NCBI GenBank assembly: GCA_964437365.1
Contig: CAYTGM010000002.1
Location: 130,212-194,211 of the forward strand
Direction of reading: 5' to 3'
Length of the DNA: 64,000 nt
From: an uncultured Candidatus Sumerlaeota bacterium
Lineage (GTDB): Bacteria > Sumerlaeota > Sumerlaeia > SLMS01
Below are positions 1 through 64,000 of the stretch, in pieces. A program made the translations under genes and the position numbers. The notes under the pieces were generated by a model. It did not search any database, was not told where the DNA came from, and saw nothing but the letters and a program-made list of their open reading frames with translations. Position 1 is the first letter of the stretch; the number at the start of each line of letters is the position of its first letter.

Positions 1-59
1 TCCCAGGGGGAGGCAGTTGTCTCAAACCAGGAAGCCCAGCGAAGGCGTTTCAGGGACGA

Positions 60-1196
60 TCAATTCTCTTTCGGGCACCTCAGCGTCGTGACCACGACTT
101 GAGGACGACAGAGAATTCTAAAGGGAAAGAAGGCACCGATCCCGTTGCTTACGAAAGTCCGCATTCCTTTGTAGCGTCCTGCACCATAAACCAGTTGGTC
201 GGGGGCAGAGCTGGAGGCGATCGTGGTCCCGAAGAGCGGAAGCCTGATCTGTCCTCCGTGTGTATGCCCGGAAAAGGAGAAATGGCACCCCAGGTTCCGT
301 AAGTGGGGGAAAGTTTGGGGTGTATGACAAAGGCCGATAACGGACTTGTTTCCAAACGACTTGATGCTCATCTCCAACTTCTCGATGAGACGTGGAGTTG
401 CAGGTATATAAGGATCTTCCAACCCGACCAGAAGAATAGAGTCATTCTTCTGAGGAATTTCTACGAATTCGTTTCTGAGGATTCTTCCTCCCCATTCCTC
501 TTCGACCATCTGGGCAAAATAATCCGGGAAGCTCCAGAAGTCGTGGTTTCCACGAACACCGTATATATTAGAATGCTTGCCTAGAGCCTTTAAGAGCCTT
601 CGAGCTTTCTTCCTGTGCCAGTAGCGCGAAAGAAAATCTCCCCCAATGAGCATGAGGTCCGTATTCTGTTCGAGTCCAATCTCCGCGATTTCATAGAAGT
701 AACTTTCTGTCAGGGTGGGGTGAACATGAAAGTCGGTCAGAAAACAGATTGTATATCCATCAAAGGACTCTGGCAGGTGGGGAAGTTTCAGGTCAAAACG
801 GACGAGCTCTGGCTTGTCGTATTCATTGATTGGGTTTGCTATCCTCATTCCGACTCTCACCGGTAAGAGGAAGTGAGGTTCGTTCATTCCTGGTGAATTA
901 AGAGTGAGTTGTTCTGTTTTTATGTGGCTGTTTCTCTCTCTTCTCATAATATACTCATAGAGAGCCTTAAGAACGATCATAGCACCGAGAAGAGCAGGCC
1001 ATGAAATGTGAGGCCAGTCTTTCTCAAGAGCAATGAGGTGAAGTACACCTGAGATACAGCCTAAGGGTAGAATAGAAATTGAGAGGAACTTTTTGATATA
1101 GCTTTCCCGGAGTCCAGCCAGGAAACGATTGTAGAACCAGACGAGAATTGAAGATGCCAGAATTCCGATGAAGAACGATTCAATTAGGTTCAGCAT
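60..1196 (-). CDS. Membrane-anchored metallophosphoesterase (calcineurin-like, YkuE-type)
   Basis: 378 aa. N-terminal TM helices. Metallophosphatase motifs DFHVH, GGDF, GNHD, GHTHGG in canonical order. Confidence 0.75.
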   Translation of the reverse strand: MLNLIESFFIGILASSILVWFYNRFLAGLRESYIKKFLSISILPLGCISGVLHLIALEKDWPHISWPALLGAMIVLKALYEYIMRRERNSHIKTEQLTLNSPGMNEPHFLLPVRVGMRIANPINEYDKPELVRFDLKLPHLPESFDGYTICFLTDFHVHPTLTESYFYEIAEIGLEQNTDLMLIGGDFLSRYWHRKKARRLLKALGKHSNIYGVRGNHDFWSFPDYFAQMVEEEWGGRILRNEFVEIPQKNDSILLVGLEDPYIPATPRLIEKLEMSIKSFGNKSVIGLCHTPQTFPHLRNLGCHFSFSGHTHGGQIRLPLFGTTIASSSAPDQLVYGAGRYKGMRTFVSNGIGAFFPFRILCRPQVVVTTLRCPKEN

Positions 1197-1197
1197 T

Positions 1198-1899
1198 TCA
1201 GGAGTTACTCTCTAGTGCTCGTCTATAATGATCAAAGAAGGTTTTCATTTTCGGGTGGGACTTGATGCGTGGCTCTGATTCGATTCCCGAGCTTAGGTCA
1301 AATGCATAGGGGAGAGGTCCCGGCTTGAGTCGCTCAATGATGCTCTCTATATTAAGATGATGGATACCACCTGCTACGAAAATTCTGTTCCCAGCGAAAA
1401 GGGGCTGAACAAGTTCATGGTTAAAGACCTTGCCCGTTCCTCCTTCTTTACCTTCTGAAAAGGCATCCGTAAGTATAGCGGGATGTGCGGGGGCGAGTTT
1501 TTCTATCTCTGCCGAAATAGAAGAATCCTTTACCTTCAGTGCGGGGATGATATGATCCGATCCGACTAATTGCACGATGTCGTCTGTATTACCGTGAACT
1601 TGAAGAGCGGTTAGTTTAAGGTCTTTGAAGGAAGCAGCCATGAGTTCTGGATCTTCATCCACGAAAACCCCAAAGAAGCGAGGTTCCATTCTTGATTTGT
1701 CTCTTACAGCCTGGACAAGAGCCTCTGCCTCTTTGAGCGTCAGGTGTCTGGGGCTTTTTGGAGTCATGATAATCCCAAGGAAATCAGCTCCGAGATCAAG
1801 TGCAAGCAGAGCATCTTCTGGTCGAGTCAATCCGCAGATCTTAATTCTAGGGGTGATTTGAGCATCGGGCAGTGACAATTTTTTTCTTCCACATTTCAA
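1198..1899 (-). CDS. trpF: Phosphoribosylanthranilate isomerase
   Basis: 233 aa. IKICGLT and GADFLGIIM near the N-terminus, plus a C-terminal GGI motif typical of PRAI TIM barrels. N-terminal 15-20 aa may be over-extended. Confidence 0.7.
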   Translation of the reverse strand: MKCGRKKLSLPDAQITPRIKICGLTRPEDALLALDLGADFLGIIMTPKSPRHLTLKEAEALVQAVRDKSRMEPRFFGVFVDEDPELMAASFKDLKLTALQVHGNTDDIVQLVGSDHIIPALKVKDSSISAEIEKLAPAHPAILTDAFSEGKEGGTGKVFNHELVQPLFAGNRIFVAGGIHHLNIESIIERLKPGPLPYAFDLSSGIESEPRIKSHPKMKTFFDHYRRALESNS

Positions 1900-1994
1900 T
1901 TGGCGAGTTGTCTTGTTTCCAGCCTCATCATTTGGTTGCCTTACTTATTTGGTGGCTGCAAGGTTGTTCAAACCTGAGTTAAGGAAAATCCAGC

Positions 1995-2822
1995 ATGAAA
2001 AAATTTCTGATTGGTTGTTCTATCGTCTTATTGCTGGCGATTGCCATCGCCACAGGCATCCTGATCTTTATCGGACTCAAGATCAAGGGGGTTGCGAATA
2101 ATTATGAGATGGCTTTCCAGAACATGGAGCAGCTTGAGACCAAGTATCCGTACACGAAACCGGGCACCAGGAAATTGGATGAAGATCGACTGCTTGCTTA
2201 TTTCGAAATCAGAGAAGGATTCATCACAAATATTCAGGAAGACCCGCTCATTAAAGCGTTCCTCGAAGCAGAAAAGGACCCGAACACGGCTCCTCCGGAA
2301 GTTGGTCTCGGTGACATGTGGAGAATTGGATCTGAAGCGATCCCAAGCTGGGTCGAAGAGTTTAATACTCTATCTGATTCAAGACAGATGCCTCCGTCGG
2401 AATATATATTTCATCTGCGTACCGTTTACCAGACGATCTACGAAGGACAGGAGCGCGGTGATCCGGATATGACTCGTATTTACTCTCAGCTGACAGATAT
2501 GGTAGATAATATGAACCGGGAAATTGCGAAACAGAACAACCCGGATCTTCGACCTGTACAATTGGAGCAATCACTCGAGGATATTGAGAGTATGGATGAA
2601 GATTCGATCGCACACAACATCACGCTCTTGAAAGATCATCTTGATAAGATTGAGGACAGACCAATGCTCGGCGGTATCGAAGTCTTTATATACTTCACTT
2701 ACGAAGCCCAAGTGATGCAGGGTAATGCCCCGCAGTTTGGAGGGCAGGGGAATGTTTCGGAGGCTGAAGCCACTCAGTTTGAAGGCAGCGTATCAGAGGC
2801 AGAGCCAATTCCTGCAAATTGA
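1995..2822 (+). CDS. Hypothetical protein with N-terminal signal-anchor/TM helix
   Basis: 275 aa. One hydrophobic helix (residues 5-28), then an acidic soluble region. No recognisable motif. Confidence 0.4.
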   Translation: MKKFLIGCSIVLLLAIAIATGILIFIGLKIKGVANNYEMAFQNMEQLETKYPYTKPGTRKLDEDRLLAYFEIREGFITNIQEDPLIKAFLEAEKDPNTAPPEVGLGDMWRIGSEAIPSWVEEFNTLSDSRQMPPSEYIFHLRTVYQTIYEGQERGDPDMTRIYSQLTDMVDNMNREIAKQNNPDLRPVQLEQSLEDIESMDEDSIAHNITLLKDHLDKIEDRPMLGGIEVFIYFTYEAQVMQGNAPQFGGQGNVSEAEATQFEGSVSEAEPIPAN

Positions 2823-2854
2823 GTTTCTACCTTCAGAGCCATGGCTAATTTATT

Positions 2855-4201
2855 CTAGTGCCCAGTAGATTTTCTGCTGGGCACTTTTCTTTTCTTCGCC
2901 GTCGTTGAAAGAAAGGCATATATTTTCCTGTTAGAGATCCATGGGAATTGCAATTCGCTGGCGCGCTTTCTAAAGTCTTTGATCTGAGATTGAAAGAGAG
3001 ACTCAATCTCGACCAGAAATTCGTAGGCAAGTCGCATTGTTGCAGGCCGGGTGCCATGAGCAAGAATAAGATTTCGCCTGGCACTGAGAACTTTACGAAA
3101 GGTATCGCTCTGACGATAATCCTGTCCCACGGGGTTTCCCAGGATTTCCAAGAGCTCATAGGACTTTCTTAATCCCAGTTTTATTTTCGCGTCTTCCAGT
3201 CTTCGTTCAGCTTCAAAGTAATCACGAGATCGAGGCGGGACTTTTCTGATCTCAAGGTCGTCAGTGCGTATCCCGTATTCTTTGTGCAGTATAGATTGCG
3301 CAAAGACTTCGGCGGCCCGGTGAAGTCGAATGAGCGCGTCGTCAGGTCTCTTTTCAGATAACCTTCGAAGTGCATTGTTATAGACATCGATCAATATCTC
3401 ATCAGGATAATCACCGTCACACTCCATGGCAGCCGCAGCCTTTTCAATCGACTTGAGCTGCTTTGCAGAGACCTTGAAATGCCTGGCTGGCTTGATATTC
3501 TGCAGTTGCTGAGAAATCGACTTATACCTTGTTACGAAATCTCCCAGCTGAAACCGGTCCCAGTCTTCATAGGCTGAAGAAAGGGTCTGCAAGGCTGAAA
3601 CAAGATCAGAACGCTGGGGGAGAAGGCTCTCTTTGTTGATGTCCGAGAGTAATTCCCCCGCCGTACGAAACCGCAGTTCCTGGATCATCGTGATAGACAT
3701 CCGGAGTTTTCTATCCCCCATGACAGACTTGCTTTCGGTAATCACAGGACGGGAAGAAGACTGTCCCGGAGGAGAATAGAGGTATCTCAAAGAGCGTACG
3801 TCATTATTGACTGCTGCAAGGACAGCTCCGGCACTCATGACCTTTGTCCCCCCCGTATAGTGCAGGACCATGTTTTCAGCAAGTACCCCATCTTCGAGAA
3901 GCTGGAGGATCTCTTCATTGGTCGCTTTGTAAGACTCATCAAGAGACTCCGCTGAGTTGAGAAGGCGAACTTTTGTTTCAGGAGGCTTGAACCCCGAAGA
4001 TCTTTGCAATCTTTCAGCGTTTTCTTTCGAGTCTTCGGTAGCAATGATGACCAGTTTGCCAGCCCCAGATTTCTTCAGGTCCCTCGCAAGGGCCGCGATC
4101 ACGTCATTCGATGATGGCCCATAGGTTGTCCCAACGGTCACGATCTGTGCTTTTGTCTTTGAGGCTTTGTTCGTTTTGAGAACCACTCTCGTTAGCTCCA
4201 A
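2855..4201 (-). CDS. CARF-domain + HEPN-domain protein (Csm6/Csx1-like cOA-activated RNase family)
   Basis: 448 aa. N-terminal Rossmann-like region with a T-rich loop (VGTTYGPS) and a downstream HYTGGTKVMS signature typical of CARF domains. C-terminal ARRNLILAHG matches the HEPN R-x4-6-H motif. Confidence 0.5.
   Translation of the reverse strand: MELTRVVLKTNKASKTKAQIVTVGTTYGPSSNDVIAALARDLKKSGAGKLVIIATEDSKENAERLQRSSGFKPPETKVRLLNSAESLDESYKATNEEILQLLEDGVLAENMVLHYTGGTKVMSAGAVLAAVNNDVRSLRYLYSPPGQSSSRPVITESKSVMGDRKLRMSITMIQELRFRTAGELLSDINKESLLPQRSDLVSALQTLSSAYEDWDRFQLGDFVTRYKSISQQLQNIKPARHFKVSAKQLKSIEKAAAAMECDGDYPDEILIDVYNNALRRLSEKRPDDALIRLHRAAEVFAQSILHKEYGIRTDDLEIRKVPPRSRDYFEAERRLEDAKIKLGLRKSYELLEILGNPVGQDYRQSDTFRKVLSARRNLILAHGTRPATMRLAYEFLVEIESLFQSQIKDFRKRASELQFPWISNRKIYAFLSTTAKKRKVPSRKSTGH
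2858..2897 (+). terminator. Rho-independent terminator between convergent genes
   Basis: Hairpin GTGCCCAG-N11-CTGGGCAC followed by TTTTCTTTTCTT. Lies just after the stop of the + gene and inside the last codons of the - strand CARF gene. Confidence 0.5.
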
Positions 4202-4329
4202 TTATTTGAAATTGTCAGAGATGACTAATTGATTCACATGCGTGGAACCAGTGATAATTGATCAACTTGAAGGAAAATATCGAGATCGAATCAGAAAATG
4301 TAGATCTCTGGCAGAGTTAAGGACAAAAG

Positions 4330-5337
4330 ATGTCGAGAGTGATTGATCAAGTGAAGAGTCAGCTCGCTGGAACGAACAGGAAAGTTGTGTTCCCGGAAGC
4401 GACCTTTGATGAACGGACGATCCGGGCATGCGCAAGACTCCTGGAGGAAGGGCTGCTTACACCCGTGATGTTGGGCAGGAGAGAGGATTTCATGACAACT
4501 GCCGAAGTTCTGGGCATCGATATCCGATCCGCACTTTTTCATTATCCGACGGACGACGAAAATCTGGAGGAGATGGTAGACCTTTATCAGAGGCGCCGAG
4601 CGAAGGAAGGTTTAACACGTGATCAGGCAAGGGCAGTGCTGCTCGGGGATTCACTCCTGTTTGGCGCTGGGCTGGTTGCTTTGGGGAAAGTGGATGCCAT
4701 GGTTGCGGGGGCCAGCCATGCGACCGCTGATGTAATAAGATCGGGACTCAAGATGGTCGGCTCTCGCGAAGGGATCCGAACAGTGAGTTCATTTTTCTTA
4801 ATGGAATTGGAGGAGAACTCGGGTTTTGGAATACAGGACCTACTTGTCTTTGCAGATTGTGCCATTGTTCCTGATCCTGATTCTGCTCAGTTATCTGAGA
4901 TCGCTTCGAATGCTTGTATGGATGTGCTGAAAATCTATCCCGACTGGGAGCCCAGGGTGGCTTTTTTAAGCTTTGCAACCGGTGCGAGTGCTGATCACGA
5001 GGCTGTAGATAAGGTGTCAAAGGCCGTTGAAATGTTCAGCAAACTTCATCCTGATGTCCCCGTTGATGGGCCAATGCAACTGGATGCAGCATTGATTCCT
5101 GAGGTTGCTTCGAGGAAGTGCGGGGGGTCTGATGTTGCTGGACGGGCAAATATTCTGATCTTTCCCGATCTGAACTCAGGAAATATCGGCTACAAGTTGG
5201 TTGAGCGACTGGGAGGAGCGTTAGCACTTGGTCCGATGGTGAGTGGTTTGGCGAGGCCAGTTAATGATTTGTCTCGTGGTGCATCCGAGCAGATTATTTA
5301 TGGGATGGGTGTATTATCGGCGGCACTTTCGAAATAA
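4330..5337 (+). CDS. pta: Phosphate acetyl/butyryltransferase (short Pta family)
   Basis: 335 aa. Overall phosphotransacetylase-family similarity, including a C-terminal NxL..GxxxGP-type region. Confidence 0.7.
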   Translation: MSRVIDQVKSQLAGTNRKVVFPEATFDERTIRACARLLEEGLLTPVMLGRREDFMTTAEVLGIDIRSALFHYPTDDENLEEMVDLYQRRRAKEGLTRDQARAVLLGDSLLFGAGLVALGKVDAMVAGASHATADVIRSGLKMVGSREGIRTVSSFFLMELEENSGFGIQDLLVFADCAIVPDPDSAQLSEIASNACMDVLKIYPDWEPRVAFLSFATGASADHEAVDKVSKAVEMFSKLHPDVPVDGPMQLDAALIPEVASRKCGGSDVAGRANILIFPDLNSGNIGYKLVERLGGALALGPMVSGLARPVNDLSRGASEQIIYGMGVLSAALSK

Positions 5338-5862
5338 AGATCTCGCTGGACGGTTCGTGTTCAGACGATTGAATTGGATCACGGTGAAATTCTTTCAGGA
5401 TTGTCATCGATGATTCGCAAATCCGACCTGAGTTTCTGTCAGGATTTTCCTGATGTGACAAAAAAAAGGAAAATACTTCGTTACCACGCTCAGTGAAAAG
5501 GAGATTTTCTTGATGGTCGACAAGGACAGTGAGATCTCGCAACCTGAGATTTGTGAGTGAGTTAGCAAAGAGTTCTTTCATTTTTGTCACAGAATTTTCC
5601 TTGCGGCTCTGGTGGATGGGAATTAATTGGTAGGGCGAAATGTACAGCGTGTTTTCTGTTTAAATGGAATTTATTGACCTCATCATGAGGAACTTCATCA
5701 TCGACCGAGAGGTACCAGAGAAACGAGTTTCTGACTTTGTTTCCTTTCTGTCTCAACTCTTCTCCTGTAAGAAAAACTTGCATTTTGAAGATTCTGGACT
5801 TGCCTTGCAAAGGATTGATGATATGAGATTTACGACGATACCTTCAGAAAGCGAGAGCGTCC

Positions 5863-7011
5863 ATGTTCGGTGGAGGCAAAAAAGTCGTCGGACTTGACGT
5901 GGGTTCCCACCAGGTAAAAGCGGTGGAACTTCGCAAATCCGGATCAAAAGTGGAGCTGGTGAGATTCGGAGTTGCCGATGTTTATCCTAACGGAGATCGG
6001 AGTGCGGCAGGGAATGCTGATGTGTTTCAGCTCAAGACATCAGCTATTCGAGAAGCAGTCCAAAAAGCTGGAATTACAGCCAAGCACTCGGTGTCTGCTG
6101 TAAGTGGCGAGTCAATTATCGTTCGCTACATTCAGTTGCCTGAAATGCCTGAAGAAGAATTAAAGAATGCCCTGAGGTGGGAAGCTGAGGAATATATTCC
6201 TTTTTCCATCGATGAGGTAAATCTTGATTCCGTTGTGCTCGGGCCAAGTAATGTCCCAGGCAAGCTTGATGTCTTACTGGTGTCAGCAAGAAAGGATCTG
6301 GTTAATGAGCATGTTCAATTAATTCGAACTGCTGACCTGACTCCTGTAGTTGTTGATGTTGAAGGCTTCGCATTTCTCAATTGTTTTGAAATGAATTACC
6401 AGCCGAAGCGAGAAGATTGTTACTGTCTCGTGCATATCGGCGCTGATGTTACGAACATCAATATTTATGTTTCGAATAGCTCGCGTTTCTCTCGTGACGT
6501 GAACGTTGCTGGAAACTCGATCACACAAGCCATCTGCCAGAAATGCCAGGTGCCTTACAGTAAGGGTGAAGAGTTAAAGCGAAACGTTGGTGTCAGTGTA
6601 TCTGATCTTGAGGATGAGGGTGAAGGTGAAAGCGAACTGATCAGTACGATCCGAGGAACAGTTGAGCGCATCACCGGTTCAGACCTCGGTGACGATTCAC
6701 CTGAAAACTCAGCTTCCCGTGCGATTCAAAATACCTTGCAGCAACTAATTAGTGAAATTCGTCGCTCTGTGCAGTTTTTCGAAGGACAGAGTGGTGGGGC
6801 CACTGTCTCGAAGGTTATCGTTGGTGGTGGTTCTTCCCGGTTGAAGAATCTGCCGGGATTTCTCCAGACGGAATTAGATATCCCCGTAGAAATCTTCGAT
6901 CCACTCAAGAATGTTTCCATCGGAAGCAATGTGGATCAGGGATTATTGCAGACACATCGAGAACAGTTGGGGGCAGGAATTGGCCTCGCACTGAGAAAGG
7001 TCCTCGATTAA
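5863..7011 (+). CDS. pilM: Type IV pilus assembly protein PilM
   Basis: 382 aa. Actin-like ATPase fold. N-terminal VVGLDVGSHQVKAVEL typical of PilM. First gene of a pilMNOPQ arrangement. Confidence 0.85.
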   Translation: MFGGGKKVVGLDVGSHQVKAVELRKSGSKVELVRFGVADVYPNGDRSAAGNADVFQLKTSAIREAVQKAGITAKHSVSAVSGESIIVRYIQLPEMPEEELKNALRWEAEEYIPFSIDEVNLDSVVLGPSNVPGKLDVLLVSARKDLVNEHVQLIRTADLTPVVVDVEGFAFLNCFEMNYQPKREDCYCLVHIGADVTNINIYVSNSSRFSRDVNVAGNSITQAICQKCQVPYSKGEELKRNVGVSVSDLEDEGEGESELISTIRGTVERITGSDLGDDSPENSASRAIQNTLQQLISEIRRSVQFFEGQSGGATVSKVIVGGGSSRLKNLPGFLQTELDIPVEIFDPLKNVSIGSNVDQGLLQTHREQLGAGIGLALRKVLD

Positions 7012-7017
7012 GTTGAT

Positions 7018-7788
7018 ATGATTAAGATAAATCTTCTCCCACAGGACATGGCAGGATCTGGAGCAGCCCCCGGCAGTACGGGCGGCGGAGCTTCCAGCGA
7101 ATCCGCTTTGGTTGCGATTGTTGTCATCTTGGCTCTCGTTGTCAATGGAGCGCTTGGGGCATACATCTTCTACTCGAAGAACAGTGCTCAAGCATCGTAT
7201 AATGTGGCAAAAGCCGAGCATGATCGCGTTAAAACTGAGCTCGAAGCGACGGCTGTTGAGTACGAAGAAATGCAGCTGACCATTGAGAGGATGACTCGCC
7301 TCATCAGCGTGGCTGAATCTCTCGATCCAGTTGATCGGGTGCTCTGGTCAAGAAAACTCAATCAGCTTCCACTTCTTATTCCAGAAGGTGTCTATCTGAC
7401 TGGAATCAGCGTGAACCAGGATGTGAAACGAGTTGAGACACCTGAGTCTATACAGAAAAGAAATACCTGGACACGCAGCAAGCAAAAGAACAAGGGCCCT
7501 GAGCCTGAAAAAGAGTTTGAATCCAGAATAACCTGGACGATGAGGCTTGATGGTGTGGCGTATCGAGATGGTGCGACCGCGGAGCAAAGGCTCGAACAGA
7601 TTGTTCGCTTCTATCGCAACCTGGAAAATAATACTGTTCGACTTCCCTTCGATAAAGAAGAATCAAGTTACATGGAAGGCATTGCAGGTAAGATCGAAGT
7701 AAGTAGTGTAACCGGCGGAACGATGCAGGGGCGTGAAGTTTCAAACTTTAACTTCACCATGAAAACTGACCCCCTGACTATCCGATAA
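7018..7788 (+). CDS. pilN: Type IV pilus assembly protein PilN
   Basis: 256 aa. N-terminal INLLP motif followed by a single TM helix. Position after pilM. Confidence 0.7.
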   Translation: MIKINLLPQDMAGSGAAPGSTGGGASSESALVAIVVILALVVNGALGAYIFYSKNSAQASYNVAKAEHDRVKTELEATAVEYEEMQLTIERMTRLISVAESLDPVDRVLWSRKLNQLPLLIPEGVYLTGISVNQDVKRVETPESIQKRNTWTRSKQKNKGPEPEKEFESRITWTMRLDGVAYRDGATAEQRLEQIVRFYRNLENNTVRLPFDKEESSYMEGIAGKIEVSSVTGGTMQGREVSNFNFTMKTDPLTIR

Positions 7789-7824
7789 CTTGGCCAAACG
7801 ATACTCTTTAGAGGAATGAAATGA

Positions 7825-8391
7825 ATGGCTCTTTCGGAAAAAAATAAACAAATTGTCCTCGCATCAGCGATTGGCGGTATTGCGGTTTTCGTGATTCTTG
7901 TTTATGTCCATTTCTTCTTTGTGAAGGATGACATAAATTCCTTGAAAGACAAGGCAGCAACCTTGAAGACCGAGACCGAAGCAAACAAGATACAGTTAGA
8001 TAAATATAAGAAAGAACTCGATAATCCTGAAAGACGACGGGAAGTTGAGGCGCGTTTCTATCAGATTGAACAAAGACTTCCATCGGATCAAGATACGGTA
8101 GAAGTCTATGATATTCTCAGAGGCTATTTCAAAGGCTCTGCTATTGTCTTTACAAACCTTGAGAGGGGACAGGAAAAGCGCTACGATCGTTACGCTGAAT
8201 ACCCTTTCACGATCAAAGGTCGAGCCAGATACCACCAGGTCGGACAGTTGGTGAACTTGATAGAATGTAACCCTGAGCGACTGATGCATGTGACGATGAT
8301 GGATCTCACTAACAATGATCGTCGTCCTTCAGTGCATCCGATGGAAATCGGCGTTTCAACATTCACATTCAATGAAGACTACAGAGATTGA
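7825..8391 (+). CDS. pilO: Type IV pilus assembly protein PilO
   Basis: 188 aa. N-terminal TM helix with a coiled-coil stretch, in the third position of the operon. Confidence 0.6.
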   Translation: MALSEKNKQIVLASAIGGIAVFVILVYVHFFFVKDDINSLKDKAATLKTETEANKIQLDKYKKELDNPERRREVEARFYQIEQRLPSDQDTVEVYDILRGYFKGSAIVFTNLERGQEKRYDRYAEYPFTIKGRARYHQVGQLVNLIECNPERLMHVTMMDLTNNDRRPSVHPMEIGVSTFTFNEDYRD

Positions 8392-8405
8392 GGAGATAGA
8401 CAGTC

Positions 8406-9200
8406 ATGAAAAAACATAGCCTCAATTTCCTAATCGCATTGATCGCCGCTCTAACTCTTACCAACAGCAGCCTGACGTTTGCTCAGGATGAGGAAGACTA
8501 CAGTGCATCTTCCGAAGATCAGCCAGTTGCTGAAAACAGCTCTGTTGAGGTCACGGTTGGTGAATTAGAAGAACTTCTGAATCTTCCCGATGAAGCAAGT
8601 CTTCGCAAGGAATATCAGGAAGACCTGCAAAACCCTCCGAACATCTTTACTGATGATGAGACAATTCGTCGTATCTTTGGGGATAAACCAAGGTTTGTCT
8701 ATCTTCCAGAAGGGGTGGACCCAATGATCATTCCCTGGGTCCGAGATCAGATCATCGCTGAAGAATTGCTGGAAGAGTCGACAATCGCTGTTGCAAATAA
8801 TGATTTTGACAAGGCTTTAGAAATTTTGCGCACGATCCGCGAGAATTATCCCGGAACTGAATCGTCGCAAAAAACTCCCGATGAAATTAATCGGGTGACA
8901 CGCCTTAAGGAAATATACATCGCTAGCCAGAACGCGGGTAATGAAGAACCCGAAGAAGTTGTGGCTTTACCTGCGCAACCAGAGGAGAATGAAGTTGTTC
9001 TTCCTCAATGGGTGCGGAGAAATACGAACGGTATACTGATGGTTAATGAACCGGTCGTCATTGTAGGGAATGACTTTCTGCAGGCTGGAGATGTGGTTCC
9101 CCGATATTCAACTGTGAAAGTAAAGTCGGTTGACTCTTCGGAGGTTGTCTATACCTACCAGGACAAAGACTTTATTGTGGAAGTGGTTGGGAGTTTCTAA
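8406..9200 (+). CDS. pilP: PilP-like pilus assembly lipoprotein
   Basis: 264 aa. Signal peptide and acidic linker. C-terminal beta-rich segment (LQAGDVV...VKVKSV...VVYTYQ) resembling the PilP domain. Located just upstream of the secretin gene. Confidence 0.5.
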   Translation: MKKHSLNFLIALIAALTLTNSSLTFAQDEEDYSASSEDQPVAENSSVEVTVGELEELLNLPDEASLRKEYQEDLQNPPNIFTDDETIRRIFGDKPRFVYLPEGVDPMIIPWVRDQIIAEELLEESTIAVANNDFDKALEILRTIRENYPGTESSQKTPDEINRVTRLKEIYIASQNAGNEEPEEVVALPAQPEENEVVLPQWVRRNTNGILMVNEPVVIVGNDFLQAGDVVPRYSTVKVKSVDSSEVVYTYQDKDFIVEVVGSF

Positions 9201-11419
9201 TGATTGGAAAGAACGAGAATTTAAGCAAGGAGCCTGTTCACTCAATGCTATTGGTCTCCTCCAAGAAATCAACCAGCCTTGCGCTGGCAGCGTCACTCCT
9301 AACAGGAGCGGCACTCGCAGGACCGACCATCTCTGATTGGTCGATCAAGACTGAAGGAGCAAACGAGATTATCGAAATGGATTGGGATGAGCCCGGCAAG
9401 GTTGAACTGAACCAGTTTCAATCTGCTCGCCAGGTCGTTGTTGTCTTTCCTGAAGCAGAACTCTCTGATTCGATCTCTCGACACGTAAATTCAGCCATGT
9501 CTGAATTGGTCAAGAAAGCTAAGTTGCAGGATGTTACGTTGCCAAATGGTAACCATGGCGTCCAGTTAACGCTGACTCTAGACCAATGGACGACAATGAA
9601 AACAGATCGTTCACCAGACTCATTTCGAGTCTTTCTGAACCTTCCTGAGCGCTACCAAGAGGCTGCACAGCTTCGAAAAGAAAGCATGAGTTCTGGAATT
9701 GTGCTCTCAGACCAAAGCTTCAACGATGCAGATCTAGGCATCTATGGAGGTGCTACCGCGCCAAGTACCGGTGCTGGTCAGGGGAATAATGACGGTTCTG
9801 CTGCATTCACTGAGTATTATGTACCCGAGGCGGTTGAGCCGGGCACCACTGGCGGTGGATCCATGGCGCTTTCGGATCTCAGCGGCGTGGAGTCCAAGCT
9901 CAATGAGTACGTTAGAAGAGTCGACTTTCAAGGAACTCCACTCGAGAACGTACTTAGGCTGATCGCAGAGCAGGCTGAACTGAATATCATGGTTTCGCCT
10001 GGTGATGTTGCCGGTAGAACTGTGACACTAAGATTAAGGAACGTTACCTTAAGGCAGATTCTCGATGCGATTCTGAAGCAAAGTAATCTTGGATATACGA
10101 TCGAAGAAGGTGGAATCGTTCGTATCCTTCCAAGGAATCAGGTTCGCACAACCGAAAGAGAAACTGTTACGGAAGCCATTCCGATCAACTGGGTAAGTGC
10201 ATCAGCAATCGCTGAGACGCTCGATCCATTGGTCGGCGAAGATGAAGGGATGCTCGAAGTTATGAGCGCCAGCAATATGATCATTGTTCGCGATGTCCCT
10301 GAATCTGTTCAGCAAATTCGTGAACTGATCTATTTGTTGGATGTTCCTGAGAAACAGGTTCTTATTGAAATGCGACTCGTCAACATGAGCGAAACGGCCC
10401 GAAGAGAATTCGGTGTTCGCACCGGCTACGAGTCTGAGGCAACTGAAAGTCGATTCCTTAGAGACCCAGGTGCCAACTTTTTTGACCTCAATAATTTTAC
10501 AAACTCAGAAACACTCACCACCCAGGGATTCAGTGAAACAGGGAACAGTTCGACTACTTTCGTTAATGAGCTGGAACAATTGTTCCTTGGGCAATCAACA
10601 GAAGAGTCAGAATTAGTAAGAAACCTGGCAAATACCCTGACGAATACACTCACTGGAACCACCACGAGTGAATCTGCAGCTGTTCCAAGTTCCAGAGTTC
10701 TTGCTGGAGCACTCGCACCAGGTGCAACCGCACTCCAATATAGCGGCTTGTTTACAGCGAATATTTTTGGTGCTGAATACAATGTCGATTTAGCCATTAA
10801 TGCTCAAGAAGATCGGGGCGAGGCTGTTACTCTTGCCAATCCTATTGTCCTCTCTCTTAACAATCAGGAAGCCATTGTTGAGATAAAAAGGCAGATCCCT
10901 TACATTAGTGCTATTAATACTTCTCAAGGATCGATTGGTACGGTTGAGTTTGTCGACGTTGGTACCGAGGTTACACTCCTTCCCCGTATTACCAATAACG
11001 GCTATGTGATGATGGAAATCGAACCTGAGCAGGTTATAGACACTGGTGATAGACCGAACGGTGTTCCTGTTACGGACGAGCGTCGTGTTAAATCGTCTGT
11101 TATTGTTCGTGATGAAGAAACAGTCGCACTCGGCGGTTTAAGACAGTTTGAAGCTAATTCATCTGAATCAGGCGTTCCGTACCTGCTTAGACTCCCTGTT
11201 CTCAGTTGGTTATTCAAGAATCAGGGGAATGAACAGATCAAAACGGAACTCTATCTGTTCGTGACGCCAAGTATTGTGAAAGATCCGACTCTCGATTCTC
11301 ATAAGAAAGCTCTCTATGAGAAAATCGATTACAACTGGGATCTTCCCGACTACTTCTTCGATGAGGTTATGCCTCGCAAAGCTCCTGGTGAAGATGAAGA
11401 TCCAAGGATCAAATACTAG
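9200..11419 (+). CDS. pilQ: Type IV pilus secretin PilQ
   Basis: 739 aa. Signal peptide with N-terminal AMIN/secretin_N-like repeats. C-terminal secretin core with GGLRQFE...GVPYLLRLPVLSWLFKN. Start overlaps the pilP stop. Confidence 0.85.
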   Translation: MIGKNENLSKEPVHSMLLVSSKKSTSLALAASLLTGAALAGPTISDWSIKTEGANEIIEMDWDEPGKVELNQFQSARQVVVVFPEAELSDSISRHVNSAMSELVKKAKLQDVTLPNGNHGVQLTLTLDQWTTMKTDRSPDSFRVFLNLPERYQEAAQLRKESMSSGIVLSDQSFNDADLGIYGGATAPSTGAGQGNNDGSAAFTEYYVPEAVEPGTTGGGSMALSDLSGVESKLNEYVRRVDFQGTPLENVLRLIAEQAELNIMVSPGDVAGRTVTLRLRNVTLRQILDAILKQSNLGYTIEEGGIVRILPRNQVRTTERETVTEAIPINWVSASAIAETLDPLVGEDEGMLEVMSASNMIIVRDVPESVQQIRELIYLLDVPEKQVLIEMRLVNMSETARREFGVRTGYESEATESRFLRDPGANFFDLNNFTNSETLTTQGFSETGNSSTTFVNELEQLFLGQSTEESELVRNLANTLTNTLTGTTTSESAAVPSSRVLAGALAPGATALQYSGLFTANIFGAEYNVDLAINAQEDRGEAVTLANPIVLSLNNQEAIVEIKRQIPYISAINTSQGSIGTVEFVDVGTEVTLLPRITNNGYVMMEIEPEQVIDTGDRPNGVPVTDERRVKSSVIVRDEETVALGGLRQFEANSSESGVPYLLRLPVLSWLFKNQGNEQIKTELYLFVTPSIVKDPTLDSHKKALYEKIDYNWDLPDYFFDEVMPRKAPGEDEDPRIKY

Positions 11420-11450
11420 GTTCATTCCTGATAAGAATGAAGTAATTAGA

Positions 11451-11490
11451 ACTGGCTTCTCCTACTTGGAGAAGCCAGTTTGACATTTTA
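11451..11490 (+). terminator. Rho-independent terminator of the pil operon
   Basis: ACTGGCTTCTCC-TACTT-GGAGAAGCCAGT hairpin followed by TTTGACATTTT, 30 bp after the pilQ stop. Confidence 0.6.
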
Positions 11491-11657
11491 GAATGCTCTT
11501 CAGAAGTTCTGCTCATGACTATGCTGCCTGCGAACAGTAGCTCGGAGCGCCTGAAAGCCTTGAAACAGCACCACGATCGCTAATGTTTCCAAGTACACAG
11601 ATTCAAATCACCCCTCTCGCTCACCATCTTTTCGAACCATTACTTCTGAAGATCACT

Positions 11658-12392
11658 TCAGGTGATCGAGAATTGAAAAAGCGTAACAGCAGCAAGGCAG
11701 GCCGTTTCCGCACGTAGAATTACTTCTCCCGGAAATGTTGCAACTGCGATACTTTTCTCTTTGAATAGCTTGATCTCTTCATCACTCCAGCCTCCTTCTG
11801 GACCGATGAGTATCATGACCGATCGCGACTCCCTTTGCATCTGCGCAAGTCCATCGGGTGCTCCTCCCCTCTCTACAAGAGCATAAGGTATGACGTCGGC
11901 TGCCGAGGATAACTCAAGAGCTCCGACGGGTGACATGAAGTTGTATAATTCGGGAAGCCAGGCTCTCTCAGATTGCTTTAAAGCTTCCTTGATAACCTTA
12001 TCCCACTTCTGAAGCTTCTTTTCCTGTCTCGCTTTATCAAGTCTGACTTCCGACCTGTCTGTCAGCAAAGGGATGAAGCCGGTGATTCCAAGTTCCGTAC
12101 AACGTTGGATCATATCCTCCCAGTGATGAGATTTCGTGACTGATGCCGCCAGAATAAGCTGAGAATCTGATCTGGCTATCGTCCGGGTTGATTTGATAAC
12201 ACCGGAAAGACTTCGTTTGCCGACTTCCGTTGCTTGGACCTCAGCAAAAGTTCCCTTACCATCAAAGGCTAAGAAGGAGTCGCCGGCATTCAATCTTAGA
12301 ACTCGAGTAAGATGGATTGCCTCTTCATCAGTCACCTGGATCTTCTCTCCCTCAAAATAGGGACCTTCATGATAAATGCGATATTGTCTCAC
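11658..12392 (-). CDS. rsmE: 16S rRNA (uracil1498-N3)-methyltransferase
   Basis: 244 aa. C-terminal ILIGPEGGWSDEE motif diagnostic of the RsmE SPOUT family, with an N-terminal PUA-like region. Confidence 0.75.
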   Translation of the reverse strand: MRQYRIYHEGPYFEGEKIQVTDEEAIHLTRVLRLNAGDSFLAFDGKGTFAEVQATEVGKRSLSGVIKSTRTIARSDSQLILAASVTKSHHWEDMIQRCTELGITGFIPLLTDRSEVRLDKARQEKKLQKWDKVIKEALKQSERAWLPELYNFMSPVGALELSSAADVIPYALVERGGAPDGLAQMQRESRSVMILIGPEGGWSDEEIKLFKEKSIAVATFPGEVILRAETACLAAVTLFQFSIT

Positions 12393-12476
12393 CTTGATCG
12401 TCCTGAATAATAGTGAAGTATTGCCATTACAATCTGGCGATGCGAATTTTTCCGTGCTGAAGACAGGCCACAGATC

Positions 12477-13643
12477 ATGCGTAAATGCCCCACATGCGGC
12501 TTTAATAATCCTGACTCGAGAGATCGCTGCGTCAAGTGTTCAACCGGACTGGTATCCATGAAGGCAGAGGAGCTCCCGAAGAAATCCAGGGTTCCTGCTG
12601 TTCAGCTCAATTTGTTTGGTATACTTCGCAGGAATCTCTACTTTCTTAAAGAAAAACTTCACTGGGAATTGCCCGACCGAGCACCTCATCGCTTTCCCTG
12701 GTCGGCCGCCTATCTCGCGTTAATTCCCGGAGGAGGTGCCGTCTATAACAAGCAACCCACTAAAGCCCTTGTCTATGGGTCTATCCAGGTTATGTCGATC
12801 GTTGCAGTGATTATAACGATCCTGCATCCCTGGAATAACTATATTCTTCTTATATCGTTGTTCTGGCATTTCTTCGCAATGGCAGATGCCTACTCAACCG
12901 CAGTGAAAATCAATGGGATGAACTGGAGCTGGAAGTCACTCTTGGCAGTCTGTTGCTCTTTCATCTTCCTTTTTTGTTCCAGTCTATTTTTCCTGCAGTT
13001 TTTCGGACAGGACTTCTTTCAGCTCGTCACTGTCAAAACACCGGCTCTTGCCCCAAAGATTCAGAAGGGAGACAAGTACTTTGTCTTGAAATGGCCTTTC
13101 GGCAAATCCTCCATAAAGCCAGGGAGTCTTGTCTATTATGATCCCCCCAGATTCGCTTATCATCGACCCGGTGCCCTCAGCACAGACACCTATTCTATAA
13201 ATGAAGAGAATTCATTTGGAGTGATTACGGCTCGGGAGGGAGATCTTGTATCCTGGGAAAGTCCCGAAACTGTAAAAGTCAATGAAGTGCTGATTTCACC
13301 CAATCGACTGCCTGTATACCCCGAGGGAATTCCGGGCAGGATGGAGTTCCGTATCCCCGAAGAACACTTTGCTATCATTTTCAGTCACAGTATCAGTGAA
13401 GGAGGGATTACTGGAGATATTCTAGAAAAAGTTGGCTTTGGGCAAACAAGCTTTAAAGTGACCCTTCCCAACCCTCGTCAGGCGCTGGCTGAGGGAATGT
13501 ACATGGAGCTTTATGATGAAGCGATTAAAGTCCATGAAGACGAGATCTATGGAGTCGTTCTTTTTAGATACTATCCCCCGGAAAGAAGGAAATGGTTTGG
13601 CACCTCATCGGGGCTATGGGAAGAATATCCTCCCTATAAATAA
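12477..13643 (+). CDS. Zinc-ribbon/membrane protein with C-terminal signal-peptidase-I-like (S26 fold) region, probably non-catalytic
   Basis: 388 aa. N-terminal CPTCG...CVKCS ribbon followed by 3-4 TM helices. The C-terminal region has spacing reminiscent of SPase I boxes (KIQKGDKYFVLK; GDLVSW...VKVNEV; IYGVVLFRYYPPERR) but lacks the SM(P)TL serine box. This call is tentative. Confidence 0.35.
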   Translation: MRKCPTCGFNNPDSRDRCVKCSTGLVSMKAEELPKKSRVPAVQLNLFGILRRNLYFLKEKLHWELPDRAPHRFPWSAAYLALIPGGGAVYNKQPTKALVYGSIQVMSIVAVIITILHPWNNYILLISLFWHFFAMADAYSTAVKINGMNWSWKSLLAVCCSFIFLFCSSLFFLQFFGQDFFQLVTVKTPALAPKIQKGDKYFVLKWPFGKSSIKPGSLVYYDPPRFAYHRPGALSTDTYSINEENSFGVITAREGDLVSWESPETVKVNEVLISPNRLPVYPEGIPGRMEFRIPEEHFAIIFSHSISEGGITGDILEKVGFGQTSFKVTLPNPRQALAEGMYMELYDEAIKVHEDEIYGVVLFRYYPPERRKWFGTSSGLWEEYPPYK

Positions 13644-13675
13644 TAACTATTTACCCCTGATTTGACACATAGAAT

Positions 13676-16558
13676 ATGAAAACGACAAAGAAAACGAAGT
13701 ACATTACCCTTATGAGGGAAGAATTTGGTGAAAGGTTTCTTGGAGATCATCTTTCCCGAGGAATCTTCAGTACGGACGCCAGTATATACATGCAAAAGCC
13801 TCATGGGATTCTCTATCCGAAGAACTCACATGAGGTCCGTAAAGCCGTCCAATTATCCCGGGAAAACAGTATCCCGATTCTTGTTCGAGGAGGCGGGACG
13901 AGTCTGGCAGGACAAACTACTGCCCGTGGGGCATTAGTCATTGATGTTAGCCGCTACATGAATCGTATCGGCCATCTTGATGCTGATGAAAAGACAATCA
14001 TCGTTGAACCGGGTGTTGTACGCGACGAGCTGAACCGGGCGATTGCCTCTGAAGGACTCATGTTTGCGCCAGAAACATCAACAAGTAACAGAGCAAACAT
14101 TGGTGGAATGATCGCCAATAATTCAAGCGGAATGATGTCTATACGATATGGCACAACCATCGACCATGTCGTCGCTCTTGAGGTCTTGTTGCCGAATGGA
14201 GAAATAGAGTGGGTTGGACCCCGCGATAGCATGACCGATCGTGGGAAAGCATGGCTCAACCAAACTGAGTCTCTGCTCAAGATGTACGAAGACCTGATCC
14301 TTGAGAAAACACCTGACGTCATCCGACGTGTTGGGGGATATACGGTAGATCGAATCCTTAATCAGGATAACCCTAATCTTGCAAGTCTCTTTGTAGGAAG
14401 TGAAGGCACGCTGGGGATCATCCTGAGAGCGAAGCTGAAGCTCGTTCCGCAACTTAAGGAAATAGCTCTCCTCGCCATTCACTTTAAATCTCTGGAGGAG
14501 TCTTTAAGAGCGGTTCCTGAAATGGTGAAGACAGATCCATTAAGTATCGAATTCATGGATCAGAAGCTTTTAAGGCTTTGTAAAACAAACCCTTCCACAA
14601 TGCATCTCATCAGTTGGCTGAAAGGTGATCCGGAAGCTGTTCTTGCCGTTGAGTTTGAACATGAGAAGAAGGATGTCGCTCAAGATAAAGCCATCCAACT
14701 GGAAACCCGTCTTAAAGAAGCGGGCTTCCACTTTCATTCGGAACGAGTATTTGAGCCTTGGCAACGGAAGGAAGTCCTTGAATCAAGAAAACTGGGGCTT
14801 GGGGTGATGTCCAGGGTCAAAGAAGATGCTAAGCCGATTAGTTTCATCGAAGATGCCTGCGTTCCAGTTGACAATCTTGCCGATTACGTCCGCGAGGTCT
14901 ATGAGGTTTTGGATAAAGAAAATGTGCCTGTTGTCACCTATGGGCATGCGAGTGTTGGTGTTTTGCATATAAAGCCTGCGCTCGACTTGAAAAAAACTCA
15001 TGACCGAAAAAAATGTCGCCGAATCAGTCGTCAGGTAATGGAAATATGCCGTAAATACAAAGGATCATGGTCTGGTGAGCATGGAGACGGTATTGCCAGA
15101 GGAGCCTACAACGAAGAATTCTGGGGTAAGGAAATGATCACCGTTTTTCGCTCCATAAAGAAACTGTATGATTCTGAGGGACTATTGAACCCCGGAAAGA
15201 TATACGACACACCATCACTGACGGGGCCATTGCGCTATACACAAGGTTATGAACAATCAAATTTGGAAACAGTATTCAAGTTTTCTGAAGAAGGAGACCT
15301 GCAGAAAGCGGTTGAAATGTGTAATGGAGTCGGTGCCTGCAGAAAAACGGGAAGCGGAACCATGTGTCCGAGCTACATGGCTACTCGTGATGAACGACAC
15401 TCCACTCGCGGAAGAGCAAACGCTCTAAGGCTAACGCTATCCGGGCAGTATGCAGGAGGGGATTTCTCCAGCCCCGAACTCTACAAAGTCTTGGATCTAT
15501 GCCTTGAATGCAAAGCGTGCAAGACAGAATGCCCCAATGCAGTGGACATGTCTAAGATGAAATCAGAATTTCTTCACCACTGGCATAAGAAGAACGGAGC
15601 AAAACTCAGGGAACGAGTCTTCGCGAATTCCCCTTTAACTGCCTCCCTTATTTCTGGACCTCTCGCCGAACTGAATAACAGGCTTCTTGCTCAACCGCTC
15701 ATAAAGAGATTGCTCTCAAGCTTTCTCGGTATAGCTCCGAAGAGGAATCTGCCGACTTATGCTTCAGAAAAGTTTGAAACCTGGTTTGTGAATGAAGGTA
15801 AAGCTGGGCAGCCATCAAAGCCCATCAGGACGATCGCACTATTTGCTGATACTTATATACGCTATCACGAGCCACAGCTGGGGAAGTGGGCGGTAAGAGT
15901 GCTTCAGTCTCTTGGCTATAAGGTTCTCCTGGCAAGGGCGGGGTGCTGTGGGCGCCCCTGGATCAGCAAGGGCTTTCTTGATAAGGCTGCAACTATTGCC
16001 GACAGTACGTTACGGGATCTTAGTCGATATGTGAATAAGGGAGTTCCAATTATCACCATCGAGCCAAGCTGTCACAGTTCTCTTCTTCAGGATCTGCCAG
16101 ATCTAAGCACTCTTGACTATTCAAAGGACAAAATGAATAGAGGTGTTTACAGCTTCGAAGACTTCATTGCAGCGCAAATCGACTCAGGCGAACTGACCCT
16201 TCAGGAAAATCTAAAAGGTACTTTCCTCTTTCACGGACATTGTCATCAAAAGAGCATGGGGTTGAATCGCGCTGTTCATCGTGTCTTCTCTTCAGCCGGT
16301 GAGAAGGTCACGTTGCAGGAAGTGGATTCTGGGTGTTGTGGGATGGCAGGGAGTTTTGGCTATGAGAAAGAGCACTATGAAATTTCGATGAAGCTTGCCA
16401 ATGACCGTCTTTTTCCAGCGATTGATGCTGCGGGTGATCATACAACGATCATTGCCAACGGGTTTTCTTGCAGGCATCAGATCAAGGATGGCCGTAACCG
16501 GGATGCGGTTCATGTCGCTGAGGCTTTGGGCAGAGCTCTTCAATTGCCAGATCCCTGA
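13676..16558 (+). CDS. FAD-linked oxidase fused to Fe-S/CCG-domain oxidoreductase (YdiJ / D-2-hydroxyacid dehydrogenase-like)
   Basis: 960 aa. PCMH-type FAD-binding motif ILVRGGGTSLAGQ. Two ferredoxin-like clusters (CNGVGACRKTGSGTMCP and CLECKACKTECP). Two CCG motifs (CCGRPW, CCGMAGSFG) of GlcF/GlpC type. Confidence 0.8.
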   Translation: MKTTKKTKYITLMREEFGERFLGDHLSRGIFSTDASIYMQKPHGILYPKNSHEVRKAVQLSRENSIPILVRGGGTSLAGQTTARGALVIDVSRYMNRIGHLDADEKTIIVEPGVVRDELNRAIASEGLMFAPETSTSNRANIGGMIANNSSGMMSIRYGTTIDHVVALEVLLPNGEIEWVGPRDSMTDRGKAWLNQTESLLKMYEDLILEKTPDVIRRVGGYTVDRILNQDNPNLASLFVGSEGTLGIILRAKLKLVPQLKEIALLAIHFKSLEESLRAVPEMVKTDPLSIEFMDQKLLRLCKTNPSTMHLISWLKGDPEAVLAVEFEHEKKDVAQDKAIQLETRLKEAGFHFHSERVFEPWQRKEVLESRKLGLGVMSRVKEDAKPISFIEDACVPVDNLADYVREVYEVLDKENVPVVTYGHASVGVLHIKPALDLKKTHDRKKCRRISRQVMEICRKYKGSWSGEHGDGIARGAYNEEFWGKEMITVFRSIKKLYDSEGLLNPGKIYDTPSLTGPLRYTQGYEQSNLETVFKFSEEGDLQKAVEMCNGVGACRKTGSGTMCPSYMATRDERHSTRGRANALRLTLSGQYAGGDFSSPELYKVLDLCLECKACKTECPNAVDMSKMKSEFLHHWHKKNGAKLRERVFANSPLTASLISGPLAELNNRLLAQPLIKRLLSSFLGIAPKRNLPTYASEKFETWFVNEGKAGQPSKPIRTIALFADTYIRYHEPQLGKWAVRVLQSLGYKVLLARAGCCGRPWISKGFLDKAATIADSTLRDLSRYVNKGVPIITIEPSCHSSLLQDLPDLSTLDYSKDKMNRGVYSFEDFIAAQIDSGELTLQENLKGTFLFHGHCHQKSMGLNRAVHRVFSSAGEKVTLQEVDSGCCGMAGSFGYEKEHYEISMKLANDRLFPAIDAAGDHTTIIANGFSCRHQIKDGRNRDAVHVAEALGRALQLPDP

Positions 16559-16741
16559 TCTTTTGGCGAGAAATCCCTTGAATCGCTGCCAAGGACAGGG
16601 CGTATAATCCACTTACCATGTGAGAAGAAACGAACTATTTCTTCTCTTCTTTACGAAAACGCCCATGTGACTCCCACTTAGCCCTTATAAACGGGAGTTT
16701 ATGGGATTGTATTCGTTACTTTTTTCCTCTAAAAGGACTCA

Positions 16742-17488
16742 ATGCTTATGCTTCCCGAAGTAAGACTGCTCCTCGATATTCAGGAGATTGATAAAGAAAT
16801 CCTAGAACTAAAGGACCAGTTAGCTAATTATCCCACCATTTGGGAAGGGATCAAAAAGCAGACTGCTAAACGGAAGGATTCCCACGATAAAGCGCTGAAA
16901 GCGAAAGAACGGAATCAAAAAGATAGAAAACGTGTTGAGCAGAAAATTCGACTCTTCTCTGATGACCTCAAAAGGTCTCAGACACAGGCAGCAACTGTGA
17001 AGACGACAAAAGAGTACGAAGCCACAAATAAACAGACAGAAGCTCTCAAAGCAAAGCTCGCAGCGCTTGAAGAGCAGGGACTCGAACTTATTGAGAAAGA
17101 ACCTGAGCTAGATGCTGAGCTGAAAGAAACTGAGAAAGAGTTTCTCGAAGCTAAAGACCTTTACGATAGCGAAAAGACACGTATTCGTGAGCAGTTCAAC
17201 GAGAAGAAGTCTCGAGTAGATGAGCTCGAATCTGAAAAAGCAAAGATGATTGCAAAGATTCCACAGAAGGCTCTCGGAGCCTACGATCGACTCTTCAAAC
17301 GCCATCCCGGAAGTGTTATCGTTCATGTGCAGTCGGGAAGCTGTGGTGGATGCCACTTCGGACTACTGCCAAACGATCTCGTTCAGGTCCACCGTCAGGA
17401 ACGAGTTGTGCACTGCCCCAACTGCGGCCGAATTCTTTCTGAAGATGTAGACTACGTCCCTGAAGAAGAAGAGGCCTCTGCAGTTTAA
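16742..17488 (+). CDS. Coiled-coil protein with C-terminal C4 zinc ribbon (COG1579-like)
   Basis: 248 aa. Long charged coiled coil ending in CGGCHFGLLPNDL...HCPNCGRIL. Confidence 0.6.
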   Translation: MLMLPEVRLLLDIQEIDKEILELKDQLANYPTIWEGIKKQTAKRKDSHDKALKAKERNQKDRKRVEQKIRLFSDDLKRSQTQAATVKTTKEYEATNKQTEALKAKLAALEEQGLELIEKEPELDAELKETEKEFLEAKDLYDSEKTRIREQFNEKKSRVDELESEKAKMIAKIPQKALGAYDRLFKRHPGSVIVHVQSGSCGGCHFGLLPNDLVQVHRQERVVHCPNCGRILSEDVDYVPEEEEASAV

Positions 17489-17516
17489 ATCTTGGATCGG
17501 CGGGAGTCAGCTGTTC

Positions 17517-18710
17517 ATGAACAGAACCCAGTTAAACTCGAAAAAAGCATTTCAGATTCGCCCTGCAAGTCGAACTCTTGCGGGGCCTTTATTATTATTG
17601 ATGGGTCTCCTCATAACGGGTTGCTCAACAATCACGATCCAATCGACGCCCCCAGGGGGAAAGATACTCTGGTCGGATAGTGGATACGATAATTGGCAAG
17701 AGTGGCCCCCGAACGGATGGACCATCGCTGGCGATACGGATCAAACACCATTCAAGAGTATTGGTATATATCGTAACGCCTATTTCATCACCGTAGAACA
17801 AGAAGGGTATATTCGTCCCTTGCCTCAGGTCGTTCAGCTCTACGCCTTTCGCAATGAAGACCTTAAATTTGAATTAACGGAGACACCAGAAACAACTGCA
17901 AGACGTATGAGAGAGAGTGGATTCGTCTACTATCAGGATGAGTGGGTTGATCCTGAAGTTGCAGGAGTTGTAGAGTATAAGGGCGAGGTGATGCCCCAGG
18001 AAGTTGCCTATACACTGCAAATGCGTGATAAAGGCTTTGTGCTTTATGAAGATGAATGGGTAACACCAGAAGAAGCTGAGAGAAGAGAAGTCGAAGACAA
18101 TGTCGCAAGAGGTCTGGTTCAGTTTCGCGGACGCTGGGTAACAGAATCACAAAAAGAAGAAGAAGAAAAGATTTCAGAACTTGTCCAGACTTTCTCAGAG
18201 ACCGAGGAAACAGCAGAATTACCTGCTCCCAGAATCGTTGGAAATATTGGCCTCAGAGCGGCGCAAGTTCAATTAAATAACAGTAGCCAGCAAAGAATTC
18301 AGTTCTATTTCGACGGCCCCGTATCGAGGTTCTATGAGTTGGACCCATATACTAGCCTTGGTGTATCCACAGATTCACGACTCATCATTCCAGAGGGCAG
18401 ATATGACATCGCCGTTGTTCCAACCGGGTTGGACTCTCTCGGACGTGATATACAGAAGAGTGAACAAATGGGTCTTTCCGATGATCAGGGTGAAGTGACG
18501 ACAAAGCCTCAATTTGGTTCATGGCCCCTCGCAGTCGGCAGGTTGTACAGCTTTACCTTCACAGGTGCCTCGGAAGCACTCCCAGAAGACATCAGTGAGT
18601 TTGAACTTCCCGACACGCAACTCGATATAGTCGTTCCAGAAATTAACGTTCCAGAAATTGAAAGAAAAGAACGACCTGAAAGAAGAGGCCGCCCGGGCTC
18701 GTGGCCATGA
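17517..18710 (+). CDS. Hypothetical lipoprotein with internal tandem repeats
   Basis: 397 aa. Lipobox LITGCS. Three ~40-aa repeats of G[FW]V.Y.DEWV.PE.A. Acidic and disordered C-terminus. Confidence 0.4.
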   Translation: MNRTQLNSKKAFQIRPASRTLAGPLLLLMGLLITGCSTITIQSTPPGGKILWSDSGYDNWQEWPPNGWTIAGDTDQTPFKSIGIYRNAYFITVEQEGYIRPLPQVVQLYAFRNEDLKFELTETPETTARRMRESGFVYYQDEWVDPEVAGVVEYKGEVMPQEVAYTLQMRDKGFVLYEDEWVTPEEAERREVEDNVARGLVQFRGRWVTESQKEEEEKISELVQTFSETEETAELPAPRIVGNIGLRAAQVQLNNSSQQRIQFYFDGPVSRFYELDPYTSLGVSTDSRLIIPEGRYDIAVVPTGLDSLGRDIQKSEQMGLSDDQGEVTTKPQFGSWPLAVGRLYSFTFTGASEALPEDISEFELPDTQLDIVVPEINVPEIERKERPERRGRPGSWP

Positions 18711-18732
18711 TAGTATTAATGAGGTTCTCGCC

Positions 18733-19443
18733 TTATTGATTCCCTTCCTTCATCAGGAAAAGCTTACGTGAGACTTCGATGATCGGAGGGTTCGAGACAG
18801 GGATTTTATCTGAACTTTCAGAAATAACGACCCCGGGCTGGATCTTCAGTTGATTAAAGAAAAGCTGAAGCGATTCGGGAGTTTCACGAGGTATATCAAA
18901 GTCTATATCGATTGCCACAGATTTGCCTCCCTCAATCTCGACTTTCTTTAAAAAATAGGATTCCGTTTCAACTCGCTCGATCACATTCCGTTCACCACGC
19001 GTATAAGCGGGCTTTAATCTCCGAGCAGGAAAATCCCTCGATGAGTTATCCCATCTTAAATTGACAGTTGAAGATCCTTTGGGAGTCTCAACCTGTTCAT
19101 ATTCACCAGCCTGTTGATTAAACCAGACGTATAGACTCTCTTCGGGAAGAGTGAAGAATAGCGAGTCTGTGTTCTCTGAATTATCGACCTCCAGAGTGAC
19201 CCTGTATAAGGCGTGATTCAATGGACCATGAGATACAAGACGTATTGCGGGTGAAGTCTCAAAATCAACTGGCTCAGGCATTGCACTCGTCACAATTGTC
19301 GAGGCTTCTCCCCCTCGGGCGCAGAAGATCATCAGGGCTGCTAGGACAAAGAATGATCTAAAATAACAAAATACTACAGACCGCATAGAACTTAAGGCTC
19401 CATCAATCAATCTGAACGGATTACAGCTTCTCCATGGTTTCAA
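18733..19443 (-). CDS. Hypothetical secreted protein
   Basis: 236 aa ORF with a hydrophobic N-terminus. No recognisable motif. Confidence 0.3.
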   Translation of the reverse strand: MKPWRSCNPFRLIDGALSSMRSVVFCYFRSFFVLAALMIFCARGGEASTIVTSAMPEPVDFETSPAIRLVSHGPLNHALYRVTLEVDNSENTDSLFFTLPEESLYVWFNQQAGEYEQVETPKGSSTVNLRWDNSSRDFPARRLKPAYTRGERNVIERVETESYFLKKVEIEGGKSVAIDIDFDIPRETPESLQLFFNQLKIQPGVVISESSDKIPVSNPPIIEVSRKLFLMKEGNQ

Positions 19444-20219
19444 CTCAATACCTTCCTTCTCTTTTTCTACTGCTTCTTATCTTTTCAGGCTGTTCCTACG
19501 ACAGAAGAGATCTGGTCCGCTATGACCTGATGGTACCCGGTACAGAAAAGGAAGTCCTGGATGTAGGAAAGGTTTTCACGGCAGGGGAGCATAAACTAAA
19601 CACCTATCAACGATATTTCAACGGAAACGACGACAAGTTGACAAGTCGGGTTTTAACGCGCTCACCTCAGCTCGATAATCGCTGGATCGCCCTGGACCAG
19701 GAAGGAGGCTTCATCTCGTTTCTTCTCGACGAAGATTTCCTTCAGATTCCCGCGGCAAAGAATGGTCGTCGTGAAAGCTTTATTCGCTTTGAACCGTACC
19801 TATCCTACTCACCAACAAGGATGACTCTGGGCGATACTCATGAATCAGCAGTAGATTTTGAAGTCTGGAATCAAGAAGAAAGCGGGCGAAGAACAGGAAA
19901 TCTCTCAATCAAGACTGTCTATACCGGAACGAATCCTATTGAACTTTCAGAACTTGGGACTCTGAATTGCCCCCGTATCGACTCAACGATTCTTCTTAAT
20001 CTGAGCTATGGACTTTCTGTCTCTGTAGAACAGAGCCAGTGGTTTCACGGACTCTATGGCGAGGTCCTTCAGGATGTTCAAGGGAACGTTGAGCTTCTTT
20101 CAGTACCACTTTACAAGTTCACGGCTAGACAGCAATTGATCAGTTCTGAACGAATCGATTCTGAAGAGGTGTTGAGAATCCTTCTGGAGAACAGGTTTTC
20201 AGAGACGCTCAATGATTAA
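19434..20219 (+). CDS. Hypothetical lipoprotein
   Basis: 261 aa. Lipobox-like LIFSGCS. No recognisable motif. Confidence 0.3.
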   Translation: MVSTQYLPSLFLLLLIFSGCSYDRRDLVRYDLMVPGTEKEVLDVGKVFTAGEHKLNTYQRYFNGNDDKLTSRVLTRSPQLDNRWIALDQEGGFISFLLDEDFLQIPAAKNGRRESFIRFEPYLSYSPTRMTLGDTHESAVDFEVWNQEESGRRTGNLSIKTVYTGTNPIELSELGTLNCPRIDSTILLNLSYGLSVSVEQSQWFHGLYGEVLQDVQGNVELLSVPLYKFTARQQLISSERIDSEEVLRILLENRFSETLND

Positions 20220-20227
20220 CCCATTCC

Positions 20228-21529
20228 TCAATCCACGAAATCCAGCGGAAGCCTTACACTGTCTTTCACAATAAAGCCTGCTTTCTGAAGTTCCCCCAAA
20301 GCAAGGGGAGTCAGCTTTCCCGTTGTCCAGAATTCCAGTCTCTCAACTCTGCTATCTAATTCCTTTTTCGCTTTTGCATATTCAACCATTTGCTGTGTTA
20401 CTGGTCCCCACTGGATAAAGTCGACGGGAGCTGCAAATAAGAGTGCTCCTGACTGGTTCAAGCCAACAGGGTACTTCTCGTATATAAAGACTTCTTGAAT
20501 ATGTTCAATTCTCTTCTCATACAAAGCCATCATCTCCATCACCTGTTGGAAGAAAAGAGCCTCTTCATAGCTCACAACTTCCGTCGCAGCCTGCAGACAC
20601 GCATGTGAGTTTACGGCTTCACTTATAACAAGAAAGCAGGCTGCTATAATTGAGAAATTTCGCGGTGTCAGGTGCGAGTGTCCGATGAATTCAAGACGCA
20701 GCTCTTCGGAAACCCCTTTCTCCAGAAGTTTTTCGTTCACCTGGTGCCTCAAGGTCGCGGGGGATGCCTGCTTAAGATAAGTGTCCAGCGTCTCCACGAA
20801 TCCAATCCCCTTCACAACCGAGAGAGCGAGCCCTCCCATAGGCATTGTGATCACACTTGGCGTCCAACCGCCCTCCGTTCTGGCATAGGCCAACCGGTTC
20901 AATTCTTTTTGCAAAACCAGGTTGTCCGAATAGACATCCACGTTCAATGCCATAGCCAGATCACGTTTATTTTTTGAAACAGAAAGCAAGCCTTCCATGT
21001 ATGTATCTTCATAGTTTGACCGTTCAGAATTGTAGGATATGATCGTTTGATTAATGCTAAGCTCTGCGCTGTTATACAGAGACTCGGCTGAATGGATCGG
21101 ATCGCTAAAAAGTAAACGGAGGCCTTCTATTGGGCCGTAGAGCGATTCCAGTAATTCGTCTGTGAACTCTTTGTAAACAGATTCTTCTCTCATCACGGCG
21201 ATGGCATTGATCTCTTCTATTCTGCGATTAGCCATCATGATCCCTATCGCTTCAAACTCTCCGAATTCACTATCGATTGTGAATCTCAGGAGAGGCCCCG
21301 TAATTTCCGCTTTTTCCCTCACCTCATGATTTGGCCCTTTCATTTGAAGCTTACTCAGAAAGTCGCTCGACTCAACGGTCCTGATGTTCTCGAAGCCCTC
21401 ATGGGTGAGCTCAGTATGAACCTGAGCCTTGTACAAAAGGGTACCTGTTCCATCTGATTCTCGGAAAGGGTGGGTGCAAGATGTCAGAAGGAATAAAACT
21501 GCCAGAAAATATGAGACTCTATGGATCAA
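20228..21529 (-). CDS. Hypothetical lipoprotein (weak TraB/GumN/Tiki-like hints)
   Basis: 433 aa. Lipobox LLTSC. A C-terminal EFIGHSHL and an N-terminal GTGTLLYK loosely recall the Tiki/TraB GxxH motifs. This is not a secure assignment. Confidence 0.3.
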   Translation of the reverse strand: MIHRVSYFLAVLFLLTSCTHPFRESDGTGTLLYKAQVHTELTHEGFENIRTVESSDFLSKLQMKGPNHEVREKAEITGPLLRFTIDSEFGEFEAIGIMMANRRIEEINAIAVMREESVYKEFTDELLESLYGPIEGLRLLFSDPIHSAESLYNSAELSINQTIISYNSERSNYEDTYMEGLLSVSKNKRDLAMALNVDVYSDNLVLQKELNRLAYARTEGGWTPSVITMPMGGLALSVVKGIGFVETLDTYLKQASPATLRHQVNEKLLEKGVSEELRLEFIGHSHLTPRNFSIIAACFLVISEAVNSHACLQAATEVVSYEEALFFQQVMEMMALYEKRIEHIQEVFIYEKYPVGLNQSGALLFAAPVDFIQWGPVTQQMVEYAKAKKELDSRVERLEFWTTGKLTPLALGELQKAGFIVKDSVRLPLDFVD

Positions 21530-21686
21530 ATATTCATACCGCTACTTTCTGAGATTATCGAACATTTCCAGTATTTTCTCGTATGTATATTCAGGCGAAG
21601 AAATAACGCAACTGTTTTGGTAGACATCACACGGGGTATCTGATTGATTCGCTGAACTTTGAATCCGCTGAATTGCTGACCAGTCC

Positions 21687-24329
21687 ATGCCCGCCCCCGT
21701 AGAAGGTTCCATCGATCACTATTTCTCTCAGGATGCTGCTCGAGTCTGCGCTGAGGAAATCGCCGAAGCGCAAGGGGTCGAAGTCTTCTTTATCTGTCGT
21801 CGGAATGAGGCAGGTCTCATCACTGAAGTTGAGTCTCATGCTTTCGGTACAAAGAATTGTGTTCCCGCCCTGATGCAACTGGCGCAGCCCGGAGAAGTGG
21901 TTGTCCATAATCATCCCTCAGGTCAGCTGATTCCATCAGATGCGGATATTGATATCGCCTCTCACCTTGGCAACATGGGCGTCGGATCGTTTATTATCGA
22001 TAATCAGGCTCATCGTTGTCGCATCATTGTCAAACCTCAAGACCCCAAAAAGAAGAAACGGGTCTCAGAAGAAAGTGTTGTTAAGAGACTATCTCCCAAA
22101 AGCGACCTTTCTAACATTGTCGATGATTTCGAGGACAGACCTCAGCAGCGCTCCATGGCTTCTCAAGTCGTATCCGCCCTCAATGATGACGGAATCAGCG
22201 TTATAGAGGCAGGCACTGGAACAGGAAAATCCTTTGCTTATCTGGTACCTGCAATCATCTTCGCCCTGGAAAATGGCGAGCGCGTCGTGATCAGCACGAA
22301 CACAATCAACCTTCAGGAGCAGCTCCTTCACAAAGATATACCGGCGCTCCGTAAGGCCATTGGCCGAGACTTCAGTGTCGAGATCGTGAAAGGGCGAAGC
22401 AATTATGTCTGCAAGCGGAAGGCTCAGTTTGCCGAGTCTGAAAACTCACTGATCCTCGATGATTTCCAGAAAGAACTCAAGGATGCCTTGGCGTGGGCCG
22501 GCTCTTCATCTACTGGTGATCTCCAGGAGCTCGCAGTCCCACCCCGTCGCGAAGTCTGGGAACGTCTTCAGAGTGAGAGTGATAATACACTGCGTGTTCG
22601 TTGTCCTTTCTATGAAGAATGTTTCTTCTATAATTCACGCCGACGTGCAGCGCGGGCAAACCTTCTCATCGTCAATCATTCACTCCTGCTAAGCGATCTG
22701 GCCATACGCCGCGCAACGGGGAACTATACAACTGCTGCCGTCCTTCCCCCCTATCAGTATGTGGTTATCGACGAGGCGCATAACCTCGAAGAATCCGCCG
22801 CTCGTAATTTAGCCCAGCAGGTCTCACGCTTCGGTGTTCGCCAGCTTTTTGGAAGACTCTACAAGCGTGATAAGAAAGAGGGCAAAGGCGTCTATGCTTC
22901 TCTGACTGTCGCCTGCGAAGAAGCGGTCTCCAAAGGATTCATCAACAGCGGTCATCCGATGATACAAAAACTGGTGCAGGAATTGATCCCTCGCGTTTCC
23001 GATATCCGTGACTCTCTTGACTTTCTTCTTCAGGATTTCATCAACCAGTTTTTGCGCCTTACAGACCATGCTTTTTCAAACGATTCGATGGAGAGCCAGA
23101 AGATTCGTCTGACCTGGAAGCTCAAGCAGCACCCAATCTGGGATGAAGAGTGTGAAGGAATTCTGCAAGGTTTCTCCAGAGAGATCAGTGCCTTTGTTGA
23201 TGAAAACCAGAAAGTCTTTGATCTTTCCCAGGATATCGATGACGAAGCGATGCGCATCCTTACAAATCCTCTGCTGGAGTGGAAATCTCTCATAGGGCGT
23301 CTAGACAGTTTGCGCCAGACAGTGCTTCGCTTCCTTTCCGAGGATAATGAGAACTGCCGTTGGATTGAAATCGTTCCGAAGCTGAAGGAAAAGAGAGAAG
23401 CTGTCGTTAAGCTTTGTCTATCACCAGTCGATGTCCGTGAGATTTTGCGAGAGTCTCTTCACGACAAAATGAAAGCAGAGGTTCTGACCAGCGCAACGCT
23501 TACTGTGGATCAGAAATTTGACTTCTTTAAGGAAAGAACCGGCCTCCCTTCAGTTTCTGTCAGCTCCGAAGCTCCTGTTGAATATGATGAAGAAGGCTTG
23601 CCTGTACATAGGCTGGAGCCTGTGGAAGCTCGCCCTGTATCAATGAATACTCTCGGAGCAGTCTTCGATTATTCTGAGCAGGTTTTCTTCGGCGTTCCAA
23701 AAGACCTTCCAGATCCCCGCGAGAAAGAGTTCGAGCAGGAGCTCGCTGAACTCATCAACCGATCTGTTGTGATTACCGGAGGAAGAGCGTTCGTCCTCTT
23801 TACCAGTTATGGACAATTGAACCGCGTCTATAACCTTTGTGCACCAGTTATTCAGCGTATTGGCGTACGCTGTCTGAAGCAGGGGAGCGAAAACCGCGAC
23901 GCGCTACTCAGAAGGTTTCGTGAAGATGAAACAAGTGTTCTCTTTGCGACGTCAAGTTTCTGGGAAGGTGTTGATGTGAAAGGGCGAGCGTTGGAGTTGC
24001 TGATCATTGCAAAGCTTCCCTTTTCAGTGCCTACAGAACCGGTTCAGGAAGCGCAGTTTGAGGCTCTCAAGGCGAAGGGGAGAGATCCCTTTCAGAACCT
24101 GGTAATTCCCCGAGCTATCATTCGATTCAAGCAGGGGTTTGGTCGCCTTATACGGTCACGTACGGACAGGGGAGCGGTTATTATTGCTGATAATCGTGTT
24201 GTTAAGGCCAATTATGGTCGACGGTTTATTCGATCGTTACCTGATATACAGGTGAGAGCAGCGCAGAGCGAGGAGCTGCTTAAACAAATGGAAGAGTTCT
24301 TTGAAAAGTCACCGACAGGGAAGTATTAA
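21687..24329 (+). CDS. dinG: RadC-like JAB/JAMM domain fused to DinG-family Fe-S DNA helicase
   Basis: 880 aa. Residues ~60-110 (VVVHNHPSGQLIPSDADIDIASHLGNMGVGSFIIDNQAH) match the RadC/JAMM H-x-H-x7-S-x2-D motif. Then Walker A EAGTGTGKSF, a Cys cluster (C-x..RCPFYEEC) and DEAH box VIDEAHNLEE of XPD/DinG helicases. An in-frame stop lies 18 nt upstream of the ATG, so the JAB region is the true N-terminus. Confidence 0.75.
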   Translation: MPAPVEGSIDHYFSQDAARVCAEEIAEAQGVEVFFICRRNEAGLITEVESHAFGTKNCVPALMQLAQPGEVVVHNHPSGQLIPSDADIDIASHLGNMGVGSFIIDNQAHRCRIIVKPQDPKKKKRVSEESVVKRLSPKSDLSNIVDDFEDRPQQRSMASQVVSALNDDGISVIEAGTGTGKSFAYLVPAIIFALENGERVVISTNTINLQEQLLHKDIPALRKAIGRDFSVEIVKGRSNYVCKRKAQFAESENSLILDDFQKELKDALAWAGSSSTGDLQELAVPPRREVWERLQSESDNTLRVRCPFYEECFFYNSRRRAARANLLIVNHSLLLSDLAIRRATGNYTTAAVLPPYQYVVIDEAHNLEESAARNLAQQVSRFGVRQLFGRLYKRDKKEGKGVYASLTVACEEAVSKGFINSGHPMIQKLVQELIPRVSDIRDSLDFLLQDFINQFLRLTDHAFSNDSMESQKIRLTWKLKQHPIWDEECEGILQGFSREISAFVDENQKVFDLSQDIDDEAMRILTNPLLEWKSLIGRLDSLRQTVLRFLSEDNENCRWIEIVPKLKEKREAVVKLCLSPVDVREILRESLHDKMKAEVLTSATLTVDQKFDFFKERTGLPSVSVSSEAPVEYDEEGLPVHRLEPVEARPVSMNTLGAVFDYSEQVFFGVPKDLPDPREKEFEQELAELINRSVVITGGRAFVLFTSYGQLNRVYNLCAPVIQRIGVRCLKQGSENRDALLRRFREDETSVLFATSSFWEGVDVKGRALELLIIAKLPFSVPTEPVQEAQFEALKAKGRDPFQNLVIPRAIIRFKQGFGRLIRSRTDRGAVIIADNRVVKANYGRRFIRSLPDIQVRAAQSEELLKQMEEFFEKSPTGKY

Positions 24330-24800
24330 GAGAACGCTACATATTCTGTTTCCTCTTCAGAGACATAGCCCTCGGAAAAGTCGATACCAGCGTCCTTTAA
24401 TAGTTCTATGAATTCATTGTAAGAATTATGGCGTTTGTGATGTTCCTTTTGATTTCTGATATATTCAACGACAGAGGTTTTGTCTCTGCGCGAGATTGTG
24501 AATGCACCATATTCTTTCTGCCAGCCTGTAAATAAAGGATAATCAGGATGATCCTTTAACCAGCGACTGGGAAGTGACCTTGAGATCTCTGACGAGATCT
24601 GACAATGCTATACGAGGATTTAAGGAGATGAGTAGGTGGACATGATCTTCCATCGTATTTATTCGATACAGATAGCATTTCTTGTTTTTTAGAAAACCCC
24701 ATATGTATCTAAAGAGTGTCTCCTGGATTTCAAGGGGCAGGGTGTTTTCACGATTCTTGGTTGAGAAAACGATATGGTAATAGATCTGTCTATAAGACAT
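24326..24800 (-). pseudogene. tnpA: IS200/IS605-family Y1 (HUH) transposase / RAYT-like gene, interrupted by a +1/-1 frameshift
   Basis: N-terminal part (from MSYRQIYYHIVFSTKNR through the HUH motif DHVHLLI) is in one frame and ends at 24543. The C-terminal part (WLKDHPDYPLFTGWQKEYGAF...VEYIRNQKEHH, with the catalytic Tyr) continues in the adjacent frame to a stop at 24326-24328. The two halves overlap near 24545-24560. The stop overlaps the dinG stop. Confidence 0.6.
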
Positions 24801-24921
24801 CGTGGTTGTTCTCTCGATTGGGTATGATCTGTTTGTCCGCAGGATGCGTGAGCGTGATTCGGGCGCAATATAATTGAAATCTGTTGGCCTTCGTCGAAGG
24901 CCTTTGTGTTGTGGCATTTGT

Positions 24922-24953
24922 CCCCAAGGCCCCAAGGCCCCAAAGCCCCAAGG
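24922..24953. repeat. Octamer microsatellite (CCCCAAGG)x4
   Basis: ccccaagg ccccaagg ccccaaag ccccaagg read directly, immediately adjacent to the left inverted repeat. Confidence 0.9.
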
Positions 24954-24980
24954 CTCGCTTCGCTCACCATGGGGCTATTC
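24954..24980. repeat. Left 27-bp inverted repeat (pairs with 25583..25609)
   Basis: ctcgcttcgctcaccatggggctattc. Its reverse complement matches gaatagccccgtggtgagcgcagcgaac at 25583-25609 (about 24 of 27 positions). Confidence 0.8.
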
Positions 24981-25039
24981 AAATTTACCCACCTTCGGCG
25001 GGATATATTGAATGAACCTACCCCGGACGATGTCCGGGG

Positions 25040-25487
25040 CTAAGATTTTTCCATCCCTGGCGGGATGTTCGGTTAGGTTTTCTGATGATTCTCTTCGATC
25101 GTTGAACGTTGTCGTTGTCAGCGCAGCGGTTGACGTTGTCGGCCGTTGCTCACGCCTCATACTAAGATTTTTCCATCCCTGCCGGGATGTTTGCTTAGGT
25201 ATTCTGATGATTCTCTTCGATCGTTGAACGTTGTCAGCGCAGCGGTTGACGTTGTCTGCAGTTGCTCACGTCTCATACTAAGATTTTACCACCCCTGCTG
25301 GGATGTTTGCTTAGGTATTCTGATGATTCTCTTCGATCGTTGAACGTTGTCGTTGTCAGCGCAGCGGTTGTCGTTGTGGGCCGTTGCTCACGCCTCATAC
25401 TAAGATTTTTCCATCCCTGCTGGGATGTTCGGTTAGGTATTCTGATGATTCTCTTTGATCGTTGAACGTTGTCGGCGGTTGTCAGCC
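25040..25487. repeat. Tandem array of four 116-122-bp direct repeats
   Basis: Units start with ctaagatttt at 25040, 25162, 25278 and 25400. They are more than 90% identical and differ by a 6-bp indel (gtcgtt). Each contains a conserved 6-bp-stem hairpin catccc-NNNN-gggatg. They are bounded by hairpins ccccggacgatgtccgggg (25021-25039) and cctcccgtagggagg (25561-25575). Confidence 0.9.
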
Positions 25488-25582
25488 AGTCGCCCTTGCT
25501 GTCTTTAAGACCTCCAGGATCCTCCTTTCTATTATCACTTCAAATCTCCACTCTCCAAATCCTCCCGTAGGGAGGTAAATGT

Positions 25583-25609
25583 GAATAGCCCCGTGGTGAG
25601 CGCAGCGAA
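25583..25609. repeat. Right 27-bp inverted repeat
   Basis: Partner of 24954..24980. See evidence there. Confidence 0.8.
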
Positions 25610-25652
25610 CCTCGGGGACAGATGACCAATCATTATCCGCCTCCGGCGGAGG

Positions 25653-25693
25653 CGAACAAAAAAACTCCCCCTGCATTACGCAGGGGGAGTTTA
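25653..25693 (-). terminator. Rho-independent terminator of groES-groEL
   Basis: On the - strand: AAACTCCCCCTGC-GTAAT-GCAGGGGGAGTTT followed by TTTTTTTGTT. Lies 33 bp after the groEL stop. Confidence 0.8.
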
Positions 25694-25725
25694 ATGTCTC
25701 TCTAGAGCGATAGACGTCGGTCGGC

Positions 25726-27381
<1,656 letters not shown>

Positions 27382-27420
27382 CTATATGAATTTGAAACGT
27401 CGGTTAATGGACGACTGCTA

Positions 27421-27717
27421 TTAGTCTTCAGTGATGACTGCGAGAATTTCGCTTTCGCGAAGAATCAGGTATTCGTTTCCACCGAACTTGATATCCGTAC
27501 CGCCGTACTTGCCGAAAAGAACTTTGTCTCCTGGCTTGACGGTGAGAGGGGTCTTCTTGCCGTCTTCAGAAACCGCGCCGTCCCCAACAGCGACGATCTT
27601 ACCTTCGATCGGCTTTTCCTTAGCTGTGTCGGGAATGATGATCCCGCCGCTGCTTTTTTGCTCATCTTCCTGGATGCGTTCCAAAAGCACGCGATCGTGA
27701 AGTGGCTTAATAGGCAT
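27421..27717 (-). CDS. groES: Co-chaperonin GroES (10 kDa)
   Basis: 98 aa. [14 protein letters not shown]...[19 protein letters not shown] Shine-Dalgarno 8 nt upstream. Followed 63 bp later by groEL. Confidence 0.9.
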
Positions 27718-28068
27718 CTTCGTAAACTCCTTCTGAGTTAAGAATTAAAATCGATAAGCTAATTCTGCAATGAGAATGCCAGAGAGAAAAGCTCGAGGGG
27801 GCTGTCTATAAATGCCCTTATATCAGTGCTTTGCAAAACAGCTTCGGAATTACAAGGCTGTGCCTTGGTTCTCTTTGATACAATCACAGGGGAGTGGATC
27901 CTTTTGATGCCTCGGATCACGACCGTGGGTCGCCATTCTGCCAGAGGGTTGCAGAAACCCTCTCTGGAGTGCTGCAGCCCTGGCGCAGCACGCAACTTCG
28001 AGGACCTGACTTGGAGGAAGTCGCTCAAACACTCTCATCGACCGCGAAAGGAATCCATGCTCCTGGAA

Positions 28069-28102
28069 CCAAAAAAGGCCACCCTCGATGCCGAGGGTGG
28101 CC
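28069..28102 (-). terminator. Rho-independent terminator downstream of rpmG
   Basis: On the - strand: GGCCACCCTCG-GCAT-CGAGGGTGGCC followed by TTTTTT. Confidence 0.7.
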
Positions 28103-28140
28103 AAATTCTTCATTTCAATCCCGCTGTGCAGGAGGGTCGG

Positions 28141-28323
28141 TTACTTAACTTCGCGGTGAACCGTATGCTTCTTCAGGAAGGGGTTATACTTCTTAAGCTC
28201 AATGCGCTGAGTTGTATTCTTCTTATTCTTGATGCTGTAATAGCGTGACATACCCTTAACGCCTGATTCTTTCTGCTCAGTGCATTCGAGGATAACCTGA
28301 ACCCGGTTCTGTTTCTTTGCCAT
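28141..28323 (-). CDS. rpmG: 50S ribosomal protein L33
   Basis: 60 aa, starting at [16 protein letters not shown]...[21 protein letters not shown]. The annotated 141-aa ORF extends in-frame a further 81 codons upstream without a stop. That extension is judged non-coding leader. Confidence 0.75.
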
Positions 28324-29005
28324 GTTTCTATTCTCCTGAGCCGTCTGAACGGCGGTAATACCTGTAATTGAGGCGATCAGGGCACAGAGAAACCCCATCG
28401 CAAGGCCGCAAGAGGTTCTACAGCACCCCTCTCCTATGCAAGCCCTTTCTGCACGAAGAGTGGAAAAAAGGTGATCGCCGTTGGGCTCACATTCTTTGGT
28501 TCCAAGGTCGGTGACCCGCTGATCTGATCCTACAGGGAATTGGTGGTAAACATGAATATTCTTCATGCGTCATACTTCTCATCGCCGTCTGGCAACGCCG
28601 GTGTTCGTGATCCAGCCACTCGAAGATCACTTAAGAGTTGCGAGCCGTCAGGGCGGTAGAGCGCCAAACGGGGAAAGAAACGCGATGAGTTTTCCCAGGC
28701 CCCTACAGAGTTGATCTCGCGGCGATCCTGGACCTATCCAGGTCCGATGCCCATCGGACCTGCATCGCTCCGACATCGCTCCGGCATCGTCCCTGGAGGG
28801 GAAATGCCCAAAAATGACTAGGAGGGAGAACCGAAAGCGCCGCAGGCTCTGGGGTGCGGGGTTCTTGGTCACGCTTTGAAATTCGAAGTCTCGCCGCGAG
28901 CACCGAGTCTCGCTTCGAATCAGGTCGCAGAATGATCCCGATTCGAATCCAAAGGGGAGTACCTTGCGCGGCGGCATCCCGCCGCGCGAGGCAAAATATA
29001 TTACA

Positions 29006-32000
29006 TTAGAACTCTGTGACGTTCACACCTTTAAGAATTACCCCGATATGAGGGTTGTCTTGATCGAGTGAATCTTTTTCTACATAGAGATAATCGAAGG
29101 ATAGGTTTAGCGTGCTTCCTGACAAATCTTCAGGGCAGTTGAACCAGAGCTCATAGGTCAGATCTTCACCCAACACTGGAACTTGAGATTCCTGGTTTAC
29201 AGAATCAATATTGATCACATGGCCGATCTGACTTGTCGAATCATTAGCCCTGAGTCTGAAGGTTGGAACATTCATCCGCTCTTCCTCGGTGGCTGTGCTG
29301 CCTATGGTAAACTCGATCTTGTAGAGTTTACCGTCTATCAGCTCGATTCCAGTCTGCTTTGTCCAATAGCCGAAATAGAGAGGCTCTTCATAGGCTCGTT
29401 CACTCGAGGACGAACTTACCCCTTGAAGGAGAAGTCCGTTATCAGATGAGACGATTTGAGGAGCTGGGAGGTTGCCCGATTCGTCGTACCCATATGACCA
29501 TCCAAGGTTCTCACCATTGGATAAGTTCAGATCGTGATCCAATAAGCTATTACCGTCACTCAGGCGATTCAGCATTAAGTAATCTGTATAGAGATGATCG
29601 AGTGAGATTCTGCTCTCTGCAGCGTCCATCGGATCAACATTGAGAACTTCGAAGCTGAAGAAGTGCTCTAAAGGATTTTCAGCTAAAGGTATATATTGAG
29701 TATAAGCAGTCGGGTTCTGTGCTGGTGAGTTACGTCCGTTTCCAGAGGAAGAGATCACCATGAGATCACTTCTGGAAAAGTCGCTCTTCGATGAACGAAG
29801 GCGAACGGTTGGAACCTCACTTCGGTCCTCGACGGAGGATGATAGGCGCCAGTTTGCCGTCAACAAGACAGGATCTTCCGGAGATTCAATGTCTGCTAAA
29901 GGCGAGTCCCACATTCCAAATGTCAGGTTGTTGTCCTCTGTGTCTATCAGGAGAGACTCAAGTTCTGATGAATGAGAAAACTGGGGCGAAGTAAAGGGGT
30001 CAGGAGATAAGGACTCCCATCCATTCGTTTCGACAAAAGAGTTTGAATTATCTGTCTGTGCATACCAGGCGATCTTCTTATCTAAACGCGATGCAACAAT
30101 GATGTCTTCATCTCCATCAAGATTAAGGTCGCCTGAAAGTACAAAAGCTGGTGCATTAATACCTTCAAGATCAAGACCGATTTCCTCGAACCGAGGAACT
30201 ACCGTTTCAAGATTGTTCATTAAATAAATGATTGAATCACCTGGTGATTTTCGCTGTGGATACATAGTTAATAAGGCATCAGGATAGTTGTCATTATTTA
30301 AATCGGTAAGATGAAATCCAAAGACGTTGTTTAAATCAGATTTAATTACTCGTTCTTCTGAAAACATCACCTCTTGTTCCGTCGTTTGGTTTTCGAACCA
30401 AACGAGGCGATCAGGAGCTTCAAGAAGAATGACGATGTCCTTGTCACCGTCATTGTCCATATCTGAGAGTCTCAAATCAGAATCACCACGCATTGAAGCT
30501 TCGGCGATGATGTATTCACTAAAGCCTTCGACCTCATTGTCCAGGTTGTTCTCGAGCCAGAGTACTTCACCAAGTTCTTCATTGGCAGCCACGAAATCAG
30601 TATCCCCATCACCATCAAGATCGATTGACTCTATTGTGTGAACAGCTCCATTTGAAATCTCAATATCACTTTCCAGGAAGCTTTCTTCAGTAATTCCTAT
30701 ATTGTTCGTGTAGTAGAGTGTTTGTCTGGCACTTGGGTATGCGACAACAAGATCAGTTCTTCCATCCTGATTTAAATCTGCAGTTGTAATATCTTCTCCT
30801 GTCGATTCCGTAAACGTGATTCGTGTTTTTGTCGGAAAATGAGGCCCATCATTTGAAGATTGATTTTTTAACCAACTTAGTTCTCTAGAATCAGTTAGTG
30901 TTATAAGGTCCTGATTACCATCTCCGTCCAAATCGGAAAGAAAGAAGATGTTAAATCGAACGCCATATGGGTCCGTATATAACTCTTTTAATTTACTGAA
31001 CGAACTACCCTTGTCAGATATTTTGTTCTCAAACCAACCTATGCTATTCGCCCCAAATACGGAGATTAGATCTTCATCTCCATCTCCATCCAAATCCGCT
31101 AAGCTCCCCCTCACTTTGTAATTGAGGTTGGTATCAGGAATACTAATTAGATTGCCCATGCATATCAGAAATGTCTCTTCTGGAGCGACAGGCGATTTAT
31201 ACCATTTCAAGCTATCGGACAATAAATCATCCTTTCCATCACTATCTACATCAAGAGTTGCAAAAGTAGGGTTTAGCCTCTCTACATTGCATGGTAGCGA
31301 GAACTGCTGAAATTCAAGGCCTTCTCCAAAATCGGGTGTGGAAAGCGATATACTCGTCATTGATGTACCAACAGAGAAAATCAATTCCTTATTCATGTCA
31401 CCATCAATATCTACAAGGGCTTTTGAATCCAGAGTTTCTCCAGGTAGGCTCCTTACAAGATGAATTGGTTCAAAGTCTACGCTGTTAGCAATACCGTTAT
31501 TTCTTAGCAGATATACATCAGTACCAGGAATCCCACCGTAAACATCAAAGTTCACCAGAATGACATCATCATCACTATCATGGTCGATATCATCTATAAT
31601 AAATTTGGAACCATACCCAGATGTAAAGAAATTACCGGTAATATAAGACGAGCTCCAATCCCCAGACGCCTGCTCAGCAGCGGGATTAATTAGTGCATAG
31701 ACATTGATTCGCTCATCACCTTTAGCTGTATAAATGACATCCAGAAAACCGTCATTATTTAAATCTATGGAATCAGCTGCGAAAGGGACCACATCTTTCT
31801 TAATAACCGTCTTTTCGAAAAGGAGAGTCCCGGATTCTTTTTCGAATTTGAAATCTACCAAAAGGATCTCATCGGAAACATATGAATAAGCCAATAATTC
31901 GGCTTTTCCGTCCCCATACATATCCGAAAAACCATATATGCCCACTCCCTCATCTTCCAGTGGTCGGGGAGTAGAGAAACTAACATGCTTTTCTAGCATC

Positions 32001-32476
32001 TGATTCTCTATCCAAAAAAGACCTTCTATCCCGGTTCCGAGGATATCAAGATCATCATCCCCATCCAAGTCATAGGGAAAGGCCTTCCCATACGAATTAC
32101 CGCGCGAAAGATACTCCGGGCTTGTAAAAACTCCATCTGATTGAATCCGGTTTTCCATCCAGAGGAGATCACCACTACCAGGCAAACCAGGAGGGTTACG
32201 ATCAAGTCTGCTCGTTGCAAGAATATCTAAATCGCCATCCAAGTCGAAATCTGCTGCTTCTATTGTTTCAAAATTCAGATGAAACTCATCTGAGATAACA
32301 TCTCCGAAGCCGAATTGAATCGGCGGTTGAGCCATCAGGTTTCCCGGTAATGCTAAGAGCACGCTCCCGACGGAACTAATTGCAAGAGATTTAATTGTTT
32401 TGGATAGAAATGTAGATGCATATGCATCATGTTTGATAATTCGCATGAGGCTCCCCCCTCGTATAATTTGATCCAA
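29006..32476 (-). CDS. Giant secreted FG-GAP/VCBS-type repeat protein
   Basis: 1156 aa. Signal peptide. More than 10 Ca-binding-like D-x-D-x-DG-x-x-D loops (DLDGDGDEDLI, DVDSDGKDDLL, DIDHDSDDDVIL ...) typical of integrin-alpha/FG-GAP beta-propeller blades. Confidence 0.6.
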   Translation of the reverse strand: MDQIIRGGSLMRIIKHDAYASTFLSKTIKSLAISSVGSVLLALPGNLMAQPPIQFGFGDVISDEFHLNFETIEAADFDLDGDLDILATSRLDRNPPGLPGSGDLLWMENRIQSDGVFTSPEYLSRGNSYGKAFPYDLDGDDDLDILGTGIEGLFWIENQMLEKHVSFSTPRPLEDEGVGIYGFSDMYGDGKAELLAYSYVSDEILLVDFKFEKESGTLLFEKTVIKKDVVPFAADSIDLNNDGFLDVIYTAKGDERINVYALINPAAEQASGDWSSSYITGNFFTSGYGSKFIIDDIDHDSDDDVILVNFDVYGGIPGTDVYLLRNNGIANSVDFEPIHLVRSLPGETLDSKALVDIDGDMNKELIFSVGTSMTSISLSTPDFGEGLEFQQFSLPCNVERLNPTFATLDVDSDGKDDLLSDSLKWYKSPVAPEETFLICMGNLISIPDTNLNYKVRGSLADLDGDGDEDLISVFGANSIGWFENKISDKGSSFSKLKELYTDPYGVRFNIFFLSDLDGDGNQDLITLTDSRELSWLKNQSSNDGPHFPTKTRITFTESTGEDITTADLNQDGRTDLVVAYPSARQTLYYTNNIGITEESFLESDIEISNGAVHTIESIDLDGDGDTDFVAANEELGEVLWLENNLDNEVEGFSEYIIAEASMRGDSDLRLSDMDNDGDKDIVILLEAPDRLVWFENQTTEQEVMFSEERVIKSDLNNVFGFHLTDLNNDNYPDALLTMYPQRKSPGDSIIYLMNNLETVVPRFEEIGLDLEGINAPAFVLSGDLNLDGDEDIIVASRLDKKIAWYAQTDNSNSFVETNGWESLSPDPFTSPQFSHSSELESLLIDTEDNNLTFGMWDSPLADIESPEDPVLLTANWRLSSSVEDRSEVPTVRLRSSKSDFSRSDLMVISSSGNGRNSPAQNPTAYTQYIPLAENPLEHFFSFEVLNVDPMDAAESRISLDHLYTDYLMLNRLSDGNSLLDHDLNLSNGENLGWSYGYDESGNLPAPQIVSSDNGLLLQGVSSSSSERAYEEPLYFGYWTKQTGIELIDGKLYKIEFTIGSTATEEERMNVPTFRLRANDSTSQIGHVINIDSVNQESQVPVLGEDLTYELWFNCPEDLSGSTLNLSFDYLYVEKDSLDQDNPHIGVILKGVNVTEF

Positions 32477-32756
32477 CTATGAAGGTTGCTTCTCTATCGA
32501 TCAAGGATTATTTTCATCAATAAAGCCAAAGTATTCTCTTATCTTCGTTATAGCCTGAAATAACAATACTCCATAGATTGGATGTTGCATCGATGCAACA
32601 ATCAGAAAGGGGGAAGATGGACGATCCAGTGCCCTTTGAATAGACGAGAAACACCCATGATTGAACAGTTTTGGAATTGCCTGCCTGACCGTCCAACTGA
32701 TCATTGCAAGATAGACGTTTGCCCCCACACCTCAAAGGCGAGTTCTCAAAAAGCCC

Positions 32757-34682
32757 TTACTTCTCTAGTCTTAAACTGTATATCGTCGCTGTTCCACTTC
32801 CCTGCGAGCCGGGTATCACCAGCGCGAAACCTTTGACTGAGCTGAAGTCTACGCGTCGTCCACCTTCCTGATTCCCCCAGACAGAACGCTTTCTCAGGTC
32901 TGCCAGTTCGAATCGGTAGGTCTCCTTCTTTCCATCGCCAAGACGAGATGGAAGAATAAAGGACTCACCGTCATCACCAGAGGTCGAGTCGAAGGACATG
33001 CTCCCCGGGTTACCAACGGCGGCCTCGTCCAGAACAAAGTGAAACTCAGTGTTGATGGGAACATCAGCTTCAAATACCAGCGATGTATAGCCATCGATGT
33101 CTATCGCTGGCGGTGTCGACTTTTCAACGTGGTTGCTGACGGGACCGCTAAAGCTGATTCCTCCACCCCATTGTTCTGCTGTGTCGAATTTAAGAAGATA
33201 AGCTCCTTCTTCTTCCGTGAGTTGAAAGTTGGCGTCATCGGCGGTAAAGACTTCGATCGGTGCCACGGCTGGGCTTTGCAGCAGGTCAACGACCGGTGGA
33301 CGATCAGGGTACTGTCCGATCGATATAATAGTTTCCTGGTCCTTTGGAAGGGTATCAGGCATGGGTCGAGTCGTTGTCTGATGAATCTTCATCGACTCAT
33401 CGTTGATCGTCTTCATATGTTCCAAAACTTGAGTGTAAGGTCGGTCGTAAATATCAACGACTCCGTAATTAGAGTTTTCACCGTCGAAGCGCCCTTGAGG
33501 AGATTGATCGCTATATTGAAACCAGTGCATCCCGATCAGAGCAGGGTAGGAGAAAGCATCTTCAAGAAAAGCCTGATAGCGCTCGCCTCTTTCTGCCTGC
33601 GTTTTGAGCACAGCACCCGCGCCGCCAGTATTCGGGTTTCCGCTGGTATTTTCATCCGCACGCCAGGAAAACTCTGTGATCATCATTGGCTTTCCACCAA
33701 TGAGCCAGTGGCGGGCGAGAAGAGAACTGTCTATCTCGGGTTTGCCCCGATAGTGATTAAAGGATAGGACGTCACAATACTTTCCACATGCTTCAATAAC
33801 AGGGGTTGGTGCATTCCCGGCAAAGCGAGTTCCGAGAATGAGAAAATCTGGATAGAGTTCTCGAACTGCTTCCGTTGATTTTCTATAGAAATTGTAGGCA
33901 ATATAGGCGATGAATTCGGATCTGGATTTATTCGCTTCATCAGAGCGACCCATCTTGAGGTTTTCGAAAGTGACATCATCCCAGCTTTCGATGGGAATGC
34001 TCCAGGCAGCGCTCAATTCAGAAGGCGATGAGTATTTCTCTTTCAAAAAATCGAGAGAAACCTGTCTATACTCTGCAGGCTGATCGGGTTTGAAGCTCTC
34101 TTCCAGAATCGTGTGGTAGGGATTGTCCGTCCAGGGGGATGCACCGAACCAGGCCATTTCATTATCGAGAAATACACCGATGATTTTCTCATGGTGATTG
34201 AACTCAGAGAGCACACTTTTTGTCTTTGCCTTTACTTTCTCTTTAAAGCCGGGGAGGACTGATTGAAACATTCTCAGTTTGTCGTGCTCAGCGACATAGA
34301 GAATTGGCGTGTCGTATAGCTGGCCATCATTCGTCTCCGGCGTAGACCATGCCCCTATCGTATTGAAGGAAGCAGACTTAAGAATGTTTATCGTAGAGTC
34401 CTGCCATGCCTCCCAGTTGCCTTCGAACTTTTCAGGCACCGGATCATAGTATGTGGATCCTTCGGGGGCTTGAAAATCGTGGACATCAAGAACCGTATTA
34501 ACACCGAGAGAAAGAAATCTGTTTCCTTCATCATCCTGGAACCAGTGCTTGCCTTCGCTGTCCTCTACCACTGTATAGCGGGCATAAGTTGTGGTTGATG
34601 TAAGGAAGATGCAGAGTCCCGCCATCACTGCAATTAAGGATGATTTCATGACTGAAGAGCCTTTCAAACGGAGGGTGTCCAT
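32757..34682 (-). CDS. Secreted glycoside hydrolase (clan GH-A-like TIM barrel) with C-terminal beta-sandwich/CBM-like domain
   Basis: 641 aa. Signal peptide. Candidate acid/base GVFLDNEMAW and nucleophile MMITEFSW in GH-A spacing. The GH family is not assignable by eye. Confidence 0.45.
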   Translation of the reverse strand: MDTLRLKGSSVMKSSLIAVMAGLCIFLTSTTTYARYTVVEDSEGKHWFQDDEGNRFLSLGVNTVLDVHDFQAPEGSTYYDPVPEKFEGNWEAWQDSTINILKSASFNTIGAWSTPETNDGQLYDTPILYVAEHDKLRMFQSVLPGFKEKVKAKTKSVLSEFNHHEKIIGVFLDNEMAWFGASPWTDNPYHTILEESFKPDQPAEYRQVSLDFLKEKYSSPSELSAAWSIPIESWDDVTFENLKMGRSDEANKSRSEFIAYIAYNFYRKSTEAVRELYPDFLILGTRFAGNAPTPVIEACGKYCDVLSFNHYRGKPEIDSSLLARHWLIGGKPMMITEFSWRADENTSGNPNTGGAGAVLKTQAERGERYQAFLEDAFSYPALIGMHWFQYSDQSPQGRFDGENSNYGVVDIYDRPYTQVLEHMKTINDESMKIHQTTTRPMPDTLPKDQETIISIGQYPDRPPVVDLLQSPAVAPIEVFTADDANFQLTEEEGAYLLKFDTAEQWGGGISFSGPVSNHVEKSTPPAIDIDGYTSLVFEADVPINTEFHFVLDEAAVGNPGSMSFDSTSGDDGESFILPSRLGDGKKETYRFELADLRKRSVWGNQEGGRRVDFSSVKGFALVIPGSQGSGTATIYSLRLEK

Positions 34683-34731
34683 CAGAAGAAGAGTGAAGGA
34701 GGGAGAGATAAGCTCTCCCCCTCAGTAATGA

Positions 34732-35406
34732 TTAGCGTCCAGCCAGTGTTGATTCGTCGCCGTATGATGAGCGAATGACATCACCCCAGGAGATGGTTCC
34801 ATTGGTTGGATCGTAATAAGGCCATGTTCCAAGGGGGTCACCGAATCCGCTGACAGGAACAGTTCCTTTGTTTGCGAGCTTGGTATTGATGTTCTGCTCT
34901 TTGTCAGGACCGGGAGAATAGAGCAGCCATGATGTTGGCTGTTCATTGACATTAAAGCCGAGGCCAGTCGCGATCTGCTGCAAGGTGGTTTGCCCTGATA
35001 CCGTATCAAGGTAGGTGCGGCGATAGTCATAGTAGATTCGCGCGTCATCAGGAAGAATGCTTCCACGATAATCACCTTCGAAAGCATCGACAGGGAAAGA
35101 GGTGATATAGGCGATCGGTGAAGTCAAGGTTACGAGGAGGCAGTACCGCCGGTTAGCAGCCGCATACGTTGGCGCATAAGGGGCATCAACGATGGCAAGT
35201 GGGAATTTATTGTTATCCACGTAATAGGACTCGATGGCGGTTGCGAGTGTGCGCATATCTGATTTCGCCCGTGATACTTTCGCCCGTGTTTGTGCTTCCA
35301 GAAAGTTGGGAACGGCAATGGCCGCCAAAATGGCGATAATTGCGACGACGATCAGAAGTTCGATCAGGGTGAACCCTGTTGATGATTTTCTCAGTGTATC
35401 TCTCAT
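34732..35406 (-). CDS. GspG-like pseudopilin / prepilin-type N-terminal methylation-domain protein
   Basis: 224 aa. KSSTGFTLIELLIVVAIIAILAAIAVPNF class III signal with Glu+5. C-terminal LYSPGPD..GDP..W resembles the GspG core. Confidence 0.7.
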   Translation of the reverse strand: MRDTLRKSSTGFTLIELLIVVAIIAILAAIAVPNFLEAQTRAKVSRAKSDMRTLATAIESYYVDNNKFPLAIVDAPYAPTYAAANRRYCLLVTLTSPIAYITSFPVDAFEGDYRGSILPDDARIYYDYRRTYLDTVSGQTTLQQIATGLGFNVNEQPTSWLLYSPGPDKEQNINTKLANKGTVPVSGFGDPLGTWPYYDPTNGTISWGDVIRSSYGDESTLAGR

Positions 35407-35449
35407 TTTAAGTTCTCCTTAATGTTCGATGTTTCAAGATACCGGGGGG

Positions 35450-36304
35450 TTAGCCTTTCAGGCCGGTTAGAGAAATTCCTTCGATGAAGGATTTCTGGGT
35501 TAGGAAAAAGAGGCCGATGACGGGGAGAATCATCAGCGTCGTGGCTGCCATAAGTAGGGTGATCTCGACTTCGCCGAGACGGCTCTGAAAGGCTTCAAGG
35601 CCCAGAGCCAGCGTGAATTGTGTCTCACTCGTTAGATAGATCAAAGGACCTATGAAATCATTCCAGTGGTAAAGAAAGGTAAAGAGTGCGACGACCAGGA
35701 GTGCGGGGCGCGTTAAGGGAAGCACGATGCGAAAGAAGATTCCGAGCTCACCACATCCATCTATACGAGCAACATCTGTCAGGTCTTTAGGGACACCCAT
35801 GAAGAATTGTCGCAGAAGGAAAACGTTATAGGCACTTGCAAAGAAAGCTGGTACCCACAGTGGTTTGAATGTGCCAATCCATCCGAACTCTTTGAAGATA
35901 ACATATTGTGGAACCATCAGGACGGGAAACGGTATCATCATCGTTGCGAGAGTGATCCCAAAGAGTGCTCCACTGCCTGGGAATTTGAAGTGCGCAAATC
36001 CCCACGCAACCAGAGCACAGCTTAGAGTTGTACCAACCACATTCAAGAAACAGATCTGGAGGGTGTTCCATGCATACTTCCAAAAAGGAATGAATTCCGT
36101 TGCTGCTTTATAGTTCTCGAACATGAAGGTAGATGGAATCCAAGAAGGAGGCATTGCTTCTGCCTCAGCGGGCGTCATCAGTGATGTCTTGATCATCCAG
36201 ATGAATGGCAGTAGAAAAAGCACCGCAAAAAAGATTGCAAAAGTATGTGTGACGATACTGTGAAGAATGCTGTTTGGCTTTAAATTTCTGGTCTTCTTGC
36301 CCAT
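35450..36304 (-). CDS. Carbohydrate ABC transporter permease (MalG/UgpE-like)
   Basis: 284 aa with 6 TM helices. EAA-like loop ARIDGCGELGIFFRIVLP. Confidence 0.8.
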   Translation of the reverse strand: MGKKTRNLKPNSILHSIVTHTFAIFFAVLFLLPFIWMIKTSLMTPAEAEAMPPSWIPSTFMFENYKAATEFIPFWKYAWNTLQICFLNVVGTTLSCALVAWGFAHFKFPGSGALFGITLATMMIPFPVLMVPQYVIFKEFGWIGTFKPLWVPAFFASAYNVFLLRQFFMGVPKDLTDVARIDGCGELGIFFRIVLPLTRPALLVVALFTFLYHWNDFIGPLIYLTSETQFTLALGLEAFQSRLGEVEITLLMAATTLMILPVIGLFFLTQKSFIEGISLTGLKG

Positions 36305-36306
36305 CG

Positions 36307-37200
36307 CTATGCACCTCCATAATAGACATAGCGCCGACTGAGCGTATGTCCAAGGAGTGTCAAGGTTGCAATGAGCGCGAAAAGTATCCAGGCCATCGCA
36401 CTTGCGTAACCCATATTCAGGTAGGAGAAAGCCTGTTCAAAGATATACATGGTGTAGAAAAGTGTTGATCGTGCTGGTCCGCCACCCGTCATCACCCAGG
36501 GCAAGGCGAAAACCTGAAGGACGCCAATGATACCCATGATGACGTTAAAATAGATGACGGGTGAAATCATTGGGAGCGTCACATTCAGCATTTTCTGAAT
36601 GATTGTAGCACCATCAATTTCTGCTGCTTCGTAGAGAGTCCTTGGAACATCCTGAAGGCTTGCCAGATAGATAATCACAGCGTTACCAACCGTCCAGAGA
36701 CTAGCGAGGACAAGCCCCGGTTTTGAGTATCGGGGGTCTCCTATCCAGTCGACTGAAGGAATACCCAGAAAACCGGTCAGGTAGTTTACCAGTCCATAGT
36801 CCAGGTGAAGTGTTTCTATCCAGAGTATTGCAACAGCGACGAGTGGTACGAGAGAGGGCAAAAAGAAGACTGTGCGAAAAACTGAGCGCATAAAAAGCTT
36901 GCTGTTCAGAAGGAGAGCAAGAGACAGGGCGAGGATAGTACCGAGGGGAAGGAAGACCAGCGCGAACAGGAAGGTGTTTCTAAGTGACACCCAGAAGACG
37001 TCATCGTAAACGAGATCACTGTAGTTCTGGGTTCCAATATATGCAGGCGAGTTAAGTATGGAATAATCAGTAAAGCTGAAATAGAGAGAGAGGACCAGAG
37101 GGATCAGCATGAAAACGCTAAACCCCACAATCCACGGAGAAATGAACATCAGTCCATATTTCATGTTCTTTTTCTGCTCTCCGGTCACTTTACTTTCCAC
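36307..37200 (-). CDS. Carbohydrate ABC transporter permease (MalF/UgpA-like)
   Basis: 297 aa with 6 TM helices. EAA motif YEAAEIDGATIIQKMLNVTLP. Confidence 0.8.
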   Translation of the reverse strand: MESKVTGEQKKNMKYGLMFISPWIVGFSVFMLIPLVLSLYFSFTDYSILNSPAYIGTQNYSDLVYDDVFWVSLRNTFLFALVFLPLGTILALSLALLLNSKLFMRSVFRTVFFLPSLVPLVAVAILWIETLHLDYGLVNYLTGFLGIPSVDWIGDPRYSKPGLVLASLWTVGNAVIIYLASLQDVPRTLYEAAEIDGATIIQKMLNVTLPMISPVIYFNVIMGIIGVLQVFALPWVMTGGGPARSTLFYTMYIFEQAFSYLNMGYASAMAWILFALIATLTLLGHTLSRRYVYYGGA

Positions 37201-38546
37201 TCCTCTAGACGCGTTTCTTTGACCTTTTCCCAGCGTAGAATTGCCCGGTCGAGCTTCGGATCAATGCGCTTTTTGATATATTCGAGCGTCGGTTCAACAG
37301 GGGATCCTTTGAGCCAGATTTCCTCCATGGCAACTTCAATCTCATGACGATACTCTTCCCAGACTGGAACTTTTGGAACAGCCTGAGCATTGGGAGATTC
37401 TGCCAGCTCGCGAAAGACTCGTATATAAGGGTTCGCGTGCTCTTTGTAGAACTCATCACTCACTTCCATCAGCGGAGAAAACTTGCGGTGCTTCAGGCAG
37501 AGCTCTTCCATGATTTCCTGACGTTGAACAAAACGGATGAAATCCCACGCCTCTTCAACATTTTTGGCCCCTCTTGGAATAACCAGTATATCTGTTTCGA
37601 CAACAGTAGCGGGTTTTTCCGGGTCGGGGTGATAGCTCGGGAATGGTGCAACTCCCCAGTCCAGGTTATCACTGAACTTTTCGATGAAACTGGACATCCA
37701 CACACCTTGCAGTTTCATTGCGACCCGGCCACTCATGAATGAATTGCTGGGAGAAGCAAACTCACCACGGTGCGTCGCTTCGAAATCCTTAATTCTTTGT
37801 GCATCATAGTCCTTAAGATAACTTTGGACCCAGTTGAAGGCGGTCTTTGACTCCTCTGAGTCGATAAGGATCTCAGTTCCTGATTCATTGACAAGGCTTC
37901 CTCCGAACCAGAAGACCCACATCGTTCCCCACCATCCCGGGTCTGTGGGCAGGAAACCCAATTGTGTATATTTGCCGTCTGAGTCCACCTTTGTTAATTT
38001 CTTCGCATATTCATCCAGCTCTTTGATCGACTGTGGGGGAGAATCAGGGTCCAGGCCCGCTTCTCTGAACAAGTCTTTGTTGTAGTGAAGCGCTACCGTC
38101 GCAGGAGTGGAAGGAAGACCCCAGGTGAACCCCTTGTATGTACAGGCTTCATAAACGGAAGGAAGGTAGTCGGAACCACTTAGACCATCCTTTTTCATGA
38201 ATTCATCGAGTGGAATAAGAGCACCTTTGTCCGCAAAGTTATAGACAGTGTGCGACCAGAAGCCTGCGATATCCGGTGGGTTTCCACCCGCCGTTGCTAG
38301 AAGGAGTTTCGCATCAATGGTACTGGTGGAGATAAACTCCACATATACTTCATCTTGGGATTCATTGTATTTTTTGACGATATCCAGCATCGCGTCTTTT
38401 TCAAAATTGGTCCACTTTTCCCAGTAAGTAACAACCTTTCGGTCTCCCTTCAGGTCTTTGCCGTGCGATTCCGAACAGCCACTACTGAGCGTGCAGAGCA
38501 GCACGGCGATAAGTGAGTGCGTGGCAGTCTTGAAAGAGAGACCCAT
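37185..38546 (-). CDS. ABC transporter extracellular solute-binding lipoprotein (family 1, sugar)
   Basis: 453 aa. Lipobox LSSGCS. Size and composition of MalE-type SBPs. Operon with the two permeases. Confidence 0.7.
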   Translation of the reverse strand: MGLSFKTATHSLIAVLLCTLSSGCSESHGKDLKGDRKVVTYWEKWTNFEKDAMLDIVKKYNESQDEVYVEFISTSTIDAKLLLATAGGNPPDIAGFWSHTVYNFADKGALIPLDEFMKKDGLSGSDYLPSVYEACTYKGFTWGLPSTPATVALHYNKDLFREAGLDPDSPPQSIKELDEYAKKLTKVDSDGKYTQLGFLPTDPGWWGTMWVFWFGGSLVNESGTEILIDSEESKTAFNWVQSYLKDYDAQRIKDFEATHRGEFASPSNSFMSGRVAMKLQGVWMSSFIEKFSDNLDWGVAPFPSYHPDPEKPATVVETDILVIPRGAKNVEEAWDFIRFVQRQEIMEELCLKHRKFSPLMEVSDEFYKEHANPYIRVFRELAESPNAQAVPKVPVWEEYRHEIEVAMEEIWLKGSPVEPTLEYIKKRIDPKLDRAILRWEKVKETRLEEWKVK

Positions 38547-38549
38547 CGA

Positions 38550-39695
38550 TCAGCTGACTTTCTTTCGCGCGGGAGGCGCCGTCGAATCTCGAACCACAAG
38601 TGGCGTGTCTAGAACGATATGCTGTCCCGGTTCGGTTTTGTTTTCGATACGTTCAAGAATAAGTTTCCCAACTGTCTTGCCCAGAAGATAACCTTCGTGG
38701 GCGATCGTGGTCAGCTGTGGAGAGAGGAAATTTGTCCAGGAATCATTGTCGAAACCGACGATAGACAAGTCTTCAGGAAGTCTCTTATTCCATTTCCTGG
38801 CGCAGATGATAGCACCTGCAGCGATTTTGTCTGAGGCGCAGATGACACCACTTGGGCCTGGAAGCGATGATGAAAAGATCCAATCCAGCTGGACTTGAGC
38901 ATCATCAAAGCCCGTTGCGAAGTCGCAGGATCTTACCCAGGAATCATTAACGGTTAAACCTTGTCGTTTCATTTCTTCAAGAAAGCCTTTGAGACGCTGA
39001 TCGGCGTCTATCCAGCCAACATTACCACCGAGGAAGGCAATTTCACGATGGCCGATGGAAACGAGGTGACGCACAGCTCGAGCAACTCCACCTTCGTTGT
39101 CAAATTCTGCAGAGCTGTAATTAACCTCTGAGAGATCTTCTTTTTTGTCGAGCCCTCCGAAGAGCACGATTGGAGCCTCTGATTTTCCAAGGGCTTTCAA
39201 ATCTTCTGGAGTAATCTGGTCAGCTCGGATAGCAACAGCGCAGCATCTCGTTGAATCAACCAGTCGATTCGTCACATCTGAAAGACCTTCCTCCTCTTCT
39301 CTGGGGACAAGAAGGAGCAGGTTGAAGCCTTCTTCTGTGATGACTTTTTCAAATCCTGCAAGGGCGTCGGAGTGGAATTCACCGCGTATCCCCATCGAGG
39401 AATCGAGGATCATGGCGATCGTGTCTGATGCGCCTTTTCTGAGTGCCTGGGCGGCACTATTGGGCTGATAGCCGATTTCTGCTGCAATGGCTTTAATTCT
39501 GCTCCGTGTAGCTTCCGAGACTCCTTTATTCCCATTGAGAGCCCTCGAGACAGTCATAAGGGAGACCTGCGCTTTTTCGGCGACAAGTTGTGCCTTTGCT
39601 TTTCGGTCATCTGATTTTTTCTTTGCCATGTTTGGATTGCTCCAAGGGAATCGTGCTTTTCTAAGCGTTAACTTTAACTCACCGCTTCTTGTCAA
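38550..39695 (-). CDS. LacI-family transcriptional regulator
   Basis: N-terminal HTH VSLMTVSRALNGNKGVSEATRSRIKAIAAEIGYQPN. Periplasmic-binding-fold C-terminal domain. The first ~25 codons of the ORF are probably an over-extension. Confidence 0.8.
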   Translation of the reverse strand: MTRSGELKLTLRKARFPWSNPNMAKKKSDDRKAKAQLVAEKAQVSLMTVSRALNGNKGVSEATRSRIKAIAAEIGYQPNSAAQALRKGASDTIAMILDSSMGIRGEFHSDALAGFEKVITEEGFNLLLLVPREEEEGLSDVTNRLVDSTRCCAVAIRADQITPEDLKALGKSEAPIVLFGGLDKKEDLSEVNYSSAEFDNEGGVARAVRHLVSIGHREIAFLGGNVGWIDADQRLKGFLEEMKRQGLTVNDSWVRSCDFATGFDDAQVQLDWIFSSSLPGPSGVICASDKIAAGAIICARKWNKRLPEDLSIVGFDNDSWTNFLSPQLTTIAHEGYLLGKTVGKLILERIENKTEPGQHIVLDTPLVVRDSTAPPARKKVS

Positions 39696-39853
39696 GACTA
39701 TTCGCTAAAATTAGTAGGATGACCTTTTGTCTGATCTTTTTCTTTAAAAAACGCTCCAACTGCTTCTTTTCTCTCTTGACAAGAGGAGCGATATCGTTAA
39801 CTGCATAGAGTTAACGTTAAAGCAATGCGACGAAACGAAAAGCGATCTTACTT

Positions 39854-41185
39854 ATGATACGGTACAAATTTCCTCAAAACTTCCAGTGGGGCACCGCCAC
39901 CTCCTCCTATCAGGTCGAAGGAGCCGTCGAAAATGACGGAAGGGGAGAATCGATCTGGGACACGTTCTCGAAAATTGAAGGAAAAGTCTTCAATGGCGAC
40001 CACGGTGCCGTTGCCTGTGATCATTATCATCGCTATCTTGAAGACTGTGATATCATGGCAAGCTTGGGAATCCAGACATACCGATTCTCGATCGCATGGC
40101 CCCGAATCTTCCCGAATGGAAACGGAACGATCAACGAAGCAGGTCTTGAATTCTACGACCGACTTGTAGATGCGCTCCTTGAACGAGGCATTCAACCTAC
40201 CGCAACTCTTTATCACTGGGATCTGCCCCAGTCACTGGAGGATAACGGTGGCTGGCGTTCTCGTGATACCGTTCATGCTTTTGAAGAGTACTCTCGAGTT
40301 GTTGTCCGGAAGCTTGGGGACAGGGTTAAGCGCTGGTTTACAATTAATGAACCATGGGTGGCCTGGTGGCTTGGCCATAGTCTGGGAATTCATGCACCCG
40401 GGCGAAAAGATGATGAAAAAACTCTACGTCAGGTATCTCACCATCTCCTTCTTGCTCATGGAGTTGGAACCCGCGTGATTCGAGACGAGCTTGGAGCTCA
40501 GTCTCGTGTTGGTCTGGTCCACAACATGGGTCCTGTGATCCCCTTCACCGAATGTGAAAAAGATATAGAAGGATCCCGGCGAGCTTTCCGCAAAGAGAAT
40601 GGATGGCTTTTGCAGCCAGTTTTCGAGGGCTGCTACCCGGAAGATGAATGGGTGCGACTGGGAGAAAATACACCCGATCTTGAACCGGAAGATCTCGCTA
40701 TCATTTCAACTCCTACAGATTTTCTTGGTATAAACCTCTATACATCGAACGGAGTGGCGATTGGAGAGGATGAAGTAAAGGGATTCGAGAAATGGTATCC
40801 TCGAACCGACTTTGATTGGCCTATTGTACCCGACGCCCTCTACTGGGCGATTCGACATACATCAGACTTATGGGGTGTCCCTGAAATTCTCATCACTGAA
40901 AATGGCTGCGCATTTCCCGATGAGAAGAATGGGGAGAGTCCGTATGTTGAAGACCATGCTCGGGTATTTTACCTCAAGGAACATCTTAAGTCTGTACATC
41001 GAGCTGTACAGGAAGGACTCCCTGTAACCGGGTATTTTCTTTGGTCTCTTCTCGATAACTTCGAGTGGGCCGAAGGATACTCCAAGCGATTCGGAATGGT
41101 CCATGTGGACTTTGAAACGCAGGAGCGCACGAAGAAGCTCAGCGCTGTCTGGTACTCAAAACTAATTGAAAATGGTGGATTCTGA
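39854..41185 (+). CDS. bglA: GH1 beta-glucosidase
   Basis: 443 aa. LYHWDLPQ, acid/base TINEPW and nucleophile ILITENGCAF, all GH1 signatures. Confidence 0.85.
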   Translation: MIRYKFPQNFQWGTATSSYQVEGAVENDGRGESIWDTFSKIEGKVFNGDHGAVACDHYHRYLEDCDIMASLGIQTYRFSIAWPRIFPNGNGTINEAGLEFYDRLVDALLERGIQPTATLYHWDLPQSLEDNGGWRSRDTVHAFEEYSRVVVRKLGDRVKRWFTINEPWVAWWLGHSLGIHAPGRKDDEKTLRQVSHHLLLAHGVGTRVIRDELGAQSRVGLVHNMGPVIPFTECEKDIEGSRRAFRKENGWLLQPVFEGCYPEDEWVRLGENTPDLEPEDLAIISTPTDFLGINLYTSNGVAIGEDEVKGFEKWYPRTDFDWPIVPDALYWAIRHTSDLWGVPEILITENGCAFPDEKNGESPYVEDHARVFYLKEHLKSVHRAVQEGLPVTGYFLWSLLDNFEWAEGYSKRFGMVHVDFETQERTKKLSAVWYSKLIENGGF

Positions 41186-41209
41186 ACAAGGACACTCTAC
41201 CTGAAAAGT

Positions 41210-42454
41210 ATGAAAGTGTCGAAGAAAGAGACACAGAAAGGTTCAACAATGAGAAAAAACTTATATAGAAGCACGGTCGCAACACTTATCGCAATAGGAC
41301 TCCCAGCGGCGGGGTTCTCACAGTACTACGGAGTCATTGACAACTATTCAGGTATATCAGAGCGTTATCCTGCTCTTGTAAACTTGACAAGTAAGAATGG
41401 TGTCACGATCAACACCAACTTCTTCTTTGGTGGGGGAGCTGGTGGTGGTGGCGGTGAAAATCCAGATACGGGACCACTTGGTGTCGGAGACAAATCCTTC
41501 ACAATGGGCGGTGCCATTCAAGGTGGATTCATTGGATTGTTTTCAAACTTTCAGGATGGTTCCGCAACGATTGATTTCACTGCTGTGAGTAAAGGCCGTT
41601 CAAACACCGGTGTTACCGTTGACTTCAAAGACAATCAGAATGATGGCGATGTCTATGCACTTCGCCTCGAGTCGGGAGGGTTCGATCGGTCTCGTACTTA
41701 TACGATCACTCCCACAGATACAAACTGGAATACCTACGCCTTTAACTTTACTGATGGCGTTCTCAATGAGTCCGGTGGAGCTTTCGACCCAACTGCACTC
41801 ACGAATATTGTTGTTCTTCCCATTACGGAAGTTGGAGGAAACTTTGATTGTCGTGTAGACAACCTGGGTTTCATCAGTAACCTCGTACCAACTGATGGGT
41901 TTATTGAAGACTTCGAAGGATATACACCTGGAAATCTCGGGGCAGGTATCGGGCCTCTGGCAAACCTCAACCAGTTTGATGGTGTCATAGAAACTTTTGC
42001 TTTCGGGTCTGGTGCTGTAACAGATTCAAATGTTGTTGATGTTGGTGGTGACACCGCAGTAGATTGGACATTTTCAACAACAGAAGGTGGAATTGTATTC
42101 GACCTTGGTGATCCAGGGGCCCAGGTAGACATCAGTGCCTTCGATGCGCTTGAGATTTCTCTTGCTGTTGGCGAAGCTGGTGACGCCGTTGCCGTCCTTG
42201 TTGAAGACATTAATGCGGTGGGTTTCGGTGATCGCTGTAGTAATTCTCCTGCCGTGACAACCACCCTTCAAACCTTTCAGATTCCCCTGGCCAGTTTTGC
42301 CTGTGGTCCTCAAGGTTTGACGAATGATGCCGTCCACCGAGTTACAGTTGTGCCAACAGCAGACCAGTCGAACGGCATTACCATTACCGTGGGACATGTC
42401 GCTTTCGTAGATACGAGCACTTCTGTTCAAGACTGGCAGATGCTCGACGACTAA
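41210..42454 (+). CDS. Secreted protein with Gly-rich linker and two putative beta-sandwich (CBM-like) domains
   Basis: 414 aa. Signal peptide, GGGAGGGGGENPD linker and repeated DFxD/NxN beta-rich segments. Function is not assignable. Confidence 0.35.
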   Translation: MKVSKKETQKGSTMRKNLYRSTVATLIAIGLPAAGFSQYYGVIDNYSGISERYPALVNLTSKNGVTINTNFFFGGGAGGGGGENPDTGPLGVGDKSFTMGGAIQGGFIGLFSNFQDGSATIDFTAVSKGRSNTGVTVDFKDNQNDGDVYALRLESGGFDRSRTYTITPTDTNWNTYAFNFTDGVLNESGGAFDPTALTNIVVLPITEVGGNFDCRVDNLGFISNLVPTDGFIEDFEGYTPGNLGAGIGPLANLNQFDGVIETFAFGSGAVTDSNVVDVGGDTAVDWTFSTTEGGIVFDLGDPGAQVDISAFDALEISLAVGEAGDAVAVLVEDINAVGFGDRCSNSPAVTTTLQTFQIPLASFACGPQGLTNDAVHRVTVVPTADQSNGITITVGHVAFVDTSTSVQDWQMLDD

Positions 42455-42481
42455 GTGCTTCCTTGTTCTATTCTCACTCCT

Positions 42482-42518
42482 GGTACCATCCCCTTTTTGG
42501 GGATGGTATTTCTTTTTG
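42482..42518 (+). terminator. Rho-independent terminator
   Basis: GGTACCATCCCC-TTTTT-GGGGATGGTAT followed by TTCTTTTTG, 28 bp after the stop of the 41210..42454 gene. Confidence 0.75.
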
Positions 42519-42581
42519 AAGATCTGCTTGTTCAGGTTTTTCGAAAGAACTTAGCTTGAGCTCATAAGAAGAGGATCGTAG

Positions 42582-43163
42582 TTGTCGCTGAAAACAAAGA
42601 GAGGTAGAGTTTCTCCCATGAACCTTGAACAATCAGTCCTTGATCGCATCCAACGAATAAAACTCATCGCCCTGGACGTTGACGGTGTCATGACAGATGG
42701 GGGAATCTATCTTGGCGACTCAGGCGAAATGAAGAAATTCAACGTGCAGGATGGAGCAGGAATCGCCATGGCTATCAAGGCTGGCTACAAGGTCGCCATT
42801 ATCACGGGTCGAGAAAGCAAGGCGGTAACATTGAGAGCCCAGGAACTTAAGATTGAAGAAGTTTATCAGGGCGTAAGTAATAAGGTCAAAGTCATGGAGG
42901 AGCTCTGCGAAAAGTATGGTTTTCAGCCCGCAGAGATCATGTATATGGGTGATGACATTCCGGACATACAGGCGTTTGAATACTGTGGACTGGGAATTGT
43001 TCCCTTTTCAGGCACTGCAGATGCCAAGGCTCATGCACATTACATTACCCACCAAACCGCGGGTCACGGAGCTATACGCGAAGCGATTGAACTCGTGATG
43101 AGAAACCAGGGCTCATGGGAGCAGACGCTTAAAGAGTATCTGGACAAGAAGATTCAACAGTAA
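42582..43163 (+). CDS. kdsC: KDO 8-phosphate phosphatase (HAD-IIIA)
   Basis: IKLIALDVDGVMTDGGIY and GDDxPD motifs. The true start is probably the internal Met (MNLEQS) at ~42618. Confidence 0.7.
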   Translation: MSLKTKRGRVSPMNLEQSVLDRIQRIKLIALDVDGVMTDGGIYLGDSGEMKKFNVQDGAGIAMAIKAGYKVAIITGRESKAVTLRAQELKIEEVYQGVSNKVKVMEELCEKYGFQPAEIMYMGDDIPDIQAFEYCGLGIVPFSGTADAKAHAHYITHQTAGHGAIREAIELVMRNQGSWEQTLKEYLDKKIQQ

Positions 43164-43164
43164 C

Positions 43165-44424
43165 TTACGATAGAAGCTTCTCGGATTCGAACAGACCTGC
43201 GATTGTTTCCCGCTCACGAATGAGGTTTGCCTCACCATTTTCGACAAGGATCTCTGCCGGTTTTGGACGCGAGTTATAGTTACTTGCCATAACAAACCCA
43301 TATGCTCCAGCATCCATGATTGCGAGCAGGTCACCCTGTTCAGGTGCAGGAGCTTCCCGGTTCAGAGCTATAAAGTCACCTGTTTCGCAGACAGGGCCAA
43401 CAAAGTCGAGCCTCTCGTTCGTGGCATGAGATTGCTTAATGGGAAGTATTCGGTGGTGAGCCTCGTAGAGTGCAGGTCTCATGAGTTCCGTCATGGCAGC
43501 ATCAATGATGATGAATTTACGTGTGTCGCCAACTTTCACATACTCGACACTTGTGAGTAAAACACCTGCTGGTCCCGAGATGGATCTTCCTGGTTCAAGC
43601 ACCAGCGTCACTCCAAGCTCCTTAATACGAGGAGCCAGAGTCCCCGCAAAAGGTTTAATGTCGAGTGGCTTCTGACCTTCCTCGTAGGCTATACCGAAGC
43701 CTCCTCCAAAGTTCAGTGTTCTTAACTTCGCTCCGGTTTCGCTCATGAAGTTCTTAGCGTAATCAATCACGATATCCACAACCTGAGGGTGGACAGAGGA
43801 ATCAAGAATCTGCGATCCAATGTGGCAATGTAGACCTTCTATACGAAGGTTTGGCATTGACGAGACGACCTCTTTCCCAAGCTTCAAGGCACGCTCCAGA
43901 GAGATACCAAACTTGTTCTCTGTCTTTCCCGTCGTGATATATTTGTGAGTCTTTGCATCGACGTTTGGATTGATTCGAATAGCGATCGGAGCGACTTTAC
44001 CCATAAACGCTGCGACCTCATTAATCCGATATGCTTCTGGTTCTGACTCGACATTGAATTCTCCGACACCGGCGTTAATGGCAGCTCGAATCTCTTCACT
44101 GGTCTTTCCCACTCCAGCAAAGATAACCTTCGAGCAATCAATACCTGCTTTTTGAACACGGGCAAGTTCTCCGCCACTAACAATGTCGAAGCAGGAACCT
44201 TCGTCCTTCAGCATTTGAAGAATTGCGAGGTTGCTATTACTTTTTACGCTGTATGCAACCATGTGGTCGACGTCTTTGAAGGCTTCGACGACTCGTCGGA
44301 AGTTTTCCTTTATCAAACCTGCAGAATAAACGTAGAGGGGAGTTCCGTACTGCTTCGCGAGCGTGGAAAAAGAGACTCCGTCCGCCATTAACTCTCCGTT
44401 ATCATAGTGAAAACCAGCCTTCAT
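43165..44424 (-). CDS. lysA: Diaminopimelate decarboxylase
   Basis: 419 aa. Fold-III PLP decarboxylase: YSVKSN near the N-terminus, HCHIGSQ, EPGRSISGPAG, and a C-terminal beta-barrel. Confidence 0.8.
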   Translation of the reverse strand: MKAGFHYDNGELMADGVSFSTLAKQYGTPLYVYSAGLIKENFRRVVEAFKDVDHMVAYSVKSNSNLAILQMLKDEGSCFDIVSGGELARVQKAGIDCSKVIFAGVGKTSEEIRAAINAGVGEFNVESEPEAYRINEVAAFMGKVAPIAIRINPNVDAKTHKYITTGKTENKFGISLERALKLGKEVVSSMPNLRIEGLHCHIGSQILDSSVHPQVVDIVIDYAKNFMSETGAKLRTLNFGGGFGIAYEEGQKPLDIKPFAGTLAPRIKELGVTLVLEPGRSISGPAGVLLTSVEYVKVGDTRKFIIIDAAMTELMRPALYEAHHRILPIKQSHATNERLDFVGPVCETGDFIALNREAPAPEQGDLLAIMDAGAYGFVMASNYNSRPKPAEILVENGEANLIRERETIAGLFESEKLLS

Positions 44425-44599
44425 TGTTCAAACCTGTCCTTATTTCATGAATTGATCGTCCGGGGACTGTTCACAGCGTTTGCGGGTGAGGCAACAGGAC
44501 AATCCGAGATTTCTACAGATTTTCCGAAAAAGCCTTCATCGATGAGTACTTATTCCCTTGGCTTATTGAGAGAAAGATGGCTAACCATGTCATATAGAG

Positions 44600-45604
44600 T
44601 TGAGGAGACTCGATTTACTGATGAAGAAAACAAATGCTCATAAAAAAAGTACTGCAGCACTGAAACTCGTGGATGAAGTCGAAAAAGTCATCGTCGGGAA
44701 ACGTCGGATCATCATGAGAGTTGTAGCCGCCTTGATGGCTAACGGGCACGTGCTATTGGAAGATGTCCCCGGCACTGGGAAGACGACTCTCGCAAAAACG
44801 CTCTCCCAATGTCTTGATGCGAGGTTCAAGAGAATCCAGTTTACCCCTGACCTGCTCCCCACTGACTTGACGGGTGTATCTATATATAATCAGAAATCCC
44901 AGGAATTCGAGTTCAGAGAAGGGCCACTCTTTGGCAATATTCTTCTTGCCGATGAGCTCAATCGTGCCACTCCACGCACTCAGAGCGCACTACTCGAAGC
45001 AATGGAGGAAAGGACCGTCACAATCGATGGAGCCTCACATGATTTGCCTGACCCTTTTTTCGTGATCGCGACTCAAAATCCCATCGAGCAGCACGGCGTA
45101 TATCATCTACCCGAGGCACAGGTCGATCGGTTTCTTGTGCGCTTGAAACTCGGCTATACAACAATTACCGAGGAGCGTGAAATTGTTGAGGGGCAACGAA
45201 CTGCTCACCCGCTTCGAGAAATTAAGTCGATCATATCCCTGGAAGATCTAAAACAGGAAATGGCAAAACTTCGTGAGATTGTAGTAGAGACAAACGTATC
45301 TGATTATATTGTTCGTGTGGTGGCGGCGACCAGAGAACACCGTGATATTGAGTTAGGGGCGTCACCGCGCGCCAGTCTTGCTCTTTATCGCCTATGCCAG
45401 GCAACAGCCTGGATTGTCGGGCATGAATTTGTCACGCCTGACATGGTTAAGAAACTGGCTCCGTCTGTCCTTTGCCACCGAATCTTGCTCAAACCACAGG
45501 CAAGGTTGGGTGGGGTACAATCAGAGGACATCGTAGAGGACGTGCTGTCTTCAGTCGATGTTCCAATCGTCAGGATGAAAGATGGTACGACAGATCATTT
45601 GTAG
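44600..45604 (+). CDS. MoxR-family AAA+ ATPase
   Basis: Walker A LEDVPGTGKTTLAK, Walker B ILLADELNRA, and the MoxR-specific C-terminal helical region. Confidence 0.8.
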   Translation: MRRLDLLMKKTNAHKKSTAALKLVDEVEKVIVGKRRIIMRVVAALMANGHVLLEDVPGTGKTTLAKTLSQCLDARFKRIQFTPDLLPTDLTGVSIYNQKSQEFEFREGPLFGNILLADELNRATPRTQSALLEAMEERTVTIDGASHDLPDPFFVIATQNPIEQHGVYHLPEAQVDRFLVRLKLGYTTITEEREIVEGQRTAHPLREIKSIISLEDLKQEMAKLREIVVETNVSDYIVRVVAATREHRDIELGASPRASLALYRLCQATAWIVGHEFVTPDMVKKLAPSVLCHRILLKPQARLGGVQSEDIVEDVLSSVDVPIVRMKDGTTDHL

Positions 45605-46391
45605 GTCAGAAACCGTTATCAAGACGGTACTTATTGTTGCCGCTGTTTGCATTTGCGGCTGTGCAAAGTTCGATCGCTCCCGAGCTGAGCTTGAGACTTC
45701 TGCTGAACACGGAGCAGAGTTCAGAGATCAGGCCACTCCTGTTCGAGCATCCACTCCAGCCGACCCAGCTATACAGAAGCTCCTGAGTCCTTACAAAGCG
45801 GAAGTGAGTAAACTGAATGAGCCGATTGGAATCGCGGCGGAGAACTTCTCAGTACCCGCTAGAGATGGCGGGTTTGGTTCAGTCATCGCTGATGTAATCC
45901 TCTGGAAAGCACGAAAAGACCTTGATTCAAGAGTGGACGCAGCCTTCACAAATTCTGGAGGTATTCGGGCACCCCTCGATAAGGGCAGTATAACTAGAGC
46001 CCAGATCATGAAGGTCCTTCCTTTTGAAAACAGGATTGTTATCCTCGAGCTGGACAAAGATGAGCTGATGCAACTGGGTCAGGAACTGGCGAACACAAAA
46101 GGTGGAAACCCTATCTCTGGAATGGAGATTTCCGCTGCCCCTGACTGGAAACTGATGTCTGTATTGATTCGCAAAAATCGGCTCAAGGATCAGGAGGGTC
46201 CCTTCTACATTGCGACAAATAGTTTTCTCGCTGCAGGCGGAGCCGGATCAGAACTTCTAAAGAATGCCAGAAAAGTAGAATATGATGTTCTGCTGAGCGA
46301 TGCATTTATTGAGTATATACAGAATATTCAGGAAAGGGGAGATTCGCTTGTCATGCCGGAAAGAGCACAGCGATATTTCGTAGAGGAATAG
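45582..46391 (+). CDS. 5'-nucleotidase C-terminal (substrate-binding) domain lipoprotein
   Basis: 269 aa. Lipobox ICGCAK. TNSGGIRAPL motif of the 5_nucleotid_C domain. There is no metallophosphatase domain in this ORF. Confidence 0.65.
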   Translation: MVRQIICRSETVIKTVLIVAAVCICGCAKFDRSRAELETSAEHGAEFRDQATPVRASTPADPAIQKLLSPYKAEVSKLNEPIGIAAENFSVPARDGGFGSVIADVILWKARKDLDSRVDAAFTNSGGIRAPLDKGSITRAQIMKVLPFENRIVILELDKDELMQLGQELANTKGGNPISGMEISAAPDWKLMSVLIRKNRLKDQEGPFYIATNSFLAAGGAGSELLKNARKVEYDVLLSDAFIEYIQNIQERGDSLVMPERAQRYFVEE

Positions 46392-46395
46392 TATC

Positions 46396-47325
46396 ATGAG
46401 AATAAACCGACGTCAGTTTATCAAGAAGGGTCTGCTTGCTGTTGGCTCAATGAGCACCCTGCCAGGGATGGTTGCAGCGAATCAAAAATCGACGCAGGCT
46501 CTCAAGTTAATTGTCCTGCATACGAATGATATACACTCGCACCTTGATCCAATGGCTACTGGTGAGTATAAAGGGCTTGGAGGCGCAGCGGCACGGTCCT
46601 CCATCATCAAAAGGATGAGAGAGCAGTTTCCACATGTCTTAACATTCGACTCGGGAGACCTGTTTCAGGGTACCCCCTACTTTAACCTTTTTCAGGGAGA
46701 GCCTGAAGTGAAAGTCATGTCAGCCACAGGTTATGATGCAATGACCATCGGCAACCATGATTTTGACGCGGGAGTTGAGAGGCTTGCTGAGTTAACAGAA
46801 TCAGAGATGAATTTCCCTCTACTGAATTGTAACTATGATTTGTCCAGAAGTCCGTTAGATGGTCTGGTTAAAGAGTACATTATTAAAGAAATGGATGGCC
46901 TGAGAGTTGGAGTCATGGGACTTGGGATAAAGCTTGAAGGGCTTGTGATGCCTGGTCTCTTCGAAGGGGTTATCTATCGAAACCCAATTCAAGAGGCTCG
47001 TCGGGTAGCCAGGATCCTGGTTCATGAAGAAAAGGCAGACTATGTGATCGCCCTTTCCCACATTAATCATTATGCATCCGAGGGGGATCGCGAGCCCGGT
47101 GACCGGGATATCATTAGAGAAATCCCAGAAATTGACCTGGTATTGGGCGGTCACAATCATCTTCTCTTTCCGAGACCTGAGGTCTACATGAGAAGGGAAG
47201 GGTTTGGGATGATTAACCAGGCAGGGTGGGCTGGAACCCACATCGGGATGTTGAATCTGGAAATTTTCGAGCGTAAACGTGTTGAGGTTTCGATGGCAGA
47301 AAATCTTCCTGTTTTCACCGCTTGA
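46396..47325 (+). CDS. Tat-secreted metallophosphatase domain of 5'-nucleotidase/UshA family
   Basis: 309 aa. Tat-like RRQFIK signal. LHTNDIHSH, GDLFQG, GNHDFD and GGHNH metallophosphatase motifs as in the UshA N-domain. Confidence 0.7.
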   Translation: MRINRRQFIKKGLLAVGSMSTLPGMVAANQKSTQALKLIVLHTNDIHSHLDPMATGEYKGLGGAAARSSIIKRMREQFPHVLTFDSGDLFQGTPYFNLFQGEPEVKVMSATGYDAMTIGNHDFDAGVERLAELTESEMNFPLLNCNYDLSRSPLDGLVKEYIIKEMDGLRVGVMGLGIKLEGLVMPGLFEGVIYRNPIQEARRVARILVHEEKADYVIALSHINHYASEGDREPGDRDIIREIPEIDLVLGGHNHLLFPRPEVYMRREGFGMINQAGWAGTHIGMLNLEIFERKRVEVSMAENLPVFTA

Positions 47326-47407
47326 AAGAAATTCAGTTTGAACCCCTTCCAATGAGAAGGCACGATTTCATCATCGAATTCATTCATCACGAGTTGAAAG
47401 AGTTAAA

Positions 47408-47956
47408 ATGCATCGTCTTCTTGTTCTTCTGATTATTGCGTTCAGTGTTACATCCTGTGCCTCAAGGAAGGTACATCGCCTGACTGATCAAAAGTTTGAA
47501 CCAACCCCTCAAAACCAGGAGGTGAAACTTTTCGTGAATGCTGTGCGACGTCCACATATCCAGCTTGCTTATATCGATAGTTTTTACGATTCAGCAGACG
47601 ATACAGAAGTCCTGAAGAGGCAGTTAGCCGATATTAGAAAGAAAGCAAGGAAGTTAGGTGCAGACGCTATCGTGAATGTTCGTCAGCTGAACAGCGAGGT
47701 CAGAGGATTCACCGTTGATGAGAGTGTCCCATTTAAATCTTATGAACAGGGTGAATACGAGCTCACTTTTGTGCGTGGAACAGCCGTGAAGTTTGTGGAG
47801 GAAAATGATGAAAGAATTCCTCAGGAAGAAATCGTGATGGAAGATGATGCGCCTGAGTCTGTTCCAACTGATTCTGGAATACCCACAATTAAGACAGCGG
47901 ATCCGAATGAAGGACAGACAACTCTTCCAAGAGGTCTGAATCCAAATCGTCGATGA
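47408..47956 (+). CDS. Hypothetical lipoprotein
   Basis: 182 aa. Lipobox VTSCAS. No recognisable motif. Confidence 0.35.
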   Translation: MHRLLVLLIIAFSVTSCASRKVHRLTDQKFEPTPQNQEVKLFVNAVRRPHIQLAYIDSFYDSADDTEVLKRQLADIRKKARKLGADAIVNVRQLNSEVRGFTVDESVPFKSYEQGEYELTFVRGTAVKFVEENDERIPQEEIVMEDDAPESVPTDSGIPTIKTADPNEGQTTLPRGLNPNRR

Positions 47957-47966
47957 CTGAATGCTT

Positions 47967-48788
47967 CTATTCGTGAAGCGAGTGACCACAGAATTTACAG
48001 AAGATCGCGTCACTTTCGTGTCCTGATTTATTACACGATCGACAGACCTGAGTGCTGAGCTTCCGTTTTCTTGCCGCGCCAAGCTCTGTCGTTATAATAC
48101 CTGTTGGTATAGCAATCACGGCATAGCCTAAGATCATGACCGCTGCGGAAATTGTCTGTCCCAGTACTGTTCCAGGTGTGATGTCTCCGTAGCCAACGGT
48201 TGTGAGCGTGACAATTGCCCAGTAAATACCTCGGGGGATGTTATCAAAACCATTTTCCGGCCCCTCAACAACATACATTAAAGCCCCCATAATCAGAACG
48301 ATCGAAAGAACTGTGAAGAGAAAGACCGTGATCTTCTCACGACTTCTTTTGAGGGCATCGAGTAAGACCATCTCTTCTCCGACGAATCGAGCAAGTTTGA
48401 GAACTCTAAAGACTCTGAGGAGTCTGAGCGCACGGAAAACAAGGAGTGCCTGTGCTCCCGGAAAGAACAAGCTCAGGTAACTTGGTAAAATGGAAATCAA
48501 ATCGATGATACCGAAGAAGCTGAAAACATAATTCTCAGGTTTCTTGACTGTATAGACACGAAGCAGATACTCTATTGTGAAGACAAAAGTGAAAAACCAT
48601 TCCAGCGCTCGCAGTGAAGCACCATAGTTTGCTCGAACTGAGGCAACAGACTCAAGGCAGACTGCGAAAAGACTCCCGATGATAAAGAGAAAAAGCAGGA
48701 GGTCGAAGATCCGACCTTCACGAGTATCTGCTTCGAAAATAATCTCGTGTAGTCGAGCACGTTCTTTTTGGCTGAGCAGCTTCATCAA
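47967..48788 (-). CDS. Voltage-gated (Kv-like, 6TM) potassium channel with C-terminal zinc ribbon
   Basis: 273 aa. S4 helix with Arg every third residue (RALRLLRVFRVLKLAR). Selectivity filter TTVGYGD. C-terminal CRSCN...CKFCGH. Confidence 0.75.
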   Translation of the reverse strand: MMKLLSQKERARLHEIIFEADTREGRIFDLLLFLFIIGSLFAVCLESVASVRANYGASLRALEWFFTFVFTIEYLLRVYTVKKPENYVFSFFGIIDLISILPSYLSLFFPGAQALLVFRALRLLRVFRVLKLARFVGEEMVLLDALKRSREKITVFLFTVLSIVLIMGALMYVVEGPENGFDNIPRGIYWAIVTLTTVGYGDITPGTVLGQTISAAVMILGYAVIAIPTGIITTELGAARKRKLSTQVCRSCNKSGHESDAIFCKFCGHSLHE

Positions 48789-49960
48789 AGCTCTGATTCA
48801 GCAGTTTCGTTCATCGGTTTCGCATTCATCACCTGTTCAAAAATCGCCGGATCGATCTCTCCTTTGGGCCGACCTGCAGCGATCCACTTGTCAATTTCCT
48901 CAAAGAGGATATCGACCATTTCTTCTTCCTTACATCCTCGGACAACTTTGCCCAGCCTGTAGATTGCACCCTTGCCACGTCCTCCTGCGATGCCGAAATC
49001 AGCAATCTGCCCCTCTCCTGGTCCGTTCACTGCACAACCCATCACGCTGACAGAAATATTCTCAGTCGGGTATTCACGGAGACGCTCTTCTACCGCGAGG
49101 GCAGCCCGCTCCAGTGCTATCTCTACGCGTCCGCAGCTGGGACAAGAAATCAGGTTCGGACCAGCTTCACGTTCCCCGACGTTTTGAAGCAGCTTCTGTC
49201 CGACAAAGACCTCTTCCTTTGAGTCGCCTGTTAAAGAGACTCTGATCGTGTCACAAAGGCCATCAAGCAGAAGTGGGCCGAAAGCCATCGCACTCTTAAT
49301 TGTGCCTGTTCTTACCGTGCCTGCTTCCGTGAGTCCAACATGGAAGGGAACATCACTCTTATCCGCCATAAGGCGATAAGCGGCGACCGTAGTAATGACG
49401 TCGGACGCTTTCAGTGAAAGCTTAATCTGATCGTAACCACAATCCTCAATGAGGCGGATTTCGTCGAGTGCTGATTCAACCATGGCCTCCTCTGTCGAAA
49501 TTTCACCTGCGAAGACTTTTTTTCGAAGATCCATACGCAGGCTTCCGTTATTTACCCCGATTCTAATCGGAACGTTCCGCTCTTTGCAGAGGGCGACGAT
49601 TTCGGGAAGTTTATCTTTGCGAGCAAGGTTTCCTGGGTTAAGGCGGATTCCATCCACTCCAGCTTCCAGCACTCGAATGGCTAATCGGTAATCGAAGTGA
49701 ATATCTGCGATGATCGGCAGGGGAGCTTCCTTCATGATATCGTCGAAAGCTTCAGCAGCTTTGATATCAGGGCAAGCCAGCCGAACGATGTCTGCACCTG
49801 CATTTTCCAGATCACGAAGTTGAGACAGTGTTGCTTCCACATTCCTCGTGTCTGTTTTCGTCATTGTTTGGATACTGATCGGAGCTCCGCCTCCAATAGC
49901 AACATCTCTAACTTTAACCTGACGGGTCTTGCGTCTTTTTAAGCCCATTGCTTGAGTCAC
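48785..49960 (-). CDS. ispG: 4-hydroxy-3-methylbut-2-enyl diphosphate synthase
   Basis: 391 aa. RRKTRQVKVRDVAIGGGAPISIQTM N-terminus. C-terminal CPSCGR Fe-S motif. Confidence 0.85.
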   Translation of the reverse strand: MTQAMGLKRRKTRQVKVRDVAIGGGAPISIQTMTKTDTRNVEATLSQLRDLENAGADIVRLACPDIKAAEAFDDIMKEAPLPIIADIHFDYRLAIRVLEAGVDGIRLNPGNLARKDKLPEIVALCKERNVPIRIGVNNGSLRMDLRKKVFAGEISTEEAMVESALDEIRLIEDCGYDQIKLSLKASDVITTVAAYRLMADKSDVPFHVGLTEAGTVRTGTIKSAMAFGPLLLDGLCDTIRVSLTGDSKEEVFVGQKLLQNVGEREAGPNLISCPSCGRVEIALERAALAVEERLREYPTENISVSVMGCAVNGPGEGQIADFGIAGGRGKGAIYRLGKVVRGCKEEEMVDILFEEIDKWIAAGRPKGEIDPAIFEQVMNAKPMNETAESEL

Positions 49961-50046
49961 CTCGCGTTTGTTCTCATCTTGCTAGTCAGTCAGCCGGTGT
50001 GATGCAAGGCAGATACCGAATCGAGCGAGGAACAAATCTACCAATT

Positions 50047-51405
50047 TTATGAAGCTTTAGATAAGGCTGTGAGGTCTGAGAATAGGTTTGGAAAATTGTA
50101 GGAATACTTGATTGAAGGGTGATAACGTGCAGCGGCTTCTCTTTCAAGACAACTCTTTCCACGAATGTTTGGTGCGAAGAGAAAGCAGTGCAGTGGAGCC
50201 GCGAGCCCATCCGTGGAGCAGCGCTTCGAGCGAAGTATCCTGTACCCGGCACGGTGAAAGGTCTCAAGCAGGCCTGTTCGAGTGTACTCTCTGTATGTAC
50301 CAGAGTTTCGATACCAGGAGGGTTGCCTTTCCATGATACTCTTCGCGCTGATAAGGGGCGTTTCGATGTAAATGAGTCCAGCAGTATACATAAGTTTGTT
50401 TAAAGCTTTCAAGAAGCAGACATCATCTCTTTGCCAGCGTAGCATATCTCCCATCAATATCAGATGATAGCGTCTTTGACTTTGGAGACCCGCTTTCTCT
50501 TTGGAGAATTGCGAGATATCTATCTGGTCAGTCTCGTATCCTATATGCTGGAGTGTTGTGTCCGGGCTCCATGTGTGAGAGGTCAGTTCGAGTGCTCTAT
50601 AAGTATAGGCATCCTCGATTCGGCTTAGGCCCATTTTTTTTAGATTTGCAAGCCTTGTCTCTCCGTCTGCCCTGATAGGCTCTGAGTATGTTCCAGGCGA
50701 AGCCCTGGTGTCGCTAAACAAGCCAGTCTTAATCACATTGCCTGTTTCAGGCTCTAATTCAATCTGGTGGGGGAATTGGAGCAGCCTTTGACGTGGGGAA
50801 CCTTCTGGAGTTGATCTTAGCTTTTGAGAAACAAGTGCTTTCTTGATTGCTGACGTCTCAAATTCAGTCACATGGCTTTCAAGAAAACTCAGAACCCATG
50901 CACAGAATATATAGATAAAGTATCCAGGTAGGCTTGACGTTTGCACTGGCAATGATTTTTCTGCGACAGTAAGTCTATTTTGATAAATCCATGACTTGAA
51001 TACTGTAGCAAAGCTATTCCAACTAAAGAGAACCGAGCTATTTGAGGACCGAATCAAATGTATAGAAAGATCATGCCGATCGGGCCTTGCAGGTCTGCCT
51101 GTCACCACATAGTGGTCTCGAAGATGTTTCCGAAAACGTTTAGTTGAAAGTAGTTCAGCCGTTGCCGCACCAGGTGAAAGATATACTCTGACTTCTGAAT
51201 CTCGACGGAATATCTGATCCATGAAGTCCAGGGTCAACTCAGAGCTGTCTGAGCCTGCTATATATACTCGATTGCACCTTCTGGATAGTCGAAAGGGAGT
51301 GAGAATAGATTTTGATGACTTATCAGCGAGGTAGTAAACCGCCGCTAAGGCCTCCCCAAAGAGATAATGAAATTCGTTGAAATAAAGATCCGCTAGATTC
51401 CTCAT
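50047..51405 (-). CDS. Hypothetical protein
   Basis: 452 aa. No motif recognised by eye. Confidence 0.3.
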   Translation of the reverse strand: MRNLADLYFNEFHYLFGEALAAVYYLADKSSKSILTPFRLSRRCNRVYIAGSDSSELTLDFMDQIFRRDSEVRVYLSPGAATAELLSTKRFRKHLRDHYVVTGRPARPDRHDLSIHLIRSSNSSVLFSWNSFATVFKSWIYQNRLTVAEKSLPVQTSSLPGYFIYIFCAWVLSFLESHVTEFETSAIKKALVSQKLRSTPEGSPRQRLLQFPHQIELEPETGNVIKTGLFSDTRASPGTYSEPIRADGETRLANLKKMGLSRIEDAYTYRALELTSHTWSPDTTLQHIGYETDQIDISQFSKEKAGLQSQRRYHLILMGDMLRWQRDDVCFLKALNKLMYTAGLIYIETPLISAKSIMERQPSWYRNSGTYREYTRTGLLETFHRAGYRILRSKRCSTDGLAAPLHCFLFAPNIRGKSCLEREAAARYHPSIKYSYNFPNLFSDLTALSKAS

Positions 51406-51530
51406 GACTCTCCCCTTTCCTCATAATAGATGGCTGAGTTCCCATTGCTCGCCAAGCTATGTATTATTGAGAGTATTGGGCAAATCTATAGATCTGTCAC
51501 TACAATCTTATCTCTTCGTATCACTACGGT

Positions 51531-52607
51531 TCAGGATGAATCGGTACCGCTAATTTCAGGTGGTTTCGTTCCCATGACGACTTCATGTGAGATCCCTTCT
51601 TTTTCCATCCTGTCGTGATACTTCTGGAGATCTTCATCAAGTTTTACAACAAGTTTTCTAGAAACCGATTCGGCAGCAACTCTCAATGCATTCATGATCG
51701 CTTTCGCGTTTGAAGATCCGTGGCTGATAATAGCAACTCCATTGACGCCCAGAAGTGGCGCCCCCCCGGTTTCATCGTAATCAGTGCGTTTCTTGACCGC
51801 CTTAACCGCAGGTATCATCATCGCACCACCGACCATGGTTGGGATGCTCTTCTTAGCCTCTCGCTTCAAAAGTTCGGTGATGGTCTTGGCCAATGCTTCC
51901 GAAGTCTTGAGCACAATATTCCCAACGAAACCATCACAGACAATCACATCGAAATCCCCGGTAAAGATATCCCGGCCTTCAGCATTCCCCAGAAAATTCA
52001 ATCCTGTTTTCTTCAGAAGCTGATGTGCGCCCAGGACAAGTTCATTCCCTTTCGTTTCTTCTTCACCGATGGAGAGTAAACCAACGCGCGGGTTCACTCT
52101 TCCAAGGACCTCGCGGGCATACGTGGAGCCCATAATCGCAAAGTTCACCAATTGATGAGGGCGTGCATCTACGACTGCTCCAGAATCTATAATGACGACT
52201 CTATCCCCGAGCGTCGGAAGCAGGGTAGCGATTGCTGGCTTTTTGATATTTGGAAGATTTCGCCACTTTGTCTGAGCATGGATCAGAAAGGCACCTGTAT
52301 TTGACGGTGAGACTACCGCTGAGGCCTCGCCGTCCTTAACGAGTTTCACGGCAACGGCCAGAGAGCTCTTCCTCTTTCTCAAAGAAGCGCTTGGCGTATC
52401 TTCCATGGTGACCACATCCTCAGCATGAACGATACTGATTCTAGGGTCTTTTCTATCCTTTTGCTTGGTTGAGAGAAGCCTCTTCAGGTTTCGCTCATTC
52501 CCAACAAGAACGACCTCGATATTAAACCTCTGGCAGGCAGCAAGTGCTCCCTCCACACAGGGTCTGGGCCCCAGGTCTCCGCCCATGCAGTCTAGTGCAA
52601 CACGCAT
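51531..52607 (-). CDS. plsX: Phosphate acyltransferase PlsX
   Basis: MRVALDCMGGD N-terminus. 358 aa. Immediately downstream of rpmF, as in the conserved rpmF-plsX arrangement. Confidence 0.85.
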   Translation of the reverse strand: MRVALDCMGGDLGPRPCVEGALAACQRFNIEVVLVGNERNLKRLLSTKQKDRKDPRISIVHAEDVVTMEDTPSASLRKRKSSLAVAVKLVKDGEASAVVSPSNTGAFLIHAQTKWRNLPNIKKPAIATLLPTLGDRVVIIDSGAVVDARPHQLVNFAIMGSTYAREVLGRVNPRVGLLSIGEEETKGNELVLGAHQLLKKTGLNFLGNAEGRDIFTGDFDVIVCDGFVGNIVLKTSEALAKTITELLKREAKKSIPTMVGGAMMIPAVKAVKKRTDYDETGGAPLLGVNGVAIISHGSSNAKAIMNALRVAAESVSRKLVVKLDEDLQKYHDRMEKEGISHEVVMGTKPPEISGTDSS

Positions 52608-52707
52608 TCGTTGATTTGATTCCTTTGGCGTAAAAATGATTCAGCCGCAAAGACACTGGAGAGCGTCTTCGCGGCAATCGCTAGGAACAAGGAAAAACCG
52701 GTGCTGT

Positions 52708-52893
52708 TTACGCCAAAGATTCTGGCGAAACGACTGCTTTACCTTTGTAACTCCCGCACTTAAGACAGATGCGGTGAGGAATTTTAGGTGCACCACACTG
52801 ATCGCAACTAATGGTCTGCTTTGCCCGCAATTTCTTATGGGCGCGGTCTTTACCTTGTCGTGATCTGCAGTGTCGTCTTCGAGGTACTGGCAT
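52708..52893 (-). CDS. rpmF: 50S ribosomal protein L32
   Basis: 61 aa. MPVPRRRHCRSRQGKDRAHKKL...CDQCGAPKIPHRICLKCGSYKG. Confidence 0.8.
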   Translation of the reverse strand: MPVPRRRHCRSRQGKDRAHKKLRAKQTISCDQCGAPKIPHRICLKCGSYKGKAVVSPESLA

Positions 52894-52976
52894 GGAAAAT
52901 CCTCCGATTCAAGAGCGCGAGAGAGTCACAAGAGACTGTACCCCGCGTCAAGCCAGAAAATGAGTAAATTCGTACT

Positions 52977-53687
52977 TTAGGTTTTTTCTATTTCCTGAGG
53001 ACCTTTTGAATCTCTCAAAAGGTCCCTTTTATGGGCTTTCACGAGCCGCCTTCTCAATCTTTGCATTAATGTGTTAAGGCGATTTCTGCGTTCGACCGCT
53101 GAGCCTTCCCACCGCCCAGTTACCCTGATCGGTTTGAAATACCTCACCCGAAAAGGAATGAATAACTTCGGAAAACGGCGCCACCTCGGGAAGGCTCTTA
53201 ACGTCCCTGAAATATAGGCGGGAATGATTGGAGCCCCACTTTGAAGAGCGAGGCGACCAACTCCGTTCAGCAGTGGAAGGATTTCGCTCCCATCACCTCT
53301 CTGCCCTTCGGGATAAATACAGATCACTTCACCATGCTCCAGAAGGGTTTTCATCAGCCGATAGGTATGGCGGTCGAATTCGTGTCCACCGGCCACAGGG
53401 ATGGCACCCAGGGACTTCAGGTACCACGCGATGAGAGGATTCGTGTAAAGTCCCCGCCAGGCGAAGAAATACACACGTCGCTTAACGGCGAATGCCGTAG
53501 CTGGGGGATCAAAATAACTGACGTGATTAGGGGCGATGATGGCTGGCCCTGACGAGGGGATGTTCTTAAGTCCTTTCGCACGGAAAAAGTAAAAGAACAA
53601 GAGTACAAACCCCCCTGCCAATTTCGTGAGGAACATCACAACTTGCGAGTAATCATTTTCGGGAGAGGTCTCTGCGGAATTCTTCAC
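52977..53687 (-). CDS. plsC: 1-acyl-sn-glycerol-3-phosphate acyltransferase
   Basis: 236 aa. HxxxxD acyltransferase motif NHVSYFD and a downstream PEGQRG box. Confidence 0.7.
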   Translation of the reverse strand: MKNSAETSPENDYSQVVMFLTKLAGGFVLLFFYFFRAKGLKNIPSSGPAIIAPNHVSYFDPPATAFAVKRRVYFFAWRGLYTNPLIAWYLKSLGAIPVAGGHEFDRHTYRLMKTLLEHGEVICIYPEGQRGDGSEILPLLNGVGRLALQSGAPIIPAYISGTLRAFPRWRRFPKLFIPFRVRYFKPIRVTGRWEGSAVERRNRLNTLMQRLRRRLVKAHKRDLLRDSKGPQEIEKT

Positions 53688-53697
53688 TGGGTGAGCG

Positions 53698-54696
53698 TTA
53701 AACTTTCAACTGCTGATAGACATTATCAACGAGCTCTGCACTCTTGAAGAATGCTTCCTCTTCCGAACTTGAGAGCTCGATCTCAATAGGAGCCTGGGCT
53801 CCTTCTCGCGTAATCAGAGAAGGAAGGGACAAGCATAAGTCATCAAAGCCATAGGCTCCTGAAAGTGCGCGAGAAACTGTCAGCAGCCTTGATTGATCAT
53901 AGTGAATAGCTTCATAAACTCGCAACATTGAGAATCCGATCGCAAAGCTCGTCGCCCCTTTGCGTTCAATAATCTGGTAAGCGGCTCTCTTAACACCATT
54001 CGTGATATTCTCCCTGTCTTTGCTAGACATAACCTGTCCCGTCTTTTCTGAGTATTCCTGAATCGTATGTACACCTACCGAGGCGCGCGACCAGACAAGA
54101 ACCTCTGAATCACCATGTTCGCCTATGACTTTTGCCTGTATATTTCTAGGATCAATCTTAAAGTAATTCGCCAGAAGTAATGAGAATCTCGCTGAATCCA
54201 GAGTCGTACCTGTGCCGAAAACGCGCTCACGAGGGAGACCTGACAGATTTAAGGCCAGTCTGGTCATCACATCGACAGGGTTCGTAATGATGACATAGAT
54301 AGCGCGAGGATTGATTTCTGAGAGCTTCGGAAACAGGGTGTGAAAGATATCTGCATTCCGATGAACAAGCTCAATCCTTGTTTGTCCGGGCGTCTGAGCC
54401 GCGCCTGCCGTGATGACAATAATATCGCAATCCCTGGCGTCTTCAAGTTCACCTGTCCGCATTTTGATTGGACGACCGTAAGGTAAGCAGTGGGAAAGAT
54501 CCATGAGCTCTCCCTCTGCTTTTGCACTGTCAATATCAATGAAGACAATCTCCCCGACCCGTCCCTCATGAACCAGCGCATAGGCAAAGGCAGACCCTAC
54601 AGCACCCATGCCGATGATCGCAACTCTCTGAGCACCTCTGGGCGTTCTGAGTTGAAAAGCCATTTCTCGGGTCAGGTCAGGTTGTGACAAGGTCAC
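53698..54696 (-). CDS. ldh: L-lactate dehydrogenase (LDH/MDH family)
   Basis: Rossmann motif AIIGMGAVGSAFA. Substrate loop GAAQTPGQTR has Gln at the LDH-discriminating position. Catalytic IGEHGDS. Confidence 0.7.
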   Translation of the reverse strand: MTLSQPDLTREMAFQLRTPRGAQRVAIIGMGAVGSAFAYALVHEGRVGEIVFIDIDSAKAEGELMDLSHCLPYGRPIKMRTGELEDARDCDIIVITAGAAQTPGQTRIELVHRNADIFHTLFPKLSEINPRAIYVIITNPVDVMTRLALNLSGLPRERVFGTGTTLDSARFSLLLANYFKIDPRNIQAKVIGEHGDSEVLVWSRASVGVHTIQEYSEKTGQVMSSKDRENITNGVKRAAYQIIERKGATSFAIGFSMLRVYEAIHYDQSRLLTVSRALSGAYGFDDLCLSLPSLITREGAQAPIEIELSSSEEEAFFKSAELVDNVYQQLKV

Positions 54697-54711
54697 GCCT
54701 CCCCAGTTGAT

Positions 54712-55545
54712 TTACTTTTGATGGAGCTCCGTTGCCAGGCTTTGTATATAGGTAGCGACTTCTGATTTGACGTCCCGGCCTTCCTGATTGGATGTTTCTA
54801 TTAATTTTACCAGAGAACTTCCAACAACGACGGCATCTGCTCCAGCATCTACTGCGGCGCGTACATGTTTCGGTTCGCTGATTCCAAATCCTAACGCTAC
54901 GGGCAGAGATGAGGCATCGTGCAACTTCTTGATGTAGCCCTCTGTTGAACTTGCAAGTCCACTCAGCTGGCCTGTGGTGCCCTTCATTGAGATCGCATAG
55001 ACAAAACCACTTGAGCGCTCGCCAATGCTTTTCAATCTCTGAGGGCTGGAGGTTGGAGCTGCCAGTGTAATCAGGTGCAGGTTTTTCTTCTTCAGGATCT
55101 CTCGGAACTCGTCCGCTTCATCAAAAGGAAGGTCTGCGGCTAATATGCCGTCTGCTCCGGCTTTTCTTGCCATTTCTGCTGATTCTTCAAGTCCGCGAGC
55201 CAGATAGGGGTTATATGCACCGAAGAGTATGACAGGGATGTCTGAGGTCTTGCGAAAGCCTTCCAGTAGCTCAAGAGATCCTGGAAAGGACATGCCCTCA
55301 TGCAGAGCGACGGTTGATGATTGCTGGATAATCGGTCCATCAGCGATGGGGTCACTGAATGGAACTCCAAGCTCCAGTAAATCACAGCCTGAGTCGCTGA
55401 TAACACTCAACACATCCTGAGAAATCTTTCTGTTCGGGAAACCAGCGGTCAGATAAAGGATCAGTGCTGCCCGGTTTTCTGATCTGCACGCTGCAAAGAG
55501 ATTGTCGACTCTGTTCTGTATATCGGTCACAGCACCTAAGGACAT
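54712..55545 (-). CDS. trpA: Tryptophan synthase alpha chain
   Basis: 277 aa. YLTAGFP and ELGVPFSDPIADGP motifs. No trpB adjacent. Confidence 0.85.
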   Translation of the reverse strand: MSLGAVTDIQNRVDNLFAACRSENRAALILYLTAGFPNRKISQDVLSVISDSGCDLLELGVPFSDPIADGPIIQQSSTVALHEGMSFPGSLELLEGFRKTSDIPVILFGAYNPYLARGLEESAEMARKAGADGILAADLPFDEADEFREILKKKNLHLITLAAPTSSPQRLKSIGERSSGFVYAISMKGTTGQLSGLASSTEGYIKKLHDASSLPVALGFGISEPKHVRAAVDAGADAVVVGSSLVKLIETSNQEGRDVKSEVATYIQSLATELHQK

Positions 55546-56469
55546 TTACTTACCACCTGCAAACGGGTTCACACCTGGGTCGCCACCGGCTGCTGGAGGT
55601 GGGCCAAACCCAGCCGGCCCTGAGGCAAACGGATCAGGTCCCTGCGCAGCAAATGGGTCTTGAAAGCCCTGTCCTGGAGCTCCCTGGTTTGGCTGTGGAG
55701 GAGGTGGCAGGAAAGGCTCCGTAAATTCTCCTGGCAGGGGAGCAAAAGGATCTTCGAGGAGAAGAGCTTCATCCTCCTCATCTTCGCTTCCAGTCCCTGT
55801 TAAGCTTTCTGCGATTTCCAGGGCAGAAGTATTTTCGCCTCTAAGCAGAAAGTAGGTCGCAGGGTCCAGTGGGTCTAAATCATCGGCTCGCTCGTCGAAT
55901 CCCGCTGCTTCTCTTCTCTGGTCAGCAACCAACTGGACTACAGGTAGAGCGGATTCAAACCTTGCTGCATCTCTTTCGCCAAGGGTCGGTGCCAGAGCTT
56001 GCAGAGCTTCCAGTTCATTTTCAAGACGACGTCTTTCCTCAGTATCTAAATCAGTGATCGTCTGCAACCTGTTGAGCGCACTCTCAGCTATTTCAACATA
56101 CGGCTCCGAGGTTCTCCAGTCTGGTGACGTCCAAGTCATCCCCAAGGGATCACCGTACGAGGAAGCACTGTAATAGGTGCCAGCCAGGCTACGTGCACGT
56201 GTTGCAGTGAGGAATTGAAGGTCGACATGGGATGGAGCTCTCTCTGCCGCTTCTGACAAGAGCTGTACAGCCTCTTCATAATTCACGTGGTCGAGCTGTT
56301 CAACTGCATCAGCGTAATATGGGCGAGCGTCAGCATTCAGCGCTGAAGCCGACTCCTCTGAAAGGACAACTGTCCAATCGAGCGCTGCTGCCTGTTGGAT
56401 TACCAGACCGCTCATGGCAAAAAGGCTTAGAAGTTTAAATGATCGCTTCATATGAAAGCTTATCTCCAT
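55546..56469 (-). CDS. Hypothetical secreted protein with Pro/Gly-rich disordered C-terminus
   Basis: 307 aa. Signal peptide, helical (TPR-like?) N-domain, PFxxxGP low-complexity tail. Confidence 0.35.
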   Translation of the reverse strand: MEISFHMKRSFKLLSLFAMSGLVIQQAAALDWTVVLSEESASALNADARPYYADAVEQLDHVNYEEAVQLLSEAAERAPSHVDLQFLTATRARSLAGTYYSASSYGDPLGMTWTSPDWRTSEPYVEIAESALNRLQTITDLDTEERRRLENELEALQALAPTLGERDAARFESALPVVQLVADQRREAAGFDERADDLDPLDPATYFLLRGENTSALEIAESLTGTGSEDEEDEALLLEDPFAPLPGEFTEPFLPPPPQPNQGAPGQGFQDPFAAQGPDPFASGPAGFGPPPAAGGDPGVNPFAGGK

Positions 56470-56560
56470 CCTGAGTTGAGGGAGAATCTCTCACGAAAGC
56501 AGGCTGACTCAAGAGAAAGATACCTTGAACCTACCTTCCCGGGCCAGAAATTGACTGGAT

Positions 56561-57145
56561 TCAGCTCATTTTACGGCTTCCGGGCTTAACAGCCTCAGAG
56601 CCTTTGGCGCAAAACGGGCAGTCTGCAGGTTCATAGACTTCAAATTCGAGTCGAGTCAGGAAATAATAAGGGACAGAGGGGTTGAAGCTTCCCTTACTCC
56701 GGTCAACGATACTGGCATATCCGACAACCTCGGCCTCATGGGCTTTGACCAGATCTGCTACTTCAAGCACTGATTTGCCGGTGGTTACAACATCTTCAGC
56801 AATTAACACTTTCTGGCCTGCCCGCAGCTCGAAGCCTCGTCTCAGGACAAAATCTCCACCGTCCTTACGTTCGGCAAAGATGTTGGGGAGGCGAAGACTC
56901 TTCGACAGCTCATACCCCCACAGCATCCCACCAATCGCAGGGGAGAGAACAACCTCAGCATTCAGGTCCCGGGGAAGTACCCGGGCCATCATTTCTGCGA
57001 CCTGCTCGGCCACGTCGGCGTTCTCAAAAAGCTTTGCACACTGGCAGTATCTGTCGCTGTGTAAGCCTGAGCTGAGCAGAAAATGACCAACCAGCAGAGC
57101 GTTCTGTCTCTTTAATAACCGTTCCGTTTCCGCTGACAAACTCAT
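56561..57145 (-). CDS. pyrE: Orotate phosphoribosyltransferase
   Basis: 194 aa. PRPP-binding motif VLIAEDVVTTGKS. Confidence 0.8.
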   Translation of the reverse strand: MSLSAETERLLKRQNALLVGHFLLSSGLHSDRYCQCAKLFENADVAEQVAEMMARVLPRDLNAEVVLSPAIGGMLWGYELSKSLRLPNIFAERKDGGDFVLRRGFELRAGQKVLIAEDVVTTGKSVLEVADLVKAHEAEVVGYASIVDRSKGSFNPSVPYYFLTRLEFEVYEPADCPFCAKGSEAVKPGSRKMS

Positions 57146-57960
57146 GAGGATGCCCCTTCTCTTTCAGTTTTCACCTGGCTGTTCAAATCTTCAGTCTTTT
57201 TTCGAATCAACTCAAGCACATCCCCGGTTTCATTTCGTGCGGGGAGAATCCCTCTTGTCACATGAAGGAGATGATCAGCTTTCCGCTCCTCCAAGTTCGT
57301 TGCTTTGAGCACTTCAGAAATGCTTCCCCCCTGGGCACCAACGCCAGGGATTAGAAAAGGAAGTGCAGGAGCCACCTCGCTTATTCTCTGAAGATAATCG
57401 GGTCTGGTCGCACCGGTGACGAGACCACAATTCTCATGACTTCCACTCCAGATATTTACATTTTCAGCGATGCTGAGAAACAGGTCATTCTTAAGAAGAA
57501 AGTCGTCGGCTCCTGGGTTTGAAGTGAGACAGAGGAAATAATTCAATCGATCAGTATATTCCAAAAAAGGGTCGGCGCTATCTTTCCCCATGAGCGGATT
57601 AAGGGTCACAGAATCTGCGGCCAGAGATTCGTAGAGCGACTTTGCATAGTGTTTCGCTGTCGAACCGATATCCCCTCTCTTAGCATCAATAATCAGAAAT
57701 GAATCGTCTGGAATGTGCTCCCGCAATTGATAGAGAAGCTCGATCCCTTCCCATTCTAATGACTCGAAAAATGCGATGTTTACTTTATAGACAGGAGCGA
57801 TATCCTGGGTGGCATCGATGATAAGTCGTAGAAACTCTTCGTACCCACTAAGCGTGTGTGGAAAGGCTTTTGGCAGGTAGTCAGGAGAAGGTTCCAGTCC
57901 AATGGAAAGGATGCTTCCTGTTCTCCTTTGCGCCTGAGCAAGTTTATCAATACTTTTCAT
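57142..57960 (-). CDS. pyrF: Orotidine-5'-phosphate decarboxylase (type 2)
   Basis: 272 aa. ILSIGLEP...DAKRGDIGST motifs of the long-form OMPDC. ATGA overlap with pyrE. Confidence 0.75.
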   Translation of the reverse strand: MKSIDKLAQAQRRTGSILSIGLEPSPDYLPKAFPHTLSGYEEFLRLIIDATQDIAPVYKVNIAFFESLEWEGIELLYQLREHIPDDSFLIIDAKRGDIGSTAKHYAKSLYESLAADSVTLNPLMGKDSADPFLEYTDRLNYFLCLTSNPGADDFLLKNDLFLSIAENVNIWSGSHENCGLVTGATRPDYLQRISEVAPALPFLIPGVGAQGGSISEVLKATNLEERKADHLLHVTRGILPARNETGDVLELIRKKTEDLNSQVKTEREGASS

Positions 57961-57990
57961 AGAACAGAAACTTTCGATTAAAATCCTGTG

Positions 57991-59388
57991 TTACTTTTTC
58001 TTCTTCTTACTATCCGTTTTTTTCTTTTTTTTCTTCGCGGGCGAATTCAACTTCTGTGTTTCCGCGCTGGATTCTCTCACGGAATAAATACCTCCCTCAA
58101 AAATCTCCGGGGATATATACGCTGGGTTACCATTCACTAATGTCGCAGCAATTTCTGCCTTCATTTTCTTACCAAGCCAGGGACAGTTTACACTCTTTGA
58201 GCCCAGATGCTTGAGTTCAAATGTATATGGTTCGTCGAGTCTCACAAGGTTCAAATCAGCAGGAGAGCCTACTTTCAGTGTTCCCCATCTTTCGTTCATC
58301 ACCCGGGCTGGTGCACTCGTCATCTTTTCCACAAGAAACTCGAGCGGCCAGCGGCCCGTCGCCACAAACTCTGTGTACAGCACCGGGAAAGCTGTTTCCA
58401 TTCCGATGATGCCGAACGGAGCAGCGTCGAAGACATTGTCTTTCGCTGTCGCAGAGTGCGGCGCATGGTCTGTCGCAATACAATCAAGAGTCCCATCTTC
58501 CAGGGCCTGAATCAGCGCATCCCTGTCCTCTTCTTCACAGAGAGGAGGTTTCATTTTCGCATGGGTGTTATATTCAAGTACTGCTTCTTCAGTCATCGTA
58601 AGATGGTGAGGACTCACTTCGGCCGTTACATGAACACCATTTCTCTTGGCTTCACGAATCGCTTCGACACTCTCCCTTGTAGACACATGGCAAATGTGAA
58701 TATGCCCACCGGTAGCAGCTGCCAGAGCAACATCACGAGCGACAATAATCGACTCACTTACCCTCGGAATCCCTTTCAAGCCAAGCTTGAGAGATGTAAT
58801 GCCCTCATTCATCACACCTTCACCTGTGAGGTTCATGTCCTCACAATGTTCCATAATCGGCACCCCGAGCATACTTGTATATTCCAGGGCACGACGCATG
58901 ATCTCTGCATTCATCACCGGAAGGCCATCGTCACTGAAAGCTCCCGCTCCCACTTTCTGTAACTTTCCAAGGTCTGTTAATTCTTCGCCCTTCATCCCTA
59001 GTGTTATACAGGCAACCGGGATAACATTTACGCAACCAACTGATTCTGCGCGGGAAATGACATATTGAACGCCTGTTTCTGAATCACAGACAGGTTTTGT
59101 ATTGGGCATGCAGAAGATCGTTGTATACCCACCATGGGCAGCAGCACGCGTTCCAGTCTCGATCGTTTCTGAACCTTCAAATCCCGGCTCACGGAGATGA
59201 GTGTGCAACTCAACGAAGCCTGGGAAAATCGATAACCCTTTCGCATCGATAACGTGCTCGGCGATACGAGCCGGAATCTCCTTATCTATATCGACGATCT
59301 GGCCATTCTCGATGAGGATGTCCCGTCTACCATTGATTCCTTGAGAGGGATCAACCAGGTGTCCATCAAGTATCAAAGTCTTATTCAT
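57991..59388 (-). CDS. pyrC: Dihydroorotase with unusual Lys-rich C-terminal tail
   Basis: Probable start MNKTLILDG. Metal ligands HTHLREPG, ...DHAPH. The last ~30 aa (…[17 protein letters not shown]) are an extension beyond the usual DHOase end. Confidence 0.8.
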
Positions 59389-60331
59389 GCTCTCTTGCTC
59401 CCTGAAGTAGATAAAAAACGGACATACGGATAGCAACTCCGTTTGTCACTTGATCGGCGATGAGCGTTCTGGGTGACTGCAGGACATCCCGAGAGATTTC
59501 AATTCCTCTGTTTACGGGACCTGGGTGAAGGATAATGGCTTCAGGGTGGGCGTAAGACAGCTTTTCAGAATCAAGGCCGTATAGAAGCTGATATTCCTTA
59601 AGTGAAGGAAAGAGATTTCTGCTCTGACGTTCCAGCTGAATTCTGAGGAGATAGACGACATCAGCATTTCTCAAACCTTCCCGAAGTGAGTGAACAACTT
59701 TGACGTTCATTTTTTTGAACTTCTCGGGAACAAGCGTAGGAGGACCAATGAGTGTCACGTGAGCGCCCAGTTTATTCAGTAACAGAATGTTTGAGCGAGC
59801 CACACGACTATGGAGAATATCTCCGATGATAGCAACGCGAAGTCCTTTGATGCTCCCGAGGGCTTCGCGCATTGTGAAGGCGTCAAGCAACGCTTGTGTG
59901 GGATGTTCATGCTGTCCATCGCCGGCATTGATGATAGAAGCTTTCATCGCCTTACTCAGAAAGTGATGAGCACCGCTGCTGCCATGACGCATCACCACAT
60001 AGTCAGCTCCCAGCGCCTCGATTGTTTCCACCGTGTCGAGGAGTACCTCGCCTTTTTTGACACTGCTGGTGTTGATATCAAAATTGATGACATCAGCCGA
60101 GAGGCGTCTTGCTGCAAGTTCAAATGATGTTCGTGTTCGAGTTGAGTTTTCGTAGAATAAATTGACAACGGTTTTGCCGCGAAGCGTTGGGACAGTCTTG
60201 ATGGCTCTTGTGATAACTTCTTTAAATCCCTTGGCCGTATCTAGAATAGAAATGATTTCTTTCGCGGAAAGCTGTTCGATGCCCAACAGGTGCTTACTTT
60301 TGAGCACCGCTGCTTCCTTACTTTTCTTCAT
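59381..60331 (-). CDS. pyrB: Aspartate carbamoyltransferase catalytic subunit
   Basis: 316 aa. STRTRTSFE and HPTQALLD (with HPGPVNRG) carbamoyl-phosphate/aspartate binding motifs. Confidence 0.85.
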
Positions 60332-60401
60332 ATCGGACTCCGTAGTTTGATAGACAAGCTATACGGACGGACCAGCCCCCGGGGCAGTCAGTCACTTCCC
60401 T

Positions 60402-61880
60402 CTAGACCCCTTTAATTTCAGCAGACTCTGCGCCTTTGGGTTCATCCACAGCACCCATGCGGTTCATGACTTTCGAGCTTCTTCTTGGACGACCGTCAAC
60501 ATACATCCCCGTGAAGCACGTTGTGCAGTACCCGAGAGTTTTCGGCATAGCGTTCATCAGCCCTTCGATGCTCGCGAATCCTATCGAGTCGACACTGAGA
60601 TAATCCCGCATTCCCGCTATATCAAAGTTATTGGCGAAAAGCTTCTCTTCATCCGGTGTGTCTATGCCATAGAAGCAGGGGTGCTTCCATGGAGGAGCCG
60701 TAACGCGAAAGTGTACTTCACGAGCCCCACTCTCTCTCAGCATTCTCACGATCTTTTTCGCAGTCGTGCCTCGCACAATCGAATCATCCACAACAATGAC
60801 ACGCTTGTCCTTCAAGACCTCCTTGACCGGATTGTATTTCATTTTGGCGCCGAAATCACGCATGTCCTGAGAGGGTTGAATGAAGGTTCTTCCGACATAG
60901 TGTGAACGGACGAGACCGATCTCAAGAGGGATCCCTGCCTCCCGTGCGTAACCATTGGCAGCAGCATTGGAAGAATCCGGGACGGAGATGACCACATCCG
61001 CATCCACCGGATGCTCACGGGCAAGTTCTTCCCCAAGTCTTTTGCGGAACGTATAGATACTGCTTCCCGCTGCGTGGCTGTCCGGGCGCGAATAATAAAT
61101 CAATTCAAAAACGCAGAAACTCTGTTCTGGAGAGTCCAGCAGCTCAATCTTTTCAACATTTCCATCTTTGAACGCGACAACTTCCCCAGGTTTGAGCTCT
61201 CTCAGAAAAGTTGCGCCAAGAATATCCAGACCGCATGATTCAGAGGCAACAACCCAACCGCCACCGGGAAGCGAGCCCAGGCAGAGTGGACGAAAGCCGC
61301 GCGGATCTTTAATCGCATATAGATCACCATCATGAAGCAACGTCATGGAGAAAGCCCCACGAAGACGCTTCAGTGCGGTTTGCAGAATATCAAGAAAACC
61401 GTTCGCTCGGTTTTGAGCGATGAGATGGATGAGGAGTTCACTGTCGGTTGTTGATTGGAAAATCGCGCCATTTGCTTCCAGGTTCCTGGCGAGCTCGTCC
61501 GCATTGGTCAAGTTGCCGTTGTGGGCGACTGCCAGATGCCCACCGCGGTAGTTACCGACCAGAGGCTGAGCATTACTTGCAGCATTCAAACCGGTTGTCG
61601 AATATCGAACGTGACCGATCGCTACATTGCCTTTCAGCTTTTCAAGCTTCTTTTCATTGAAGACTTCTGAGACAAGTCCCTGCCCTTTGACGGTATTAAT
61701 CTGTGAGCCATCGTAGGCGGCGATCCCGGCACTTTCCTGGCCACGGTGCTGCATTGCATACAGAGCCATGTAACAAAGCTTTGCGGCTTCCGGGTGGTCA
61801 TAGACACCAACCACGCCACAGCCTTCCGGGGGTCTTTGAGCAATGTCCTCGGCGGTAAAGACCCGTGTCATGTCTGACAT
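60402..61880 (-). CDS. purF: Amidophosphoribosyltransferase
   Basis: 492 aa. N-terminal Ntn-Cys (…GCGVVGVY), a PRTase motif (VVDDSIVRGTT) and C-terminal Fe-S cysteines. Confidence 0.9.
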   Translation of the reverse strand: MSDMTRVFTAEDIAQRPPEGCGVVGVYDHPEAAKLCYMALYAMQHRGQESAGIAAYDGSQINTVKGQGLVSEVFNEKKLEKLKGNVAIGHVRYSTTGLNAASNAQPLVGNYRGGHLAVAHNGNLTNADELARNLEANGAIFQSTTDSELLIHLIAQNRANGFLDILQTALKRLRGAFSMTLLHDGDLYAIKDPRGFRPLCLGSLPGGGWVVASESCGLDILGATFLRELKPGEVVAFKDGNVEKIELLDSPEQSFCVFELIYYSRPDSHAAGSSIYTFRKRLGEELAREHPVDADVVISVPDSSNAAANGYAREAGIPLEIGLVRSHYVGRTFIQPSQDMRDFGAKMKYNPVKEVLKDKRVIVVDDSIVRGTTAKKIVRMLRESGAREVHFRVTAPPWKHPCFYGIDTPDEEKLFANNFDIAGMRDYLSVDSIGFASIEGLMNAMPKTLGYCTTCFTGMYVDGRPRRSSKVMNRMGAVDEPKGAESAEIKGV

Positions 61881-62032
61881 AAAACTGCGCTTTCTATTTC
61901 AAGAGAATCAAAAACTTTAAGCGGTCTCAGACACCGCTACTCGTTCATGACTTGTTACTCAACATGCCGTGCCCCCTCGCCGCAAGAGAGGATTTGCATC
62001 CTTTTAAATTTGCCTGATTTAGCCTTTGACCA

Positions 62033-63592
62033 TTAAAGAAATGCGTAAAGAACCTGGGTTGCAGCACCGACGATGATTCCAATTACTCCGCCCAGTCGAA
62101 CAATTCCCGAAAGCTCTCTTTTGCTGACTCTTTTGATAGTTTCTTCCAACCGATCCGTATCAAAAGAACGAATCTTCTCAGTGACAATCGACTCGACATG
62201 CATCTGTTTGTGGAGAACTTCGGGAATAAAACCCTTTGCTCTCTTTTCCAGATAGTCACCAGCAATGTTCCCCGCGATATCCCACTCGCGCTCAGGAATG
62301 AGCTCAAGAAGTTGAGCTGCGGGGCGATTCTCCACTAGCTCTGAAATGAAATGACGGACTGAAGATCGAATCCAATTCTTTCCCTGATCAGTCTCCAGTA
62401 AGCCTGTAAGTCTGCTGCCTGCAAGCTGTACAAGCTCGCTCCCCGCACTCTCCTCAGATTCGCAGAAAGACCGGATGCTTTGCGTGAAGAATGTTTCAAC
62501 CTGGTGGTCCCACATCTCGGCGTTCTTCTCTTCACTTAAAAATCTCAAGAGAGATTCCTGAACCGTTCCAGCCAGTTTTTCACGCTTCTCACCTCCCTCT
62601 TCACTCGACAGCTCATTAAGAAAGCCTTCCAGTCCTGAGAAAATCCCTCTATTGAGTTCCTCCCAGATTCTCTCACGAACCTCGTCACCTTCCATCAATG
62701 ACGCCGCTTCATTACAGATATCAGACCACTTTTGACGTAAAAGATCCATGATGACTTCATCATTAATAAACATGGTAGCCATTGGGAACTTCTGCGTGAT
62801 ATACAACTGGAGCTTGCCCGCAATACGACGTCTGATTCCCGGGGCAACCCCCTCATCCTGAAGAAATCCGATCAGCCCTTTTTGAATCTTACTGGTAAAC
62901 TGTGCGGCAGCGGTCCCGATCTCGTGCTCGAAGAGATCGAGGGAAATGATTCCCTCACCCTTTTCACTATCATGAAGCTTCGATAAAACATCCTCCAGAA
63001 GCTCTTTGAAACCTTCTGATGCGACCACCTGCCGAACGCTCTTACTGAGAAAGTTGCTGAAACGACCTTTCTCTTCTTTGGAGAGCCAGTTCCCGATGGG
63101 ACGTTCGTAACGATCTTGCAGCAGCTGCTTGAGCAACGAAGTCAGGCCCTCGTGGGTTCCAAGCTGACTCTTAATCAGATCTAGAATTCTCGACGATATA
63201 TCATCGGCGATAATCTCTTCCAGGCTTTCGATTACGTGGCGATGGTCAGGACCTACAACATCGATGAGAGGTTTATTCGAGTCCTTCAATCGGCTTTTCT
63301 CTTCAATGAGAAGGTCTCGGATGGGATCAGAAAGATTTATTTTGTCGAGATGCGTAAGAAGAGTTTCCTGATCCAGAAGATCATTTCCCACGGTGCGGCC
63401 GATCGCTTCCGCGAGGCGTTCCTGATTTTTCACGACAAGGCCCGGTGTCATGGGCAGTTGCAGTCCGAAAACATGCGCAGGCTTCTTAGGGTGAAACAGC
63501 ATCCATACGGCCAGCTGATTCGTCAAGTATCCGATCAGTCCTCCAACCAGGGCTCCTTTGCCTGCGATCAGTAGCAGTTCCTGTATTTCCAT
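62033..63592 (-). CDS. DUF445-family membrane protein (YheB/YjiN-like)
   Basis: 519 aa. TM helices at both termini (…LIGYLTNQLAVWMLFHP…; …GGVIGIIVGAATQVL) flanking a long helical region. Confidence 0.5.
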   Translation of the reverse strand: MEIQELLLIAGKGALVGGLIGYLTNQLAVWMLFHPKKPAHVFGLQLPMTPGLVVKNQERLAEAIGRTVGNDLLDQETLLTHLDKINLSDPIRDLLIEEKSRLKDSNKPLIDVVGPDHRHVIESLEEIIADDISSRILDLIKSQLGTHEGLTSLLKQLLQDRYERPIGNWLSKEEKGRFSNFLSKSVRQVVASEGFKELLEDVLSKLHDSEKGEGIISLDLFEHEIGTAAAQFTSKIQKGLIGFLQDEGVAPGIRRRIAGKLQLYITQKFPMATMFINDEVIMDLLRQKWSDICNEAASLMEGDEVRERIWEELNRGIFSGLEGFLNELSSEEGGEKREKLAGTVQESLLRFLSEEKNAEMWDHQVETFFTQSIRSFCESEESAGSELVQLAGSRLTGLLETDQGKNWIRSSVRHFISELVENRPAAQLLELIPEREWDIAGNIAGDYLEKRAKGFIPEVLHKQMHVESIVTEKIRSFDTDRLEETIKRVSKRELSGIVRLGGVIGIIVGAATQVLYAFL

Positions 63593-63596
63593 TGGC

Positions 63597-63965
63597 TTAG
63601 TCTATACCCAGCCTTTCCATGTCCTCCTCGTCGATATCGAGCACCCGTGCTACTTCTTCCTTTAAGGTTATCCAGACTTCCTCTTCGAGTGTTTGCCTGT
63701 CATGGCCGTGGAGAGACAGGTTTTCCCGGAAGAGCACGATCTTGAAAGGTCCCTTACCCTTATTTTGATCATCCTCCGTGAGCTCTGTATCTGTGAGGAC
63801 AACAAGAGGCATTGTCGGATCGAGTACAGGATCTGCCGAGAAAAGGAGGTTGTCAGGTGGGCGCATCTCAATCTCCACATGAAAATCCTCAAAGTTGGCA
63901 GACAATTCCTCGGGAAAATCATCAAACAAACGTGCAATCATTTTGATGAGTTCATCTTCTGACAA
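63597..63965 (-). CDS. Hypothetical acidic protein
   Basis: 122 aa ORF. Very acidic. No motif recognised. Confidence 0.3.
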   Translation of the reverse strand: MSEDELIKMIARLFDDFPEELSANFEDFHVEIEMRPPDNLLFSADPVLDPTMPLVVLTDTELTEDDQNKGKGPFKIVLFRENLSLHGHDRQTLEEEVWITLKEEVARVLDIDEEDMERLGID

Positions 63966-64000
63966 TTCTGTAGGAATAAAGTACTTCTCTTCGTCCAGCT

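What the first reader, a model, noticed from the sequence alone, without database searches (positions are those of the whole stretch)
2855..4201. Orphan CARF-HEPN (Csm6/Csx1-like) effector with no cas genes or CRISPR array nearby
The 448-aa protein carries a CARF-type signature (T-rich loop VGTTYGPS, then HYTGGTKVMS) and a C-terminal HEPN R-x4-6-H motif (RRNLILAHG). This architecture is that of cyclic-oligoadenylate-activated RNases of type III CRISPR systems. Here it sits alone between trpF/pta-type housekeeping genes, convergent with a single-TM protein of unknown function. It has its own promoter region (4202-4329) and a bidirectional terminator. No Cas10 or other cyclase, cas genes or CRISPR repeats occur in the 64 kb. 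It could be a trans-acting ancillary nuclease for a distant type III locus, or a stand-alone cOA/second-messenger sensor wired to another signal source.
Basis: partly seen in the sequence, partly recalled or inferred. Interest (0 to 1): 0.6.

Follow-up and report, generated by a model that had tools for sequence, protein, structure and literature searches.

The report
Csm6-type RNase gene without CRISPR neighbours
This gene encodes a genuine Csm6-type signal-activated RNase of the kind that normally sits inside type III CRISPR loci, but here, and in every related Sumerlaeota locus examined, it lies among housekeeping genes with no CRISPR genes nearby, so what switches it on is an open question.

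Summary
ORF 2855-4201(-) encodes a Csm6-family CARF-6H-HEPN protein; the real start is probably GTG 4186, giving 443 aa. It passes the curated TIGR02710 cutoff (122 vs 83.9 bits) and hits the Pfam Csm6 HEPN domain (1e-25). An AF2 model (pLDDT 83) matches full-length Thermus thermophilus Csm6 best (Foldseek E 7e-11).

By motif position, every residue TtCsm6 needs to bind or cleave cA4 and to cut RNA has a counterpart, and all are conserved among homologs. The 64 kb window holds no cas gene, defence cyclase or CRISPR array.

The gene belongs to a Sumerlaeota-type clade. After de-duplication, 0 of 20 loci in this clade have cas genes or arrays in their flanks, against 65 of 66 loci of the nearest outside relatives, which sit in type III-A loci (Fisher p about 1e-18). 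Six species-level genomes keep the same pilQONM / trpF neighbourhood, and dN/dS is 0.11-0.12.

Most likely it is a cA4-gated, self-limiting RNase. The signal source is unresolved: a distant Cas10 (about 50%) or a CRISPR-independent input (about 35%). The terminator and promoter details are only partly right. It is a new, CRISPR-uncoupled variant of a known family, of moderate interest.

The parts
2855..4186 (-). Coding sequence of the Csm6-family CARF-6H-HEPN protein (443 aa from GTG 4186; the mechanical ORF starts at TTG 4201 and gives 448 aa; residue numbers in this report use the 448-aa numbering)
   Evidence: ORF list. 100% identical to public protein P0001 of 443 aa. TIGR02710 122.1 bits against cutoff 83.9. 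PADLOC CARF1--CARF_HEPN 2e-59.
4196..4199 (-). GGAG Shine-Dalgarno-like motif 9 nt upstream of GTG 4186
   Evidence: Read directly from the sequence. That it functions as a ribosome-binding site is inferred.
3734..4156 (-). CARF (ligand-sensing Rossmann-like) domain, residues about 16-156
   Evidence: AF2 strand/helix alternation E18-23 to E151-156. Pfam CARF_Card1 1e-3, below its gathering score. Clade profile hits the Crn1/Sso2081 CARF at E 1e-3. PADLOC CARF models.
4124..4132 (-). CARF motif I, G24-T25-T26, assigned by motif position to TtCsm6 G58-T59-S60
   Evidence: G24 invariant; T25 and T26 mostly conserved. Role of the TtCsm6 residues in cA4 binding and cleavage from PMC10897365.
3842..3859 (-). 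CARF motif II, Y115-T116-G117-G118-T119-K120, assigned by motif position to TtCsm6 T133/G135/K137 (K137A abolishes cA4 binding)
   Evidence: Invariant in 28 clade members and in 20 CRISPR-linked relatives. TtCsm6 data.
3425..3730 (-). Central helical (6H) domain, residues about 158-259
   Evidence: Pfam Csm6_6H 4e-4, 20.9 bits, below its gathering score of 27.6. All-helical in the model. Included in the full-length structural match to TtCsm6.
2954..3403 (-). HEPN RNase domain, residues about 267-416
   Evidence: PF09670 Csm6 HEPN domain, 90.7 bits against cutoff 27, residues 269-392.
3056..3079 (-). HEPN catalytic motif R375-R376-N-L-I-L-A-H382 (R-x6-H, the same spacing as TtCsm6 R415...H422)
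   Evidence: R375 and H382 invariant in both clades. Position 376 is R in this clade but N in the CRISPR-linked clade and in TtCsm6.
3167..3247 (-). Segment R319-R345 (RKVPPRSRDYFEAERRLEDAKIKLGLR) with clade-specific invariant residues; low model confidence
   Evidence: R319, P323, R324, E330, R333, D337, G343 and R345 are invariant in the Sumerlaeota clade and not conserved in the sister clade. pLDDT is below 50 at 315-319 and 328-343. Same length and similar net charge as in the sister clade, so it is not an insertion.
2858..2938 (-). Clade-specific basic C-terminal extension after the invariant QFPW (27 aa here, 8 K/R)
   Evidence: Median 38 aa and net charge +4 in the Sumerlaeota clade against 2 aa in the CRISPR-linked clade. 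Whole-protein median pI 9.4 against 7.6.
2857..2885 (+). 13-bp-stem hairpin followed by TTTCTTTTCT on the + strand. Probable intrinsic terminator of the convergent gene 1995-2822; it overlaps the last codons of the CARF-HEPN ORF
   Evidence: Terminator scan and sequence. On the minus strand the tail is AGAATAAATTAG, which is not U-rich.
4187..4329 (.). Divergent intergenic region between the CARF-HEPN gene and pta (4330-5337). Presumed to hold the promoter
   Evidence: Gap seen. No sigma-70-like match on the minus strand. The promoter role is inference only.
1995..2822 (+). Convergent 275-aa protein with an N-terminal hydrophobic segment and no Pfam family (called TM275 here). A conserved neighbour only in the syntenic sub-lineage; not shown to be functionally linked
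   Evidence: No Pfam hit. Homologs lie immediately downstream and convergent in L001, L006, L008, L010 and L016, with two copies in L001 and L008. Absent from the other clade loci.

Best explanation
The gene encodes a working Csm6-family effector with three domains: an N-terminal CARF sensor, a helical 6H linker and a C-terminal HEPN RNase.

By analogy with Thermus thermophilus Csm6, it should act as a homodimer. A cyclic oligoadenylate, most probably cA4, binds between the two CARF domains. This rearranges the R-x6-H site at the HEPN dimer interface and switches on non-specific single-strand RNA cleavage. The CARF site then cleaves the ligand and switches the enzyme off.

What is shown: family membership, fold, conservation of every key residue, purifying selection, and membership of a vertically inherited Sumerlaeota-type clade that is never next to cas genes or CRISPR arrays.

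What is inferred: dimerisation, the ligand, RNase and ring-nuclease activity, and the source of the signal.

My preferred source is a Cas10 cyclase in a type III locus elsewhere in the genome. On that reading the gene is a trans-acting ancillary nuclease parked in the core genome. The clade-specific basic C-terminal tail may add RNA or ribosome affinity; this is speculative.
For: Family and fold:
- TIGR02710 122.1 bits against cutoff 83.9.
- PF09670 1e-25.
- PADLOC CARF_HEPN and Csx1 models, 2e-59 to 5e-51.
- AF2 pLDDT 83.
- Best PDB matches are TtCsm6 8jbc/8jh1/5fsh at E 7e-11 to 1e-9, then the cA6-dependent Csm6 proteins.

Residues: PMC10897365 shows TtCsm6 needs G58/T59/S60, T81 and T133/G135/K137 for cA4 binding, Y161/N164 for cA4 cleavage, and R415/N416/H422 for RNase activity. 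The counterparts here, assigned by motif position, are G24/T25/T26, T55, T116/G118/K120, Y140 and R375...H382. G24, T55, T116, G118, K120, Y140, R375 and H382 are invariant in the 28-member clade alignment; T25 and T26 are mostly conserved (T25 is G and T55 is S in the sister clade). All of these positions are kept in the CRISPR-linked sister clade apart from such conservative changes. This argues that the ligand has not changed.

Functional gene: dN/dS is 0.108 and 0.117 for the two closest ortholog pairs.

Descent from true csm6: the nearest outside relatives sit in the csm6 position of cas10-csm2-csm3-csm4-csm5-[homolog]-cas1-array loci. Their Cas10 proteins keep the HD and GGDD motifs.

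Trans use has precedent: Hoikkala et al. [quoted passage not shown]
Against: - No Cas10 or other cyclase was found in the 64 kb window or in about 370 kb of related Sumerlaeota loci.
- 0 of 20 de-duplicated clade loci are cas- or CRISPR-adjacent, against 65 of 66 in the sister clade. That is an odd pattern if the gene still travels with type III systems.
- It sits in a conserved housekeeping neighbourhood in six species-level genomes and diverges at about the rate of trpF and pilQ. CRISPR loci, by contrast, are usually patchy.
- The residue after the catalytic Arg is R rather than N (N416A inactivates TtCsm6). A polar N, H or D is often found one position later.
- The catalytic loop and the 315-343 segment are modelled with low confidence.
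- No biochemical test was possible, and I could not determine whether these genomes encode Cas10 anywhere.
Confidence: 0.5

Rival explanations
1. The clade is a CRISPR-independent, domesticated Csm6. It no longer depends on Cas10. Its CARF domain senses a signal from another source, and it acts as a stand-alone stress, abortive-infection or RNA-turnover RNase in Sumerlaeota. Candidate signals are a different nucleotide cyclase, RNA ends carrying 2',3'-cyclic phosphate as for the CARF of RtcR, or oligo(A)-tailed RNA as reported for SisCsx1.
For: - 0 of 20 clade loci against 65 of 66 sister-clade loci are next to cas genes or arrays, p about 1e-18.
- Six species-level genomes share the pilQONM-(pta)-gene-TM275-trpF synteny, and CARF-HEPN identity (49-55%) is close to that of trpF (46-48%) and pilQ (53-58%).
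- dN/dS is 0.11-0.12.
- Immediate neighbours in the other lineages are housekeeping genes.
- The clade has its own traits: a basic C-terminal extension, pI 9.4 against 7.6, an N-to-R change next to the catalytic Arg, and its own set of invariant residues at 319-345.
- Makarova et al. [quoted passage not shown]
- The title and abstract of PMC5737841 report Csx1 regulation by RNAs with tetra-adenylate tails.
Against: - The cA4-binding and cA4-cleaving residues are those of TtCsm6 and the CRISPR-linked clade, with only conservative changes. This is most simply explained by the same ligand, and to my knowledge Cas10 is the only established source of cA4.
- No alternative cyclase was found near any locus, and no partner gene recurs across the lineages.
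- Absence of Cas10 from these genomes was not shown.
Confidence: 0.35
2. The protein's main job is to remove a signal rather than to kill. On this reading its CARF ring-nuclease activity clears cA4, for example made by a type III system elsewhere, while the HEPN RNase is secondary or attenuated.
For: The CARF motifs resemble those of stand-alone Crn1 ring nucleases: the clade profile hits Sso2081 at E 1e-3. PMC10897365 states that the TtCsm6 CARF is Crn1-like. Position 376 is R where TtCsm6 needs N416 for RNase activity.
Against: R375 and H382, together with the HEPN helix-1 residues N275, N276, R279 and R280, are invariant across the clade. That is hard to explain if RNase activity were dispensable. 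Stand-alone ring nucleases do not carry a HEPN domain.
Confidence: 0.07
3. The gene is a decaying remnant of a lost type III locus, or a mis-called ORF, with no current function.
For: No cas context. The mechanical ORF begins with a TTG start codon.
Against: - The reading frame is intact in at least 20 lineages.
- dN/dS is about 0.11.
- All catalytic and ligand-binding residues are invariant or conservatively kept.
- Synteny is conserved.
- There is a plausible GTG start with a GGAG upstream.
Confidence: 0.02

Closest known systems
Thermus thermophilus Csm6 (TTHB152; PDB 5FSH, 8JBC, 8JH1), a cA4-activated, self-limiting CARF-6H-HEPN RNase
   Same: - Best structural match over the full length: Foldseek E 7e-11 to 1e-9, TM 0.55-0.59.
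- Same three-domain order.
- Same CARF motif I (G-T-S/T) and motif II (T-x-G-x-K).
- Same R-x6-H spacing in the HEPN domain.
   Different: - Only 15-17% sequence identity, and no hit in a PDB sequence search with the single sequence.
- R376 in place of N416.
- A 27-aa basic C-terminal extension.
- Encoded among housekeeping genes with no cas gene in 64 kb. From my own knowledge, not tested here, TTHB152 lies in the CRISPR-cas region of plasmid pTT27.
csm6-position homologs in type III-A loci of Thermodesulfobacteriota (Syntrophales, Smithella, Desulfobacterales; loci L020-L053 and L073-L145)
   Same: - Nearest relatives outside the clade: 22-27% identity, and an HMM built from them hits the window protein at 2.4e-35.
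- All CARF and HEPN functional residues are shared.
   Different: - 65 of 66 lie beside cas genes and/or a CRISPR array, in the order cas10-csm2-csm3-csm4-csm5-homolog-cas1-array.
- They end at ...FDFPKLP with no basic tail.
- They have R-N rather than R-R at the catalytic motif.
- Median pI 7.6 against 9.4.
Crn1 stand-alone ring nucleases (Sso2081)
   Same: The CARF domain profile aligns with Sso2081 at E 1e-3, including TLGTSPG/TVGTTP and ITGGRKSMS/YTAGTKVMS. PMC10897365 describes the TtCsm6 CARF as Crn1-like.
   Different: Crn1 is a CARF-only protein of about 180 aa. This protein also carries the 6H and HEPN domains.
CARF proteins that act outside CRISPR, such as RtcR (CARF-AAA+-HTH regulator of the RNA repair operon)
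   Same: A precedent for a CARF sensor working without Cas10. This rests on my own knowledge and was not tested here. PADLOC carries RtcR--CARF_AAA_HTH models.
   Different: No AAA+ or HTH output domain here. The output is a HEPN RNase, and the CARF motifs are of the cA4/ring-nuclease type.

Membership tests
Csm6 / TIGR02710 family (CARF-6H-HEPN ancillary RNase) | Scores above the curated whole-protein cutoff of the family model | tested here: met
   NCBIfam TIGR02710 (equivalog): 122.1 bits against cutoff 83.9, residues 49-389 on model positions 14-367 of 384.
Csm6 / TIGR02710 family (CARF-6H-HEPN ancillary RNase) | N-terminal CARF domain with motif I (G-T-S/T after strand 1) and motif II (T-x-G-x-K after strand 4) | tested here: met
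   G24-T25-T26 and T116-x-G118-x-K120 are present. G24, T116, G118 and K120 are invariant in the clade and in the sister clade. Motif definitions from PMC10897365. CARF profile hit to Sso2081 at E 1e-3. Pfam CARF_Card1 is below its gathering score (19.3 against 24.6 bits).
Csm6 / TIGR02710 family (CARF-6H-HEPN ancillary RNase) | Helical 6H (HTH-like) linker domain between CARF and HEPN | tested here: inconclusive
   Pfam Csm6_6H scores 20.9 bits, below its gathering score of 27.6. The region is all-helical in the model and falls within the full-length match to TtCsm6. No domain-level superposition was available.
Csm6 / TIGR02710 family (CARF-6H-HEPN ancillary RNase) | C-terminal HEPN domain with a conserved R-x4-6-H motif | tested here: met
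   PF09670 scores 90.7 bits against cutoff 27. R375-x6-H382 is invariant in 28 clade members and 20 sister-clade members.
Csm6 / TIGR02710 family (CARF-6H-HEPN ancillary RNase) | Encoded in or next to a type III CRISPR-cas locus (Cas10 plus Csm/Cmr subunits) | tested here: not met
   No cas gene or array in the 64 kb window. 0 of 20 clade loci are adjacent, against 65 of 66 in the sister clade. Whether Cas10 exists elsewhere in the genome could not be tested.
Csm6 / TIGR02710 family (CARF-6H-HEPN ancillary RNase) | Homodimer with composite ligand and RNase sites; cOA-activated RNase and ring-nuclease activity | not testable with these tools
   Only a monomer prediction was possible, and no biochemistry. 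Inferred from residue conservation.
Csx1 in the sense of Hoikkala et al. 2024 (dimeric cA4-activated CARF-HEPN; Csm6 reserved for cA6) | Activation specifically by cA4 rather than cA6 | not testable with these tools
   PADLOC Csx1 models hit at 5e-51. The best structural match is the cA4-dependent TtCsm6, ahead of the cA6-dependent StCsm6' and EiCsm6. Definitions from PMC11229360. Ligand specificity is inferred only.
Crn1 stand-alone ring nuclease | CARF-only protein without an effector domain | tested here: not met
   A HEPN domain is present. Length is 443-448 aa against about 180 aa for Sso2081.

The most novel reading that the evidence does not exclude
A whole bacterial lineage (Sumerlaeota) has taken a Csm6 RNase out of CRISPR immunity and fixed it in the core genome as a CRISPR-independent, ligand-gated RNase. 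If so, either cA4-like cyclic oligoadenylates are made by something other than Cas10 in these bacteria, or a Csm6-type CARF pocket with unchanged key residues reads a different cellular signal, such as 2',3'-cyclic-phosphate or oligo(A) RNA ends. The clade-specific basic C-terminal tail might direct the enzyme to particular RNAs or to ribosomes.
Probability: 0.33. Interest if true: 0.8.

Novelty: new variant of a known kind. Interest (0 to 1): 0.5.

Why it matters
Csm6/Csx1 RNases are the textbook output of type III CRISPR signalling, and their activators are known only as Cas10 products.

Here a deep, vertically inherited clade keeps every cA4-binding, cA4-cleaving and RNA-cutting residue under purifying selection, yet is never found beside cas genes. 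The signal source can be settled simply, by asking whether these genomes encode Cas10.

- If they do, this is a clean natural example of an effector permanently kept in the core genome and shared in trans. That bears on the unexplained effector-less type III loci.
- If they do not, it points to a non-CRISPR source or a new ligand for a Csm6-type CARF sensor. That would widen cyclic-oligoadenylate signalling beyond CRISPR.

The enzyme could also be of practical interest as a divergent, basic-tailed Csm6 for RNA-detection assays.

Tried and rejected
1. Exact look-ups of the window protein gave no contig and no name or accession. The source organism is therefore inferred only from the nearest homologs and from synteny with Sumerlaeota MAGs. 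The source genome was not among the GTDB species representatives; the best match there was 55% identical.

2. I tried to learn whether Sumerlaeota encode Cas10 by searching with a profile of 14 Cas10s from the control loci. It found 2,628 hits, but only the best 120 are listed and every named one is from Thermodesulfobacteriota-type lineages. The result is uninformative and is not evidence of absence.

3. The literature was no help on this point. Ten papers mention both Sumerlaeota and CRISPR, but the two I read only list Sumerlaeota as predicted virus hosts. The 2020 CARF classification paper (PMC7498327) is not held. The Synechocystis CARF paper had nothing on orphan genes.

4. My first idea of an arginine-rich insertion near the HEPN site is rejected. 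Segment 312-347 has the same length (36 against 37 aa) and similar net charge (+3 against +2) in both clades. Only the identity of the conserved residues differs.

5. My first greedy gene calls picked wrong-strand shadow ORFs in the high-GC loci; the L014 and L017 rows are artefacts. I re-called genes using GC3 and repeated the PADLOC screen. The first PADLOC screen of the flanks showed only 25 of 44 families, so on its own it was incomplete.

6. The array candidate in L018 is a 60-nt head-to-tail tandem repeat, not a CRISPR.

7. I looked for a hidden conserved partner gene among the unannotated ~250-aa upstream ORFs. They are homologous only between close relatives (L001 and L008), so there is no universal partner.

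8. No relatives were found on viral contigs.

9. A PDB sequence search with the single protein found nothing meaningful.
Full report
**1. What is there**

The window has an ORF at 2855..4201 on the minus strand, 448 aa from a TTG. Five codons in, a GTG at 4186 is preceded at 9 nt by GGAG. A 100%-identical public protein, P0001, is 443 aa long. The real gene is therefore most likely 2855..4186.

All three quoted peptide motifs are in place:
- GTT at 4124-4132
- YTGGTK at 3842-3859
- RRNLILAH at 3056-3079

**2. Family and fold**

Sequence profiles:
- The protein passes the curated cutoff of NCBIfam TIGR02710, 'CRISPR-associated CARF protein' (122.1 bits against 83.9).
- Pfam finds the Csm6 HEPN domain at residues 269-392 (90.7 bits against cutoff 27).
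- Pfam also gives sub-threshold hits to Csm6_6H (174-246) and CARF_Card1 (45-148).
- PADLOC's CARF1--CARF_HEPN and Csx1 models hit at 2e-59 and 5e-51.
- A single-sequence search of PDB sequences finds nothing.
- A profile of the clade reaches the CARF domain of the ring nuclease Sso2081 at E 1e-3, aligning both CARF motifs.

Structure: an AlphaFold2 model built on 28 homologs has mean pLDDT 83. Its best PDB matches are full-length Thermus thermophilus Csm6 (8jbc, 8jh1, 5fsh; E 7e-11 to 1e-9; TM 0.55-0.59). The cA6-dependent Csm6 proteins come next.

None of them is met.

**3. Functional residues**

The TtCsm6 study PMC10897365 gives a list against which to test:
- Motif I (G58/T59/S60), T81 and motif II (T133/G135/K137) bind cA4.
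- Y161 and N164 cleave cA4.
- R415, N416 and H422 form the RNase site.

In the clade alignment the counterparts are G24/T25/T26, T55, T116/G118/K120, Y140 and R375...H382. I assigned these by motif position, not by a residue-level structural alignment.
- G24, T55, T116, G118, K120, Y140, R375 and H382 are invariant.
- T25 and T26 are mostly conserved.
- The R-to-H spacing matches TtCsm6.

The same positions are kept in the CRISPR-linked sister clade, with conservative changes such as S for T55 and G for T25.

One difference stands out. The residue after the catalytic Arg is R in this clade (96%), but N in the sister clade and in TtCsm6. A polar N, H or D is common one position further on.

**4. 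Orphan status in the window**

- Tandem Repeats Finder and a k-mer array scan find no CRISPR.
- Rfam and tRNA scans are empty.
- PADLOC on the 52 other ORFs of at least 110 aa hits only a DinG-type helicase.
- HMMs built from the nine cas gene clusters of the control loci find nothing at E<=1 in a six-frame search.
- No GGDEF or GGDD motif occurs in the 42 window ORFs checked.
- Pfam on 30 ORFs shows housekeeping genes.

The flanking genes are trpF, a Pfam-less protein with an N-terminal hydrophobic segment (TM275), pta and pilM.

Caveat: about 20 ORFs were identified only by eye, and generic cyclase families were not exhaustively profiled.

**5. The wider picture: a CRISPR-uncoupled clade**

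Homolog search gives about 35 proteins at 42-55% identity. Those that carry an organism name are from Sumerlaeota or Sumerlaeia. Below that, identity drops to 36% and then to 29% or less.

Scans of GTDB species genomes and of metagenomes fetched 140 loci. They fall into two groups:
- Sumerlaeota-type proteins at 32-55% identity.
- A large group at 20-29% identity, mostly from Syntrophales, Smithella and Desulfobacterales.

In the second group, PADLOC finds Cas10 and Cas1 in 8 of 8 sampled loci, plus Csm3/4/5 or Cmr4/6 hits. A CRISPR array lies 2-3 kb downstream in most loci. The gene order is cas10-csm2-csm3-csm4-csm5-[homolog]-cas1-array; the names are inferred from gene lengths and the pooled PADLOC hits. 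The Cas10 proteins keep the HD and GGDD motifs. This group serves both as a positive control for my screens and as evidence that the family's usual home is a type III-A locus.

Counts after de-duplicating at 95% identity and requiring at least 3 kb of flank:

| Clade | Loci with a cas gene or array | Loci without |
|---|---|---|
| Sumerlaeota-type | 0 | 20 |
| CRISPR-linked | 65 | 1 |

Fisher p is about 1e-18.

The cas HMMs were trained on the control group. I therefore also ran PADLOC on 78 re-called ORFs within +/-7 kb of nine non-syntenic Sumerlaeota loci. It found no Cas10, Csm/Cmr, Cas1/2/6 or CD-NTase. There were only scattered hits: a sigma-54 activator, MzaA, RT_UG29, Vsr, mad2 and a weak Cas3-HD hit at 6e-10.

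**6. Vertical inheritance and selection**

Six species-level genomes (L001/L009, L006, L007, L008, L010, L016) share the window's arrangement: pilQ-O-N-M, then pta or another gene, then the CARF-HEPN gene, a convergent TM275, trpF and a metallophosphoesterase.

Protein identities to the window across these genomes are 49-55% for CARF-HEPN, 46-48% for trpF, 53-58% for pilQ and 70-78% for pilM. The gene therefore diverges like its core neighbours.

Other lineages have different housekeeping neighbours:
- a PLP-dependent (Orn/DAP/Arg-type) decarboxylase
- UDP-galactopyranose mutase
- a class-I glutamine amidotransferase
- PMT_2 glycosyltransferases
- ribosomal protein genes
- a two-component system

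No partner gene recurs across the lineages.

dN/dS is 0.108 (L010/L016) and 0.117 (L008/L009). No relatives occur on viral contigs.

**7. Clade-specific traits**

- After an invariant QFPW, the crown Sumerlaeota proteins carry a C-terminal extension (median 38 aa, net charge +4). The sister clade ends two residues after the equivalent motif.
- Median pI is 9.4 against 7.6.
- The deep branches L017-L019 lack the long basic tail. They share the invariant residues of segment 319-345 (IPPRDR..FEALRS..DG..KIGLRKAFELL).
- That segment is not an insertion. It is modelled with low confidence.

**8. Mechanism**

*Shown:* family, fold, residue conservation, selection and context.

*Inferred by analogy with TtCsm6:* a homodimer binds cA4 between its CARF domains. 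The R-x6-H site at the HEPN interface is remodelled. Single-stranded RNA is cut non-specifically, and CARF-mediated cleavage of cA4 ends the response.

*Not resolved:* the signal source.
- I put about 50% on a Cas10 encoded elsewhere. The ligand pocket is unchanged, and there is published support for trans signalling (PMC11229360).
- I put about 35% on a CRISPR-independent input. The uncoupling from cas loci is absolute, the gene has a core-genome character, and the clade has its own derived traits.
- The remaining probability goes to a mainly ring-nuclease role (about 7%) or to loss of function (about 2%). The last is contradicted by the conservation data.

**9. Comparison and novelty**

The protein meets the sequence and fold criteria for the Csm6/TIGR02710 family. 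Public sources already name several of its homologs as TIGR02710 family proteins. It fails the contextual criterion of cas association.

CARF homologs outside CRISPR loci are acknowledged in general (PMC12669027). In the library I searched I found no description of a lineage-wide, syntenic, CRISPR-uncoupled Csm6 clade with an intact cA4 site and a basic tail.

I therefore rate it a new variant of a known kind, with interest 0.5. It is ordinary if Cas10 turns up elsewhere in these genomes, and notable if it does not.

**10.

- The hairpin at 2857-2885 lies inside the 3' end of the ORF. It has a U-tract only for the + strand, so it is probably the terminator of the convergent gene rather than a bidirectional one.
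- No sigma-70-like promoter was detected on the minus strand in 4202-4329.
- The start codon is probably GTG 4186.

Noticed in passing
window 24543-25477: An IS200-like Y1 transposase ORF (24543-24935, minus strand, Pfam Y1_Tnp 1.2e-19) lies about 100 nt from a 122-nt tandem repeat (25040-25477; 3.6 copies; 89% match) and a CCCCAAGG x4 run (24922-24954). This could be a RAYT/REP-like pairing.
   Followed up: partly
window 21687-24329 (+): An 880-aa protein fuses an N-terminal RadC-like JAB domain (residues 32-97, 3.6e-6) to a DinG-type helicase (Helicase_C_2 1e-44, DEAD_2). A DinG-type helicase is the only PADLOC hit among the window ORFs (typeIV_DinG, 1e-125), and this is the only such protein found, but PADLOC detects no other type IV (csf) or cas model in the window.
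   Followed up: partly
window 1995-2822 (+); L001 11401-13068; L008 3345-4554: The convergent 275-aa protein with an N-terminal hydrophobic segment and no Pfam family belongs to a family found immediately downstream of the CARF-HEPN gene in all six syntenic genomes. It is tandemly duplicated in L001 and L008. It is absent from the other clade loci.
   Followed up: partly
window 45582-47325 (+): Two adjacent ORFs carry the two halves of a 5'-nucleotidase in swapped order: the 5_nucleotid_C domain first (45582-46391), then Metallophos (46396-47325). A second Metallophos protein (60-1196) is part of the conserved synteny near the CARF-HEPN gene.
   Followed up: no
window 28141-28566 (-): A 141-aa ORF matches ribosomal protein L33 only at its C-terminal 52 residues (5.7e-17). 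The mechanical ORF is probably over-extended upstream of the real rpmG start.
   Followed up: no
L015 8899-10310; L002 11417-11926 and L012 11395-11889: In L015 the CARF-HEPN gene is followed on the same strand by a TPR protein and a class-I glutamine amidotransferase (trpG/pabA-like); in the window trpF is nearby. L002 and L012 share a Cupin_5 gene directly downstream (66% identity). Each sub-lineage thus has its own local synteny.
   Followed up: partly
Flanks of Sumerlaeota loci L002-L019 (exact ORFs not identified): Pooled PADLOC scans hit single ORFs matching RT_UG29/RTasDnaG-like (1e-50), MzaA (2e-64), Vsr, mad2 (two ORFs) and a weak Cas3-HD model (6e-10). The pooled scan does not say which locus holds which hit, so a defence-island context for one non-syntenic locus cannot be excluded.
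   Followed up: no
L018 19547-19846: A 60-nt head-to-tail tandem repeat (4 copies) triggered my CRISPR k-mer scan. It has no spacers and is not a CRISPR array.
   Followed up: yes
window 18733-21529 and 41210-42454: Four ORFs of 236-433 aa (18733-19443, 19434-20219, 20228-21529, 41210-42454) have no Pfam family at E<=1e-3.
   Followed up: no

Follow-up and report, generated by a model that had tools for sequence, protein, structure and literature searches.

The segment examined here lies within a 64,000-nucleotide (64-kb) stretch of DNA from an uncultured Candidatus Sumerlaeota bacterium, which is called the window in the following. As the first-pass annotation had placed it, the segment is found between a Y1 (HUH) transposase gene on the minus strand (24800 to 24326) and the intrinsic terminator of groEL (25662-25692, minus strand), a 14-bp stem followed by a T-run that forms the right boundary and lies outside the element. 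The 3' end of the transposase gene abuts a helicase gene, and the stop codons of the two genes overlap. In a syntenic relative groEL and the orthologous helicase gene (52% identity) are convergent and 130 bp apart, and both the transposase-like gene and its flank are missing. Relative to this organism, gene and flank are an insertion between groEL and the helicase gene. The flank is a symmetric structure of two inverted arms and two outer hairpins, which extends from about 24886 to 25654. Sequence inspection revealed no direct repeats flanking either 24946/25617 or 24886/25654, and a scan for tRNA and tmRNA genes gave no hit.

The transposase gene is apparently decaying. Three-frame translation points to a +1 frameshift in a C-run (the G-run at 24569-24571 on the plus strand), and the gene has lost its own stop codon and runs 11 codons beyond the usual end in the family. 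Its GC content is 39%, compared to 47.6% for the window. After repair of the frameshift, the protein can be aligned end to end with homologues of 148 aa, leaving 11 extra C-terminal residues, and reaches 98.4 bits with the Pfam model Y1_Tnp. An alignment with 25 homologues (50-59% identity) shows the motifs EDHVH, GWQ and YIRNQKEHH. The gene had been called RAYT-like, but it is not a RAYT: with 31.7 bits the protein stays below the cut-off of 80 for the NCBIfam model NF047646 (REP_Tyr_transpos), whereas with 77.4 bits it exceeds the cut-off of 55 for the IS200/IS605 model NF033573, and its motifs are those of TnpA_Y1 subclass 1.2. This subclass, the sister of subclass 1.1, comprises proteins of about 148 aa with the HuH motif DH[IV]H, a WQ motif, the Y motif Y---Q--HH (YIKNQKEHH) and a specific C-terminal domain; it is low-copy and was recorded without REPs and generally without IS200-type terminal secondary structures (Quentin et al., 2018, PMC6006769). 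Since EDHVH, GWQ and YIRNQKEHH are signatures of the subclass, the window protein belongs to TnpA_Y1 subclass 1.2 by its motifs.

On the upstream side of this gene, inverted repeats of 27 nt had been annotated at 24954-24980 and 25583-25609. Both are present, but they are the core of a longer inverted repeat of 59 nt (24946-25004 and 25559-25617) with 83% complementarity. A search with the 29-mer core, allowing up to three mismatches, found just these two sites in the 64 kb, with 0.00 expected from shuffled sequences. Each arm consists of two stem-loops, and the spacer of 554 bp between the arms is filled by a tandem array. The left arm (module M1, plus strand), which sits as the upstream module of the gene, is composed of the stem-loop HP1 (CCCCAAGG-CTCGCTTCGCTCA-CCATGGGG), the linker CTATTCAAATTTA and the stem-loop HP2 (CCCACC-TTC-GGCGGG). 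The right arm (module M2) is inverted and reads on the minus strand HP1 (CCCCGAGG-TTCGCTGCGCTCA-CCACGGGG), linker CTATTCACATTTA and HP2 (CCTCCC-TAC-GGGAGG). Some of the differences between the two modules are compensatory and affect both stems (A-T to G-C in HP1, C-G to T-A in HP2), and both arms carry ATAG at the hairpin foot on the complementary strand. Of the two hairpins that had been described as capping the array, the one at 25021-25039 has a perfect 8-bp stem and the one at 25561-25575, with a perfect 6-bp stem, is the second stem-loop of the right arm. A further hairpin (HP0) is located outside each arm, about 43 nt away on the left and about 20 nt away on the right. The left HP0 (24886-24902, plus strand; GGCCTTCG-T-CGAAGGCC) was listed as terminator-like and is predicted in the folds of both strands, and the right HP0 (25638-25654, minus strand; CGCCTCC-GGC-GGAGGCG) was seen in the folds and in weak HP2-type matches of the covariance model described below. 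Between left HP0 and left arm, three additional tandem copies of CCCCAAGG, the 5' arm of the left HP1, were detected with TRF at 24922-24945 on the plus strand (reported as 24922-24954, period 8, 4.1 copies), corresponding to a (GGGGNNNN)n tract on the minus strand.

The covariance model R1 was built from 28 modules of other organisms, all taken from regions flanking homologous genes in metagenomes, and contains no window sequence. Its layout is a stem-loop HP1, the motif CTAYTCA and a stem-loop HP2. When both strands of the 64 kb were searched with R1, the two arms were the only significant matches, M1 with 25.1 bits (E 3.8e-5 in 64 kb) and M2, the best match in the window, with 30.3 bits (E 1.6e-6). 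The arms are therefore copies of the module of this gene family, because a model built without any window sequence matches exactly these two. A partial match together with reading of the sequence is suggestive of a third, degenerate module (M3, 25021-25067, plus strand). It would consist of HP1 (CCCCGGAC-GAT-GTCCGGGG, 25021-25039), the linker-like CTAAGATTTTTC and an HP2-like hairpin CATCCC-TGGC-GGGATG (25052-25067); R1 matches its positions 25021-25042 (HP1 plus CTA) with 11.1 bits, corresponding to an E of 0.21 in 64 kb and of 0.0028 in the 851-nt locus.

Among the homologues the association of gene and module is found throughout the family. With an E threshold of 0.01, R1 matched 233 times in the 82 homologue loci and not at all in four groEL control loci, and a strong module is present in 63 of 80 homologous loci. 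The architecture is regular: an upstream module lies on the minus strand in 43/74 loci and a downstream module on the plus strand in 42/72, with median distances to the gene of 68 bp and 58 bp, respectively. Within 1 kb of the gene the density is 1.14 modules per kb compared to 0.021 per kb beyond, an enrichment of about 50-fold, and the 144 kb of flanks contained three modules at distances above 1 kb from a gene. Without presupposing any hairpin, a count of the motif CTAYTCA gave 87 occurrences in 82 kb near the genes, 45 of them with an abutting perfect 7-bp hairpin, which was the case for only one of 19 occurrences far from genes and for none of 11 in the controls. Compensatory changes were observed in 14 of the 15 base pairs of the module. 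The isolate Litoribacter ruber (locus L090), in which the gene is intact, shows this arrangement in its genome as well, and neither there nor around the gene of locus L091 did the surrounding 20 kb contain any other module.

In general, the module is built of a GC-rich HP1 of 8 bp and of HP2, joined by the near-invariant linker CTAYTCA(YRTT), and in most cases there is another hairpin some 20 nt outside HP1; the equivalent of HP0 was located at this distance in L008, L075 and L025. Read on the complementary strand the module is GARTAG followed by an 8-bp hairpin; variants with CTACTC have GTAG and those with CTATTC have ATAG. Wobble pairs in HP1 are A.C in 28 cases versus G.T in 14, which hints weakly at the [G/A]TAG strand as the folded form. 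Tail-to-tail doublets of modules with spacers of 14-212 bp are common beside the homologous genes. In the window modules are present on the upstream side of the gene only and a downstream module is missing. As the gene is frameshifted and both its stop codon and the downstream module are gone, the whole locus looks like a decaying relic. The absence of REPs and IS200-type ends reported for subclass 1.2 does not hold in the loci examined, because the module flanks 63 of 80 homologous genes as well as the Litoribacter ruber gene, and the window has two. These observations support the view that the inverted repeats are hairpin elements of a REP-like kind which belong to the neighbouring Y1 transposase gene.

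The space between the arms is occupied by the tandem array (25040-25487, TRF score 716-778). TRF reports 25040-25474 with a period of 122 bp, 3.6 copies and 89% matches, and in addition a higher-order period of 238 bp with 93%. The units are located at 25040-25161 (122 bp), 25162-25277 (116 bp) and 25278-25399 (122 bp), followed by a truncated fourth one of about 80 bp from 25400 to about 25477-25487. The first-pass annotation had described four near-identical units; the 122/116/122 periodicity and the coordinates hold, but the pairwise identity is 82-93% and the fourth unit is incomplete. The length difference of 6 nt corresponds to one copy of the hexamer GTTGTC. Every unit opens with CTAAGATTTTTC and a 6-bp hairpin (CATCCC-N4-GGGATG; 25052-25067, 25174-25189, 25290-25305 and 25412-25427), and the left edge of the array is exactly at the 3' foot of the degenerate HP1 of M3. 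The claim that this hairpin is conserved applies to units 1, 2 and 4, where it is perfect, but not fully to unit 3, in which CACCCC...GGGATG leaves a C.A mismatch on the plus strand (on the minus strand the pair would be a G.T wobble). The best-conserved part of the unit is a 33-mer outside the hairpin, TCTGATGATTCTCTTCGATCGTTGAACGTTGTC, which is present four times in the array and nowhere else in the window.

Two earlier statements on the array were confirmed. It has no coding capacity, as the three ORFs of 65-71 aa show no Pfam match above threshold and are each read in another frame, 122 and 116 both leaving a remainder of 2 when divided by 3. It is also not CRISPR-like, since the whole unit of 116-122 bp is repeated and the sole match to a CRISPR direct repeat model has 21 bits versus a gathering score of 42. 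Relatives of the array were searched by blastn in 90 other loci, giving just chance-level matches, and blastn of the locus against plasmids and phages gave none. The array units reach at most 1.6 bits with R1. Smith-Waterman comparison of units and arms against 300 shuffles gave p values of 0.37-0.87, except for one loop-like stretch of 16 nt (p ~0.003, uncorrected for the four tests). A reading of each unit as a degenerate module is a possibility only; an origin of the unit from a module is unproven, with the units lacking an R1 match and the similarity to the arms at shuffle level.

Arrays recur in the family: about 15 of 82 loci have tandem repeats with periods of 52-211 bp at no more than 1 kb from the gene, and the Litoribacter ruber locus carries a 132-bp array. 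The layout of the window is found again in L025, with a plus-strand module, a 133-bp array whose units lack the 5' arm of HP1, and a minus-strand module; in L077, L043 and L084 the units also lack a complete HP1. In L089 the first codons of the gene are themselves part of the repeated unit. The unit sequences of the other loci are unrelated to those of the window. A single preferred breakpoint, which would be a sign of cleavage by the transposase, is not supported: the breakpoints of L016, L025, L043, L077, L084 and the window are scattered over different positions from the loop of HP1 to the end of the linker. No single mechanism is therefore indicated.

Taken as a whole, the segment is probably the non-coding, REPtron-like flank of a decaying gene of TnpA_Y1 subclass 1.2, in which the spacer between two modules was expanded by duplication. 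The two inverted repeats would then be tail-to-tail copies of the cognate module of the gene family, the left arm being the gene's own upstream module and the right arm its inverted partner, in the doublet arrangement that is common in the family. By analogy to IS200/IS605 ends and REPs, the modules may be recognised by the transposase as hairpins in single-stranded DNA and possibly cut. The array looks like a local, lineage-specific duplication and not like a gene. It would have arisen by tandem duplication of the spacer with the left breakpoint at the foot of the HP1 of M3; replication slippage or template switching promoted by hairpins is the most likely mechanism, cleavage and rejoining by the transposase a less likely one. 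Presumably the array has no function of its own. A further-reaching proposal is that subclass 1.2 constitutes a distinct, widespread and locus-restricted REPtron-like system, with HP1-CTAYTCA-HP2 as cognate single-stranded substrate and with arrays made by cleavage and rejoining at or near the foot of HP1 instead of passive slippage; this we regard as speculative and rather doubtful. The conservation of the 33-nt stretch outside the hairpin is not predicted by a purely neutral duplication and counts against the reading that we prefer.

Alternatively, the region of about 670 bp bounded by the inverted repeats could be a non-autonomous mobile element of the REPIN, PATE or MITE type, carrying the array as cargo and moved in trans by a subclass 1.2 transposase. 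The two inverted cognate modules, the frequent tail-to-tail doublets beside homologous genes, the three modules at more than 1 kb from a gene and the missing gene and flank at the syntenic site of the relative would all fit. However, the left arm is where an upstream module of the gene itself would be expected, the transposase gene at the locus carries a frameshift, and modules are strongly concentrated around the genes, with none elsewhere in the L090 and L091 regions. The first-pass annotation had proposed to look for further copies across the genome, but the element is single-copy in the 64 kb, and homologous modules remain within about 1 kb of their genes. A scan of 185,579 species genomes with the core of the inverted repeat returned a single match, in an Actinobacteria MAG, which is a chance match inside unrelated DNA, and a metagenome scan with a 28-mer of the unit returned none. 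We therefore consider such an element unlikely. From the earlier suggestion of a REP/BIME- or MITE-type element mobilised by the Y1 transposase, REP-like repeats tied to the Y1 gene remain, but not present-day mobilisation, dispersal or a strict BIME. A BIME, with REPs in regularly alternating orientation, was rejected, as the units are direct repeats and give no module match; a MITE or REPIN was rejected as well, since despite the inverted repeats it is single-copy in the window, is found in none of the scanned collections and has no flanking direct repeat.

Two other readings assign a function to the array itself. It might bind the HUH protein or a host factor in an iteron-like manner, via GTTGWC hexamers (5-6 per unit) or the invariant 33-mer, and thereby regulate how the gene is expressed or the modules are processed. 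The 3' half of every unit is rich in hexamers of the GTTG(A/T)C type, the difference between 122 and 116 bp is one such hexamer, and the 33-mer is the part that is kept best. HUH Rep proteins of plasmids and viruses do use iterons beside a nick-site hairpin, but Y1 transposases are not known to do so. The arrays of other loci consist of unrelated units, one of them duplicating part of a coding region, and there is no conservation outside the window, which makes binding sites very unlikely. Even less credible to us is that the array encodes tandem small RNAs, in line with the structured small RNA suggested earlier, or a cis-acting structured RNA that regulates, for example, the transposase gene or groEL. 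The hairpin of each unit is nested in an outer CTAAG/CTTAG stem, that of one unit is followed by a T-rich tail and was listed as terminator-like, and the broken pair of unit 3 would be a G.U wobble in a minus-strand transcript. Against this, no relevant Rfam match was obtained, neither at the gathering threshold on the window nor with E up to 10 on the locus. A promoter and terminator for each unit is not seen, with three of four units lacking a terminator and one promoter-like site versus 1.9 expected from shuffles. Folding of the units gave z-scores between -0.1 and -1.7. The predicted structures share the small hairpin but otherwise vary from unit to unit, and for a 12-bp stem predicted in unit 1 the pairing is disrupted in units 2 and 3 with no compensatory changes. 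Homologues were found neither in the metagenome scan nor in plasmids, phages and the 90 other loci.

Among known systems, the duplicated flank that we favour resembles a REPtron, in which a tnpA_REP (RAYT) gene such as yafM of E. coli is flanked by inverted REPs and REP/BIME clusters (Ton-Hoang et al., 2012, PMC3333891; Quentin et al., 2018, PMC6006769). Both have a single-copy Y1/HUH gene accompanied by inverted hairpin repeats, on both sides of the gene in the family but on the upstream side only in the window, with inverted doublets and tandem clusters adjoining the gene. The conserved tetranucleotide at the hairpin foot is [G/A]TAG on the complementary strand here, with ATAG in both arms of the window, compared to GT[AG]G in REPs. 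In difference to REPtrons, the protein is of class 1 (subclass 1.2) and not of class 2 and scores below the RAYT cut-off, the module has two or three parts (HP1-CTAYTCA-HP2, with HP0 as the third) whereas a REP is a single imperfect palindrome, copies are confined to about 1 kb around the gene whereas REPs are dispersed in hundreds, and the arrays are direct repeats whereas BIMEs alternate in orientation. The closest protein relatives are the transposases of IS200/IS605 elements (IS608, ISDra2; TnpA with subterminal LE/RE hairpins), whose model is above its cut-off. In the module, as at the right end of IS608, a short conserved motif comes within 8-10 nt after a hairpin. However, IS200/IS605 ends share one strand instead of being inverted repeats, whereas the modules described here are inverted around the gene. 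REPINs are REP doublets that form hairpins (Bertels and Rainey, 2011, PMC3116915). Two inverted hairpin units as one doublet, with short-spacer tail-to-tail doublets frequent in the family, are similar to these, but the window has a 554-bp spacer with a tandem array, a single copy and another class of transposase. As in TIRYTs, a Y1 gene is bracketed by inverted repeats that are not classical REPs; TIRYTs, however, belong mainly to subclass 2.1 with HTH domains and have the repeat consensus GGGG[AT][CG]A[CG] (PMC6006769), whereas the repeats here are structured hairpin modules with CTAYTCA.

As the decaying flank of a transposase-like gene, the repeat of the window can be dropped from the candidates for new RNA genes or mobile elements. 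The only paper describing subclass 1.2 records no REPs for it (PMC6006769). The subclass occurs in Bacteroidota, the PVC group, Hydrogenedentes, Sumerlaeota and others. The flanks of its genes are hot spots of tandem duplication, in which gene callers predict spurious small ORFs. For this whole subclass of HUH/Y1 proteins the module offers a specific prediction of the DNA substrate: HP1, CTAYTC as an invariant motif, and HP2, with inverted copies located some 60 bp off either end of the gene. Binding and cleavage experiments with it would be easy to design. The association of gene and hairpin known from REP/RAYT systems is thereby extended to the sister group of the IS200/IS605 transposases.

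The first-pass annotation described inverted repeats of 27 nt at this locus. The repeats do exist, but the repeat finder extends them to 59 nt (24946-25004 and 25559-25617, 83% complementarity), and their 29-nt core occurs at only two sites in the 64 kb, one in each arm, where 0.00 were expected. Direct reading of the sequence resolves each arm into two stem-loops. The left arm M1 (24946-25004, + strand) reads CCCCAAGG-[CTCGCTTCGCTCA]-CCATGGGG, CTATTCAAATTTA, CCCACC-TTC-GGCGGG and the right arm M2 (25559-25617, - strand) reads CCCCGAGG-[TTCGCTGCGCTCA]-CCACGGGG, CTATTCACATTTA, CCTCCC-TAC-GGGAGG; the differences between them include compensatory changes in both stems. One extra hairpin lies outside each arm (24886-24902 and 25638-25654), and RNA folding of the arm regions predicted all arm hairpins together with these outer ones, with z-scores of -1.65 to -3.1. 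The octamer CCCCAAGG, which forms the 5' arm of the first M1 stem, is found by TRF as a four-fold tandem at 24922-24953. On the - strand this tandem presents GGGG tracts 4 nt apart, a canonical G-quadruplex-type motif adjoining the hairpins.

Strikingly similar hairpin pairs adjoin the Y1 transposase gene in the first two homologue loci inspected, as in locus L008, with CCTTAG-[GTTTCGCTTCGCTCAACG]-CTAAGG, CTACTCAAATA, CTTCTTG-TTC-CAAGAAG. A further 80 homologue loci were collected by a metagenome scan with protein alignment, and a pattern search recovered the same architecture in many of them. The consensus module consists of an 8-bp GC-rich stem-loop (HP1, CC....GG, loop usually TTC), the linker CTAYTCAYRTT and a second stem-loop (HP2, stem of 5-9 bp, TTC(G) loop).

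A covariance model (R1) was built from 28 modules, none of them from the window. When the whole window was searched with filters off, the two arms were the only significant matches, with 30.3 bits (E 1.6e-6) and 25.1 bits (E 3.8e-5); both arms are copies of the module. The model gave 233 matches at E<0.01 in 82 homologue loci and none in four groEL control loci. Counted on the 150 best R1 matches, the module is present in 63 of the 80 loci, upstream of the gene on the - strand in 43/74 (median gap 68 bp) and downstream on the + strand in 42/72 (median gap 58 bp), and its density falls from 1.14 per kb within 1 kb of the gene to 0.021 per kb beyond. As the seed modules of R1 had been picked by requiring hairpins, the 7-mer CTAYTCA was also tested without this requirement. 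It occurs 87 times in 82 kb near the genes, 45 times with an abutting perfect 7-bp hairpin; such a hairpin accompanies 1/19 occurrences far from genes and 0/11 in 142 kb of controls. The module stems covary, with changes on both sides in 14 of 15 base pairs over two alignments, the second of which was fitted to the model and thus leans towards the structure. The same arrangement is seen in the isolate genome of Litoribacter ruber (L090) and in L091, with no module elsewhere in the 20 kb of either, and tail-to-tail doublets (+ module, then - module, spacer 14-212 bp) are frequent in the homologue loci.

Within the window, M1 lies at a distance of 146 bp from the start codon (family range 36-241 bp), on the strand and side expected of an upstream module belonging to the Y1 gene itself, and M2 is the inverted partner of M1. 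A hairpin at 25021-25039 is HP1-like and followed by CTA (R1 11.1 bits, E 0.21 in 64 kb, 0.0028 within the locus), and 12 nt further on stands the first CATCCC-N4-GGGATG hairpin. This is suggestive of a third, degenerate module (M3).

Three-frame translation gives one Y1/HUH gene, running from 24800 to 24326 on the - strand, whose reading frame is broken by a +1 shift within a C-run (+ strand 24569-24571). After repair, the protein matches Pfam Y1_Tnp with 98 bits and the NCBIfam IS200/IS605 model with 77.4 bits (cut-off 55). The label RAYT-like had to be dropped, as the REP-associated transposase model reached only 31.7 bits (cut-off 80). Its closest relatives, 148-aa proteins from Limisphaerales, Lentisphaerae, Planctomycetes, Verrucomicrobiales, Hydrogenedentes, Chitinophagaceae, Litoribacter and Chryseobacterium, share only 50-59% identity. 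The alignment contains EDHxH, GWQ and YI(K/R)NQxEHH, the signature motifs of TnpA_Y1 subclass 1.2 (Quentin et al., 2018; PMC6006769). The gene has 39% GC (window 47.6%), runs 11 codons beyond the usual family end, and its stop codon overlaps that of the convergent helicase gene by 4 nt. Together with the frameshift, this read-through and overlap suggest that the gene is decaying and its 3' flank gone; frameshift and read-through may reflect genuine decay or else an assembly error in the homopolymer. As the gene is frameshifted and truncated, there is no support for present activity in the window.

The window belongs to a genome of Candidatus Sumerlaeota (BRC1). The locus lies between the helicase gene (21687-24329, +) and groEL (27357-25726, -), whose product has its best non-self matches, at 87-88% identity, in proteins named Sumerlaeota or Sumerlaeia. 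The 880-aa protein is a fusion of a JAB/MPN (RadC-like, HNHPSG) domain, at the N-terminus, with a DinG/XPD-type helicase. In the syntenic relative L003 (GCA_964420455.1) groEL and the orthologous helicase gene, which encodes the same fusion (52% identity, full length), are convergent and only 130 bp apart. Therefore, the Y1 gene and the repeat region, about 1.4 kb, are an insertion relative to that genome. Another Sumerlaeia genome has a short GGGAT(G) microsatellite (gggatgggatgggatgggatggcatggg; L002 4225-4260) downstream of groEL, unrelated to the module. An 1156-aa protein with many FG-GAP/VCBS-like DxDGDxD repeats is encoded 3 kb from the locus (29006-32476, -), with no apparent link to it.

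The tandem array between the arms was confirmed by TRF (25040-25474, period 122, 3.6 copies, 89% matches), which also reports a higher-order period of 238 bp (93%). Its units measure 122, 116 and 122 bp, followed by a truncated fourth, with pairwise identities of 82-93%; the two lengths differ by one hexamer, and GTTG(A/T)C-type hexamers are abundant in the 3' half of every unit (25075-25160 and equivalents, 5-6 per unit). The best-conserved part is not the hairpin but the 33-mer TCTGATGATTCTCTTCGATCGTTGAACGTTGTC, a core present in the four units only within the 64-kb window. Consistent folding is limited to the small hairpin and a CTAAG/CTTAG outer stem. The z-scores of the units lie between -0.1 and -1.7, and units 2 and 3 disrupt, without compensation, a 12-bp stem predicted for unit 1. 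R1 gave at most 1.6 bits on the units, no module match, and local alignment of units with arms did not exceed shuffles except for one stretch of 16 nt that is similar to the HP1 loop read on the other strand (uncorrected p about 0.003). One promoter-like site was found where 1.9 were expected, a terminator-like site occurs in one unit only, Rfam returned no match, and nothing similar to the array was found in the homologue loci, plasmids, phages or metagenomes searched. The ORFs are probably non-coding, as proposed before; they have no Pfam match and lie in three different frames. Small ORFs of 63-71 aa called inside hairpin arrays, here (25012-25465) and in L. ruber (L090 10770-10961), are probably repeat artefacts.

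Tandem arrays recur in the flanks of the family. About 15 of the 82 loci have arrays with periods of 52-211 bp no more than 1 kb from the gene, against two arrays in 144 kb further away. L025 is laid out like the window, with a + module, a 133-bp array and a - module, and its units retain linker and HP2 but, of HP1, only the 3' half; the units of L077, L043 and L084 also lack a complete HP1. L075 has eight 105-bp units with three hairpins each, L. ruber three modules with a 132-bp period, and L089 a 211-bp repeat (2443-3052, 2.9 copies, 93% identity). The L089 unit extends over the hairpin upstream and into the opening codons of the transposase gene (ATGGCCAAC...TATCACATCGTGTTC), giving repeated gene starts. 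Array breakpoints are scattered between the HP1 loop and the linker end, and the start of the window array coincides exactly with the 3' foot of the HP1-like hairpin of M3. At L016 (2383-2640) a perfect 40-nt palindrome (TTCAGGCTAAAGTTTCGC-TT-TGCGAAACTTTAGCCTGAA) sits exactly between the linker CTATTCACATT and HP2 in two of three module copies and is absent from the third; it could mark a preferred cut or insertion point. From the negative results for the units and the recurrence of arrays, we regard the window array as a local duplication that is anchored at an HP1 and lies in a region rich in hairpins and prone to duplication. It most likely arose by hairpin-promoted slippage or template switching, while cleavage and rejoining by the transposase would be a less likely origin. 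We regard the window array itself as an ordinary by-product of this module system.

Among known systems, the arrangement in this family works like a REPtron: inverted cognate hairpins stand on both sides of a Y1 gene, and doublets and clusters occur close by. The strand complementary to the module has GA(G/A)TAG and then the HP1 hairpin, a REP-like foot of GTAG or ATAG where the classical one is GT[AG]G. The arrangement does not fit RAYT/REP in protein class, in the single-palindrome REP or in genome-wide dispersal. IS200/IS605 does not fit because the hairpins lie on opposite strands, and the BIME proposed initially was given up, since the array consists of direct repeats without a match to the module. 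Subclass 1.2 was described without associated repeats (Quentin et al., 2018; PMC6006769), the only description of it found in full-text searches, and within the literature searched the HP1-CTAYTCA-HP2 module and its recurrent arrays appear unreported. HP1 mismatches are A.C in 28 cases vs G.T in 14, which points weakly to the [G/A]TAG strand as the one that folds. By analogy with IS200/IS605 TnpA and TnpA_REP, the Y1 protein would recognise the modules as hairpins of single-strand DNA, and CTAYTC/[G/A]TAG would form part of the recognition or cleavage site.
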